DNA of 64,000 nucleotides, taken from contig JBHGNT010000022.1 in NCBI GenBank assembly GCA_043228905.1, positions 7,006,001 to 7,070,000 of the forward strand. Reading direction: 5' to 3'. The position numbers were made by a program, and so were the translations under genes. The notes beneath the pieces were generated by a model. The model saw nothing but the letters and a program-made list of their open reading frames with translations. It was not told where the DNA came from and did no database searches. Positions 1-64,000 of the stretch are shown one piece after another (the stretch's first letter is position 1; every line of letters starts with the position of its first letter). Origin of the DNA: Azolla caroliniana (lineage: Eukaryota > Plantae > Polypodiophyta).

Positions 1-229
1 GGGGTTGCAGGTGTAATCAAATCCAAAAAGGGGCGTGGAGAGATAGATAGAGATGGGTAGAGATCTAAGATCTAATCTATCCTCTGAATTCTGACTAAAG
101 GGAAGGGGGGGGAGGAAGAAGAAATGCGTGGCGTGAGAGGAGGTCGCAAGGAAATTCGAGTGCACTGTTCAGCAGTCGTTGCTTTGTTCTACCATAGAAA
201 ACGAGAAAGAAAGACAGACACGACACACA

Positions 230-627
230 CACACATGCTGCGTATTCAGGGATTTGAACTTAGTGACTGACCTTCGCGTAGACCTCCATTATAGGCTTGA
301 GCTTTGTTAACCGGTTTGAACTCGGTTGGGATGGCTCAAGCCGAACCGGACCGATTTGGGCCAAACCGGTTAAGGCTTAATCAGCTAGGCTAAACCGGTT
401 CTTAAATAGGTTTAGGCTTACGCGGTTTAGGAACCAGTTCGGTTCAAGTTTTGAAACTCTCAAACCGGTTAAGGCTTATATCGGTTTGGTTTGGACAAGG
501 CCAAATCGGTTAAGCCGAAACCCAAACGTTGGAGATTCGTAATAGAAAGCAAGAAAGAGAGAAGAAAAACAAACACACGTGTTCGGTCTTCTAGGATTTG
601 AACTTGTGACCTTCGTGTAGACCTCCA
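230..627. repeat. Two ~55-bp degenerate direct repeats flanking an AACCGGTT-rich quasi-palindromic block
   Basis: GGATTTGAACTT..GACCTTCGYGTAGACCTCCA at ~250-288 and ~594-627; many AACCGGTT/AAACCG copies at 308-520. Confidence 0.55.
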
Positions 628-914
628 AGGACTTATATACAGGATGAGTTAATCATGATTGGTAGAATATAAACAACTATTCCATAGTGATCAACATCAA
701 GCTTAGGGTTCTTTGCAATCACTTTCTTGGATTTTTACCTTGGAATGTTGATGGTCATCATCATCCATTATCATTGTTGTTGGAATAAAAGGCCGACTCC
801 TTCCACTATGTATCCTTAGTGTGAACACACACGTTCACAAGTTAGGGCTTGAGTATATAAGCCCAACTGCATCATTGTAGAGAGTGAGAGTTTTATAGAA
901 GAGAATAACAAAGT

Positions 915-2719
915 TGTTAGGAAACATGTCCCTCTGGAATGGGAAGAGGAGCACGAGTCGAAGAAAGGACCGAATCGGTTGACAACAACTCAGCTGAGAC
1001 CGAAAAATCAAATCGATTGTTTGATTCGGTTGTGGCCGAATAATCGAATCCGAATCGATTTGGCCAATAGTCGAATCGGTCGAAGCTGACTCGGGGCTAT
1101 ATCTGTAAATAGAGTTAATGTGCCCCTATGGGTTATATTTGTAAATAGCCCGGAATGTTGTATTAGTACAAATACACCTAGGGCAATCATAATGTTATCA
1201 TCAGAATACTAGTTGATCATTGTTGAGAAAGTCGTAGTTGGTTGTTGCCACTGTAACCAAGTGAGTGAGTGAGAGTTGTAACTCTACCGCCGACAAAGAC
1301 GTGCTTGAGGTCGGTGCCTATGAGTCTCCTTGTATTCCCCTCTCTATATAGTGATTTGTTTCTTGGGGTTTGTGGACCCCCATGGTTTTTCCCTTTCAGG
1401 TTTTCCATGTAAAAACACTTGGGTCTCTGTATTTCTGTTTTTGGCATGTCTGCATATTGTCATTCTCGATATGCATACTTGACAATCAGTTGTGGCCGGT
1501 TGATTCTCGACAAAAACTTCCATTAGAGCAGGCTACACTATCTATCTTGCTTCTTACTTCTTGTCTATTGTGCATACTTTGTCTTCCTGTCGTGTCAATG
1601 TTGTTTGCTTGACACATTAACTTGCAGGTCCTCACATCTTCTTATATATATATTTTATACAAGTGGTATTAGAGTGATCTTGCTGTCCAACAACAACGAA
1701 CGGTAGAAAGATGAAAAAGAAGCTATCTGGTTGAGAGAAAAGACTAGGTCAACAACATCTACTTTCAAAAAAAGGCGACACAATCCGGCACGAATGTGGA
1801 AATCCGGAAGTTCGATGGGAAGAACTTCGCCCTCTAGAAAGAGATGATGCAGGATGTTCTTAACATCCGACGACAAGTTGAAGCCATTCGGCATAATACC
1901 AAGCCGGCTTCAATGTCTACTGAAGAATGACAATCTATGGAGGAGATAGCCAGATTGACCATTTAGATGCATTTGGCCGAGAACCTCTATGTCAGCATGG
2001 CAAAGGAGATGACAACATTCTCTTTATGGGAGAAACTCCTGGCTTTGTACAAGAAAAAGTCCTCATCGAAGCTAATACTGATTCAATGGTTATTCAACAT
2101 GAAGCTGAGAGAGACGAATCCAGTGACCTCCCACATCAACACCTTCAACCGGGTGTTGTTTGAATTCTCTCCTCTCAAGGGATTAACTTCAAAGAAGTTA
2201 AAGCCCTTGCCCTCCTCTTGAGCTTGTCGGCGAGTCGGGAGGTATTCTTCATGACATTCGCCAATAGCAAAACTCAATTTGGACGAGAGAATCAGACAAG
2301 TCCTCACTGAGGACATTCGACGAAAATCGATGGGACTCACCATCGATGAATTGATAGAAGCTCACTACTCGACTAAGTCGATTGGACGAACCAGGCAATT
2401 GAGAGAACAAGCCGAAAGAACTAGTCAAAACACTAGCCGACCAAGAAGGAGGGAAGATCAACAATAGTTGAAGTCGAGGAATAGTTGATCAAGTGATTTC
2501 TACACTCATTGTAGAAAGAGTATTCACAAAGTTTTCGACTATTGGTCAATAAAGAGAAAAGAGAATGTCGGCGATTTGATAGGACACAAGGACAATCCGA
2601 CTCGAACCGTTCTCCAATTGGCAACCAAATCAATGTTGCTGACTCATGATCAAGAAAAATCCTCTCCCTGGAGGACTCGATGATCAGAGAAGTCCTTTAC
2701 AGTGTGTAGGACACATGAA
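915..2719 (+). mobile_element. Degraded, 3'-interrupted Ty1/copia element (5' LTR plus gag remnant)
   Basis: LTR TGTTAGG..TACA 915-1661 shares motifs (ATATTTGTAAATAGCCCG, GTGGTTTTTCC-like box) with the LTRs at 28256 and 58509; PBS TGGTATTAGAG 1664-1674; frameshifted gag (HLAENLYVSMAKEMTTFSLWEKL). Confidence 0.75.
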
Positions 2720-3329
2720 TGTGTGTAAAGATTAATGTGCGGATGCTAAACAAAACACAACCGGCTCAACCAGATAGCAACAAAGAAACACAGAGAAGAG
2801 CAATGGAGAACATAGTAGTACGTGGGAGAGACAGAGAGAGCAGAAGTCTAAAACTCAGATTAAAAAATAATAACACTTTGTACATACAATTGTGCTCAGA
2901 GGGCACTTTTATACAAGTCCATAAAGGACGGTCAAAAGTACTAACAAGTACTTCAATGCTCATAATTGAGCTACTAACACTAACTCCTAAGGGCATAATT
3001 GCATACTAAACTAGGAGCGTAGGCCTCTAAAAGGGTTTGTCGGCTCCCCACGGATCTGATTCGATGCGGCCCATGTTGAGCTTGCATCTCAACACTCCCC
3101 CTCAAGCTCAGCTTGAGGTTCCATTTGATCTGATGGTTCCTCGCCCCGGTTTCTCCTGCTAGCTTGTCTTCTGGCACGCGCTCCTCGACCTGTCCGATCC
3201 TGCACTCTTGGACCTCCTCGATTGGCTTGTTTGGTTGTAAGGCCCTTGTCAGATCCCTTACTGTCGTAGTATTGGAGCCCCTCGACTTGTCGAACCTTCG
3301 TTTCGGTGTCAACTTCGGCTGTCTCCTTG

Positions 3330-5188
3330 TCGACTTGGCCTTCATGAAATTCGGCTCTCCAAGAAGTGTTGTAACTTGTCCGTCCCAAGCACCTTGGTGA
3401 AGATGTCGACCACCTGCCGATCGGTGCGAACATACTAAAGTTTGACTTCACCACTCAGAACCCGCTCGCGCACAAAGTGATAATGCACTTCTATGTGCTT
3501 CATGCAAGCATGGAACACGAGGTTCTTGGCCAGCTACATGTTGCTAATGTTGTCGCAATAGATTGGAATCGGAGTAGGAACTTCGACCCATAAGTCTTGC
3601 AACAATCGTCGGAGCCATACAACATCACAAGTTGCGATGATACTCAGCTTCGATGCTTGATAAGGCCACTATCGGCTGCTTCTTGCTACTCTAGGCTACA
3701 ACCGCACTCCCGAGAGAGAACATGAAACCTAATGTTCACCGTCAATCTGCCGCATATCCGGCCCAATCGACATCAGTATAGCCGACCAACTGCTCGGTTA
3801 TGCTACTGGTACAACAATCCTCAATCCTTCATGCCGCTAACATATCGCAATATCCGATGTGCGCATTGAAGGTGCTCAACTGTCGGCTTCTGCATGAATT
3901 GACTTATCACGCTCACTGGATAGCTAAGATGGGGTCAGATAATGGTTAGATAGATGAGGCTTCCGACAATTTGTAACCGTTTCTCATTGCAGGCCGCTCC
4001 TGAGTTAGGATGAAGCTTCAGGTTTTTGTCGGGAGGAGTGGAGATGGATCGGCAATCCCTCATCCCAAATTTGTACTGCATATTAAACACATAATGTCGT
4101 TGAGTGAGCAATATGCCATTGGGGGCGTGGATCACTTCAATCCTAAGGAAGTAATGAAGGTCCCCTAAATCTTTCATTTCGAATGCGCCCGACAACTGGG
4201 ACTTGACTTGGTTGATTTCAGTAAGGTTGGGGCTGGTGACGACCAAGTTGTCCACATATAGTAATATACACATCGGACCTTTCCGGATGAAGATTCGGAT
4301 TTGGAGATTGCAACCCCCATCTTACGCAACCGGTGCGTGATTTTCGAGTTCCAAGCACGGGAGGCTTGCTTGAGTCTATAAAGCGAGTTCTTTAGTCGGC
4401 ATACCACCAATTTGTTCACCTCAGACTGAAAACTAGGGAGTTGGACCATAAATACTTGTTCTTCAAGGTCACCTTGAAGAAACACGTTCTTTACATCCAT
4501 CTTGTGGAGATGCCACCCCCTTTTCGTTGCTACCGTCAGCACCACATAGATAGTTGTCATCTTCGCCACCGGTGTGAAGGTCTCGTCGTAGTCGATGCAT
4601 GGTTCTGCGCATATCCTTTGGCCACCAATCAAGCCTTGTATCGTTGACTGAACCATCGACATTGTACTTTACCTTGTACGCCCATTTGCATCCAATTGGT
4701 TTGCAATGTTGGGGAGGGTCAACCAGGTCCCATGTCTTGTTGGGAGCAAGTGCCCGCATTTCTTCATCCATGGTTGATCGCCATTTGGCATCATGTGATG
4801 CCTCTGCATAGGTCTCCAACTTGTGGACTTCTGCCACTTTCGTCATGTACGCATAGTGGTGCGTCATGTTCTATCCAAACCGGATCAGTAGGTTCTTGTG
4901 GTGACTTGATCGGCGTAACTTTTCATTTCCGATTTCAGAGCCCTTTTGGCCGCATTAGACCTCAACTCTTGAGGTCCGTTATTGCTTCGATTGGTGTCAG
5001 ATTCTTCTTGATCTGATGCACCTCTGTCTTTGCCGTACTCCAACATCTTCATCTTCCCCTTCTCTTTGTGCGTGAACCATCTCCTCAGTTCCTTGTGCGG
5101 GGAGTGCACGACCGAGTCGTCACTGCTCATCGACTCTCCATTGGGTTGGTCATTCCGACTCAGCTTTTCATTCGGGCTACTCAGCCGG
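3330..5188 (-). pseudogene. pol: Copia RT/RNase H remnant
   Basis: Fragments TWDLVDPP..PIGCKWAYKVK, DYDETFTPVAK..MDVKNVFLQGDL, LLYVDNL..FEMKDLGDLHYFL in shifting frames. Confidence 0.85.
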
Positions 5189-6929
5189 TGTTGCGGTATT
5201 CCGCGAGTACGTGTAGGATCTTAGGCGGGACTGCGGGGGTCTTGGACTAGGGAGTAATGGAGAAATGGGAGCTTAACCCTTACGACTTTCAAGCTCAAGA
5301 GGAAATGAGAAAGAATAGGAGATTAACAAGGAATGAGAAAATAGAGACAAGAGACATCAAGAAGCTATAATAAGAATCCACAAAACGATTACAACCATGG
5401 CCGCGTAGGCCGAACCAACCCACTATAAGAAACCCTAATCAGATAGAAGAAGAAGAAGAATAGTAAAACCCTAAAACCCAAAATCCCTAAACCCTAATGG
5501 CGACCCAAAGAAACCCAAAAGTGGAAGCCCCTCCTCACTCAAAATAGGCAACCCCTTCACAAGAGACCCCTCACTCCCTTTTATACTAGTAAGGGGTGAG
5601 GCACATTACAAAAGGAGTGGTCAAATCCCCTTTCTTTCAAAGGATAATATTTGACCTCGATCTTAGGAGGTGAGATTGATGGGTCTTAACTCCCTCTCCT
5701 CTCACCGACATACTCAATGCCCACTACTCCCTACACCCATACTTCATGTGCCTCACTCTAGTCTACAAAGTGCACATCACCTTTATACCTTTACATCTTA
5801 CTTTTCCTCCTTATATTTGTCTTTTATTCCTATGTTACAATTTTCCTAAGTTCATGTGCAATGTTGCACATCTTGTTTTATTCCTCCTGCTCGGGTTTTC
5901 TCACCATGGCCGAAAATCCTCACGACATCTGCCCCCACTAAACCGCACATCAACCGGTATGTGCCAAGAAAGGAGAAGAGGTGAGATTTTCGGCAATGAT
6001 GATCAACCGGGTTCCGCCGTGTCCTCGTTGGCTTTGCTCGACTTCGTCCTCCATTTCAAGCATGCCCGTCCCTTCCACACGAACCGTGTCCGCCGTGTCC
6101 TCCATTTCAAGCATGCCTCTCGGGCCGCCGTGTCCGCCACACGTCCTCCGCTCTATCCGAACCGCCATATCCGACGCTCACACCTTCTTCCCCGATCGGT
6201 CCTCCCGAACAACGTTGCCGATCCGGTCACTCTTCCTTTGTCCGTCGTGTATGTCCTCCGGATGCGCTCCCAGTTACTCCGATTGCACGCCGGATTCCGC
6301 CCCTCGCATACTGCGTGCGTTCCTCCTTCGGCTCAATCGCCTCCTCGTCCCAAGCACCTCGGCGTGCATCCTCTCTCCGTTCCGCGCTTGCCTCCCGTAG
6401 GCTCTACCCATGTGTCATTGTTGTCCTTCAAATACGCGTTCGCTCTTAGGTCCTTATGTGACCACATTACGTATTAGAGATCTAGGTACTAAAGTAAGCT
6501 TAAGATAAGGATAAACTAATGATAGATAGAAAGGAGAAAGAGCAAGAAGGGTGCCGATCCACCCGACCACCCCCAAGCAAAGGGATAGAGATGGACTCGA
6601 GCCTCGATCGGCGTCCCATACCACCGTCGTGGCGTCGAGTCGTACCTGGTGCTGGCGCGCTCGCTACAAGAGTTGACCCACCACAAGTGTAGAGTCTTGA
6701 TGTAGTCAAAAGATGATCAAATGAGGGTAGCTAGGCTTCTTATTTATAGCGATACCCAAGGCCCCCAGGCAAGTTCACACTTGACCTAATGGGTTGTCTC
6801 AATCCTGAGGATTAAAAGTAATCTTCCCCTTCTTTACACTCTCGTTTAACCCTCACACTTATCCACGTGTATAGAATACTACGGTAAATTCTCACCACGG
6901 GATATTAAATGGTCATGCCCGTAACATAC

Positions 6930-9900
6930 TCCCCTTCTTTAAAACATTGCACTCTTGCAATGGAAAGTTAGGGAAGTTTGTTCTTAGAGTATTCTCACGT
7001 CCCCATGTGGCATCTTTGATAGATTTGTCCATCCATTTAATTTTAAATTCTCGGATTTCTTTAGTACGTAACTTTTTTGTTTTAACATCGAGAATTCTTT
7101 CTGGTACATGTGGTTTCGAAGATAAATCTTCAGAAGTAACCAGAGTTTCAGTTGTAACTGTGTTGTCACCAGAACCTAGAAGTTCTTTTAGACGACTCAC
7201 ATGGAAGACTGGATGAATTCCAACGCCATCGGGAAGAGCGAGACGATAAGCTGATGACCCAATGCGTTTGAGGATTGTAAAGGTCCACAAAACCGTGGGG
7301 CTAACTTAGCGCACTTACCCGTAGACAATGTCTTAGAATTGTGAGGTACACGTAAAAATACCTTCTGTCCAGGGTTGAATACACGAGGTTGCCTATGATG
7401 GTCGGCATAAAAACGCGCTCTATCTTGAGCTGTTTTTATATTATCTTGTGCAATATGCAACATATCTTCCATATCCCGAAGAAAGTTTTGCGTACTTCGT
7501 AACTCATCATGATGTATATTAACATCAATCGGGGCTCGTGGATGAAAACCATACATCAACATAAAAGGACTATATCCCGTCGACGTATGCTTGGAGCTGT
7601 TATAAGCAAACTCCAAAATTGGGAGATAATGTTCCCATTTTGTTGGTTTTGCACCAATGTATGCTCGAAGCATGTCCTCAATAATTTGATTTACTCGTTC
7701 TGTCTGTCCATTGGATTGAGGATGATCCGTGGAGCTCATGCTCAACGTAGTTTCTAACTTCTTAAAGACTTGCATCCAGAAGTCACTAGTAAACTTTGGA
7801 TCTCGATCACTCACGATATCCATCGGTAACCCATAAAAACGAAATAATTCGTCAACGAATTGGTAAGACAATTCAGGAGCTGTTACCATGGTTTTAATAG
7901 CAATAAATCTGGCCATTTTAGTTAGTCGATCAATGACAACCCAGATGGCATCATGACCTTTTCGGGTGCGAGGAAGGCTAACAATAAAATCCATGGATAT
8001 ACTTTCCCACTTATTATTGGGAATGTCCAAGGGATGTAAAAGTACTGCGGCTTTAAGTTGCTCGACTTTGTTAACCTGACATTGGTGACATTTAGTCACA
8101 TAGCTATGTATGTCAAGACGCATCTTAGGCCAATAAAATTGAGTGGAGATGAGAATGAGTGTACGATGTATTCCAGGGTGCCCAACTGAGGGTGAACCAA
8201 AGAATCCTCTTTTTGACCTCGGGTAAATCTGGAACACAAACCTTCCCATTACGGTAGAGCAAACTGTTAGTAATGTGGAAGTATTCCTTCGAGGATGTGG
8301 TGGTGTCTGTTCCAGACTCAACTCTTGCCCTGTATTTTGCAAAATAACTGTCATCAGGATACTTTCCTCGAAGGTGATCATAAAGATCTGATGTTATTTC
8401 AGTGAAGCTAAGCATGTTAACTTCACGAATGCGACTTAGTGCATCAGCGAAAGTGTTCATGGAACCTTTACGATATCGTATGGAAAAATAAAAGTCCTGG
8501 ATGAGATTAGCCCATTGTGCCTTACGACCTTTCAGGTCTTGTTGGTCACAAAAATATTTCAAGGACTCGTGGTCCGTAGTTACCACAAAGCGATTTCCAT
8601 AAAGATAATGGCGCCATGTTTTGAGCGCATGTATAACTGCAAATAATTCCTTTTCTTGAACGGTATACTTGACATTGAGCAGAATCAAGTTTCTTACTCT
8701 CGAATGCTATTGGTTTACCATCTTGATACAAGAAAACACCTATAGCATAATCGCTTGCATCGGTTTCAACCTCAAAAGGTTTTGAAGGATCAGGTAAAAG
8801 AATTGAAGGAGCCTTGCAAACCAGGTCCTTGAGTTCCTTAAAGGCGAGGTCTAGTGTAACATTCCACACAATAGGTTTTGCAGACTTACGCGTTTGACCT
8901 TTTAAAAGATCAGTAAACGACGTCGTCAATTGGGAGTAATTACAAAGAGACTTTCGCAAAAACCCGACAAAACCAAGGAATGATCGAACTTCTCGAATAT
9001 TCCGAAGAGTGGGCCAAAGCTTGATTTTCTCAATGCGAGAAGGATCAATTTCAACTCCTCGTTCGGTTATGAGATGTCCTAGATAAGTAATTGATTTCTT
9101 GAAGAACTCACATTTTGATATCTTCGCATAAAACTGTTTGTCACGCAATGTTTGTAAAACGAAGCGGACATGTCTATCATGTTCTTTTAATGTACGACTA
9201 TAAACGAAAATATCATCCAAGAAAATAACGACGAATTTTCCAAGTTGTTCTCGGAAAATGTCATTCATTTCTTGTTGAAAAGTAGTTGGAGCATTGGTCA
9301 AACCAAAAGGCATAACCAAAAACTCGTAATGGCCATAGCGCGTACGAAATGCCGTTTTAGGAACATCGTCCTCACTTATTCGTATTTGATGGTAGCCAGT
9401 ACGGAGATCAAGTTTCGTAAAATACCGAGCTCCCTGGAGATGGTCAATTAGATCGTCAACCCAGGGCAATGGGTACGAATTCTTGATCGTCACTTTATTC
9501 AAGCGTCGGTAATTAATACACATACGTCATGTGCCCTCTTTCTTTTTTACCAAGAGAATGGAGATTTACTATAACGTATATAACCCATTCGTAAATAGTC
9601 CTTGAGTTGCTCAGATACCTCATCTTCTTCGGATCGACTTAAGCGATACAGAGGTATACTTATTGGTGCAACACCAGGTACAATATCTATACGATGGTCT
9701 ATATTACGTTTAGGAGGTAACCCATCAGGTAGTTCACTTGGAAAAACATCATGAAAATCATTTAAGATTTCATCAAGTTATTGTTCAAAATATGTTAATT
9801 GAACCGGGACATTATCGATATTGTAAATGTGAATGTCCGGATCAAGTACACAATTAAATAACGTAGAACAAGACAACTCGGATTTTGATGAACACGAGGA

Positions 9901-11315
9901 AACAATCGAGAGGGATTGTTTTTTGATACATTGAATAAAATGCGTACAATTGTTCAGTACAAAAGAAATGGAATGGCGAACCCAATCAATAAATAAAGAA
10001 GAGTTTTTATTATAAAACCAGGGATAACCCAATATTACATTGGTGGTACAAAGATTCATTACATGGAAGTCTACTTCCTCTATATAAGTATCAATAGAAA
10101 TTCCTAATGAATGAATCGCCCCGTTGATGTATTGTACTCTTCCATCAGCCAAGTGCACCGTGTTGGTGTGATTACGGTGGGTTGGATTCCCCATATCTTA
10201 ACCAAACGATCATTCACAAAATTGTGTGAGCTTCCCGAATCAAATAAAAATTGTACAGGAGATTCATTGATATACCCATTTGCATGTAGTAAATCATTGG
10301 GACCCAATACATAGTGAGGGAAAGAACATTGACAATTACTTAAATGATGTGTATAGACCTGAAGGACATTAGGAATCTGACCTTTATGGTCTAAAGCTTT
10401 AGGTTTGCTATCGTGCTCTTTCCGTTGGAGCTTTCGACATTGCTCTTTTGTGTGACCCTTCTTTTTGCAGAATATGCAAAACGGTTGTTGTCGCTTACAA
10501 TCGTGATCCAGGAATTCGTTGGGTGTCTTGCGTTTCCCAACAAATTGCGACTGCTTAGTCCCGGGCGCTTCGTTGGGTTTGTTGTGGTCCTTCTTCGAAG
10601 TGCGTTGGTAGCGAAGAACTATTTCAACGGCCTCTTCGAAGGATTTTGGATCCTTATCGTGCACTATCCAGTGATAGTCCGAATTGGGGATGCCATTGAC
10701 AAAACAATGTATCAACCAATTGTCCCCTTCTAGACCCGATTTTTGGATTTGGGTTCTAGCATGGTGAACATAGTCTTCTAGAGAGGAAAATTTCCTGCTG
10801 GAGAGGTTCATTAAAGCTTGTGTTGCCTCGGTTCGAGAGGGAGGTTGGAGAAATTGGCCCTTAAAAACCGTGACAAAATCTGTCCAGGTATCGGGCAATT
10901 TCCCCATAGTACGGAGCCCACGCCACGAGGTGGTGGCCTTACCCCTGAGTTCTTGGCCGACATATGAAATCTTCGTATTATCTGGCATGGGATAGAGCTC
11001 AAAATGAGACTCCCATCGTCCCGGCCATGTGCAGATTGCTTCTTCGGTTCTTTCCTTTTTGTCTCCCGTAAATGGCTTAACAACAAATGATGGTTCACCT
11101 TGTCTCTCATTAGGTCTATTAGTCTCACGTTGTAGACTAATGACACGTGCCTCAAGAGCACTCTGAGATTGCCGAAGTTCGGTCATTTGTTGAGCGGTGA
11201 AACTAAGGTATTGGCTTATTTGTGCCAAATACATCTCAGTGGACATTTGTCCAGGAGGATTCCCTCGAGTTCCTTCCGCTTGAGCGGATGACATCAGGTC
11301 GTTAATTTGAGCCAT
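6930..11315 (-). pseudogene. gag-pol: Chromovirus gag-pol with several frameshifts and stops
   Basis: Zn knuckle CIFCKKKGHTKEQC; protease FLFDSGSSHNF; RT FLDD; RNase [11 protein letters not shown]; integrase WESISMDFI..IVSDRDPKF..GQTER; chromodomain PERILD..EFKIKW..DATW. Confidence 0.92.
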
Positions 11316-11571
11316 TAAAGATTATTTCTGGAAAAGAAATAGGATAAGGTCAGAGAGATAGTCATAACATCATGTCGTGATGTAAACATATCATGGGCAA
11401 ACATTAATCGATATCATGATCTCACGTCAATACCCCTCTAGACGTATGAGATGAGGTTCAAGATCAAGTTACTATGGTAACACAAAGGTGTTTTAAAAAC
11501 CATGGGGGTGACAATTTAATGTCTTTCCCTGATCTCTATATCGATTTTTTCATGGCGGCTCCCCAAGGCTC

Positions 11572-14500
11572 TGTCGAATACCTGTGTATAATGGACGTAT
11601 TCACACCATCCCGTTTTGGCCATTTATGTAATTAGCATAAAGGGCAGTTGCCCTAAGTCGGTCACTATATATAGTGACCTTGTAACCTCTTTGTGAGGTT
11701 GGTTGTTGTATTGTTGCTTTATGAAATAAGAAACTCTTTTGTGTCTCTCTCTCTCTCTCTCTCTCTCTGTGCAACGACCTACATTCTGTCATACACAGGG
11801 AATAAACAGGAATCGAGTGCTTCAAGATCTTCCGCACAGACGACATTGCTTCCAACATCTGGTATCAGAGCCTGCACAGTAGTCGGTCCCTCAATCCGCT
11901 GTCGGCCGTCGTCTCTGCATTCGGTTTCCTGCGTCATTCGAAGAAGAGAGAAGAAGAAGAAAAACCAGGTTTGCATCTCATCGCGTTAGATCATCTTTGT
12001 TTGGAGTAAGCCAGTAGGTTGTACTCCGCTCCCCGTGATCGTAACCGCTCGAGGTGAAATCCCCTTGTGCAACTCTGACAACAACCCAAATTCGTGCTTC
12101 ATCTGGCTGATCGACATTCGGGAGGATCAGTCGGATCCGTCTCTCTCGTCGCTGCAGTCAACCGAAGCAAAATCGGTTCAGATAATCGGTTTTAATAATC
12201 GGTATTCGGCATATATATCCGAAACGAACCAGGCTCCGACTCGGCAACATTCGGGAAGACCAGTCGGTTCTGTCCCTCAAGCTACCGAAGTCAATTCGAG
12301 CAAGTTCCGAAGCCGAACCGACTCGGGTTCAAATCTGACTAGAACGATATCGGGTGAGCCAACCGGCTGCACTCCAACAAGGTTCGTAGTCAACTTCGAA
12401 CCGAGCTTCGTCAACTGAAACCGAATTTGATGGCATCAACATCCGGCTCGTCAGAAATGAGTCTACGAAAGTTCGATGGATCGAACTTCAACTTCTGGAA
12501 GGAACAAATGCAGGACTATCTCATAGTCAAGGGGCAGATCGATCCCATCGAAAATGAAGAACCTCCAGAAGGATACAAACCAATTGAGTGGCAAAAGCTG
12601 GACAGAATCGTCCGCGCCACGATTCGGATGCACCTATCGGAATCAGTATACTTCACAGTGCAATCGTGTACGACAGCATTCGAACTGTGGAAAACACTGT
12701 CGGACACTTACGAAAAGAAGGTCGCCGCAACAAAGATGTTTCTGATCCGGCGCCTCTACAACTTGCGGATGAAAGAGTCCGATTCGGTTCAAGCACACCT
12801 CAATGAGTACGAAAGCATAAGCTCCCAAATCTCGTCACAGGGGACGGCAATCGAGGATGAACTCAGAGCAATGATACTCATGAGTAGCCTTCCCTCATCA
12901 TGGGAAACTTTCGTCACAACCGTGTGCAACGCGTCAACCACGGCTGTCAAATACTCCGAAGTCACGAGCGCAATTCTGACCGAAGCAGCTCGGAGAAAGT
13001 CTTTTGCCAAAGACTCAACAGACGACGCTTACGTAGTACAAGGTTCGACAGACCGATCGAACATACGAGGAAGAGATTCCTCACGACCGCCGAACAATCA
13101 GCGAAGACGGAGCCAGTCACGGGATAACCGAATCTGCAACTATTGCAAGAAACCCGGACACATCAAAGCCGACTGCCGCGCACTCAAGAACAAGAACAAC
13201 AAGAAGAGTGGCCGGCATGAGGAGGTCAACTACGTCAGCTTCTCAGCTGATGTGCTACCAGACGACCCGAATATACTATCAATCGAAAATCCAGTCGGAT
13301 CAGAAGTTCTACTCACGACTGAAGAGTCGAACACATGGCTCTTAGATTCGGGCGCGTCATTTCACGTGACTCCTCATCGATCCCAATTTCGGCAATATAC
13401 GATCCGTCACTCCGACTCAGTTCGAGTCGGTAACTCGCAACACTGTGACATCATCGGAATCGGCACAGTAGAGCTCAACCTTGCAGGTGGCTCAACACTT
13501 GTACTCCACAATGTCCGACATGTACCCGAGCTCTCAAGGCCATTGATCTCAGTCGGACAACTAGATGAAGACGGCATTCGTGCCGGTTTTTCTTCGGGAG
13601 GGTGGACACTCCACAGGGGGAACCTCCTGCTTGCTAGAGGACCTAAGATACACTCATTGTATCCGTTACATGTTACGCTCAGAGAGGGTAACCTGTTTTT
13701 GGTGGATATTCCTGTGTCATCACTATGGCACCGAAGATTAGGACACCTCAGCAAGGCCGGCATCACGCATCTATCCAGAGCCGGGTACATCCCCAAACTC
13801 TCCTTCTCCGACCATCAATTCTGCGAGCATTGCCAGTATGGCAAACAAGTAGCCGCATCACACCCGACATCAGCACCAAAAGAAACGAGACCTCTCGATC
13901 TAGTCCATTCGGACGTCTGTGGCCCAATGCCGAATCAGTCTCTAGGCGGTGCCTCTTACTTCGTCAGTTTTATTGACGATTCGACTCGAAAGGTGTGGGC
14001 TTATCCAATTCGCACCAAAGATCGTGTCTTCTCGATCTTCACCGATTGGCTCGCTATGGTAGAAAATCAAACCGACCGAAAGCTGAAATGCCTTCGGACC
14101 GATAATGGGGGAGAGTTCAAATCCGACGAATTCGTCAAATTCTGCCGACAACGCGGCATCCGACATGAATTTACGGCACCACACAGTCCGGAGCAAAACG
14201 GGATTGCAGAACGAATGAATCGGACAATCCAAGAAAGGATAGTTTCCATGCTCCAACACTCCGGACTGTCGGATGGCTTCTGGGCAGAGGCTCTACTCAC
14301 GGCAGTACACATAATCAATATGTCGCCAAGTAGACCTCTAGGACTTCAAATTCCTCAGGAACTATGGATCGGCAGCAAGCCGAATTACGACAAGCTGAGG
14401 ATCTTCGGATGCGAGGCGTACGCCCTTATTCCGAAAGATGATCGCCGAAAACTTGCACCTCGGTCCAGGAAATGCATTTTCCTTGGATATGGATCAGACG

Positions 14501-16921
14501 GCGAAATGGGATACCGACTCTGGGACCCCGAACGCAGACAAATCGTTCGAAGTTCGGACGTTGTGTTCAACGAGTCGGCTATGAATCCATCAGTCGAAAA
14601 ACCGATCGAAGTCCGAAGGGTAACATTCTCCGATGTGCCGACCCTTCAAGAAGGCCCCGCTCTCAACACACGGTCAGCTTCACGGGTAGCTGAACCTTAT
14701 ACTACCGACTCGGACAACTCTGACTCGGCACAGCCCGAATGATTCGGTTTCGGACCATCCGACCTCGATACCCGATGCGACCAGTCCAATCATACCTCGA
14801 CGATCCGAGAGACTGTCGCAACCTCCGGAGAGGTATTCTCCTGGAATTTTCTTCACCGACGCCGGCGAACCGACGTCTTACGAAGAAGCATCGACATCTG
14901 TCGATTCGGCCACCTGGCATCTGGCGATGGAGTCGGAAATGCACTCCATCCGTGCAAACAAGACTTGGGATCTGGTCGAATTACCTAGGAACCGACGTGC
15001 TCTTCCTTGCAAGTGGGTTTATCGACTAAAAGAGACGTCTGATTCGACCACCCCAAAGTACAAGGCCAGATTAGTTGCGAAGGGCTTCCGACAAGAATAT
15101 GGCGTCGACTTCGACGAGATTTTTTCACCAGTGGTGAAAATGACAACCCTTCGTTTTCTGCTCGGCGTCGTGGCAGCCGACAACTTGGAGCTGATTCAGC
15201 TAGATGTCAAAACAGCCTTCCTCCATGGTGATCTCGAGGAGGAAATTTATATGGAGCAGCCAAAAGGCTTCGTGGCAACTGGCCAAGAACATCTAGTCTG
15301 CCGACTCAGGAAGAGTCTATACGGCCTCAAACAGGCACCGCGACAATGGTACAAGAAGTTCGACGACTTCATCCAATCGATCGGCTTCTCCAAAAGCGAT
15401 GAGGACCATTGTCTCTTCACCAATACAGCTCAAGATGGATCACCCATCTTCCTCATCATTTACGTGGACGACATGCTAATTTTTGGACGCCACGCGGGCG
15501 AACTTGCCGATCTCGTTCGGCAACTGCAGTTGAAGTTTGCCATGGAGGACCTCGGTCCGGCACGACACATCCTTGGCATGAAGATTAGTCGGCATCGCGA
15601 TAAACGACATCTTTTTTTGTCTCAGACCGACTATATCGGACGTGTCTTGGAACGCTTCAACATGCAATCAGCCAAATCTGCTTCAACCCCACTCCCTATG
15701 AATCTTCGGCTCTCTCAGCGAGACTGCCCGACATCCGGTTCGGAGGGGGAAGATATGAAGTCGGTACCGTATGCACCGGCAGTCGGCTCCCTTATGTACC
15801 TGATGGTCGCGACACGGCTTGACATCTCTCATGCCGTAGGAGTCGTTAGCAGATTTATGCACAATCCTGGCCGATCGCATTGGAACGCAGTCAAGCATGT
15901 GTTCAGATATCTGGCTGGCACAAAAGATCACGGCATTCTTTTCGGTCCGAACCGAACCTCAGGCGTAGTCGGTTACACCGACTCGGACTTCGCCGGCTGT
16001 ATAGACAGTCGGAAATCAACAACCGGATACTGCTTCAAATTCGGCAATGGAGCAATCTCGTGGAAGTCGAAACTTCAGGAGTGCACAGCGACCTCAACGA
16101 CCGAAGCAGAATATGTAGCTGCGTCCGACGCAACAAAAGAAGCTTTGTGGCTCGGTCGGCTGGCGCACACGTTTCGACAAGTCGAACATGACTCGGCTCC
16201 AGTTGTCTACAGCGACAGTCAAGGTGCTGTTGCCTTGTCGAAAAATCCGGTTCACCACAACGCCTCCAAACATATCGATGTTCGATATCACTTCGTTCGG
16301 GACTGCGTCATTTCAGGGAAAATCGGTCTAGAGAAAATATCCACAACCGACAATGTCGCAGATGGAATGACCAAGTGTCTTTCGGCAGACCGTTTTCGGT
16401 CTCTTCGGCATCAGATGGGCGTAACGACAAACCAGTCCGGTTAGAGCCGGACACAGAGCAGGATGGTTCCCGACAACCGACATCAGTTCCTTAATGATCG
16501 GCTTCAACTGTTCCGACCCGACCAGTTCGGTCTTCTGCCTTCGGACCCTGCCGACTCGAACAAAGCTGATATGTCCGAGAACCTAAGTCTATACCTGTAA
16601 CCTTAGATAACCCATGTATACGCCCATTACGGGGGAGTGTCGAATACCTGTGTATAATGGACGTATTCACACCATCCCGTTTTGGCCATTTATGTAATTA
16701 GCATAAAGGGCAGTTGCCCTAAGTCGGTCACTATATATAGTGACCTTGTAACCTCTTTGTGAGGTTGGTTGTTGTATTGTTGCTTTATGAAATAAGAAAC
16801 TCTTTTGTGTGTGTCTCTCTCTCTCTCTCTCTGTGCAACGACCTACATTCTGTCATACACAGGGAATAAACAGGAATCGAGTGCTTCAAGATCTTCCGCA
16901 CAGACGACATTACTTCCAACA
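11572..16921 (+). mobile_element. Young full-length Ty1/copia element
   Basis: LTRs 11572-11857 and 16638-16921, nearly identical; TSD GGCTC 11567-11571/16922-16926; PBS TGGTATCAGAGC 11860-11871; PPT GGGGGAG 16631-16637. Confidence 0.96.
12430..16444 (+). CDS. gag-pol: Copia Gag-PR-INT-RT-RNase H polyprotein with one +1 frameshift near 14735
   Basis: ORFs 12427-14742 and 14927-16444: CNYCKKPGHIKADC, WLLDSGAS, LVHSDVCGP, RTDNGGEF, YVDDML, YTDSDFAG. The second frame reads open back to ~14741. Confidence 0.92.
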
Positions 16922-17587
16922 GGCTCAACCATGTATGTTCGCGTCATGAGTAGTTTATACACGAAAAAAATGTTAACAATAAACTATGTTTCTTTGCCCA
17001 CGTATGTGGTTTTGGCTCTTTAAGTCCTATTACGAGGACCCCGAAGTGCACTTAGACCTTAAGTCTAAACATGTGTTATAGTCATATGTATCAAGGATGT
17101 TGTATGGTCTTGGTCATATTTGAACTCAAGACCTCGAGAACACATATTCATTAAACACTTGAGCCAACCAAGTAAGTTGCTCTTCTCGAATGCTTAATGT
17201 TTGATGCGTATAAGAGATATGCGAGGCATTTGATCATATATGTTTTTTTTTAAAAGAACATATATGTCAAGGGTCCTTATTTCGCCCTCATTTACCAAAA
17301 CTATGTTGGTACGTTACCTAACCTCAAGTCTCGTAATTACGATGGCATACGCCAAAGTGCAACCTAATGGTCAAGCCAAATGAGCCCTCGTTTCGTAGTA
17401 GGCCCACGTGGCCCATCACATGGTCACGTCATTACGAATGCCTCTCGTAAGAACGAGCTCATGGTGGCATCGTATCCATGTAACGAGGGAGGGATGTTGG
17501 ATACGTGTGTCATTGGAGCGACCTCACTTGAAGTGGGTCAAGCCCTACGTACTCAACATCATTATGGCTATAGGCGTTTCTTTACGT

Positions 17588-20500
17588 TGTCGCGTTGTTA
17601 CGCGCGTGCGTGTAGAAGGGGCGGGACCGCGGGGGTCTTGGACTAGGGAGTGGAGGAGAAAGAATAGGACATGATATGGAGGCTTAGCTCAAGAGGAGAA
17701 GAGGAAAGAATAAGACCACGACATCGAAGGAGGGATCGGCGGAGGCAAGATGCTCAACAAGTTATATTAAAACAATGAATGGTTACAACAATGGTGGCCA
17801 CCATGGCCGCACCAAAATGACTATCCGAAAACCCTAAAGGGAAACCCAAGAAGAAAACCCTAACCGAAACCCTAACCCTAAAACGAAATGGGAAGAGGGA
17901 AAACCCTAGACTAAGTGGTATACCTTACTCGCACAAAATAGGCAACAACTTCATAAGTGACCCCTCCCTTCCTTTTATAGCCCAAGGAGGGAGGGACCTT
18001 ACAATGTGGGACAAAATTTTCCCCTCTCTTTCTATACACCATATCCTAGTATACATGTGCACATGTTGCACACCACCGACTTGCCCCTTCCACCCCGGTT
18101 TCCGCCTATGGACAAAAATCTTCACGACATCCACCCCCACCAAACCGCACATCCACCGGTATGTGCCAAGAAAGGAAAATGGTGAGAGATTTCGTCCATG
18201 GTAATTAACCGGGTCTTTCGCCTTACCGACACCCAACCGCCTTGCCAGTCCCTTGCTAGCGCCGATCCGTCTTGCCGGCCCCGACCCGCCGACTCCATCC
18301 GATCCACCACGTCCACCGCGTTTCCCCGAACCGTCGGCTCCATTCGATCCGCCATGTCCGGCGCATGCACCTTCTTCTTCGACCGGCCATCCCGAACACC
18401 GTTGCCGATCCGGTCTCCCTTCCTTCGCTCACTGCGCATGTCCTCCGGTTAGACCCCCAATTACTTCGATTGCTCGTCGGGTGCCGCTCCTCGCATATCG
18501 CGTATGTTCCACCTCCGGCTCGACCTTCTCCTCGCCCCGAATACCTTGTACCGACTCCCTTCGTTCTGCACTCGGCTTCCGTAGTCACTTTCCGTGCGTC
18601 GTTGTCGTCCATCGAATGCGTGCTCGTTCTTCGGTCCTTACGTGACCCCATTACGCGCTCCTTGCTTCTCCCTTGCTCGTCGTGCTCTCTTGCCGTAGAG
18701 CGTACCATCATCCCGACCACCATGTCAATGTCCTTCGCGACTCCCGTTACTGCTTCATCCCGACTCTCGTCCTCTTGGCCCGCTTGGCCTCCCATGCCTT
18801 CCGGGAAGCCGTGCTTCCTCTTCCCGGCGCGTAGCCCGTTGCTCTCCACGCACCTCCTCCGGTTCTCAAGACATAGCCTTTCACGCTCGCCGATCATCCT
18901 CATGCTTGTCGTTCGGCCCTTACGCGGCCACATCGCACGTCTCGCACTCCGCTCCGCTCTGCGTCCCCTTTCGAAAAGGTACGTTGCTTCCCCGACATCC
19001 GTGTCGGTGCTCTCGTCTTCGGTGTCCTCCACAACCTCTGATGTTGCCGCTTCGCCCCGAGGTACACCCTCTTGGTCTGCCTGGCCTTGTATACCCTCCG
19101 GGAAGCCGCCACATTTTCTCTTCCTGGTGTGTACCCCGTTGTTCTCCGCGCATCCCCTCCGTTTTCCCAAACACAATCCTTCGTTCACGCCGATCACGCC
19201 CGTCTCGTTTTGTTGATCTTGGCGTCTCGTCGCACCGCCCGTCGTCCCGCACTTGCCTCTTGAAGGCTTTCCCCGACCGTCATCGTCGGTCACTCGTTGC
19301 GGCTCTTCCGGGTGCATGCTTGCTTCTTGGCCCTTCGCCGACCGTAGTGCACGCTCCGTTCTACCTCGTAATGCATGGTTTGTGTTACACACTTCCCTCG
19401 TTGTAGTCCCGACCTCCGCATCGGCCTCTTCGTATTTCGTTGCCGTAGCCCCTTTCGACTCCGGCTTGCCGTCTTGGCCGTGCCCGTCCGCCTTCATGCA
19501 CCGGGTACCCGTTCCGGTAGCCTCATCCGTTCCGGTCTCCGACTCCTCGCCGCCTTCCGCCGTCTCTTTGGTCTTACGTCGATCCGCAACCGCCAAAGTC
19601 TCAAGAATAGGTGAGGAGGGTCCCTCTCGCTCTTGGCCTCCCACCGAGTCGTACTCCTTGTGCATGCTTGGCCTCCTTCTTGTGCTCACCGGCTCCCACC
19701 GAGTGTTGTGGCCCGTTCGCCCGGATCGGTCTCGGCCGATCGAGTCCTGGTTTGCTCGGCTCCCTTCCGTAATCGTAACCGGCTGGTACATGTTTGTCCG
19801 AACAAATCCAGCCTTGTCGGCTCTTCTTCGGTTCGGGCCCGGTTGACCGGACCCCGCTCCAATCTTCTTCCGCGTCGTCTTCCGGTCATGTCAGATTATC
19901 GACCGGTTCATCTTCCGGTCGGGTCGGTTCCCGACTCTCTCCTCTTTGCCGCTCCCGACCTCTCCGTCGGTCCTCTCGTATATGCCCATTCCGGGCCTCG
20001 CGTCCTCATCTTCGTACGTGTTCGCTCCGGGCCACACCTGCTCATGGCCACCGCCCTTCTCTCCGGTCTTATGTTGGCATTCGAGCGCAACCGCCGTAGT
20101 CTCCGGTCTCGGTGTCGAGAGGTCTTGCCTCCGTCCGCTATGACCTTCCTCGTCGTTGTTTCGATCGTCCGCTTTGCCGCCGCCACCTTCCGTCTCTCCG
20201 GTCTCACGTGGGCTCTCGGGGCCGACTACCGAAGTCTCTAGTATAGGTGTGGGACAAGTCCCGATACCGTTACTCGCCAATGCCATGTTCGTAGCCACCT
20301 TCGTTCGGACGCCGTGGTCCGTGGCTATCTCTTCCTCGTTCTCTTCGTCGCCGTGGTAGGCCGCCTTGCCGCCACCACCGCCCGTCGCTCTAGGTCTCAC
20401 GCCGGCACTCGGGCCGGCCGCCGGAGCCTCTAGGACTGGTGTGGGTAAGGACCCGGCACCGCCACTCGTTGTGTCAGTAGCCGCTTCCGTCCGGTCGTTG

Positions 20501-22009
20501 TTGTCCGCGGCTACCCCATCTCCGATTCCGCAAACCTCGATTACGCTTGCCACCATCTATCCCATGCCGTCATCTCGGTTGCCCGCCTTGCCGCCGCCAC
20601 CGTCCGTCACTCTAGGTCTCACACCGGCTCTCGGGCCGGATGCCAGAGTCCCTAGGACCGGTGTGTGTAAGGTCGCGGCACCGCCGCTTGTCCGCTCCTC
20701 ACTCAATGTTTCGGGCCGCCATGTCCCGAATCCGTAGTTACCAGCCTCCATGGCCGTCCCTTCACCGCAAGGCAAGAGGGTCGCTTGCTCCGCACCCTCT
20801 CCTATCTCGCCGTCGTACGCTCTCCCGGCCTCCGTATAGGCCCCGTCTTCTACGTCTAGGGAGGCTTCTTCCTCCGCATCCTCTGATCGCCTCCGGCCCG
20901 TCTCCATAACAAGCCCTTCTTCGGCTCCGATTTTTGCCTTCACAAGCTCGCATGCCTCTCGTATTAGCGCTTCTAGGTCGAGCTCCTCCGAACCGTTTTG
21001 CGTTGAGCTCTCTTCCGGCGGTAGTGCGTACTCACTTGCCGCTCTCTCTTCTCTGCCGCTCGCGGGCCACGTTGTTGCCGACTGCTCCCCATCGGGTTGC
21101 CGGCATACCCACTCCGGTTTCGCGTATCCGCACGCTTCCAATAGGGCTACCTTCAAGGACACCCACAACTCGTGAGCTTCTCGTAGCTCCTTGACCTCCT
21201 TGTGCACCGATGCGGCCGCCACTCGAGGAAAATACTCTAGCCGCATCTCCTTGTCCACGCCCCCTTTCGCCATCTCGGCCTCGTAGGCTCCCAAAAATTT
21301 TGGGACCTCATTCCCATCGAACCGGCCGACTCGATCGACCACCCTTTCGACGGCTTGTTGAGCCGCATCTCGCTTCGCCATCTTCCGTCCGGCTTCCATC
21401 ACGATTTTTGCCATCATCTCCTCGAAGTCCAAGTCTTCTTCCATCTTCACGTCGGGTTCACCAAGGATGTCGCGTTGTTACGCGCGTGCGTGTAGAAGGG
21501 GTGGGACCGCGGGGGTCTTGGACTAGGGAGTGGAGGAGAAAGAATAGGACATGATATGGAGGCTTAGCTCAAGAGGAGAAGAGGAAAGAATAAGACCACA
21601 ACATCGAAGGAGGGATCGGCGGAGGCAAGATGCTCAACAAGTTATATTAAAACAATGAATGGTTACAACAATGGTGGCCGCCATGGCCGCAACAAAATGA
21701 CTATCCGAAAACCCTAAAGGGAAACCCAAGAAGAAAACCCTAACCGCAACCCTAACCCTAAAACGAAATGGGAAGAGGGAGAACCCTAGACTAAGTGGTA
21801 TACCTTACTCGCACAAAATAGGCAACAACTTCATAAGTGACCCCTCCCTTCCTTTTATAGCCCAAGGAGGGAGGGACCTTACAATGTGGGACAAAATTTT
21901 CCCCTCTCTTTCTATACACCATATCCTAGTATACATGTGCACATGTTGCACACCACCGACTTGCCCCTTCCACCCCGGTTTCCGCCTATGGACGAAAATC
22001 TTCACGACA
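17588..22009 (-). mobile_element. Gag-only (TR-GAG-like), tRNA-Trp-primed LTR element, copy 2 (young, complete, 4.4 kb)
   Basis: 542-bp LTRs 17588-18129 and 21468-22009 (about 7 differences by eye); TSD ACGT 17584-17587/22010-22013; PBS TTCACGTCGGGTTCACCA (on +) 21446-21463 matches the plant tRNA-Trp 3' end as recalled; PPT 18130-18138. Confidence 0.92.
18256..21450 (-). CDS. gag: Gag capsid-like N-terminus plus long acidic/low-complexity tail; one frame with two internal stops
   Basis: ORFs 20557-21450, 19891-20556 and 18256-19791 share a frame; N-terminus GRFDGNEVPKFLGAYEAEM..W..LK..LL is capsid-like; no PR/RT/INT motifs. Confidence 0.7.
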
Positions 22010-24565
22010 ACGTAACAAAATCGAGGTCATCAACGGGGTTGTCAAGAATAAAAAATTTATGAAAAAGGGATGGTGACAACGCCATTCTCACAAAAATGTG
22101 AGGACGGCCACCAACATCCTTTTCCCGACAAGGACAACTTTCGATATAATCACGTAATAACGAATATACACATATGTTTACTTATCACATATATACGATC
22201 AAATACGTATATAGGTGACCACATATGCCTATATTAAACATATCGTTATATTAAATAGCCACAAATGATGTGATCGAGATACATAATCGAGGTATATACC
22301 TCTACGCACACGAAACATCCACAAATAAGAGATCATCGTAATACGAAATTGAGGTTTTGACCTCTTACACATATCCTTTACAACAAATCAAGGTATTAAA
22401 CTCATACGCAAACGTAACATATGTTCGTGAATGTAATACGTAATTGAGGTATTAACCTCGTACGCATACGACACTCATCACATATTATTTATATGTCAAA
22501 CGAGGTATTGACCTCGTGCGCATATGTAAACGTTTTAGATAATCAATTAAAGACCACTACAACATCATTGACTTAATGAAAAAAAATGACATATAAACTA
22601 AACACATGATTAGATGGGAGAAGAGAGAATAGAAAAGAAAAGAAAAGAAAATTACGGAAAGAGTTACCGAAGTTCTTTGTTGATCATTGTCTAGATCAAG
22701 GCCGACCGCACATCGATCGATCACCATCAATCAAAAGACAAAAGACAAACAAAGAAACATTAGTACATAGCTCTGATACCAAATATTAGAGATCTAGGTA
22801 CTAAAGTAAGCTTAAGATAAGGATAAACTAATGATAAATAGAAAGGAGAAAGAGAAAGAAGGGTGCCGATCCACCCGACCACCCCCGAGCGAAGGGATCG
22901 AGACGAACTTGAGCCTCGATCGGCGTCCCATACCATTGCCGTGGCGTCGAGTCGTACTTGGTGCTGGCGCGCTCGCTACAAGAGTTGATCCACCACAAGA
23001 GCAGAGTCTTTATGTAGTCAAAAGATGATCAAATGAGGGTAGCTAGGCCTCTTATTTATAGCGATACCCAAGGCCCCCAGGCAAGTTCACACTTGACCTA
23101 ATGGGTTGTCTCAATCCCGAGGATTAAAAGTAATCCTCCCCTTCTTTACACTCTCGTTTAACCCTCACACTTATCCACGTGTATAGAATACTACGGTAAA
23201 TTCTCACCACGGGATATTAAATGGTTATGCCCGTAACATTACGTGCCCCTCGTTTCTCCCTTGTTTGCGGTGATCCCTTGCGGTAGAGCATACCTCCATC
23301 CTGACATCCGTGTCGGTGTACCCCGCTTCGGCGCCTTTGTGGCTCTCGTTACCGCTTTGTCTCGACCCGCTTGGCCTTGCACGTCCTCCGGGATGCCACG
23401 TTTTCTCTTCCCAGTGCGTAGCCCTTTGTCCTCCACGGACCTCCTTTGGTTTTCAAGACACAACCTTCCGCTCACGCCGTTCATTCGTCGATCTTAGCAA
23501 CTCACCGCTTCGGCCTCCGTCTCGTACTTGCCTCTCAAAGTCTCAACTGGTCCGCTATTTCCGGTCACTCGTTGTGGCTCCTCCGGATGCATGCTCGTTT
23601 CTTGGCCCTCCGCCATCCATAATCCATGCTTCGTATCGTGCCGTTCACCCGCCGTAGACCTGACCTCCGCGTTGGCCTCTTCTTCCTTTGTCGTCGTAGT
23701 CCCTTCCAATTCCGATTGGCCCTCTTGACCCCGTTCGTCCGTCTTTCCGCACCGGATGCCTATTCCGGCACGCTCATATGCTTCGGCCTTCGACTCCTCG
23801 CCGCCACCCGCCGTCTCTCTGGTCTTAAGTTGGCACTCGGGCATAACCGTCGTAGTCTCCGACACCGATGTCGAGGGATCTCGTCTTTGTCCGCTACAAA
23901 CTTCCTAATTCTCCTTGTTGTTATCTCGGTTGCCTGCTTTGCTGCTGCCACCTTCTGTCTCTCTTGTCTCACGTGGGCTCTCGTGGCTGACCGCCGAAGT
24001 CTCTAGAACCGGTGTAGGCAAAGTCCCGGCACCATCGCTCGTTGATGTCATGTCTGTAGCCACCTCCATTTGGACGCCGTTGTCCGTGGCTACCCCATTC
24101 TCAATTACACAAGCCTCCTCCTTGTTCGATTTTTCAGGCAACCATGTCCCATAACTTCTGCCCACTCTCGAAGTGGCGCTCATTGCTCCGTAGTCTCCGA
24201 CCTTCTCCATGGCCGTCCCTTTTCTGCAAGACGAGAGGGTCGCTTGCTCCACACCCTCTCCCACGTCACTGCCGTTGTGTGCTCTTTCGGCCTCCACATA
24301 GGCCCCGTCCTCCGCGTGTAGGGAGGCATCCTGTCGAACCCAACTCCATAATAAACCCCTCTTCGGCTTCGATCTTCTACTTCACAATTTTGTACGCCTC
24401 ACATATCAATGCTTCTAGGTCAAACTCCTCCGAACCATTATGCGTTGAGCTCTCTTCCGGTGGTAGTGCATCACTCACTGCCCTCGGGCCGTGTTGTCGC
24501 CGACCGCTTCTCATTGTGTCGCCGGCATATCCATTCCACTTCGGACCAATCCTTGTTGAGACCGT

Positions 24566-25539
24566 TGTCATGAAGATTTTCGGCAACGGTGTGAAAATCA
24601 CGTGGACCGGAGAAAATCGAGAAGGTGCAATGTGCACACGAATGAATGGGGTGATGGTTACACGCCTACGTTAGCATGTTGTAAATATAAATGAAATGAG
24701 AACCCCTAAGTCCTAGTAGCATTTTCGTGCATACCAAGGGGTGCAAGTAAGGTTTGAACCTTGCACCTCCAAGTTAAGCCACAATTGACTTACCATTAGG
24801 CTAAGTTGTTACTTGTTATATTTTAATCATTGTATTCTTCACGTGTAAATGCTCATACATTAGAGCTTGAATGAGGGACATGGTCATCATGCATCACATG
24901 AGATGCATGAGCACCAAATGGCAATCATGCATTGTATGCATGTCTTACACCCTCACATGCATCATATGCATGGGGGCATTTATATAAGAAAGAAAGAAGG
25001 AGGCATCAATCAAGCTATGCATTGAATCAACATCTTAATATTAAAAAACCTACTTATCTTATTTGTAACTTATCTTGTTTCTCAACATTGATGTCAAGGG
25101 GTGAAACCCAGAATTGGAATTTCCATCCATCTATCTATCTATCTTAAACACTTCCTCAATTCCCGTCTCTCTCTCTCTCTCTCTCACACAACCACATTAG
25201 TGCGTCACTTCAACTACTACAATTTCATTTCGTGTGGTCATTCACTGTATCTCTGGAATTCTTGTCAAGAAGGAAATAGCACCAGCAAAGATCATTTCGC
25301 CGTCGTCGTCGCCCGCTAAACGTTGCACACCACCACATTACCGCTGCGTACACATCAATCCACCGCATCGCTGATTCTAGTTCGGGTGCGTCTTAGACAA
25401 CAACGAACAACCTGACAATAAACCTAAAACAACTAATTCATTTCCTCCATAACCACTAGCGGATAGAGGCTCGGTGCTTGTCTATGCTTGTGATGCGCAC
25501 ATTACGACGTTTGGCACATGCGTCTCGCACTACGCGACA
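24566..25539 (+). mobile_element. Solo LTR related to the tRNA-Trp family
   Basis: TGTCATGAAGATTTT..CGCGACA resembles the termini of the copy 2 LTR; TSD CCGT 24562-24565/25540-25543; removing it rejoins the host gag (AHGL..DWSEVE). Confidence 0.85.
24741..24810 (-). promoter_or_regulatory. tRNA-like Pol III A-box/B-box cassette inside the solo LTR
   Basis: On the minus strand TAGCCTAATGGTAAG starts at 24803 and GGTTCAAACC at 24760, 43 nt apart, a tRNA-like spacing. Confidence 0.55.
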
Positions 25540-26611
25540 CCGTGTGCTTCGTAATCATCCTCAAGCTCGAATAGGATGTCCATTCTTTCCTCTTGATGGA
25601 CCGTCTTCCAAAATAGGAGGACTTTGTCCACCCCCACTGATCTCTGATCCCGCTCCGAGAGTTGAGCAAAACGACACTTGAACTCTCGGAATGCTTCCAT
25701 TGCGCTACGACGAGGCTTTGCCGATGCCACCCATCAATCGAACTCTTGGCGACTTCGCCCCTCCAGTTTTTTGTAGCCATATGCCTCCAACGAAGCTTCC
25801 ATCCTTGTCCTCCTTTGCCGCCTTTTCACGTTAGGTTCGCCAAATTATGTCGCGGTATTCCGTGAATATGCCTAGGATCTTAGGCGGGAACGCGGGGGTC
25901 TTGGACTAGGGAATAGAGGAGAAATGGGAGCTTAACCCTTACGACCTTCAAGCTCAAGAGGAAATGAGAAAGAATAGGAGATTAACAAGGAAGGAGAAAA
26001 TAGAGGCAAGATACATAAAGAAGCTATATTAAGAATCCACAAAACGATTACAACCATGGCCTCGTAGGCCGAACCAACCCACTATAAGAAACCATAATCA
26101 GATAGAAGAAGAAGAATAGTAAAACCCTAAAACCCTAAAACCCTAAAACCCTAAAACCCGAAATCCCTAAACCCGAATGGCGACCAAAAGAAACCCAAAA
26201 GTGGAAGCCCCTCCTCACTCAAAATAGGCAACCCCTTCACAAGAGACCCATCACTCCCTTTTATAGTAGTAAGGGGTGCTCGGCACATTAAAAAGGATTG
26301 GTCAAATCCCCTTTCTTTCAAAGGAGAATATGTGACCTCGATCTTAGGAGGTGAGATTGATGGGTCTTAACTCCCTTTCCTCTCACCGACATACTCAATG
26401 CCCACTACTCCCTACACCCATATTTCATGTGCCTCCCTCTAGTCTACAAAGTGCACATCACCTTTATACCTTTACATCTTACTTTTCCTCCTTCATTTGT
26501 CTTTTATTCCTATGTTACAATTTTCCTAAGTTCATGTGTAATGTTGCACATGTTGTTTTATTCCTCCCGCTCGGGTTTTCTCACCATGGCCGAAAATCCG
26601 CACGACACCGG

Positions 26612-28250
26612 AATGAAATCAGACTCTCCTCTAGAGCGTCGATATTATCTACTTCTCCTTCTTCTTCCAGGATCATCTCGGCCTCACTAGCCTCATCCTC
26701 AGTAATCAGAATGGAGTTGGGGGTTGGAAAAGAATACCAGGACGCGGATTCGTCGAACATGACGTCTCGGTTTACTCGTACTTGTTTGAAGTGGGGGTTG
26801 TACCTTTCTGTTCATGTGACTAGCCGACCAAGATACACTTCTCCAACGTGGTATCCAATTTCTTCCGCTTCTCATCCGGTACATGCACAAATGCAATGCT
26901 ACCGAATACCTTAAGGTGCTTTAAGTTCGGCTTTCGCCCGAAATATAGCTCATGAGGTGGCACCTTCTCTCCGGTTGTCGAAAACTGGATATAAAATACT
27001 GTCCAAACAACTTCGGCCCAATAAAATTTCGGCATGCTCTTGTTCTCCAGCATTGCCCTCACCGCTTCCAGAGCCGAGTGGTTCTTCCTTTCGGCTACGC
27101 CGTTTTGCTCCGGCGTATATCTACAACTGAATTCTCTCTAAATTCCCATCTATTGTAGATAACAGTTGAACTGGCTGGAAAAGTATTCCTTTTCGACATC
27201 TGACCGCAGACACTTGATTTTCTGGTTTGTTTCCCTTTCGACAAGATTTTGCATGTTCTAGAAACAGGAGAAGACCTCGCTCTTCTTCTGTATCAGGTAA
27301 ATCCACGTGTGTCGGCTATAGTCGTCGATGAAGGAGATGAAGTATTGACTCCCACCTAAGCTCACATTCTATGCCGATCCCCACACATCCGAATGTATCA
27401 AGTCAAGCTTGTTGCAACTCTTATTACGCTCGTTGGGGAATGGATGTCGGTGTTGCTTCCCTAGCTGACAAGCTTCACAAACTTCGGCCTTCTAGCCAAT
27501 AAACTTCAGCAAACCGAACACGACTTCTTTCGTTTGCAACTCTTGAAGACTTTGGTAGTTGACGTGGCTGATTCACTTATGCCACAAGTCGATATCCGAT
27601 TCGACTTTTTGTCCCTTCGCAAACATTGCAGTGCCGACGTCATTTGTGTCAAGGATAAACATCCTCCCTTCCCGATTCCCTTGTGGTATGATCTGACCTT
27701 CTTCTTCAATGAAACATCCAAGGTGTATGAACCAGACTTGCATCCCTTGGTCGACAATCTGTCCGACCGACACCAAGTTCTTCGTGATTGTTGGGACGTG
27801 CAAAACGTTCATCAGTCTCCCCTTCTATCCGACATGGCTAAGGGGAACATCACTGACATGCTCGATGGGATGTGAGGTGTTGTAACAAATTTTGACTATC
27901 CCCAGTTGTTCCGGTTTCTCCAAAAAAGAGAACTAGTTCTCTTGGCTCTCCATGTGGTATGACGCTCCGGAATCGACATACCACACCTCTTTCGGTTTCA
28001 AGGTGTTTGTTTTCATCAAGGGCCCTTTCCAGTTCTTGGTCCTTCTGACCCTTCGGTGTAGTGCGAACGTTGTCGATTCCTATGTTCGGCTTTGCTCGAT
28101 CTGGATTTATCGGAATCAACCTTCTTTTTCCAGCACTCGCTTTCTCTATGGGCTTTTTGGCCACAATACCAACATTCTGTTATGGACTTTGCTTGCCAGT
28201 TTCCGGCACCGCCTTGACTCCCCTTGCTTGTGGAGGGTCCGGAACTACTG
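26612..28250 (-). pseudogene. pol: Copia protease/integrase remnant of the host element
   Basis: VLHVPTITKNLVSVGQ, LWHK, RAMLENKSMPKFYWAEVV..LKVFGS, EKRKKLD..KCILVG. Confidence 0.85.
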
Positions 28251-28255
28251 CCAAC

Positions 28256-28741
28256 TGTAAGGAAACAGGTCCCTCCGGATGGGAAGTGAGAAGAACAGTA
28301 CTGATGAGCAAAGGCCGAGGCCGAAACCGGATGAAGAGTACCCAGCTACGGAAGACCCGGTGAGAACCAGATGAAGAGTACCCAACTACGGAAGACCCGG
28401 TGAGAACCGGATGACAAGTACCCGGCAACGGAAAACCCGGTGAGAGCCGGATGTGGTGTACCCGGCAAGCGCCGGATGACGAGTACCCGGCTACGGAGAG
28501 CTGGATGGTGCAGACCCAGTGAGAACCGGATGACGAGTACCCGGCAAGCGCCGGATGATGTAGGCCCGGTGAGGAGTGCTCACCGGATGAAGAGACATAT
28601 TCATAAATATGTTTCTGAGAGTCCATCGTGGCTATATGTGTAAATAGCCGAAAAGTCATATTAGTATAAATATGACTTAGGGCAAACTCTTTTATAGGTG
28701 TGTGGTCATTCTTGTTGTGGCAAGATTATAGCGCAGCCGTG

Positions 28742-28805
<64 letters not shown>

Positions 28806-29083
28806 CGAAGAGTTCGTATCTCTGTTGTAACCGCCGCCTGTGGCGAAGATAGAAAGCTCGAGGTTGTTGCCTCGGTGCTTTACTGTTGTACACTGTAACA
28901 TAGTGATAGTTTGCAGCCTGTGGGCTGCCGTGGTTTTTCCCTAGTTTGGGTTTTCCACGTAAACATCCTGTGTACTCTTCTCTTCACTGTGTCGTGCATT
29001 CATTCTCGTTTATCTTTTTGTGTTTTGATGCTAAGCTCGGTTGTGGATGAGCGTTGCACATAGGGAGCGTGTAGTTCCTGTCA
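28256..29083 (+). mobile_element. Copia solo LTR (828 bp)
   Basis: TG..CA termini; TSD CCAAC 28251-28255/29084-29088; CCGGATGA-type tandem repeats, (AG)n tract and motifs shared with the 58509 LTR. Confidence 0.9.
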
Positions 29084-31699
29084 CCAACATGTCGATTATG
29101 CCTTTGATTATGCTCTTGTCGGCCACCACCATTGCATGCCGATCCACCTTATCCTCCATGACCAAGGGGCTGATCCGCCTCCGTATACAGCAGGGTCGAA
29201 GCATGCTACGGTGTACCAACTTTTGGCCAAAAATTTAGTACTAAATCAGGGAAGAAAATAAACATAAAAAATTGAAAATAAAACAATTAGTGCAAAAAAT
29301 AGTGGATTATCATCCATTGAATGAGGTTCAGGTTCAAATAACAAATTCAATACGAATGTACAAAGATATTATACGTCACAATCGAAATGTCCCAAGGCAG
29401 TATTTAATACATTAATTATAACTTCATTCTCCTAGGTAGAGTTGTACGAAAGCAGACCTGGAGAAGGTTTCAAATGTGTTAGTTGGTCAGTGTCTCTCTC
29501 TCTCTTTGGTATGGGTAGTTGAACGTGTCAGTTGGTCAGTCTCTCTCTCTCTCTCTCTCTCTCTCTTCTGTCTCAAAGTTTTCAGTCAGAAAATGGCAGA
29601 AAGTTAGTAATCAAAACACATATCTATTACCTATCTCTCTCTCACTCCACCTTCAATTCTCTGTTTCCCCGCGTAATTCTTGTTGTGTTCCCTCTGTGCT
29701 TGATTTTTGTTGTTGTTTCCCTACGATCTTTGAACTCTGTATATGCAGAGATTGTTGTTTCCCCTCTATGCTCGTTGTTCTTGTTGTTGATGTGCTTTCT
29801 TTCTGTATGCTCGTTTGTCTCCTCTGCAACAGCCTCGTCAACAACCTCTTGCATATAGGTGATTTTCCCAGCTTGGTGTGCTCCTAAGGTGAAGAAATCA
29901 ACACGGTGTGGTACCTTTGCCTTGACCTTGGCTCCATCTGCCTTCAACCCATCGTTCCATCTGCAACTTGCACGACCTCCAGGTATTCTCTGTGTTGCAT
30001 TTTTAGGGTTTGATAATTCATATTCTATGTGTTGCATGCCCAACTGGTATGTTTTTGTTTTCTTTGTGTTTCCTATCCGTGTGTTTGACATGGATGAGTT
30101 TTTTTCCGACTGTTTAGGGTTAAAGTGTGTTTGACATGGCTTGTAGATGCAACTTACATTGAGTTGACTATGATGATTTGCTGGTTGTTGATGGTATTTT
30201 GATGAGTTTTCTTCTTGTACATGCATATTTTGATGGTATTTTGAAGACTAGGACAATGACGAGAAGGACACCCATAAAGAAGACATTGGTGAAAGAGAAA
30301 GAGAAGACACTAGTGAAGGAAAGAAAAAGCAAGAAGACACCCACAAGAGAAAGGGTGATGAACTCATCAACTCAGAGAAAGAAGATGTGCCACTCCATCA
30401 TTCGAGACACACCTCTCGGATGGAGTTATTTCCTTCGAGCACGACCTGAAGTTTATGAAGAGCTGAGAGAGTGGTTGATAAAAACCTGGGGGTCACCACA
30501 TCCCGATACAAGGCAAGGATTCCACATAAGTGGATTGAAGAAGGAATATGTGAACTTATTGAAGACAAGATATGAACATGTTTATGATAGTAATCAAATT
30601 TGTAACAATGAGGTGGGTATTGTTTTTGCACGTGCATTTGCTTGTGAAGTTTAGGGTGGCATCGACGTAGATTGGGAAGATTTTAATCGTCACCGATCAG
30701 AACATTATAAAGGGTCCTCTAGTACCAACACTGGCTTGAAGTCATCGGGAACCTCTCATGTGGATATTCCGGCTACAACACTTGTCCACCAAGTTCAATT
30801 TGCAAAGCTACAGGCCACAATGACTGAAAAGCATGAATGGATGATGGCCGGTTGCATAGCTTCTATGAGCTCAAGAATACAAACACTACTTGCTGATTTG
30901 GAAGTAGTTAAATCAGCTGAGATATAGGTAGAAAAGAAATTCTCTTCAATAAAGATTACATATGAATGGATTGCATCGACAATCCAAAATTCAGAAAATG
31001 AGGTGTTGAAAGAGGAGTTGAAGAAAGAGTTGAACAATATGGGCACTCAATTAGGATCACAAATGAGAGACCTTGATACTTGCAGAATTTCACATTGTGA
31101 ACTAGATAATAAGTGGACAACTTTAAAGTTGCATTCTGAGAACCTTGCGTGCTTGATGTAGGATTTAAAACGAAAAGGTTTTGAAACTTTGTGTCCATAT
31201 GTAATTGAGCACCCAAGTGGTATGGAAAGTACCATTACTAGTATAGCTATATCACGGTATTTGCTTTAAAAGTTATTTATTTCTACTTCTGTGGTATAAA
31301 TATCATATTAGCTAATATATTGTAACTTGTGTTTGCAATCTGCCAGGTGTATATTTTGTGGCCTCGGATTCTAGCTTGAGGCTATGGATGTTGTGATTAC
31401 ACCGTGCTTGCACACATATCATATGCTATGTGCTAAGTATCATTTTGAGAAAGAGAATACATGCATGGACTGTAAAACTACAGTTGCTGTTGAGTGGTAC
31501 TATGCTTGGGGTTTAAAAGTACACCTGTACGGTATGTGGCTGTACTATTCTATTGTTTGTACTATATTATGTCAATTTACATTTGGATTAGAACTAGTGA
31601 ACGCCACAATTCAAACTTCAAATTTAGGAAAACAATGGATTAGTACTAGTGTAGCTCCAACAACTAATATGTGGAACCCTATTTATGTGGGTTAGTATT

Positions 31700-32640
31700 G
31701 GCAGTACTCTTAATATATAATTGGTATGGGTAGTTGAATGGATATTTTGCAGAATTAGTACTATTTGAGTAATTCGGGAACCAGGTGTGACATTGTTCGG
31801 GATTGGTACTAGTTATGTAGTTTGAGCACAAGGTATGTAGTACATTGTGAACGATTAGTAATAAACCTGTAATTTAGGAATTAGGAGTGTAGAACACATA
31901 TCATGATTAGTACTACTTGGATGCAAAATACCAATTTAATACTAAAGAAGGAAGTTGTTTAGATGTATTTGTTGAATAAGTTGTTCGTCCAATCTATATT
32001 ACAACTTGCCTAGTGCTAGTTTAGTACACACTATACTTGTAGTACATTGTTGACTATTAGTACTATTTGTGTAATTTGGGAATTAGTTGTGTAGTACATT
32101 GTTCACGATTAGTACTAGTTATGTAATTTGGGAACAAGGTGTATGGTAAATTGTTGAAGATTAGTACAGTTTGTGTAATTTGGAAACGAGGTGTGTCAAA
32201 CACATATCAAGTTTAGTACTAATATTGTTGAAGATTAATACTGTTGGTGTAATTAGTACTAGTTATGTAATTAGGTGTGTAGAACACATATCATGTTTAG
32301 TATTACTTGTGTGCAAAATATCATGTTAGTACTAAAGTCCAATCTACATTTGTTGGATTAGATGCTAGTCCAATCTATATTACAATGTGCCTAGTACTAG
32401 TGTTAGTACACACTATACTTGTAGTACATTGTTGACGATTAGTACTACTTGTGTAATTTCGGAACTGAGTAGTACATTGTTGACGATTAGTACTAGTTGT
32501 GTAATTTGGGAACTAAGTGAGTAGTACATTGTTCATGATTAGTATTAGTTGTGTAATTTGGGAACTAAGTGAGTAATAAATTGTTCACGATTAGTACTAG
32601 ATGTGTAATATGGGAACTAGGTGTAGCCTAATGATTTAGT
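31700..32640. repeat. Degenerate tandem array rich in TAGTACT/AGTACA (presumed intron of the accessory gene)
   Basis: Recurring GATTAGTACTAGTTGTGTAATTTGGGAAC..GTAGTACATTGTT units of ~50-57 bp. Confidence 0.85.
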
Positions 32641-33759
32641 AATGCAGTTCTTGTGACCTACATTGTATTTTTTATATCACGGTACTAATGTTGAAGGTTT
32701 TTTTGTTTCTTGCAATGAATGTTGTAGTGTCAAGCAACTCCACGCCAAGGAAAGTAATGGAACAACCAGCCCCTGTGCCTAAACCCTCAGTATCTGCTGC
32801 ACATTCCAAGGTTCAGGGACCATCATTACCAGTAACCTATGAGTTTTATGATGAAGATGAACGTATGAGAAGGGCCATTGGAGCAGTGGAACATATGCTT
32901 CTACAAACAAATTCCCCAAGCTCCAGTCAACATCAAAACAATCCAGGTAACACAAATTCAGTTAGCATATCTTAATTCTCAGTTGTGTGTATGTTGAATG
33001 CCTAATGTCTTTAAAAAAGAGCCCACTAAGAAGAGGAATGTTGCAAGAAAGTTGTATGGAAAGGGCAAGAAAGGCAGAGTTGAATGCAATGGTGAGTCAT
33101 ATATGTTCTCACCTGTCCGGAGAGTTGTCAACCTAATGCATTGTCTAATACCATGTATTTGTGTTACTAGCTGATGACGAAATGATCTTTGGTGAGGGAG
33201 ATACGAGTCCAAAACCTGATCATGAAGACGAATTTATCACACTCCCAGGTACACGTCAAAAGCCCTCTAAGAAAACAATGATTTAGATCATAACTACCCT
33301 ATTATAGTGGTGCTTTTGGTGCATTCTATAGATACTATTATGAAATCTTCTATTGACAATGAGCTCCAACCTGTTGAACACTTAGATGTTGTGGACAAGA
33401 TGACCGAATCTACCACTTGCAATGGGTTGTCTACGGCTATACATTATGACGATGTAACAATAGGTAAAAATGTGGCTATTAACCTTATGTTCATTGTTGT
33501 TGGTATGTTTGCAAAATTTTGAGTATGTGAGTTGATACTAATATTCTCTGGAATCCCATTATTTAGGTTTACAAGTGCAGTTTGATTCCCAACTGCAATC
33601 AAATGAATCGGGAACTATATGGAGCACAAGTGCAAAGTCAGATTCTGGGATTAACCTTTGCACGGAGGCAGACTCTGGGAGCACATCTTCCACACATGAG
33701 GAATGTGAAAAAAAGGAAGCGTTCTTATTTGAAGAGCAGCTGGCATGTACAAACAACAA

Positions 33760-34100
33760 TTTGTCTAAAGAATCCCATGAGGAGTGTGGAAAGAATAATG
33801 CTAGTACTGAAGAGGAGCCTAATTGTACCGAGAATGTGCTAGTAGTGTCTAAAGAATCCCATGAGGAGTGTGAAAAGAATATCGCTAGTACTGAAGAGGA
33901 GCCTGATTGTACCGAGAATGTGCTAGTAGTTTCTATAGAAGCCCATGAGGAGTGTGGAAAGAATATAGCTAGTAATGAAGAGGAGCCTGATTGTATTGAG
34001 AATGTTCTAGTAGTGTCTATAGAAGCCCATGAGGAGTGTGGAAATAATATAGAAGCCCATGAAGAGGAGCCTGATTGTACTAAGAACGAGCATACTAGCA
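33760..34100 (+). repeat. 84-bp (28-aa) coding tandem repeat, about 4 copies
   Basis: SKESHEECGKNNASTEEEPNCTENVLVV-type unit repeated in ORF 33575-34225. Confidence 0.9.
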
Positions 34101-34559
34101 TCACCCATGAGGACCAGGCAATAAAGACCACCCAAGAAGGGCGGCATGGTGGTCTTAAGAATGAGGTGACTATCACCAACAGGAGCTTAATTGTACTGAG
34201 AATGAGCATACTAGCAACAACATGAGTACTAAAACAACCCACATACATGAGATGAGTGATAATTTGACTATCAACAGTACCTTTGTGGATGTGTGTACAA
34301 GCATTGCAATTGCAGAAAACACAGTTTCTCTCTCAAGCTTGCCACTGGTACAAGGTGCCCGTACATCCACACCTGTCTCTGATGCCTCTGATGATGAAGT
34401 GCCACTTAGTACACTGATACCTAAAGGCTTTAAGATAAAGAAGAATGTAAAATCACAAAAAACTGGCACCAATAACAAGTGCATTACAAGATTGGGGAAA
34501 TTGTGAAATGGTGCCTGATTGTCTTTCGATTGTACTTCAACTATAGCTGAACTGTTAGT

Positions 34560-34990
34560 GATGTCTGAACTTGAACTATTTGGTATACCAAAATACTGTC
34601 TAAATTGCTAATGTGAAATGTTGTACTGACTCCAGTTCACTCATCTAGTGTTGTTAACGTAATGTGAAAGTCTATATTGCCAATTGCAGAGAATGAGAAT
34701 GTATTCTATTGTTAATTGTCATGCAACCATGATTGTGTTGAACTGCAACTGAATTGTTACCAGCGTACTGTCTAAATTGCCCCTGTGAAATGTTGTGAAG
34801 ATCAGACCAACCATCTAGTGTTGTAGTGTAATGTGAAATTCTATATTGCTAATTGTAGAGAATGAGATTTTATTCTATTGTCAATTGTCATGCAACCATG
34901 ATTGTGTTGATTACAAATAAAATTCTATATTGCTAATTGTAGAGAATAAGATTTTATTCTATTGTCAATTTGTCATGCAACCATGAATGT
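34560..34990. repeat. Local tandem duplications between the convergent 3' ends
   Basis: CTATATTGC.AATTG.AGAGAAT.AGA.T.TATTCTATTGT..ATTGTCATGCAACCATGA occurs three times. Confidence 0.8.
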
Positions 34991-35472
34991 AGTATGGAAC
35001 ACTTTGACATTCACATTCGTACATAAAATAAGATGTATGTATCCGTCTAACTGAGATACTTCGGGAGACTACTATGTATTAGTGAACACTTACAATTGAC
35101 ATTAGTACTAAACTAATATGTATATTGATACTTGCAAAGTATGGTCTCCTTGAGTGCACATAGTCAGAGTCGAATAGAGACTTAACACAATAGGGATTAG
35201 ACTACTGGTATTGATAGTTGAATAAGTTTGGGCCATATTGATGCTGCTAAGTATTGAAGACTTCACACCCTAAACCATAGAAACAAGCAACTCTATATTT
35301 ACCATGAACACTTACAAAACAAGCTCAATAAATACTCTAAACACTTTAGAAGAAAGACGAAATATATCGATTCATTTGTCAATCATCAAAATTAATATAT
35401 CAATATATCAAATAGTGAACTACAAGCGGATATTTTTCAGTTGCCAACTATAATGTATTAATAGGGTAACTT

Positions 35473-38400
35473 TCAAGCATTAAACAGAGAGACCTCCCCT
35501 AATATGTGCTCATGAACCTCTTGGGGGACCTTGTAGACAATGTTGTATCCCTTAACCTTGTGCTTTTCTTGAGTCATATTGAACTTGATCGCAAGAATGG
35601 CAGCAGTGTAGATTATTGTGATGGGTGCATCTTTTAGTAATGCATATATGTGTTCTTGCATTGCAGCAACTTTGCATAATAGTTTCCATACACGACAGAC
35701 TCACCAACGTTGAACATGTTGCCCCAGCCATCCGTCACCACTTCTTTCGATAATGTCTTTCCTTGCTTGCACACCACAATATAGTAGCCTTCTAAATCTT
35801 CATTTTGAGGAGATTTGAGCACCGCAAAATTATCTCAAACTTCCAATAAAACTACCAAGTCTTGATGTTGGTTGTAGTATACAATATCGTTTGAATGTGC
35901 ATCCTCTTCAATATCATCTTGTCGTTCAAGCTCGAGCTTCTGCAACTTCTAGGGCTCCACGATTGATAGGTTGATGCATTTTTCCCAAGCTTCGTCTATA
36001 CACATGGAACAAAAGCATGATAAAGTACAGAGTAACAATTGTGTTGTGTCCTTGCGGCTAAAAACTAATACACAATGGGTGCTTTGTGTGCCTTTCACGG
36101 TTTTACAACCATATGATTTAGTTCTATCGACCTCATTAGTGCGAACCTCAACAAACAATCTATTCTTACCATCATTTGACATCTTCCATGTTAGCCACTC
36201 CACAACATCATGTGCATTTTGTAACTTAGCACCATTATTATCCAACTGCTCACTTGTAAGGGCACGTTTGATCATAGCCCCCGAGCCATCATGCTCTCCT
36301 TTTCCATGTCCAGACCCGAAGTAGTTCCATTGCATACGAATGTTGAATAAGGAGAAGTATCTGCTTTTGTATCCCAGGTTTCCAACAAACATTAGTACTA
36401 TGTTGTCAATTGAGAGTACTATACATCCATTAATATTGATTTAGTACAAATACAAAACAAAGCATAGCACAACGTATCCATGGAGAACACTATACACTAA
36501 TTAAATGATAAATAGTACTATGTTGTCAACCATCTGTACTTAGCATCCATTAACGGATACAACACAAAGCATAGTACAATGTGTTCATGCAAAACACTCT
36601 ACATGTATTAAAAGATAATTAGTACAAACTGTTCAATATTGGACAGTACTATGTTATTGACGATGAGTACTTTACATCCATTAATACTGATTTAGTACAG
36701 ATAAAACACATAGTATAGTACAATGTGTCCATGGAGAACACAACATGGATTAGATAATTAGTACAAACTCTTCAATATAGGATAGTACTATCAGTACAAG
36801 ACATGTACTTTACATCCTTCAATAAATACTGATTTAGTACAGATACAACACATAGTACAATACAGTGTGTCCATGGAGAACACTCAACATGGATTAAAAG
36901 ATAATTAGTACTAACTCTTAAGGACGGACAATACTATGAGTACAAGAAGACTATGAGTACAAGACGAGTACTTTACATCCTTCAATAAATACTGATTTAG
37001 TACAGATACAACACACAATACAATACAATGTGTCCATGGAGAGCACTCAACATGGACTAAAAGATACTTAGTACAAACTCTTAAGAATGGCCAATATTAT
37101 GAGTACAAGATGAGTACTTTACATCCTTCAATAAATACTGATTTAGTACAGATATAACACACAACACAGTACAATGTGTCTATGGAGAACACTTCACATG
37201 GATTAAAAGATAATAAACACAGATCCACGTGACATGATGGTACTATGTGATCAATCAAGAACACTTAACATAGTTACAAACATAATTAGTATGCATGCAT
37301 CCATTTGAATAGTACTGTGTTTGAATAGTTACAAACATAATTAGTATGCATGCACTAACACAAGATTTACTTCCTTAGACATTGCATTATAAGTACTAAA
37401 CATATGGATTAAAAATTACCTGGCGATAAAGTAGAACGATCGTGTTGCCTTAAACTGCAAGGCAACACCATCAGACCAAACCCAATGACGGTTAAAGGTA
37501 AACCCTAGAGACAATAAATATGCATGGTGAAGCTTAAAACAATGTTGAACAAATAGTGTATCATGCTTTTTATCATCTGAAATGTAAAATATTGATTTCT
37601 TATGTAACTCACCGTCTTGTCTCCAATAGCAAATATGTACAAGTATTGTACATTGATCATTGTACCAATGCATTCATTGAACCTCATTTTGAATTTTAAA
37701 TGTATAGTTTTCTGCAAAGTCAATAATAGATACGATGACACCCGTGGGTAAGTTATTAATACATTCCTTGAACTGTGAATTTTGCCAATAACTCCGGAAG
37801 TTATGTGGAATGAACTCCCCAAGTTGTTTCTTAAATTCTAAGACAAGGGTAGCAACACATGTCTCCTTATATACTTCCTTGATACGCTTAGTTACAAGTC
37901 CCTGGCCAATATTTTCAGTCACATACTCTAAATATTTCCATTTCACAACATGACTGTTTCCCAAATCAAGCTCCTGCCTACAAAATAATGGTAGCGGACA
38001 AACCTTACATGTTCTTAAAAGACATGTATGATGATGCCACTCACATGATGGTTCTTTTTCACAAACACAAGACCTCCATAACTCAGAAACGAATGCATAA
38101 GTCATGTTTCGTGCATTACACCTATTATCCTCCCCATTCGGTCTACAAACCTCACAAGTGCAGACACATAATTGCCCGTGTATACCCTTAGAATCGGTAC
38201 GCATTGCATTCACTCCAAGCCTTAACATGTCCAACTTCACATGGTACACACAACAACATGTATTCCTCTCATTTAATTTTCTAACATAATATGGTTTCAA
38301 ACCTTGGAACTTGCGGAATCCAACAGTCAAGCTTGGATGTTGGTCTTTAAAGTTCATGTACAATTCAGCCTACATCAACCAATATATATAGCAAACATTA

Positions 38401-39082
38401 ATATACACTTGGTCAAAACAAAAATTTATGGAATGTGAATTGATATAAAAAAATGGAATACCTCCATCATCTCCAAGAAGTGTCTAGGGTGAATCTGGTA
38501 CTTACCCTGACTTATTCGTTTTCTACACACGTCCTTCTTATTTGGCGAGACACGCGTATTTTTTGCCCAAAATGGATCCACTTTCTCAATATTCTCTTGA
38601 GATAAGACATCACATCGTCGTCTACGTCCCAACCCCAGTCACTTGAATTGGCTTGAGTGTATATTTTGGCGATGTTTCCTCAAGTTCCTTCTTTGAATAC
38701 CCAGGGCTAAGGCAACTTTAGTATCACTATATTTTTTTTCTCTCACACCGTTCACAACCATGTGTAGGGCTGCCCTCTTTGCAGCAAGTTAGTCTATGCT
38801 CTCTACACCTTTCACTAAGTCTAGGGATGACTTCATAGACTCTACAATCTCTTCTGAAACACATTGGTTCCTAAATTTTATTCTCCCCATGTCTTCATTC
38901 AAACGTTGATGGTGTAACACTCTACATATAATATCCCTACGATCCCCAAATCTCTTTGTTATTTCTACCAAATAACGGACTATGTGAAGAACCACTCGTC
39001 TCTTGGTCCTTTCCGATATACATGAGTTACTTGACAACTCACTCTCGTTGGGGATCCCCATTTGGTCACTAGATTTATCCAA
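35473..39082 (-). pseudogene. Intron-containing DDD transposase (Sola2-like) with stops and frameshifts
   Basis: Triad SIIDFAENY / WSDG..QFK / GSGHGKGEHDG; Cys-rich CCCVYH upstream and SCFCSMC downstream; frame-preserving GT-AG introns 38370-38461 and 36361-37419. Confidence 0.85.
36400..37350. repeat. AGTACT/AGTACA-rich tandem array filling the transposase intron
   Basis: Repeated GAGTACTTTACATCC..ATACTGATTTAGTACAGATACAACAC..TGTGTCCATGGAGAACAC units of ~130-160 bp. Confidence 0.85.
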
Positions 39083-39300
39083 AAAAATTAAGTGTCTTGC
39101 GAGAGTAGTTAATGTTATATAGACTACACTAAGAAATCACAATAAAATGTTTTTAAATGCGGCCTACAAAGTGAGAAATAATTAATTTCGGACATTAGAA
39201 TTACGAATCAAAGATGACAATTAGCATTTCTTTATTCACAAATTTCTAAAAATGAAAAAATTTAGAACTGAAAATGAAAAAATAGTTTTGAAATTTAGTA

Positions 39301-39640
39301 CTAGAAAGGAACCTCCAATGGTGGAGGGAGCGTTGTATCTGTGTGATATGCCGCCTCGATTTGGTGGAAGGAACCTCCAATGGTGGAGGGAGCGTTAAAT
39401 ATGTGTGATATGCCGCCTCGATTTGGTGGAATGAGCCTCCAATGGTGGAAGGAGCCTTGAATTTGTGTGATATGTCGCCTCGATTTGTTGGAAGGAACCT
39501 CCAATGGTGGAGGGAGCATTAAATCTGTGTGATCTGCTACCTCGATTTTGTGGAATGAACCTCCAATGGTGGAGGGAGCCTTGAATCTGTGTGATATGTC
39601 GCCTCGATTCAGTGGAAGGATCCTCGCCTTGGTGGAAAAA
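39301..39640. repeat. ~62-bp tandem repeat, about 5.5 copies, upstream of the transposase ORF
   Basis: GGAAGGAACCTCCAATGGTGGAGGGAGC..TGTGTGATATGCCGCCTCGATTTGGT units. Confidence 0.9.
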
Positions 39641-40384
39641 GCCTCAAATCACCATGAGATAAACTGCAATCAGTGGAAGAAGCAAGAAAATCGTTCTCGA
39701 AGATGTCACTATTGGCTGTTATAAGAGGCCTCAGAACAGTCTCTAATCCTCAACTCAAACCCTAAAACAGAAACCCTAACAAAACAAGAAATCCTCAACC
39801 CAAAACCAGAAACCTGACATGGATGTTTGAGATATGCTCCCTGAACCCTAACAAACCTCTTACATTGGAGGCAAACCAAAAACTTGACATGGATGTCTGA
39901 GATGAAGAGCTCAGAGGGATAGAGGAAGAGGAGTAAGAGGAGTTGGTTTGAGGGGAAGCGCCAAAAATGATGTGAGGGTAAAATAGCCCCCAAAATGGAA
40001 AGAACATCTCCTCACTTGTTCCCCCCACTCTTTGTCTTAAATGACACTTGTACTACACTCATCCCACTCCCCAAAATCGATTTTTTTTCTCAATTATTTA
40101 GTACTAACAGTATTGAAAGGACTGACATTTTTTGTGGCCAAAAATAGTACTTTTCTGGTACACCGTAGCGTGCTTCCACCTAGCATCTGATTGTCTGATT
40201 GTGTGCTCCTTGACACATTAGCGTGGTTCTCTTCGACCATAAGCATTGACTGTAGGTCGAAAAACGACAATGGCTTCTTCCTTGTACAGATAACCATCTA
40301 GATCAGCCCGTACCTCTAAGCTAGACCACTGAGGCAAATCTATACCATCTCGTCCTCATCCACAGTCACGTTGATAGGGCAAGT

Positions 40385-41910
40385 GTCCATCCGGGAAGTC
40401 GTCCTTTGTTTTGTCGCTTGCTTCGCCTGATTCGAGCCAATTTAGGTAGTCTGCCACTACATGTTGTGCTCCTATTCTAAGATAAATGTCGAATTCAAAT
40501 TCTTGGAGTAGCAACATCCATCGGGCCAATTTGCCCGTTAATGACCGTTTCGTCACTAAATATGGCAGAGCCTCATGGTCGACGTGGAAGGTGAATTTCC
40601 GGCCCAATAGGTAATGGCGAATTTTTTTCATGCAATATATCATACCTAGGGCCTCCCATTCCATCGTCGAGTAGTTCCTTTTGGCTATTGAGAGTTTCTG
40701 ACTAGTTGGTGGATACTAGTTCGACTCCTTTACCTACACAAGAGCATTGCCAATTGCTATGTCGAATGCGTCAATGAAGACATGAAATTGCTTCGTCCAA
40801 TCTAGAGGTTGGACAACTGGTACTTGCAACAACATTATTTTTAAGGCTTGATATGCCTCTTCCTCTATTGATGTCCATTGAAACGATGTGCGATGTACCG
40901 ATGCATGCAGTGGTGTCGCAAAATTGGCCAAATATCATATCATTTGACTATGCCACCATATCTGACCTAGGAATCGGTTGAGTGCTTTGGTATTCTTTGG
41001 TGTCGGTGCGTCGATTATGGGCTTAAATTTATTTGGATTGACTGCAATTCCCCATTAGTCACCCCGAATGCACACTTTGCCGGATTCAGGCTCAACATTT
41101 CTCCAGACACAATTGGAGGTGACTGAGATGCTTTGTTTTCTTACTATAGATGGGGAAATCGCCTAAGAATACTTGCATGAACATCGGAATGTAATTGCCG
41201 AATGTCTCCATGATTATTCGTTGGAAGGTTCCTTACGTGGTCTTTAACCCGAACATCATCACCACTGAAACAAATACTCCCCATTTGGTGACAAAGGTTG
41301 TCTTCTCTTGGTCATCCGAATGCATCCAAATTTGATTATAGTCATTGAACTTCTCTAGCACCCTGTCCATAAAAAGGAGCGGGAATGTGTCTATTATTGT
41401 GGCGGCATTCAGCTTCCTGTAGTCGACGCACACCCAAATTTTTCCATTCGTTTTTTGCATGACCACGATGGGGCTCAACAACATGACCTGCTTTACTAGC
41501 CGAAAAAAGCCAATTCTCAATCATTTGTCGATTTCTTCCTTCACTCTAGCCGTGTAATTTGGGTTCATTTAGTACCGCCTCTGATGTACCAGCTTGGAGT
41601 CCTTGCTGACATGTATCTGGTGTTGAGAAAACTTGGGGTCGAGCCCCTTCATATCTTCGTGGGACCATGCTAATACATCCCTATAATCTTGCAATAATGT
41701 GATCAGCACCACTTTGTTGGTTGGGGGATTTACTGGTCGGGGATCATTTGTCGTCCCTAAGTTAACCTCCTCTCGTGTCGACGCCTTCACGTGCTGGGAT
41801 ATATCGATTTCCAATTCTAATGCCTCTCAGGCATGGTGCAATTCTTCCATAGCTTTTGGGCACGGTTCTCATAAATCATCCTTCGTCTCGGTGTCCCTTT
41901 GCTGCTAGGA
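40385..41910 (-). pseudogene. pol: Ty3/gypsy non-chromovirus-type RT/RNase H fragment
   Basis: LSPIVVM.KTNGKIWVCVDYRKLN..DTFPL, FHVFIDA.DIAIG, RHYLLGRKFTFHVDH..LARWMLLLQEFEF. Confidence 0.85.
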
Positions 41911-43962
41911 CTAGTCGATTGTACCATAGAAGTCTAAAGTATTAGTTGTAATCGAAAGTGTTGTTTTGGGTCAAATATAGTGTAACAGGTGTCAATACGT
42001 AAGTCGAAAGACTAAAAATATAGTAGTTGGAAATAGAATAGTCGAAAAGACAGAGTAGGAAGGTAGAACCATTTTTATGTTTCTTGCAGAATGGTAGTTT
42101 TGTAGTTCTTGATGAGTTTGCTTGTCTCACCTATATAAAGGGATACGGGACATTGTAAAAGGATTGATTTGTAAGTATAAAATTTTAGTTTAGAGTACTC
42201 TGAGTTTCTATTTTTATGTTGTTCTGTGTGTTGTACGACTAGAGAGAGGGAGAGAGAGTATTTCTATATGCACAATCGATCATAAATTAAGTGGGGCTAT
42301 GTTTAAAATCACATTTGTGAGTAATTATGATAAAAGAGTGTTTAGAGATAAAAAATATTAGAGAGTCACAAGTAATTAGAATGGAGTTGAAAATAAAGAA
42401 CTGGCACCCATCAAATCCATATCTCCCACCATAATTCCCTTGATAAAGCGACTTAGAGAGTAAGTTGTTCAACCCTTTATGTTTGTCGACCAAGAAGAAG
42501 GTGATAACACAAAATTTTAGCACTCCCGGTTACATCTGTTAGAAATAGAGAACAACAAAGAATGCAAGCCGCCTAGTCAACCTAGTACATAACAACTTGT
42601 AGGAAGTAGATGACCACACATGAGATCGAAAAGCCGACGTGCGGAAGAAGACAATTGAATCGACTAATTTGGAGTTTTTCAAGCGTATTCAGTAGGACGT
42701 TGAAGAGGAATTAAGGGTAATTCTCGATTTACAGAACGATAGTAGTTCGGATGAGGAGATGTCAGACCAACATCTACAATTAATCGACTTAGTAGGAGTT
42801 TCCATGGAGGATACAATGTTGTATCCTTACCTCAAATATAATGATAAAGTAGATGCACATGCACATGTGCGCACTTTCCTCACGACATGGCAAGCTAACC
42901 ATGTCTCACAAAGACTATCAGAATTAGATGTTAATAAATCCAAGATAGCTGAATTTAGATTGTCATTACAAGGGCAATCAATTAATTGGTACTCGCAACA
43001 TGAAGAGAGTGAGTTTGAATCATTTAAACAATTAACCGACAAATTTGTCAAATTATTTCACTGTCAGGTCACAAAAAGGGAACTTATGAGCCAATTTTAT
43101 GTTGCTTATCAAGAAGCTCATGAAATGTTGCCATAGTTTATTATTCGATTTAAAAATCTTCTGAGGCAACTAGCACGACAACTTCCCGAGGATGACTTGA
43201 AAGATACCTTTTTAACAACTCTCTGAGAACCACTTCAGACAACTTTAATTATTTTGGATTTCAAGGATGAGTCATTAGAGCAAATGATTGATAAGGCACT
43301 CTTCATGGATAGAGCACAAACAAGTAATAGTATGTCGATGGCGTCCTTACAAAGATCATTACCAAATCAGGAAGAATTGTTGTTCTGACAAATTAGCAAT
43401 TCAATGCACGACTTGCTTGAATCTTGGGCATCCCATAGTAGAATGCATACTACACACACATTGCCCAATTTTCCATTCCAAGGCACACACAATCGACAGT
43501 GTGAATATAATCTCTTAAACAAGGTCACAACTCTAGTAAGGAAAATAGAGCCACATGACGACTGAACAAGTGACAGGATCTAGCACACAAATCATTTCTG
43601 GGAAGACGATAGACCAAGTTACGAGGATCGGTTTCGATCAGATCAAAATCGACGAGATGATTACAGAAGGGACAAGCACCAAGATGATTATAGAAGGAAC
43701 GAAGATCACCAAGAGGATTACAGAAGGGACAACCGTCATCAATATGGATGAGATTATTCACCTCGTTATGATTGAAACAACCAGCGTTCATATAATAACA
43801 GAGGATCAAGACACTAGGATGATGGACGGTATTATGACCCACGAAGGAATGAAGAAAATCGGCAAACTAATCGCCAATTCCCAGCAAATGATGAAAGGCA
43901 GGATGACAATAGACGACCCAAGTTGTCACGATAGTTTCAGTATAACCTTCAGGTCTAGGAAG

Positions 43963-46900
43963 TATTAGAATATAAGTTAAATAATATTATTAATAATAAA
44001 TATAATATAACTGCCCTCCCGGTGATAACACCAAGAAAGGTTTCTAACTGCCTTATATTGCTATAAATAGGTCTCTAGGACCTATAGTTGTAATAGGACG
44101 ATTTCAATACAGATTTACTTTACTTTACTTTCTCCCTCTCTCTCTCTCTCTGTCTCTCTCTCTCTTGCCTCTTCTCTTTTCATCTCTTCTCAACATGGTA
44201 TTAGAGCGTTAGGCTCTCTCCAACCACCGTCCTCTTTCCTTTCTTTCTTCACAGCCAGTGCTCTTGCCACCACCGTCCTCTTCCCTTTCTTCCTTCACAG
44301 CCAGTGCTCTTACCATTAGTTGATCCGGACAACTATGGCACAACATGCACATGGCACACCTAATTCGTCCATATCGACACCCAGCCCATCAACCCCAATA
44401 TCGGGTTTTTCAACAACGCAAGGCACCACTCCGCTCGTCCCAACCACTACGAGAAGTTACAACCTCGACAAACTCACGGGCCCCAACTACCTTACATGGG
44501 CCACACGGATGACATTGATGCTCAAACGAGCGGACTTGTGGAACGTGGTAAGTGGCACAACCCAACCCACCGAAACCAATTACACCGAGTGGACGGCAAA
44601 AGATCTCCAAGCCCAAACCGAACTCATGTTCCACCTTGGAGACCCGCAAGTGCAAATGGTCCGACGTTGCGACACCTCAGCGGAAATTTGGAAAGTACTC
44701 CGAAGCACTTATCATCATGAAGATTTGATCACCCAAGTCGCATCACTCAAAAAGCTCCTAATTTCCTCCGTCACAGAAAACCAAGAAATCACCAAATTTC
44801 TTGATGAATGGCGCATCTTACTCGACAATGCCCTCCTCTCGGGACTACAATTAGATTCAAATCTACAAGCAATGTTACTCCTAGCAGCATTGCCCTCCTC
44901 TTGGCAACCATTTATAACCACTCAAGCATCAATGACGGGCCTCACCGTCGAATCTCTTATGGCACGCATCCGCCAAGAAGAGATCATGCGAAATGGCGCT
45001 CATCACTCAAATGCAACATTTTCAAGACCGTCGACACAATATGTGCAAAGACAACCTAACTTCAAAAGGGGACCTCCCTTTCGAAGGAACAACAACAACA
45101 TGCGACCCGCCACCGCTTCAACAAAAGTTTGCACATATTGTGGACGCCATGGACATCTTGAACGTGACTGCCGCACCAAGCGTCGTGAACAACTGAACCA
45201 ATCACAACAACAACGTCAACAGCCACATGGACGACATCCTAGAGCACACCTCCAACAACTAAATGTGCCCGAAGTTGGCCAATATGGTATGGAATCATTA
45301 CAACTATTTACATCATTACTAAATAGTTCCAATTGTCTTTCCCACACCACAGATATATCCGAATGGCTACTCGACACTGGTGCAACTCACCACATGACGC
45401 CACAAAAGCATTGGCTCCGCGACTACAAACACCTCTCAAGTACCATGCGGGTTTACCTCGGGAACAACCAATTCCTCACTGCCATCGGTGTCGGGAACCT
45501 TCACATCACCCTACCAAGTGGAGTAAACGTCAACATCTACAATGTATATCACATTCCGGGTCTTAGCCGAAATATACTTTCGGTTACAACGGCTACCTCA
45601 ACTGGATCTTCCATTGAGTTCTTCCATGACTCATGTATTATTCACTTCAAGCTCCCTAATGGACAATTTGAAATTATAAAAATACCTCAGAAGGACCGTT
45701 TGTATCCATTAGCTATATCTATGTCTAATCCTCACTCTGTAATTGGTCACACCTCTATCCATTCTCTTCACATGGCTAAAGCCGTGTCCACCCTTATGTG
45801 GCATTATAGGTTCGGTCACATAAATAGTGTCACACTACATCGCATGGTGAAAGATAAGCTTTGTGTTGGCTTACCACTCTATCTAAACCCAATAGAATTG
45901 TGTGAAGGTTGCATCTTAGGAAAATCTAGCCACAAAAGTCACCAAACATCACTCAACAAATCCACACAATTGAACCAACTAGTACATAGTGACCTTTGTG
46001 GACCCATGGAATCAAGCTCACTCACGGGCTCCCATTATTTTCTCACTTTCATTGATGATTTTAGCAGGTATACAACCATATACTTCCTCAAGAAAAAGTC
46101 TGAAGTGCTCACACACTTCAAAGAGCATTGCAACCTCGTAGTCCGTCAACATGATCTTCCAATCCAAGCACTTCGCTCCGACAATGGCGGAGAATATGGC
46201 TCAAATGCATTTGAGGCATTTTGTAAAGATGGGGGCATCCAACAACAATTTACCGTTCCATACACGCCACAACAAAATGGTGTGTCCGAACGGAAGAATC
46301 GAACCCTTGTTGGCGCTGCTAGAGCCATGCTCCTTACGGCAGGACTACCAAAAACCTATTGGGAAGAGGCGGTCGCGACAGCATGCTATGTCCAAAATCG
46401 GGTTCCGCATGCAAACGACCCCAAAACTACACCATTTTTTCACTGGTTTGGCAAGCCACCCAATGTTCAACATCTTCGAATCTTTGGATGTGTAGCATAC
46501 CCGGTGAAAGCTTTGGACTTGAGAAAGAAGTTGGATCCAACAAGCACGCGAATGATCTTCGTGGGCTATGGTGACCGATTTGGCGTCAAAGCATACAAAT
46601 TGTATGATCCGGAGCAACGAAAATTTCACCTCGCACACTCAGTATACTTCAATGAAACCTCTCTCCTTAGCCCCCAACAAGAAATCCACAACCCCATAAC
46701 ACCATTAACCCTACCATCCACCACACCAACCATTCCACTCTCTACCCAAAATAGACACACTCAAGTTCAATGGGAAGAAGTCTCACAACTCGCCCCACTC
46801 CCACCACAAACTCTCACTCCAATTGTCCCAACAACCACAATACCACCAACGTTACATGCCCCCCCCACACCTACAACACCAAAAACCCCTCCTTGGTCCC

Positions 46901-49083
46901 TCGGACAGAAAACCAAATCCCTCCTATTCCCTATGCCTACAAATTCATCATTCCCAGGTAGTGAACCCCTCCACTCACAAACAACCAAACCCTAGTAGAC
47001 CACTACATACAATTATACCAATAGAATCTACCTATCAACCTTCTATCCTAGGACCAATCCCCAAGGCTTGTGCTCCCAAACCTTCGAAAGTCCGATCTTT
47101 GAAGGAGATCTACGAACAAACAAACCTCACTTCTAGTATATTAGAAAAGCATCCATCACTAGACTCCACTATATTTGATCCCTTAGATATATTATATCAA
47201 CAAATGATCCAAGATCCATCCACCGATCGTGATCTTCAATTACTAAATCTTGAATCTTTTGATGATGTCAATATACAGGAAGCACTCTCAGGAACTGAAG
47301 CCACCTCATGGCGTGAAGCCATGGCCTCGGAGTACCAATCTCTCATGGAGAATGGTACATGGCAACTAGTACCACAACCGCCGGATCGAAAATTGGTATC
47401 ATGCAAATGGCTACTCCGAAAGAAGTTTAATGCGGATGGCTCGATCTCGCGCTACAAAGCTCGACTTGTAGCGCGAGGATTTTCACAATTACCCGGTATG
47501 GACTACAACGAGACTTTTTCTCCCGTCCTCCGGATGACCTCATTCCGAGCATTACTCGCCACTGCCGCACAACTTCATCTCCTCATCCATCAAATGGATG
47601 TTCGAACAGCATTTCTACATGGAAACCTACATGAAGAGATCTACATGGAGCAACCACCCGGTTATATATCTCAAGATTACCCAAACTATGTATGTAAATT
47701 AAACAAATCACTATACAGCCTAAAACAATCCCCACGACAATGGTATGAAAGATTTAGCTCATGTATGTCAAACCTAGGATATGTTCGTTTTCAATCCGAC
47801 CCTAACGTATATAGCCGAAATGGCCCTAATGTAATACTCCTCCTAGCCATTTATGTAGATGATATCCTCATCCTATCCAACTCTGAAAACACACTATGTA
47901 AAGCAAAGAGTGAACTCCATGCATCATTCTCGATGCAAGATATGGGAGCCCTCCATTATTGCCTAAGTATCCAAGTTATTCAAGATCCCTCCCAAGGCAT
48001 CATCCAAATAAACCAAAAATCCTACATTGAGTCACTCCTTAAGAAGTACAACATGTCCAAATGTAAAGGTATCGCAACTCCCCTACCAATCTCCCTTAAA
48101 ACAAAAACATCAACCTCATCAATGACTCAAACATCGGATATGGTGGTGTTTCCATATGCCAACATCCTTGGTGGAATTAGATACCTCGTCACATGTACAA
48201 GACCCGACATATGCTTTGCGGCTAACTTCTTATCTCGTTACATGCAGGCACCAAGTCCAATTCACACCCAACACTTGAAGCGCCTGTTAAGGTACCTTCA
48301 AGAAACTAAGGACTTCGGCATCACCTACTCGGCATGTCAACCATTACCGACACCATACCTAACTTGCTACTCGGATGCCGATTGGGGGGGTGATGAAGAC
48401 ATATTACAATCGACATCAGGCTACATCTACCTCCTATCAAATGGTGCCATTTCATGGCAGAGCAAAAGGCAACAAAGAGTCACACTCTCATCAATGGAAG
48501 CAGAATATGTAGCAATGACATTGACACTTAAAGAAGGAATTTGGCTAAAAGACTTCTTGAAGGAAACAACTCTATTCCCCGATCATCCACTTCTCCTTCA
48601 ATGTGATAACATGTCAGCCATCATGCTCGCAAAAAATCTCAAACATTCCGAGCTAACAAAGCACATTGCCATGAAGCTACAATTTACAAGGGAACTACTA
48701 CATGAAGGCAATATTCAAATAAGTCATGTGCGCACCGAACAACAATGGGCAGACTTCTTAACGAAGTCCACACAAAAATCAAAACATTACGAAAGTTGTA
48801 ATAAACTAGGATTAAAAGCTACTTAGTTAATATTATCTAACTTAGGGGGGTGTATTAGAATATAAGTTAAATAATATTATTATTAATAAATATAATATAA
48901 CTGCCCTCCCGGTGATAATACCAAGAAAGGTTTCTAACTGCCTTATATGGCTATAAATAGGTCTCTAGGACCTATAGTTGTAATAGGACGATTTCAATAC
49001 AGATTTACTTTACTTTACTTTCTCCCTCTCTCTCTCTCTGTCTCTCTCTCTCTTGCCTCTTCTCTTTTCATCTCTTCTCAACA
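43963..49083 (+). mobile_element. Young full-length Ty1/copia element with TA..CA LTR termini
   Basis: LTRs 43963-44195 and 48853-49083; TSD GGAAG 43958-43962/49084-49088; PBS TGGTATTAGAGC 44196-44207; PPT AGGGGGG 48844-48850. Confidence 0.95.
44335..48826 (+). CDS. gag-pol: Copia polyprotein with one frameshift in the Pro/Thr-rich INT-RT linker
   Basis: Overlapping ORFs 44320-46995 and 46823-48826: CTYCGRHGHLERDC, WLLDTGAT, LVHSDLCGP, RSDNGGEY, YVDDIL, YSDADWGG. Confidence 0.92.
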
Positions 49084-50145
49084 GGAAGAACCAAAGCCAC
49101 AGGATTTTCAACAGTCACAACCTCAATTTGAAAAAGGAGAATCCAGTGGGCTGACTGACCCTATCTGCTATATATGCCAAAAAGACAGTCATTATGCAAA
49201 TCAATGTCCATTGAAGGAAAAAGGGAAAGCTCCAACGATGAATATGGTGACCGCAGAAGTACGACAAGTTATGACTCGGGGTAAAACCAAGCAATTAGAA
49301 TGGGAAATGCAAGAAGCAATTCGGAAGGCTGCTAAAGAATGGGTGGAAAAAGCTAATAATAATAATAATGTCGATAGAATGCTTCAAGAAAGTTAGGAAA
49401 CAACTAACAAAACGATAAAATGGGGAAATCAGACCAGATGTAACAATGCAAATACCGACAAATGAGACAACATGGAAAGTCTTGGCAAATTGTAAAATTA
49501 CGTTACCATTGGTGGGATTACTAGAATTGGTTCCCAGGTTTACGGAAGCAGTTGCAACCATAATCACAAAGAAATAATCGGAACAAGTTGTCGTCAATTT
49601 TACTAATCCGATTCAGGGAACGACGATCATGGATGAGCAGAGTCATTCAGTAAAAGTAATCATATGAGGACAAGAGGTCTCGAATAGCATCATTGACGGT
49701 GGGTCAGGAGTCAACGTTATAAGCAAAATGACTTGTGATCATCTAGGAATTACTTATTGGGAAGTATGCCCATTTTGGCTGAGAATGGCCGATACAAGTT
49801 CAATCCGACCATTAGGGTTAATTCAATAATTAGAGCTATCAATTGGCGGACACTTATTCCAAATCTCAGCAGTAGTGCTGAAATTAGATGCACATGGTGC
49901 TTACTCATTATTACTTGGCCGACCATGGCTCAAGACTGCTAACATCAAGCAAAATTGGTAGAAAATTGTTATTAAACCTTTCGTAGAGGCAAGACAAAGG
50001 TGCGAGTACCAACAGAAGACAAAATCGTCACAAAGAAGGAAATAGTACCCTTGTATGCAGAGTCGATTAATATGATGGAGGGTTTGGAAGATAGTGAAAT
50101 CGAACAATATCTGGATGAGAATCCCATTGAAATTATTCCCTTGTT

Positions 50146-50245
50146 TGAAATCGCTCCCTACGTCAATAAGGCAGACTTTGGGTCAGATGACCTTGAGATA
50201 ATCGCTCCCTATGTCAATAAGGCAGACTTTGGGTCAGATGACCAA
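50146..50245 (+). repeat. In-frame tandem duplication in the gypsy PR-RT linker
   Basis: IAPYVNKADFGSDD is encoded twice. Confidence 0.85.
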
Positions 50246-51949
50246 CATCAACCAGATCCCAAAACATTAATCAAGTTAAGGAAACAACAAGAAGCAATGG
50301 AAAGGGAGATGCAAATATCTCAGCGGGTGAAACCTTCATCCCTGGAAGAACTAAATTTGGCAGACAATGACAATGAGTAGAAGACAATCTTAATATCAAA
50401 AGATATGTAGTCTAGCAACGAAGAGGAACTCGAAAAATTATTATGAAAATATAAAGATTTGCGTGGTCATTCGAAGATATCAAATGTCTTGAACCGGCTT
50501 TTTTTCAACATCAAATTCATTTGCACAAAGATGCTAAACCAGTGCAATAGTGTAGGTATAGAATGAATCCCAATTACACAATATGCGTAAAAGAAGAAAT
50601 CGACAAAATATTAAAGGTCAGATTCATTTGACCAGTGAAGAAAGCCACATGGCTAAGCCCAATAGTTGTAGTATCTAAGAAGAATGGGAAGATCAAGGTC
50701 TATGTCGACTATCAGAAGGTTAATTCGGAAACTGTTATAGATGCTTTTCCCTTACCCTTTATGGATGGAGTTCTTGATGTTGTAGCAAGACATGAAATCT
50801 ATAGTTTTCTGGACGTTTAGTGGCTACAATCAGATTCGAATGTAACCAGATGACCAAGAAAAGATGACATTCATTATAGAATGGGGTATGTTTGTAGCAG
50901 TTGTCATGATGTTCGGCTTCAAGATGGCACCAACAACGTTTCAGAATATTATAGCCGAAACCTTTTTAGATTATGTAGCTATTCCTTGATGATTTAGCCA
51001 TTTATAGCAAACGAATCGACCACCTGGAGAATTTACAACTCTATTTGGAGAAGTGTCGAACGGCTCATTTGAGTCTTAATCCTGCTAAGTGTGTCTTTGG
51101 CGTGACGAGTGGAACGTTGCTCAGAGACATAGTCGGTCGGGATGGTATTGTTGTCGGCCCCGACAAGGTCAAGGTAGTCATGGAGGCACCACCTCCAACA
51201 AATGCAAAGGCATTAAGTAGATTTTTGGGGACGATACAATGGCACAATCGAATGATCCGTTACCTAGGAGATGTCATTACGCCACCACATGTTGACGTTC
51301 ATCTAACACCCTTTTTATGGTTAGCAACAGAAGAAGAAGCTTACAATTCTTTGAAACAGATGCTATCACGAGTTCCAGTAGTCCAAGCGCTAGATTGGAC
51401 GAACGATTTCCATGTCTTTGTCGACGCATCAGACATAGCGATTGGCAGTGCATTAATGCAACTAACAGAACCCAATTGATACTGACCGACCTATTATGCA
51501 AGTTTGAAGTTGTCGACCGCCGAAAAAAATTTGACACTATCTTCTTGTAACACGTTCGTGTTCAGAAGTGGAAGGATCACACACAATTGGAAGGATAAGG
51601 AATATTCCATTTTATTTCAGGGTTTTAATAACCGTCTCACAAAACATGTGATACCTATAGCACATGTGCTCAAATATTCAATGGAAAAGCTTAAAATCTC
51701 ACCATTTCATAAAATTGAAAATTCACAAAATTAGGCAAAATTCACAAAGCTACGCCATGTTTTTTACCGTAAAATTAACAACTAATGCTTTTGATAATAA
51801 ACAATATTCACAAGGAGAGATTGATTTTAAAACAATTAAGATTTATATCATTCGAGTTCTTACAAGCTTAATATATTGTTACTACCGTTCATGCCAAAAA
51901 TACAATCAAGAGTTATTCCTCTCATAAGAATCACTGCTATAGAGCCTAG

Positions 51950-53160
51950 TATACAATGGTGACTCATCCGCCTCATCATCAGATGTACCAATCATAAAAT
52001 TTTCTTAGTCTAAAACCAAATGTTGTGACTCCAAATCATGTGTAGAAATCTGGTTCGCCTTTGATCTGAGAAGCCTTGTAGACTTGGCCATTTCTCTTTT
52101 ATTCTGTCTATTATTGACTTCCTTAAACATCTAACTTTTGTCAATGTAAAGTCGTACACAATGATATCCACCTCTTGCATGTCAAGGGTCGATGTGTTAT
52201 GAATATTTCTTTTCCACTTTCTATTTCCTCTTGACGTTGGAAATTCCATCATCTCCTATGTATACTTGCTTGTAAATGCATTCTTGCTTTTAGTGTTGTA
52301 CCAACGCACCAAGTTTGTAGACTTTATCTGATTTTGGTTTTCATGCAACACCACGTCCAATACTTTACCAATCTAGAATTGGTGCCCGAAGTCATTGTCA
52401 TCTGCAAGTGTGACAATTAACATCCCAACTTTAATTTCTTGCAAGTTTCCTTGCCAACCGGCTTCTGTTGCTTTTGTCATCCTCGGTCCCACGTAAATGT
52501 CTCTCTGTTGTGGATGGAGTAAGTTGTCAAGATCAACATGAGGTGCATGAGGTGGCGTTGGAGAATTAGGTGAGTGTTGTATGGACCACATAAATGGTAT
52601 CTACAAGGACCAAATACCAATGAAGGAATTATCAATAATTCCTTGTTGATCACTAAAGAACATGTCCCACCATGAGGTATCTTGTGGTCCAACATACTTC
52701 TTTGCATTATCAATGTGCTTCCTTTTGTCCTATAAGCCTTGCATCCAGAAGTTGCTTTGTTCATCTACCAACTCATTGTGCATTTCCTTTTTAGTCCTAA
52801 TCAACATTTGTTTTGCACCATAAACGGTAGTAGACGACATATGAAGCAAGAACTGGCAACCGACTTCTGGCTCCCATTGTGGGGGAAGATTAATATTGCA
52901 TTGCATGCAACAGTGTATCACCACTTATATCATTTTTCTTTATCAAGAATACATGATTGAAGCTAATATTGTTAAATTGGGCCAACAATTTCACATTCTC
53001 CTCCCTGCCATCTGCTATGTATCTCTTAAAGTTGTATATCTCCTTTAAGTGTATCACATTTGGATGTGGCATATATGCATCACAAATAATGTCAAATAAC
53101 TTTAGTAAGGTGAAAGCATCATATCGAGACAACTGTCTGGAGAATGTACTGAACATCTGA
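51950..53160 (-). pseudogene. C-terminal remnant of a probable Sola1-like transposase
   Basis: QMFSTFSRQLSRYDAFTL..L..II resembles the segment following the GHTH-x-D-x-DQ-x-FS motif; heavily frameshifted. Confidence 0.5.
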
Positions 53161-53965
53161 AGCATCACCAGCGCTTCCCACCTTCGGCACGCCACATCAT
53201 GACATTGCTCTGGCTTTGAGTTGTACCGAGTAGTAGCACACAATCATCACAAGATCGCAATCTCGACATAGTCGAATAATGTCTGTAATGAGGATAGTTA
53301 GCCTTATATTTATAGCTAACTTTAAGGCCGTGTGAGAATGACCTAGTTGTTAGGGTCATTCAATGTGTGTAAGAGTTGTAGAGTTCAATTCTCTACTAAA
53401 GCACTTGCATTTATGTATACTCTGTATTTACTTTAATATTGGGAAAGGGATATTTGCATTTAAGTATATTCTTTATTTACTTTAATATTGGGGGGTTTAT
53501 CTGGGGTCCTTAGTTCTTGTTTTTTAGGAAGAGACTTCTTCTTCGCTCTTGGGTTTTCTTGTTGGAGGTTTCCCTCCTTTCTTCCTTCGTTCAGTGGTCA
53601 TCTTCAAGGTTCATGTGCTCGTGTTTAGTGCTCATCTTCAGTGTTTGTGTGTGATGATAATCGTACTCGACCACAACCGAGTTTCAAATACAAGATGGAA
53701 GATTGAATAGAGAATAAGAAAAAAAAAGGTAGTTCCACAAAAAACGAGACGACATAGGATGTTAACGTGGAAAGCTCGAGAGGCAAAACCACAAGAGTTC
53801 ATAGACTCCGAATAGGATCACTATAGAGGAGAGGTACAACAATGTGAGACTCAGAGGCAACGACCTCGAGCTCTACCTTTGCCAACCGGTGGTTACAACA
53901 GAAAAGCTTTCTGTATCTCTCTCTGGCATCGGATATCTCATTAATCCGGTCCGTCTCCGGCACGT

Positions 53966-56900
53966 GTTGTAGTGTATTTCGTACACTACGTGAAAAACAT
54001 GTAAAGTACTTGATTCAATAAATATGAAGAAATAGAAAAAAATATTAAAATATATATTACATGCATAGGGCAAGATTCAAACCCTATACCCCCATGTTAA
54101 TTTAATCTATTGCTTTACGAATATACTAACATATCATGAGTGTTAATAAAAGTAGATGTCCCACATACAAAGGTTATTTCATGTATATTTTTTAAGAAAA
54201 ATTATTTTTACACGTAGAGTGCGTAAAACTTTAGTTAGAAGAAAATGCATGATCGAAAAAGTTATTGATGCACATCTCACGTGCATGAACACTATTATTA
54301 GAAAAAAAAAGCATGAAGTTTACAGTTAGAAAAAGCATAGATTGTTATGTGCTAAGCCTCTCCCATCACTATATAAGGATGGGGAGCACAATGTAATAAT
54401 GGGGGGGGGGAAATAAATAAATTATGGGGTGATTATTAGGGTCTAAATATTGATTAATATAATACTCGTGGGATTCACGAGGTTTTCGATCTCTCTTTTC
54501 CAATCTATTCCTATCGATTCCAAAGTATAATTAGGGCTAAATATTAATAAAACTAAAAGACTATATTCTTGGGATTCACGAATTTCTATCTCTTTCTTAT
54601 AATCTATTCATATTCATAATAGTGTTTTAAACTTGTCTCAAATTCTTCCTCCTCCTAGTCCAAAATCTCGGTGGTTCCCACCCAATTCATGCAACGATCC
54701 GGTGCTGAAAGGCATGACACATTTGGTGAACCTGACATGAAGATGGGTGACACAGAGATGGCGAATCAACAAGAGACAATGAACTTGATGATGATGATGA
54801 TGATGTTCGAGCGGATGCTGCAAGAACAACGTGCGAAGTTGGAGATCACGATGGCAGTAGCGCGGCTCGTGCAAAGAAATGGGCAATTCAATGGAAATGA
54901 TGTGTCACGCTATAGATCTATGTGACTACAAGGCGTAGATGATGCGATGTGGGATACCGGAAGGATTGCAAGTGATATCCTTCAATTGGGTGGCCACGGA
55001 TGAGCTACAAGAGAGAATCCACAAGATACGACAACAAAACTCAACGTGGGTGTCCTTCAAGGAAGCTATATTGGAAGCATATGATTACGAGAGACCAAAG
55101 GGACGAGATCGACATGAGTTTGACAAGTGGGTGGCATCGGTGAAGACCCACCAAAGCGCAACACAAGCATTCCTAGAGTTCGAGCATCGTTTTGCTCAAC
55201 TCTCGGAGCGAGAACAACGATCGGTGGGGATGGATAAAGTCCTAATGTTCGTAAGATCGATCGATCGAATGGAAAGGATGGTCATTGGGATCGAACTCGA
55301 AGACTATAATGGTGCAAATGGTCTCACTGAGGATTGGGCTAAAGTCGAAAGAGTATGTCGAAGACATGATAAGAGGAAGACAAGAATCTTGTCGGCAACA
55401 ATATGGCCCATGATGGATGGTCAAAGGGGGACAAGAAGTGATGACACACAACCACATAAAGAAGAGGGCTCAAAGTGAAAGGGTTCGACAGTGCTTGACA
55501 TGGAAGCCTTGAAAAGGGAGGCATATGAGAACTTAAAGGCGAAGGCCGAGGCCGAAGAGAAGGTTACAACGGAGCCAAAGTCGAGGCAAATGATTGATGA
55601 GGAGGAAGTCGCCTCCCATTGGTTGAGAACGAATGATGTGGCCAAAATGAAAGCCAAAATACAATACAATGTTACCATGGGAGAGGGTGTGGAACAAGTC
55701 ACCCTCTTGTGTTGCGAAAGAATGATGGCTAACGAGAAGACTTATGACTTGAGAGTGGCGAACACCACTTCAAAGGTGGAAGGAGGTTTCAAGACGCAAG
55801 TGTCCGAAACATCAAGTGAAAAAGGGTTAAGCATAATCGAGTTTGCATGATCAAGGGAGGTAAATAGTGCGAGGCATAGATGATTGAGGAGGTAGCCACA
55901 AAAGATGATATCGAATCGGAGGTGGCTATGAACGCGTCAATGGCGGATGGCAATGTCGAGACTTTCCCACCACTAATTCAGAAGACTTCGGTGGTTGCGT
56001 TCGAAAGGCAACGTGAGACCAAAGAGATAGAAGGTGGCGGAGAGAAAACAAAGGTCAAAGCCGATGCATACGATGGAGAGATAACCGAGAAGGTGGCTAT
56101 GGGCGAAACGATGGAGGACGGTAATACCAAGGATTCTTGCCCACTAATTCTAGAGACTTCGATGGTTGTGTCCGAGAACCAACGTGAGACCGAAGAGACG
56201 GGAGGTGGCAGCAAGGAGCGTAGAGCTGGAAGTGGGTTCGGACAGAAGATGATCCGGCCAGAATTCCAGCCTAAACGGAAGCCGAACCAGGAGGAAGTGG
56301 ATTCGGCCGAAATCCGATCAGTCGAGCCTGCCTCGGACGGAAATCGTTCTAGCTGAAAGCCGATTGGATGAGACCGATCCGGAAAGAAGCTAATCTGACT
56401 CAATCAGAGGTCGAACCGGTCAAGGCCAGTGAACACAAGGAAAAGGAAGCTAACCTGGACCGAAACCAATCAGTCGAAACCGATTAACCGAGTCTGATTC
56501 GGCCAAATACGGATCTAATCGGAAGCCAATCCAACCAAAAGCCGATTGGACGAAACCGATCCGGAAAGAAGTCGAGGTTGATGAGGATAAGGAAGAGTCC
56601 AAGCAAAGACACTACCACAGATGACAAGGACCAAGCGGGCCAAGAGGATTTGAAGGGTGTTAGTAACGATGAGATCTCAACAAAGAAGGAAGGCTCTAAC
56701 GTGAAGAATGTAAATTCTAATGCGAGATTGTATGACGAGAGAGAACGAAGAATATGGTGGATTGGATGGCGACAATGGTTTGGGTGGAAAGAATAGATGT
56801 GCTCAAAATGAAGAAATGGAGGGCACTGCGGATGAAGGAGAATAACAAGCATCGGAAGCTTCGGCACATATCAGAGTATGTGCGGGTTCGGAGGGGGCGA

Positions 56901-57643
56901 GTGTCGTAGTTATTTACACAATGTGAAAAACGTATAAAGTACCTGATTCAATAAATATGAAGAAATAGAAGAAAATATTAAAATATATATTACACACATA
57001 GGGCAAGATTCAAACCCTATACCTCCATGTTAATAATTTGTAGCTTTACCATTATACTAACACACCATGAGTGCTAAATAAAGTAGACGTCTCACATACA
57101 AAGGTTATTTCACATATATTTTTTAGGAAAATCTACTTTTACACGTAGAGTGCATAAAACTTTAGTTAGAAGAAAACGCATGATCGAAAAAGCTATTCAT
57201 GCACATCTCACGTGCATGAACACTATTATTAGAAAAAAAAAACATGAAGTTTATAGTTAGAAAAAGCATAGATTGTTATGTGCTAAGCCTCTCCCATCAC
57301 TATATAAGGATGGGGAGCACAATGTAATAAGGGGGGGGGGGGGGGGAAATAAATAAATTATGGGGTGATTATTAAGGTCTAAATATTTATTAATATAATA
57401 CTCGTGGGATTCACGAGGTTTTCGATCTCTCTTTTCCAATCTATTCCTATCTATTCCAAAGTATAATTAGGGTTAAATATTAATAAAACTAAAAAATTTA
57501 TTTGTGGGATTCATGAATTTCTATCTCTTATAATCTATTCATATTCATAACTAAACTCATCTCAAATTCTTTGTCCTCCTAATCCAAAACCTCGGCGATT
57601 CCCACCCGACTCACGCAACAATCTGATGTCGAAAGGCACGACA
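53966..57643 (+). mobile_element. Gag-only, tRNA-Trp-primed LTR element, copy 3 (older)
   Basis: LTRs ~53966-54719 and 56902-57643; TSD ACGT 53962-53965/57644-57647 (one T short at the left junction); PBS TGGTGAACCTGACATGAA 54724-54741; PPT before 56902; gag remnants GQFNGNDVSRY..WVSFKEAILEAY..FAQLSEREQ. Confidence 0.85.
57001..57062 (-). promoter_or_regulatory. tRNA-like A-box/B-box cassette in the LTR (paralogue at 54068-54130)
   Basis: On the minus strand TAGTATAATGGTAAAG starts at 57059 and GGTTTGAATC at 57016, 43 nt apart. Confidence 0.5.
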
Positions 57644-58508
57644 ACGTGTCTAGTTTGTTGGTTGATAGCACCTTGGTCAGCATGTCTGACCCGTTCTCCT
57701 CCGTGTGGATCTTTGTCAGAACAAAGTCTTTGTCTTCTAGCTTCTCCCGAAACCATTGGTATCTTCGTTGGATGTGCTTGGTCCGGGAATGGTAGTCTGT
57801 GTTCTTTGCAAGGTGGATGGCACTTTGATTGTCACAATAGAGCCGGTCTTCCTATTGGATCCCTAGCTTTCCGACGAAGACCTTCATCAAGATTACCTCT
57901 TTCCCGGCTTCCACGGCCGCCATGTACTCCGCTTCCATCATCGATAGTGCTACAAATTTCTATAGCCTCAACTACCACGATACAGCTCCCCCGGCAAAGA
58001 TCATGACGTATCCGGATGTGGATCGGTTGGTATCTACATCAGCTGACATGTCTGAATCTGTGAACCCTTTCAATAGGGATTTACCAGAGCTGAATCAAAG
58101 GCACATGCTCGACGTGCCTTTCAGCTACCGGAGGATCCACTTAATGGCGGCCCAATGCTCTCTTCCCGAATTACTTATGAACCGGCTAACCAGTCCGACT
58201 GCATATCTGATGTCCGGCCGGGTAGACACCATTGCGTACATCAAGCTTCCGACAGCAGAGGCATATGGTTGCTTCATCATCTCTAACTTCTCTGTCTTTA
58301 TCTTCGGTCTTTGTTTTCCGGACAACTTCTTGTTTGCCGGAAGTGTTGACCCGACCGGCTTCGTGTCCGTCATGTTGAACCATTGGACCACCTTCATCAC
58401 GTACTTGTCTTGAGACAGCCCTAATAGCTTCTTCGTCCAGCCCTAGACTATGTGCATCCCGAGTATCTGTCTTGCCGGACCCAAATCTTTCATTGAGAAG
58501 GACCGGTT

Positions 58509-58876
58509 TGTTGGGATTACGGTCTCTCCGGATGGGATGGTCAGATGTCCGGGAATCGGGAATGAAGACCCGAATGATGAAGACCCGGTTTTCGGATCCG
58601 GATGATGAAGACCCCGGCTACGGAGCCGGATGACGAAGACCCGGTTTCGGATCCGGATGATGAAGACCCCGGCTACGGAGCCGGATGACGAATGTACCCG
58701 GAGAGAGATCCGGATGCGGGGACATATTTGTGAATATGTTTGCCAAGGGCCCTCGAGGCTATATTTGTAAATAGCCCGAAAGTCATATGTGTATAAATAT
58801 GACTTAGGGCAAACAGTTTGTTTGTTGTTGCTCATTTTTCTGTTTTCCACTTAGAGGGAGCGAAGTGAGAGCAGCC

Positions 58877-58908
<32 letters not shown>

Positions 58909-61900
58909 GAGGTCGACGCCTCTGTGTAATACCGCCGCCTGTGGCGAGGACAGCGAGCTCAAGGTCGTCGCCTTGCAGCTCGCCATTGTACATTCCCTGC
59001 GTATAGTGATAGTTGGAGTCTTGCACTCCCGTGGTTTTTCCCGTCTAGGGTTTTCCACGCTAAACCCTGTGCATTCGAGTCTCTCTCTGTGTTTTCGATT
59101 TACTGCTGCATTGACTCGTGTTTCCTCGGTTGTGGCCGAGAGGTAAAGTTTTTGGAAGCGTCGATTTCTAACAATCTGGTATCAGAGCGACTGCAGTGCA
59201 GAAAATGGAAGGCGGCAGCAGCGGGCAGCCGGGGATGATGGTGCTGAATGCGCAGAACTACGCCGACTGGAAGATAAAGATGGAGGATCTGCTCATTGTT
59301 CGGGACCTGTATGAACCGATCGACAGGTCGGAAATACCCAAGGGGGTACTTGAGACGGAATGGAGGCTTCTGAACCGGAAAGTCGTTGCAACCATTCGGC
59401 AATACGTCGACGTGAGCGTTCTACAACATGTGGCGAACGACACCAACGCATATGAGATGTGGCAGAAGCTGTCGGGACTCTACGAGAGGAAGAATGCGTT
59501 GAACCGGACCTCCCTGATGAGGAAGATAGTGAACCTCAAGTACCGGGACGGCGAGAGTATGGTGGAACACGTAAGCACGTTCATGGGATTCGTGAACCAG
59601 CTTGCGGCGATCAAGTTCCCGTTGGAGGATGCAATGCAAGCCATCATGCTGATGTGTACATTGCCGGAAAGCTGGGAGAACTTGGTGGTGACTCTCAGCA
59701 CCTCCTGCACCGAAGATAACTTGTCCCTACAAACGGTAAAGACAAGCATTTTGAACGAAGAAGCGCGTCGGAGAGATAAAGAACCGGCCTCCCATCCGAA
59801 GATGCTGCTTACCGAATCGGATCGGGGAAGACAACGGAACCGGAGTCCGCAAAGACGGGAGAAGTCGGGGACCCGGTCGCAGTCAAGAGGAAGGCCCACA
59901 TGCTTCCACTGTGGGAAGCCGGGGCACTTCCGAAAGAATTGTCGGCATTACCGAAAAGACAACGGAGCTGACGACACCGATTCGAAGAAGTCTTCGGAAC
60001 GGAACGGTGCTTACCGGGGAGCCACGGACCGGAATGGTTCGGATCGGCGAGGGCAGGACCGGAAAGGAACGACGGCACTCGCGGCAAGTGAAGAGGAGAT
60101 CATGCTCATCACCGAAGAAGGTGAACTAAACATTGCCGGCGATGAGACTACCTGGGTGGTCGATTCCGGAGCGTCGTTCCACCTGACCCCGGAAAGAAGA
60201 TACTTCTCATCCTACACAGCCGGTGAGCATGGCTGTGTTCGGATGGGAAATGAAGGTACGTGCCGGATTGCCGGCATAGGAGACGTGTGGTTGACAACCT
60301 CGACCGGATGCAAAATGTTGCTGAAGGATGTCCGACACGTTCCGGAGGTTCGATTGAACCTGATTTCGGCCGGGAGGCTAGACGATGAAGGCTACACAGG
60401 TAGCATCCGGAACTGCGTAATGAAGTTCAGCAAGGGGAGCCTGATAGAGGCTCGGGCCCGGAAAGTCAACACACTGTACCTTATGAATGCCTGGTTGTGT
60501 CCGGATGAGTTGAACGTGGCAGCCGACACTGCCGGTGAGCTGTGGCACAAGAGACTGTGCCACATGAGTGAGAAGGGGATGAAGAGGCTTGCAGAAGACA
60601 ACCTTATTCCAGTGAAGCATGTGCACCTGGAGAAGTGCACCGATTGCCTGGCCGGAAAGCAGAACCGAACCTCCTTCCACTCAAGGCCACCGACGAGACG
60701 TAGCGCACCATTGGAGTTGGTGCACACTGACGTGTGTCAAGTAGAAACGAAGTCACATGGCGGAGCCCAGTACTTCGTGACATTCATTGATGACCACAGC
60801 CGGAAGCTGTGGACGGCACCGTTGAAGAAAAAGGACCAAGTGTTGTGCGTCTTCAAAGAACTCCACGCGAGAGTGGAAAGGGAATCCGGCAAGAAGCTGA
60901 AAGCGATACGAGCGGATAACGGAGGGGAATACCGGGGGCAGTTCGAGGAGTACTGTCGCTCGAAGGGAATCCGGCTCGAGTTTACTGTGCCGAAGACGCC
61001 GGAACTGAACGGGCTGGCCGAGAGGATGAACCGGACCATAATGGAGAGGGTCCGGAGTATGCTGGCGCATGCGAAATTACCCAAGGGGTTTTGGGCTGAG
61101 GCAATGTCGACGGCGACATACGTGATAAACAGATCACCCTCAGTACCTTTGGACGGAGACACGCCGCAGAGAGTGTGGACCGGTAGGGAAGTATCCTACC
61201 GGCATCTGAAGGTGTTCGGGTGTCTCGCATATGTGCATGTGGCAAAGGACCGGAGAGGAAAGCTAGATCCAAAGACCCGGCCATGCATATTCCTCGGTTA
61301 CGGCGATGACAAGTTCGGCTACCGAGTATGGGACCCGGTCGACAAAAAGATATTCCGGAGTCGTGATATCATCTTCATGGAGGACAAGACACTCGCCGAC
61401 TGGGAGTCGGAGAAGAAGATGAAGAGCTCCAAGTCGACCGGTGAGGATCAACTCTACGAGGAGCAGTCCCGACCGGCAAGGGACCGGTTAGCACTCGAGG
61501 ATCTGGCCGAAGACGGTGAAGATAAAGAACCGGCCGAGGAAGAAGAAACTGATACCGGAACCGGCCCCGATCCCGAAATGGATTTGGATGAAGAGGAAAC
61601 GGTGGAGCCGGTTACCGAAGCTCCGGAACGGAGATATCCTCTAAGAGAGAGAAGGGCCCCCCTGAGATTTCCGGAACCAGAGCACGTGCTGCTAACCGAC
61701 GAGGGGGAGCCGGAGAGTTTTGAAGAAGCAAAGCTTGACACCCATAGCCGCAGGTGGTTAAGTGCCATGCAGGAGGAGATGGATTCCCTGCATGAGAACC
61801 ACACATATGAACTTGTGGAGTTGCCGAAAGGAAAGCGGGCACTTCGAAACAAGTGGGTGTTCAAGCTGAAACCGGGAGATGCCGGAAACCCCCCGAGATA

Positions 61901-63947
61901 CAAAGCCAGGATCGTGGTGAAGGGGTTCCAGCAGAAGAAGGGCGTCGACTTCGACGAGATATTTGCCCCGGTAGTGAAGATGACCTCCATCCGGACGGTG
62001 CTGAGCATAGCGGCAAGCATGGACCTCGAGGTAGAACAGATGGACGTGAAGACGGCATTCCTTCACGGTGACCTCGAAGAAGAGAACTACATGCAGCAAC
62101 CGGAAGGATTCGAGAAGAAAGGGAAGGAGCACCTGGTATGCCGGTTGAAGAAGAGCCTTTACGGACTAAAGCAGGCTCCCCGGCAATGGTACCGGAAGTT
62201 CGACTCTTTCATGACCGACGAAGGGTACCACAAAACGCAGTCCGATCACTGCGTGTTTGTGAAGAAGTTCGAAGGAGGAGACTTTCTAATACTCCTCCTG
62301 TACGTGGACGACATGTTGATCGTCGGACAGGACCAGGTCAAGATATGGATGCTGAAGAAAGCGCTTCACCGAACCTTCTCAATGAAGGACCTGGGTCCGG
62401 CGAGGCAAATACTAGGGATGCACATCATCCGGGACCGGAAGAAGAAGCAGTTGTGGCTGTCACAGGAGAAGTACGTGACAAAGGTGCTTCACCGGTTCAA
62501 CATGTCGGAAGCAATACCGGTCGGGTCAACCCTCCCGGCAAACTGCAAGTTGTCCAGCAAGCAAAGCCCCAAGACAAAGGTTGAGAAGGAGGACATGATG
62601 AAAGTACCATATGCCTCTGCCGTCGGAAGCTTGATGTACGCAATGGTGTGTACAAGACCGGACATAGGATATGCAGTCGGAGTGGTGAGCCGGTACATGA
62701 GCAATCCCGGCAAAGAGCACTGGAACGCGGCCAAGTGGATACTCCGATACCTGAAGGGCACGGCAAACGTGTGTCTCCGATTCGGCTCCGGTAAGCCCGA
62801 ACTCGACGGCTTTACCGATTCGGATATGTCGGCTGATGCAGATACCAGCCGGTCCACATCAGGGTATGTGATGACGTATGCAGGGGGAGCTGTTTCGTGG
62901 CAGTCGAGGCTGCAGAAGACGGTTGCGTTGTCAACCACGGAGGCGGAGTACATGGCGGCTGTTGAAGCCGGCAAGGAAATAATATGGATGAAGGACTTCA
63001 TTAGAGAGCTCGGTATCCGGCAGGAGGAGTACCGACTCTACTGCGACAGTCAGAGTGCCATCCACCTTACGAAGAACGCGGCCTATCACTCACGGACGAA
63101 GCACATCCAGCGAAGATATCACTGGATCCGGGAAAGGATAGAAGACCAGGAGTTCGTGCTGACGAAGATCCACATGGACGAGAACGGGTCAGATATGCTG
63201 ACCAAAGTGCTCACACCCGACAAGCTGGAAGCGTGCCGGAAGAGGGTCGGACTGGAAAGACATCCCATGCCGAAGTGAAGGGGGAGTTTGTTGGGATTAC
63301 GGTCCCTCCGGATGGGATGGTCAGATGTCCGGGAATCGGGAATGAAGACCCGAATGATGAAGACCCGGTTTTCGGATCCGGATGATGAAGACCCCGGCTA
63401 CGGAGCCGGATGACGAAGACCCGGTTTCGGATCCGGATGATGAAGACCCCGGCTACGGAGCCGGATGACGAATGTACCCGGAGAGAGATCCGGATGCGGG
63501 GACATATTTGTGAATATGTTTGCCAAGGGCCCTCGAGGCTATATTTGTAAATAGCCCGAAAGTCATATGTGTATAAATATGACTTAGGGCAAACAGTTTG
63601 TTTGTTGTTGCTCATTTTTCTGTTTTCCACTTAGAGGGAGCGAAGTGAGAGCAGCCGAGAGAGAGAGAGAGAGAGAAAGGAAGAGGTCGACGCCTCTGTG
63701 TAATACCGCCGCCTGTGGCGAGGACAGCGAGCTCAAGGTCGTCGCCTTGCAGCTCACCATTGTACATTCCCTGCGTATAGTGATAGTTGGAGTCTTGCAC
63801 TCCCGTGGTTTTTCCCGTCTAGGGTTTTCCACGCTAAACCCTGTGCATTCGAGTCTCTCTCTGTGTTTTCGATTTACTGCTGCATTGACTCGTGTTTCCT
63901 CGGTTGTGGCCGAGAGGTAAAGTTTTTGGAAGCGTCGATTTCTAACA
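58509..63947 (+). mobile_element. Intact, very young Ty1/copia element
   Basis: LTRs 58509-59173 and 63289-63947 (2 substitutions seen plus 6 bp of (AG)n); TSD CGGTT 58504-58508/63948-63952; PBS TGGTATCAGAGC 59177-59188; PPT ~63277-63286. Confidence 0.97.
59205..63278 (+). CDS. gag-pol: Uninterrupted copia Gag-Pol polyprotein (~1357 aa)
   Basis: CFHCGKPGHFRKNC, WVVDSGAS, LVHTDVC, RADNGGEY, YVDDML, FTDSD, KHIQRRYHWIRE in one ORF. Confidence 0.97.
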   Translation: MEGGSSGQPGMMVLNAQNYADWKIKMEDLLIVRDLYEPIDRSEIPKGVLETEWRLLNRKVVATIRQYVDVSVLQHVANDTNAYEMWQKLSGLYERKNALNRTSLMRKIVNLKYRDGESMVEHVSTFMGFVNQLAAIKFPLEDAMQAIMLMCTLPESWENLVVTLSTSCTEDNLSLQTVKTSILNEEARRRDKEPASHPKMLLTESDRGRQRNRSPQRREKSGTRSQSRGRPTCFHCGKPGHFRKNCRHYRKDNGADDTDSKKSSERNGAYRGATDRNGSDRRGQDRKGTTALAASEEEIMLITEEGELNIAGDETTWVVDSGASFHLTPERRYFSSYTAGEHGCVRMGNEGTCRIAGIGDVWLTTSTGCKMLLKDVRHVPEVRLNLISAGRLDDEGYTGSIRNCVMKFSKGSLIEARARKVNTLYLMNAWLCPDELNVAADTAGELWHKRLCHMSEKGMKRLAEDNLIPVKHVHLEKCTDCLAGKQNRTSFHSRPPTRRSAPLELVHTDVCQVETKSHGGAQYFVTFIDDHSRKLWTAPLKKKDQVLCVFKELHARVERESGKKLKAIRADNGGEYRGQFEEYCRSKGIRLEFTVPKTPELNGLAERMNRTIMERVRSMLAHAKLPKGFWAEAMSTATYVINRSPSVPLDGDTPQRVWTGREVSYRHLKVFGCLAYVHVAKDRRGKLDPKTRPCIFLGYGDDKFGYRVWDPVDKKIFRSRDIIFMEDKTLADWESEKKMKSSKSTGEDQLYEEQSRPARDRLALEDLAEDGEDKEPAEEEETDTGTGPDPEMDLDEEETVEPVTEAPERRYPLRERRAPLRFPEPEHVLLTDEGEPESFEEAKLDTHSRRWLSAMQEEMDSLHENHTYELVELPKGKRALRNKWVFKLKPGDAGNPPRYKARIVVKGFQQKKGVDFDEIFAPVVKMTSIRTVLSIAASMDLEVEQMDVKTAFLHGDLEEENYMQQPEGFEKKGKEHLVCRLKKSLYGLKQAPRQWYRKFDSFMTDEGYHKTQSDHCVFVKKFEGGDFLILLLYVDDMLIVGQDQVKIWMLKKALHRTFSMKDLGPARQILGMHIIRDRKKKQLWLSQEKYVTKVLHRFNMSEAIPVGSTLPANCKLSSKQSPKTKVEKEDMMKVPYASAVGSLMYAMVCTRPDIGYAVGVVSRYMSNPGKEHWNAAKWILRYLKGTANVCLRFGSGKPELDGFTDSDMSADADTSRSTSGYVMTYAGGAVSWQSRLQKTVALSTTEAEYMAAVEAGKEIIWMKDFIRELGIRQEEYRLYCDSQSAIHLTKNAAYHSRTKHIQRRYHWIRERIEDQEFVLTKIHMDENGSDMLTKVLTPDKLEACRKRVGLERHPMPK

Positions 63948-64000
63948 CGGTTCAAGGGCTTCTTCAACATCCCAATTTTGATTCGGTCCCATCCGATGAT

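Follow-up and report, generated by a model that had tools for sequence, protein, structure and literature searches.

The locus analysed here raises the question of why a DNA transposon should carry, in addition to its transposase, a second gene whose product has a RING finger, and what that product may do for the element. The 64-kb stretch of fern DNA under analysis (the window) contains a Sola2-type DNA transposon of about 11 kb at 29193-40181. We describe its two genes, follow the second one through related contigs, and then weigh the possible roles of its protein in view of a palindromic word that is repeated inside the element.

The element and its two convergent genes

The ends of the element and the exons of both genes are as follows (positions in the window, with strand where applicable).

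29189-29192: left TSD AGCA, a direct repeat with the right side; empty site with one AGCA
29193-29218, plus: left TIR, 26 bp, starting with GGG; same end in L005, L006, L008 and L013
30256-31256, plus: accessory exon 1, with basic N-terminal stretch, globular domain of ~100 aa and coiled coil; three in-frame TAG in this copy
~30424-30723, plus: N-terminal globular domain of ~100 aa, within accessory exon 1
~30826-31191, plus: coiled coil, within accessory exon 1
31347-31531, plus: accessory exon 2, RING-H2 (finger at 31348-31473); one TAG in this copy
32728-32946, plus: accessory exon 3; splice sites aligned to L003, L008 and L009
33020-33091, plus: accessory exon 4, basic, NLS-like by eye; aligned splice sites
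33171-33248, plus: accessory exon 5; aligned splice sites
33332-33463, plus: accessory exon 6; aligned splice sites
33567-34506, plus: accessory exon 7, acidic tail with 84-bp repeats, then an SDDExPLS motif and a basic C-terminus; frameshifted in this copy
35473-36360, minus: transposase exon 3, with third catalytic Asp (36290); interrupted here by stops and a frameshift
37420-38369, minus: transposase exon 2, with Cys-rich region, DFAENY (37721) and WSDG (37472); one TGA in this copy
38462-39061, minus: transposase exon 1, start provisionally set at the first in-frame ATG; two stops in this copy
40156-40181, minus: right TIR, terminal base unlike that of the left end
40182-40185: right TSD AGCA, pairing with the left AGCA

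The two TIRs match at 23 of 26 bases and their length falls within the 11-1124 bp reported for Sola. No further copy of the 25-bp TIR core was seen in the 64-kb window at up to 6 mismatches, and the five viral matches to this core contain neither the accessory gene nor the transposase. Bao et al. 2009 are said to give Sola2 termini as 5'-GRG; four of five left ends start with GGG, and the left end of L005, like the right end in the window, with AGG. In one contig of run X19 (depth 2.7), 29188 is connected directly to 40182, and the 4 letters at the joint suit both sides; this is the empty site, with a single AGCA. The TIRs and the 4-bp AGCA TSD on both sides, which the earlier note had described, are confirmed. 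Its further claim that removal of the element restores the host frame is only plausible: a continuous frame is present downstream of a Ty3 RNase H (PF17917), but the host is decayed and the joined region was recognised neither by Pfam nor by blastp against another Ty3 integrase of the window. Sequencing depth covered 30 of 30 bins in X1, X2, X5 and X17. Both genes have stops in the window copy, a dead member of a multi-copy Sola2-type cut-and-paste transposon.

The transposase has three exons with GT..AG introns, and its DDD aspartates are located at 37721 (DFAENY), 37472 (WSDG) and 36290 (EHDG). It agrees motif by motif with the published Sola2 alignment, as judged by eye, and a quick tree took in plant and algal relatives only, with no named Sola1/2/3 references. 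The motif match supports placement in the Sola2 subgroup, consistent with the Sola2-like element and spliced minus-strand DDD transposase first proposed. A search for the DNA context of plant Sola2 transposases gave two MAG contigs, both without the RING gene.

The accessory gene has seven exons and is convergent with the transposase. In the encoded protein, an unclassified domain of ~100 aa is followed by a coiled coil, then by a C3H2C3 RING and last by an acidic tail, with four further small exons connecting the tail to the RING exon. The aligned splice sites of this model uphold the spliced plus-strand gene with these parts that had been read from the window. For the junction 31256/31347 the support is comparative. 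Intron 1 (31257-31346) is GT..AG and the Adiantum model P0008 reads SIEW-CVFC across the junction, but no spliced joint was seen in the contigs of X19, X20 and X22, and one X19 contig continues unspliced through the intron. Elsewhere, an X19 joint at 29967-30240 is close to a possible 5'-UTR intron; its ends are not GT..AG and it is a weak hint.

The accessory gene and its protein across family copies

The accessory gene is present at 25 loci in related contigs, which come from one series of assemblies and many of which are probably collapsed repeats. Eight loci have more than 1.3 kb of upstream sequence; four of them (L005, L006, L008 and L013) have the same left TIR 1234-1424 bp upstream of the ATG, within unrelated flanks, and four have no TIR. 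The transposase is downstream and convergent in 3 of the 25 loci, including L003, the sole locus extending more than 4.5 kb downstream (73% identity to the window in exons 1-2). The related contigs yielded no other full-length element, and no separate termini or TSD were found around the RING gene in the window or in the four TIR-bearing loci.

In terms of selection, dN/dS of the accessory gene is 0.30-0.34 between the window and subfamily B and 0.23-0.34 between diverged subfamily-B contigs; near-identical contig pairs (dS<0.04) are uninformative, the coil giving values as high as 1.83. Constraint is strongest in the RING exon (0.11-0.18) and weaker in exons 3-5 (0.38-0.72, some intervals reaching 1). 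The transposase has similar values, 0.16 and 0.28. These comparisons support the accessory gene as a family trait under purifying selection. Its occurrence at 25 loci, the TIR shared by four unrelated sites, the convergent linkage in three contigs and the dN/dS of about 0.3 point to a dedicated two-gene transposon, as the earlier note had suggested; within the range of these data, the gene occurs beyond this copy, shows no termini of its own in the window or the four TIR-bearing loci, and does not evolve neutrally.

The finger originally described, C-x2-C-x15-C-x-H-x2-H-x2-C-x10-C-x2-C, is found at 31348-31473, and 8 of the 10 loci with a full RING exon retain the complete set of eight zinc ligands. 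Pfam scores are low: the window RING matches zf-RING_2 with E=5.6e-5 and 23.8 bits, under the 27.3 cut-off, the RING profile gives 19.9 for L003 and L007, also under its cut-off, and the distant relative P0076 passes zf-RING_11 (27.3 versus a cut-off of 27). RINGs usually contact the E2 through a hydrophobic residue, a Trp and a Pro. Compared to the RNF165 RING, the hydrophobic residue is kept and the other two are replaced, with His and Met/Leu at the usual Trp and Pro sites in fern copies; this makes ligase activity less likely, though still possible. RNF165/Arkadia, RNF24 and RNF126, found as PDB sequence matches of the family profile (E of ~5e-5 to 3e-4), have the C3H2C3 pattern in common with the fern family, whereas the latter has other residues in place of the helix Trp and of the Pro that precedes the final two Cys, and has a W-x3-WG-like motif after the finger. 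A ubiquitin-ligase-type RING finger is predicted for the accessory protein; that it may ubiquitinate silencing factors or the transposase, as the earlier note supposed, is a guess at its function. A SUMO-targeted ubiquitin ligase, which should have conserved SIM arrays next to the RING, was considered and rejected: SIM-like pattern matches number 3, 0, 0 and 1 in the window, L003, L008 and L009, and the three in the window all come from one tandem repeat.

The N-terminal domain is modelled confidently (pLDDT 86), and the order of this domain, coil and RING recurs in distant relatives (HHalign 96.9%). Foldseek gave nothing for the domain at E<=0.001 in the PDB or viral libraries, which does not imply a novel fold. 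In the ESM Atlas it had low-score leads only (ATHILA ORF1 and Transposase_32, 0.76-0.77), and the exon-1 protein had no usable match. Its best VIA match has Z 3.3 and rmsd 4.6 over 65 aligned residues, among compared chains that may exclude VANC21; a fold search with the 340-aa model returned coiled-coil noise. No VANC/MAIN-type Pfam match to the accessory protein was found, a profile search for farther relatives returned only its first sequence, 0 of 209 proteins matched both the RING-family and transposase profiles, and no species had named models of both genes.

Palindrome arrays and their possible reader

The palindrome TAGTACTA is concentrated in the following regions.

29236-29243: left subterminal TAGTACTA; AGTACT core at the same place in four related left ends
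31532-32727: accessory intron 2, 52-bp tandem units; 12 exact words, 20 within one mismatch
36361-37419: transposase intron 2, tandem units of 146-163 bp; 4 exact words, 16 within one mismatch
39296-39649: region upstream of the transposase; one TAGTACTA, then 62-bp tandem repeats
40099-40106: right subterminal TAGTACTA; exact word

The word occurs 20 times in the element against 0.29 expected and ranks first among its 8-mer palindromes; exons lack it, and so do the remaining 53 kb of the window. The degenerate form YAGTACTR is found 24 times in the element and once outside it, 16, 8 and 13 times in L003, L009 and L008, and not at all in three flanks. Motif density exceeds all 100 Markov resamples in each of five introns, counts being inflated by tandem expansion. 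Three intron arrays (window RING gene, window transposase and subfamily-B RING gene) contain 11-17 near-matches per kb and show no blastn similarity to one another. These arrays were absent from the earlier account of the locus.

The arrays favour a VANC-like, self-addressed mechanism. We propose, at what we judge to be even chances, that the accessory protein binds TAGTACTA and counters silencing, possibly by ubiquitination. Its N-terminal domain would be the likely binder of the element's own word, arrayed in introns and beside both ends, and the accessory protein, not the transposase, would be the reader. The coiled coil may dimerise the protein, which would suit a palindrome. The RING could have E3 ligase activity towards chromatin or silencing proteins, or could at the minimum be a zinc-binding module for partners, and is predicted to recruit ubiquitination to TAGTACTA-bearing element DNA. 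Family copies would be kept active by this protein.

The likeliest of the alternatives, though itself unlikely, sees the accessory protein chiefly as a cofactor of transposition, comparable to CACTA TnpA or the Harbinger Myb/SANT partner. The protein would bind the motif next to the TIRs and help to build, target or turn over the transpososome, while its RING would set the level of the transposase. The AGTACT core, 44 bp inside the left end in 5 of 5 left ends, and the word near the right end fit this role, as do the coiled coil and basic patches of the protein and the TnpA-TnpD complexes modelled in the available part of PMC13547354. However, 16 of the 20 exact words belong to two internal introns well away from the termini, and Sola elements are described with a DDD transposase and no required partner named in the accessible text of PMC10741241.

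With the motif beside both TIRs, the transposase could be the reader instead. We hold it still less probable that the transposase or a host factor reads the motif and that the accessory protein acts separately, its RING being just a structural or interaction module. The non-canonical E2 surface of the RING and the lack of a named function among the N-domain matches would agree with this, and a MuDR transposase is able on its own to bind cognate copies and activate them, according to the part available of bioRxiv 10.64898/2026.08.24.746577; on the other side, no part of the gene is more constrained than the RING exon, the internal intron arrays fit the VANC pattern, and the domain order is conserved in distant relatives.

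RING-H2 genes are common in plants, and the one distant named relative is in Riccia sorocarpa, but a one-off host gene capture carried neutrally is largely refuted and highly improbable given a gene present in two subfamilies (dS 0.7-0.8, dN/dS ~0.3) whose nearest named relatives, five Adiantum models, are partial and dispersed, with no named host gene among the close matches. Equally hard to credit is that the RING gene is part of another, non-autonomous element inserted within the Sola2 copy: gene fragments without a TIR exist at L001, L011, L017 and L020, but TIR-to-gene spacing is alike at four unrelated sites, convergent linkage is alike in subfamily B, and the introns of both genes have the motif in common.

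Comparison with known systems

Second genes in Sola elements, which the earlier note did not mention, are already published (Fanzor1 and ParB-methylase). The Sola2-Fanzor1 elements DFa and PPa of Dictyostelium and Polysphondylium carry one, and, in the available text of PMC3627910, have in common with the fern element the core DFAENY...Q(D/N)E(I/V)Q..HW...ISDD..HD...SDG..QY/FK...HGK..DG, an upstream Cys cluster, a G(T)RS.H motif, short TIRs and a 4-bp TSD. In contrast, the second gene of the fern element is a spliced RING/coiled-coil gene and not Fanzor1, its TSD is AGCA and not AWWT, its host is a fern, and it has internal palindrome arrays. The Ectocarpus Sola1-1_Ec32 likewise is large and has an opposite-strand accessory gene, for a ParB-methyltransferase, proposed to bind and modify its own sequence (PMC12477816, part available); the fern transposase is Sola2-type, and its accessory protein combines RING-H2 with an unclassified domain and has no ParB or methyltransferase match. 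RING fingers are known from the RAG1 N-terminus and an anemone RAG1-like protein, with E3 activity cited for RAG1 (PMC1131882, in part), and from Burro/GYPSM1 retroelements, where the RING is tied to the polyprotein (PMC6431247, in part). In these the RING is inside a recombinase or polyprotein, whereas the fern element has it in a separate convergent gene. Among the literature passages searched, those of PMC5751038 and PMC9289625 included, none describes a RING gene within a Sola element or another DNA transposon.

A further parallel is offered by VANDAL MuDR elements and their VANC anti-silencing proteins. In the available part of PMC5735166, VANC21 is described as binding YAGTATTAY arrays that lie in the introns and in the intergenic and terminal regions of VANDAL21. 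A short motif is likewise amplified there in tandem repeats of non-coding DNA, and TAGTACTA is one position apart from the first eight bases of that motif. VANC and the fern accessory gene both have a variable repeat-rich part. The fern element differs in its superfamily and its RING, has no sequence match to VANC or PMD/MAIN, and contains the true VANC21 motif only once.

More tentatively than the binding proposal above, and with some doubt, we suggest that a fern Sola2 lineage has its own ubiquitination-based anti-silencing system, in which a DNA-binding domain of a new class would read TAGTACTA arrays that would have arisen separately in three repeat units, and the RING would remove or modify silencing proteins. 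If true, the domain-coil-RING family, reaching liverworts, would be a widespread transposon counter-defence of seed-free plants. Such a system would also help explain the persistence of DNA transposons in fern genomes that are large and heavily methylated, and would provide an E3 ligase that is addressed by DNA and looks programmable. Transposon-encoded, sequence-specific anti-silencing has been worked out mainly for VANC in Arabidopsis, and the available text of PMC5735166 leaves open how VANC removes silent marks. The fern element adds a candidate from a different superfamily and plant lineage. It comes with a defined target word and a putative catalytic module, which makes both binding and ligase activity directly testable.

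Element boundaries and transposase

LTR retroelements are nested throughout the window, and the Sola2-type element has inserted into one of them, downstream of a minus-strand Ty3 RNase H. Its features and those of neighbouring copia-type elements are as follows.

29193-40181: bounds of the element, with an inverted repeat of 26 bp (23 matches) and AGCA on both flanks
Minus strand: transposase of three exons, GT..AG introns 38461-38370 and 37419-36361, DDD core at 37721, 37472 and 36290
58506-63947: young copia-type LTR element, LTRs 58506-59173 and 63286-63947 98.8% identical, uninterrupted 1368-aa ORF at 59172-63275
11572-16921 and 43962-49083: two further copia-type elements, LTR pairs 98.3% and 97.9% identical, respectively, with long ORF pieces

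One contig of sequencing run X19 joins 29188 directly to 40182, and four letters at the joint can be assigned to either flank. Since this contig reads across the empty site, the target-site duplication is 4 bp, and the terminal repeats and AGCA duplication proposed in the earlier note are borne out. That note also had removal of the element restore the host frame; this is plausible, as the joined frame is continuous and by eye resembles a possible integrase zinc-binding region, but neither Pfam nor blastp against another Ty3 integrase of the window recognised it. Contigs from three DNA runs of two samples covered all 30 bins of the stretch. Between 6,209 and 10,493 records per DNA run matched it, numbers that include some flanking retroelement and are not a copy count. 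Because these thousands of records are mostly less than 99% alike, they indicate that many diverged copies of the element exist. No second complete element was recovered among 25 metagenome-assembly loci.

By eye, the transposase agrees motif by motif with the published Sola2 alignment (PMC3627910, Additional file 10), which supports the Sola2 likeness suggested earlier; the spliced DDD gene also stands. In this copy the gene is interrupted by five or more stops and one frameshift. No Pfam model matches it; the absence of a Pfam model for Sola is remarked in PMC5751038. A search for longer relatives gave 31 proteins; those with a named source come from Klebsormidium, Ceratodon and Calypogeia. 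In a quick tree holding only plant and algal relatives, the window transposase sits on a long branch. Proteins P0170-P0175 are Sola2-type transposases, in several isoforms, of loci M758_1G230800 and M758_1G187400 of the moss Ceratodon purpureus. A broken plant-type Sola2 transposase piece also lies amid bacterial genes on a Bacteroidales MAG contig (L026:836-1509), probably as a chimera or contamination, and a delta-proteobacterial MAG contig (L027:2-1672), likely a eukaryotic contig within a bacterial bin, has an open frame of 556 aa whose DDD core is Sola-like.

The accessory RING gene and its relatives

Alignment with three metagenome loci (L003, L008 and L009) resolved the plus-strand accessory gene into seven exons with GT..AG borders and about 880 codons. 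Its product consists of a basic N-terminus, a domain of about 100 aa (predicted fold pLDDT 86), two long helices, a C3H2C3 RING and a tail of acidic repeats that closes with SDDExPLS and a basic patch; this comparison supports the spliced gene and domain order described previously. In the window copy, exons 1-2 contain four stops and exon 7 is frameshifted. Intron 1 was scored in the window and in 11 of the 12 loci reaching the RING exon, L024 being excluded for degenerate splice sites. It is GT..AG in 10 of 12 sequences, and in 9 of 12 its length cannot be divided by three, which means that the RING can be read only once the intron is spliced out. No spliced joint was seen among the compared run contigs, one of which is unspliced.

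All 25 loci with the gene came from a single assembly series, and those of high coverage are probably collapsed repeats. In four loci with unrelated flanks the same left TIR precedes the ATG by 1234-1424 bp; they are half of the eight with more than 1.3 kb upstream, the remaining four being truncated or fragmentary. Transposase sequence lies downstream and convergent in 3 of 25, including L003, the sole locus long enough to reach it without a deletion, whose subfamily (B) is only 73% identical to the window over exons 1-2. For these exons dN/dS was 0.30-0.34 for the window against subfamily B (dS 0.7-0.8; no upper limit above 0.47) and 0.23-0.34 between diverged subfamily-B contigs. The RING exon is the most constrained (0.11-0.18), exons 3-5 less so (0.38-0.72), and short overlaps of the transposase gave 0.16 and 0.28. 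With TIR and transposase linkage at other loci and dN/dS well below 1, a neutral one-off capture is unlikely, and the dedicated two-gene transposon with a RING gene under constraint, as first proposed, is supported.

L002:3124 and L011:4261 are internal deletion derivatives in which RING intron 2 (about window 32500) is fused to exon 3 of the transposase gene (35782). They have AA as the acceptor of intron 1 and altered RING ligands, but retain 12-14 exact copies of the 8-bp palindrome TAGTACTA. Gene fragments L011:2238 and L016:399, with 86% and 75% identity to the window, both start at window 30561, directly after an AG microsatellite. At L001:438-1582 a short repeat joins a MYB-type gene to sequence of the element, which may be an artefact of chimeric assembly.

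Named close relatives of the gene were Adiantum nelumboides models only, which makes a fern the probable host. A profile search gave 93 matches, among them intronless proteins of the same domain order: N-domain (FARA...G..V(N/D)W..F), coiled coil, P-x-P linker, RING and W...WG. Profile-profile comparison matched their N-domain to that of the fern (96.9%, E=2e-10). This distant family has one named member, from the liverwort Riccia sorocarpa, and most others are assembly contigs. One member, P0161, has an additional C3HC4-type RING in its tail; the near-identical P0163, P0167 and P0168 are encoded on contigs 12,289-12,313 bp long, a length compatible with a complete element.

Palindrome arrays and proposed mechanism

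The element contains 20 copies of TAGTACTA versus 0.29 expected, with none in exons and none in the other 53 kb. Twelve are in intron 2 of the RING gene (52-bp units), four in transposase intron 2 (146-163-bp units). The remaining copies lie singly near each TIR, between both genes and upstream of the transposase. Intron 2 of subfamily B has other units (186-227 bp) without blastn similarity to the window arrays, and these hold 11-15 matches per kb within one mismatch of TAGTACTA. Tandem growth alone explains the number of copies but not their sharing between repeat units; one word common to three unrelated units points to selection for a putative binding site.

Sola transposases cut at the TIRs and generate 4-bp duplications, as this one would. 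The accessory protein is likely imported into the nucleus and dimerises there via its coil, the N-domain likely binding TAGTACTA and the RING likely acting on chromatin at these sites. All zinc ligands of the RING are retained, whereas the Trp and Pro that normally contact the E2 are replaced, so the odds of ubiquitin ligase activity are perhaps a little above even. Two main rival readings are that the accessory protein is a TnpA-like transposition cofactor, or that the motif is read by the transposase and the RING is non-catalytic.

Comparison with known systems

Second genes in Sola elements as such are already known, namely Fanzor1 in Sola2 (PMC3627910) and a ParB-methyltransferase in Sola1 (PMC12477816), as are RINGs that form part of proteins from retroelements or derived from transposases (PMC1131882, PMC6431247). 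What appears new is a RING-H2 gene that is separate from the transposase and accompanied by arrays of the element's own motif, which we did not find for a Sola element in the literature searched; Repbase, the original Sola paper and the supplements of PMC12477816 and PMC13547354 lay outside this search and could list one. In VANDAL21, the VANC21 targets described in PMC5735166 have the same layout as the TAGTACTA copies here, and the VANC21 motif, YAGTATTAY, is almost identical to that word.
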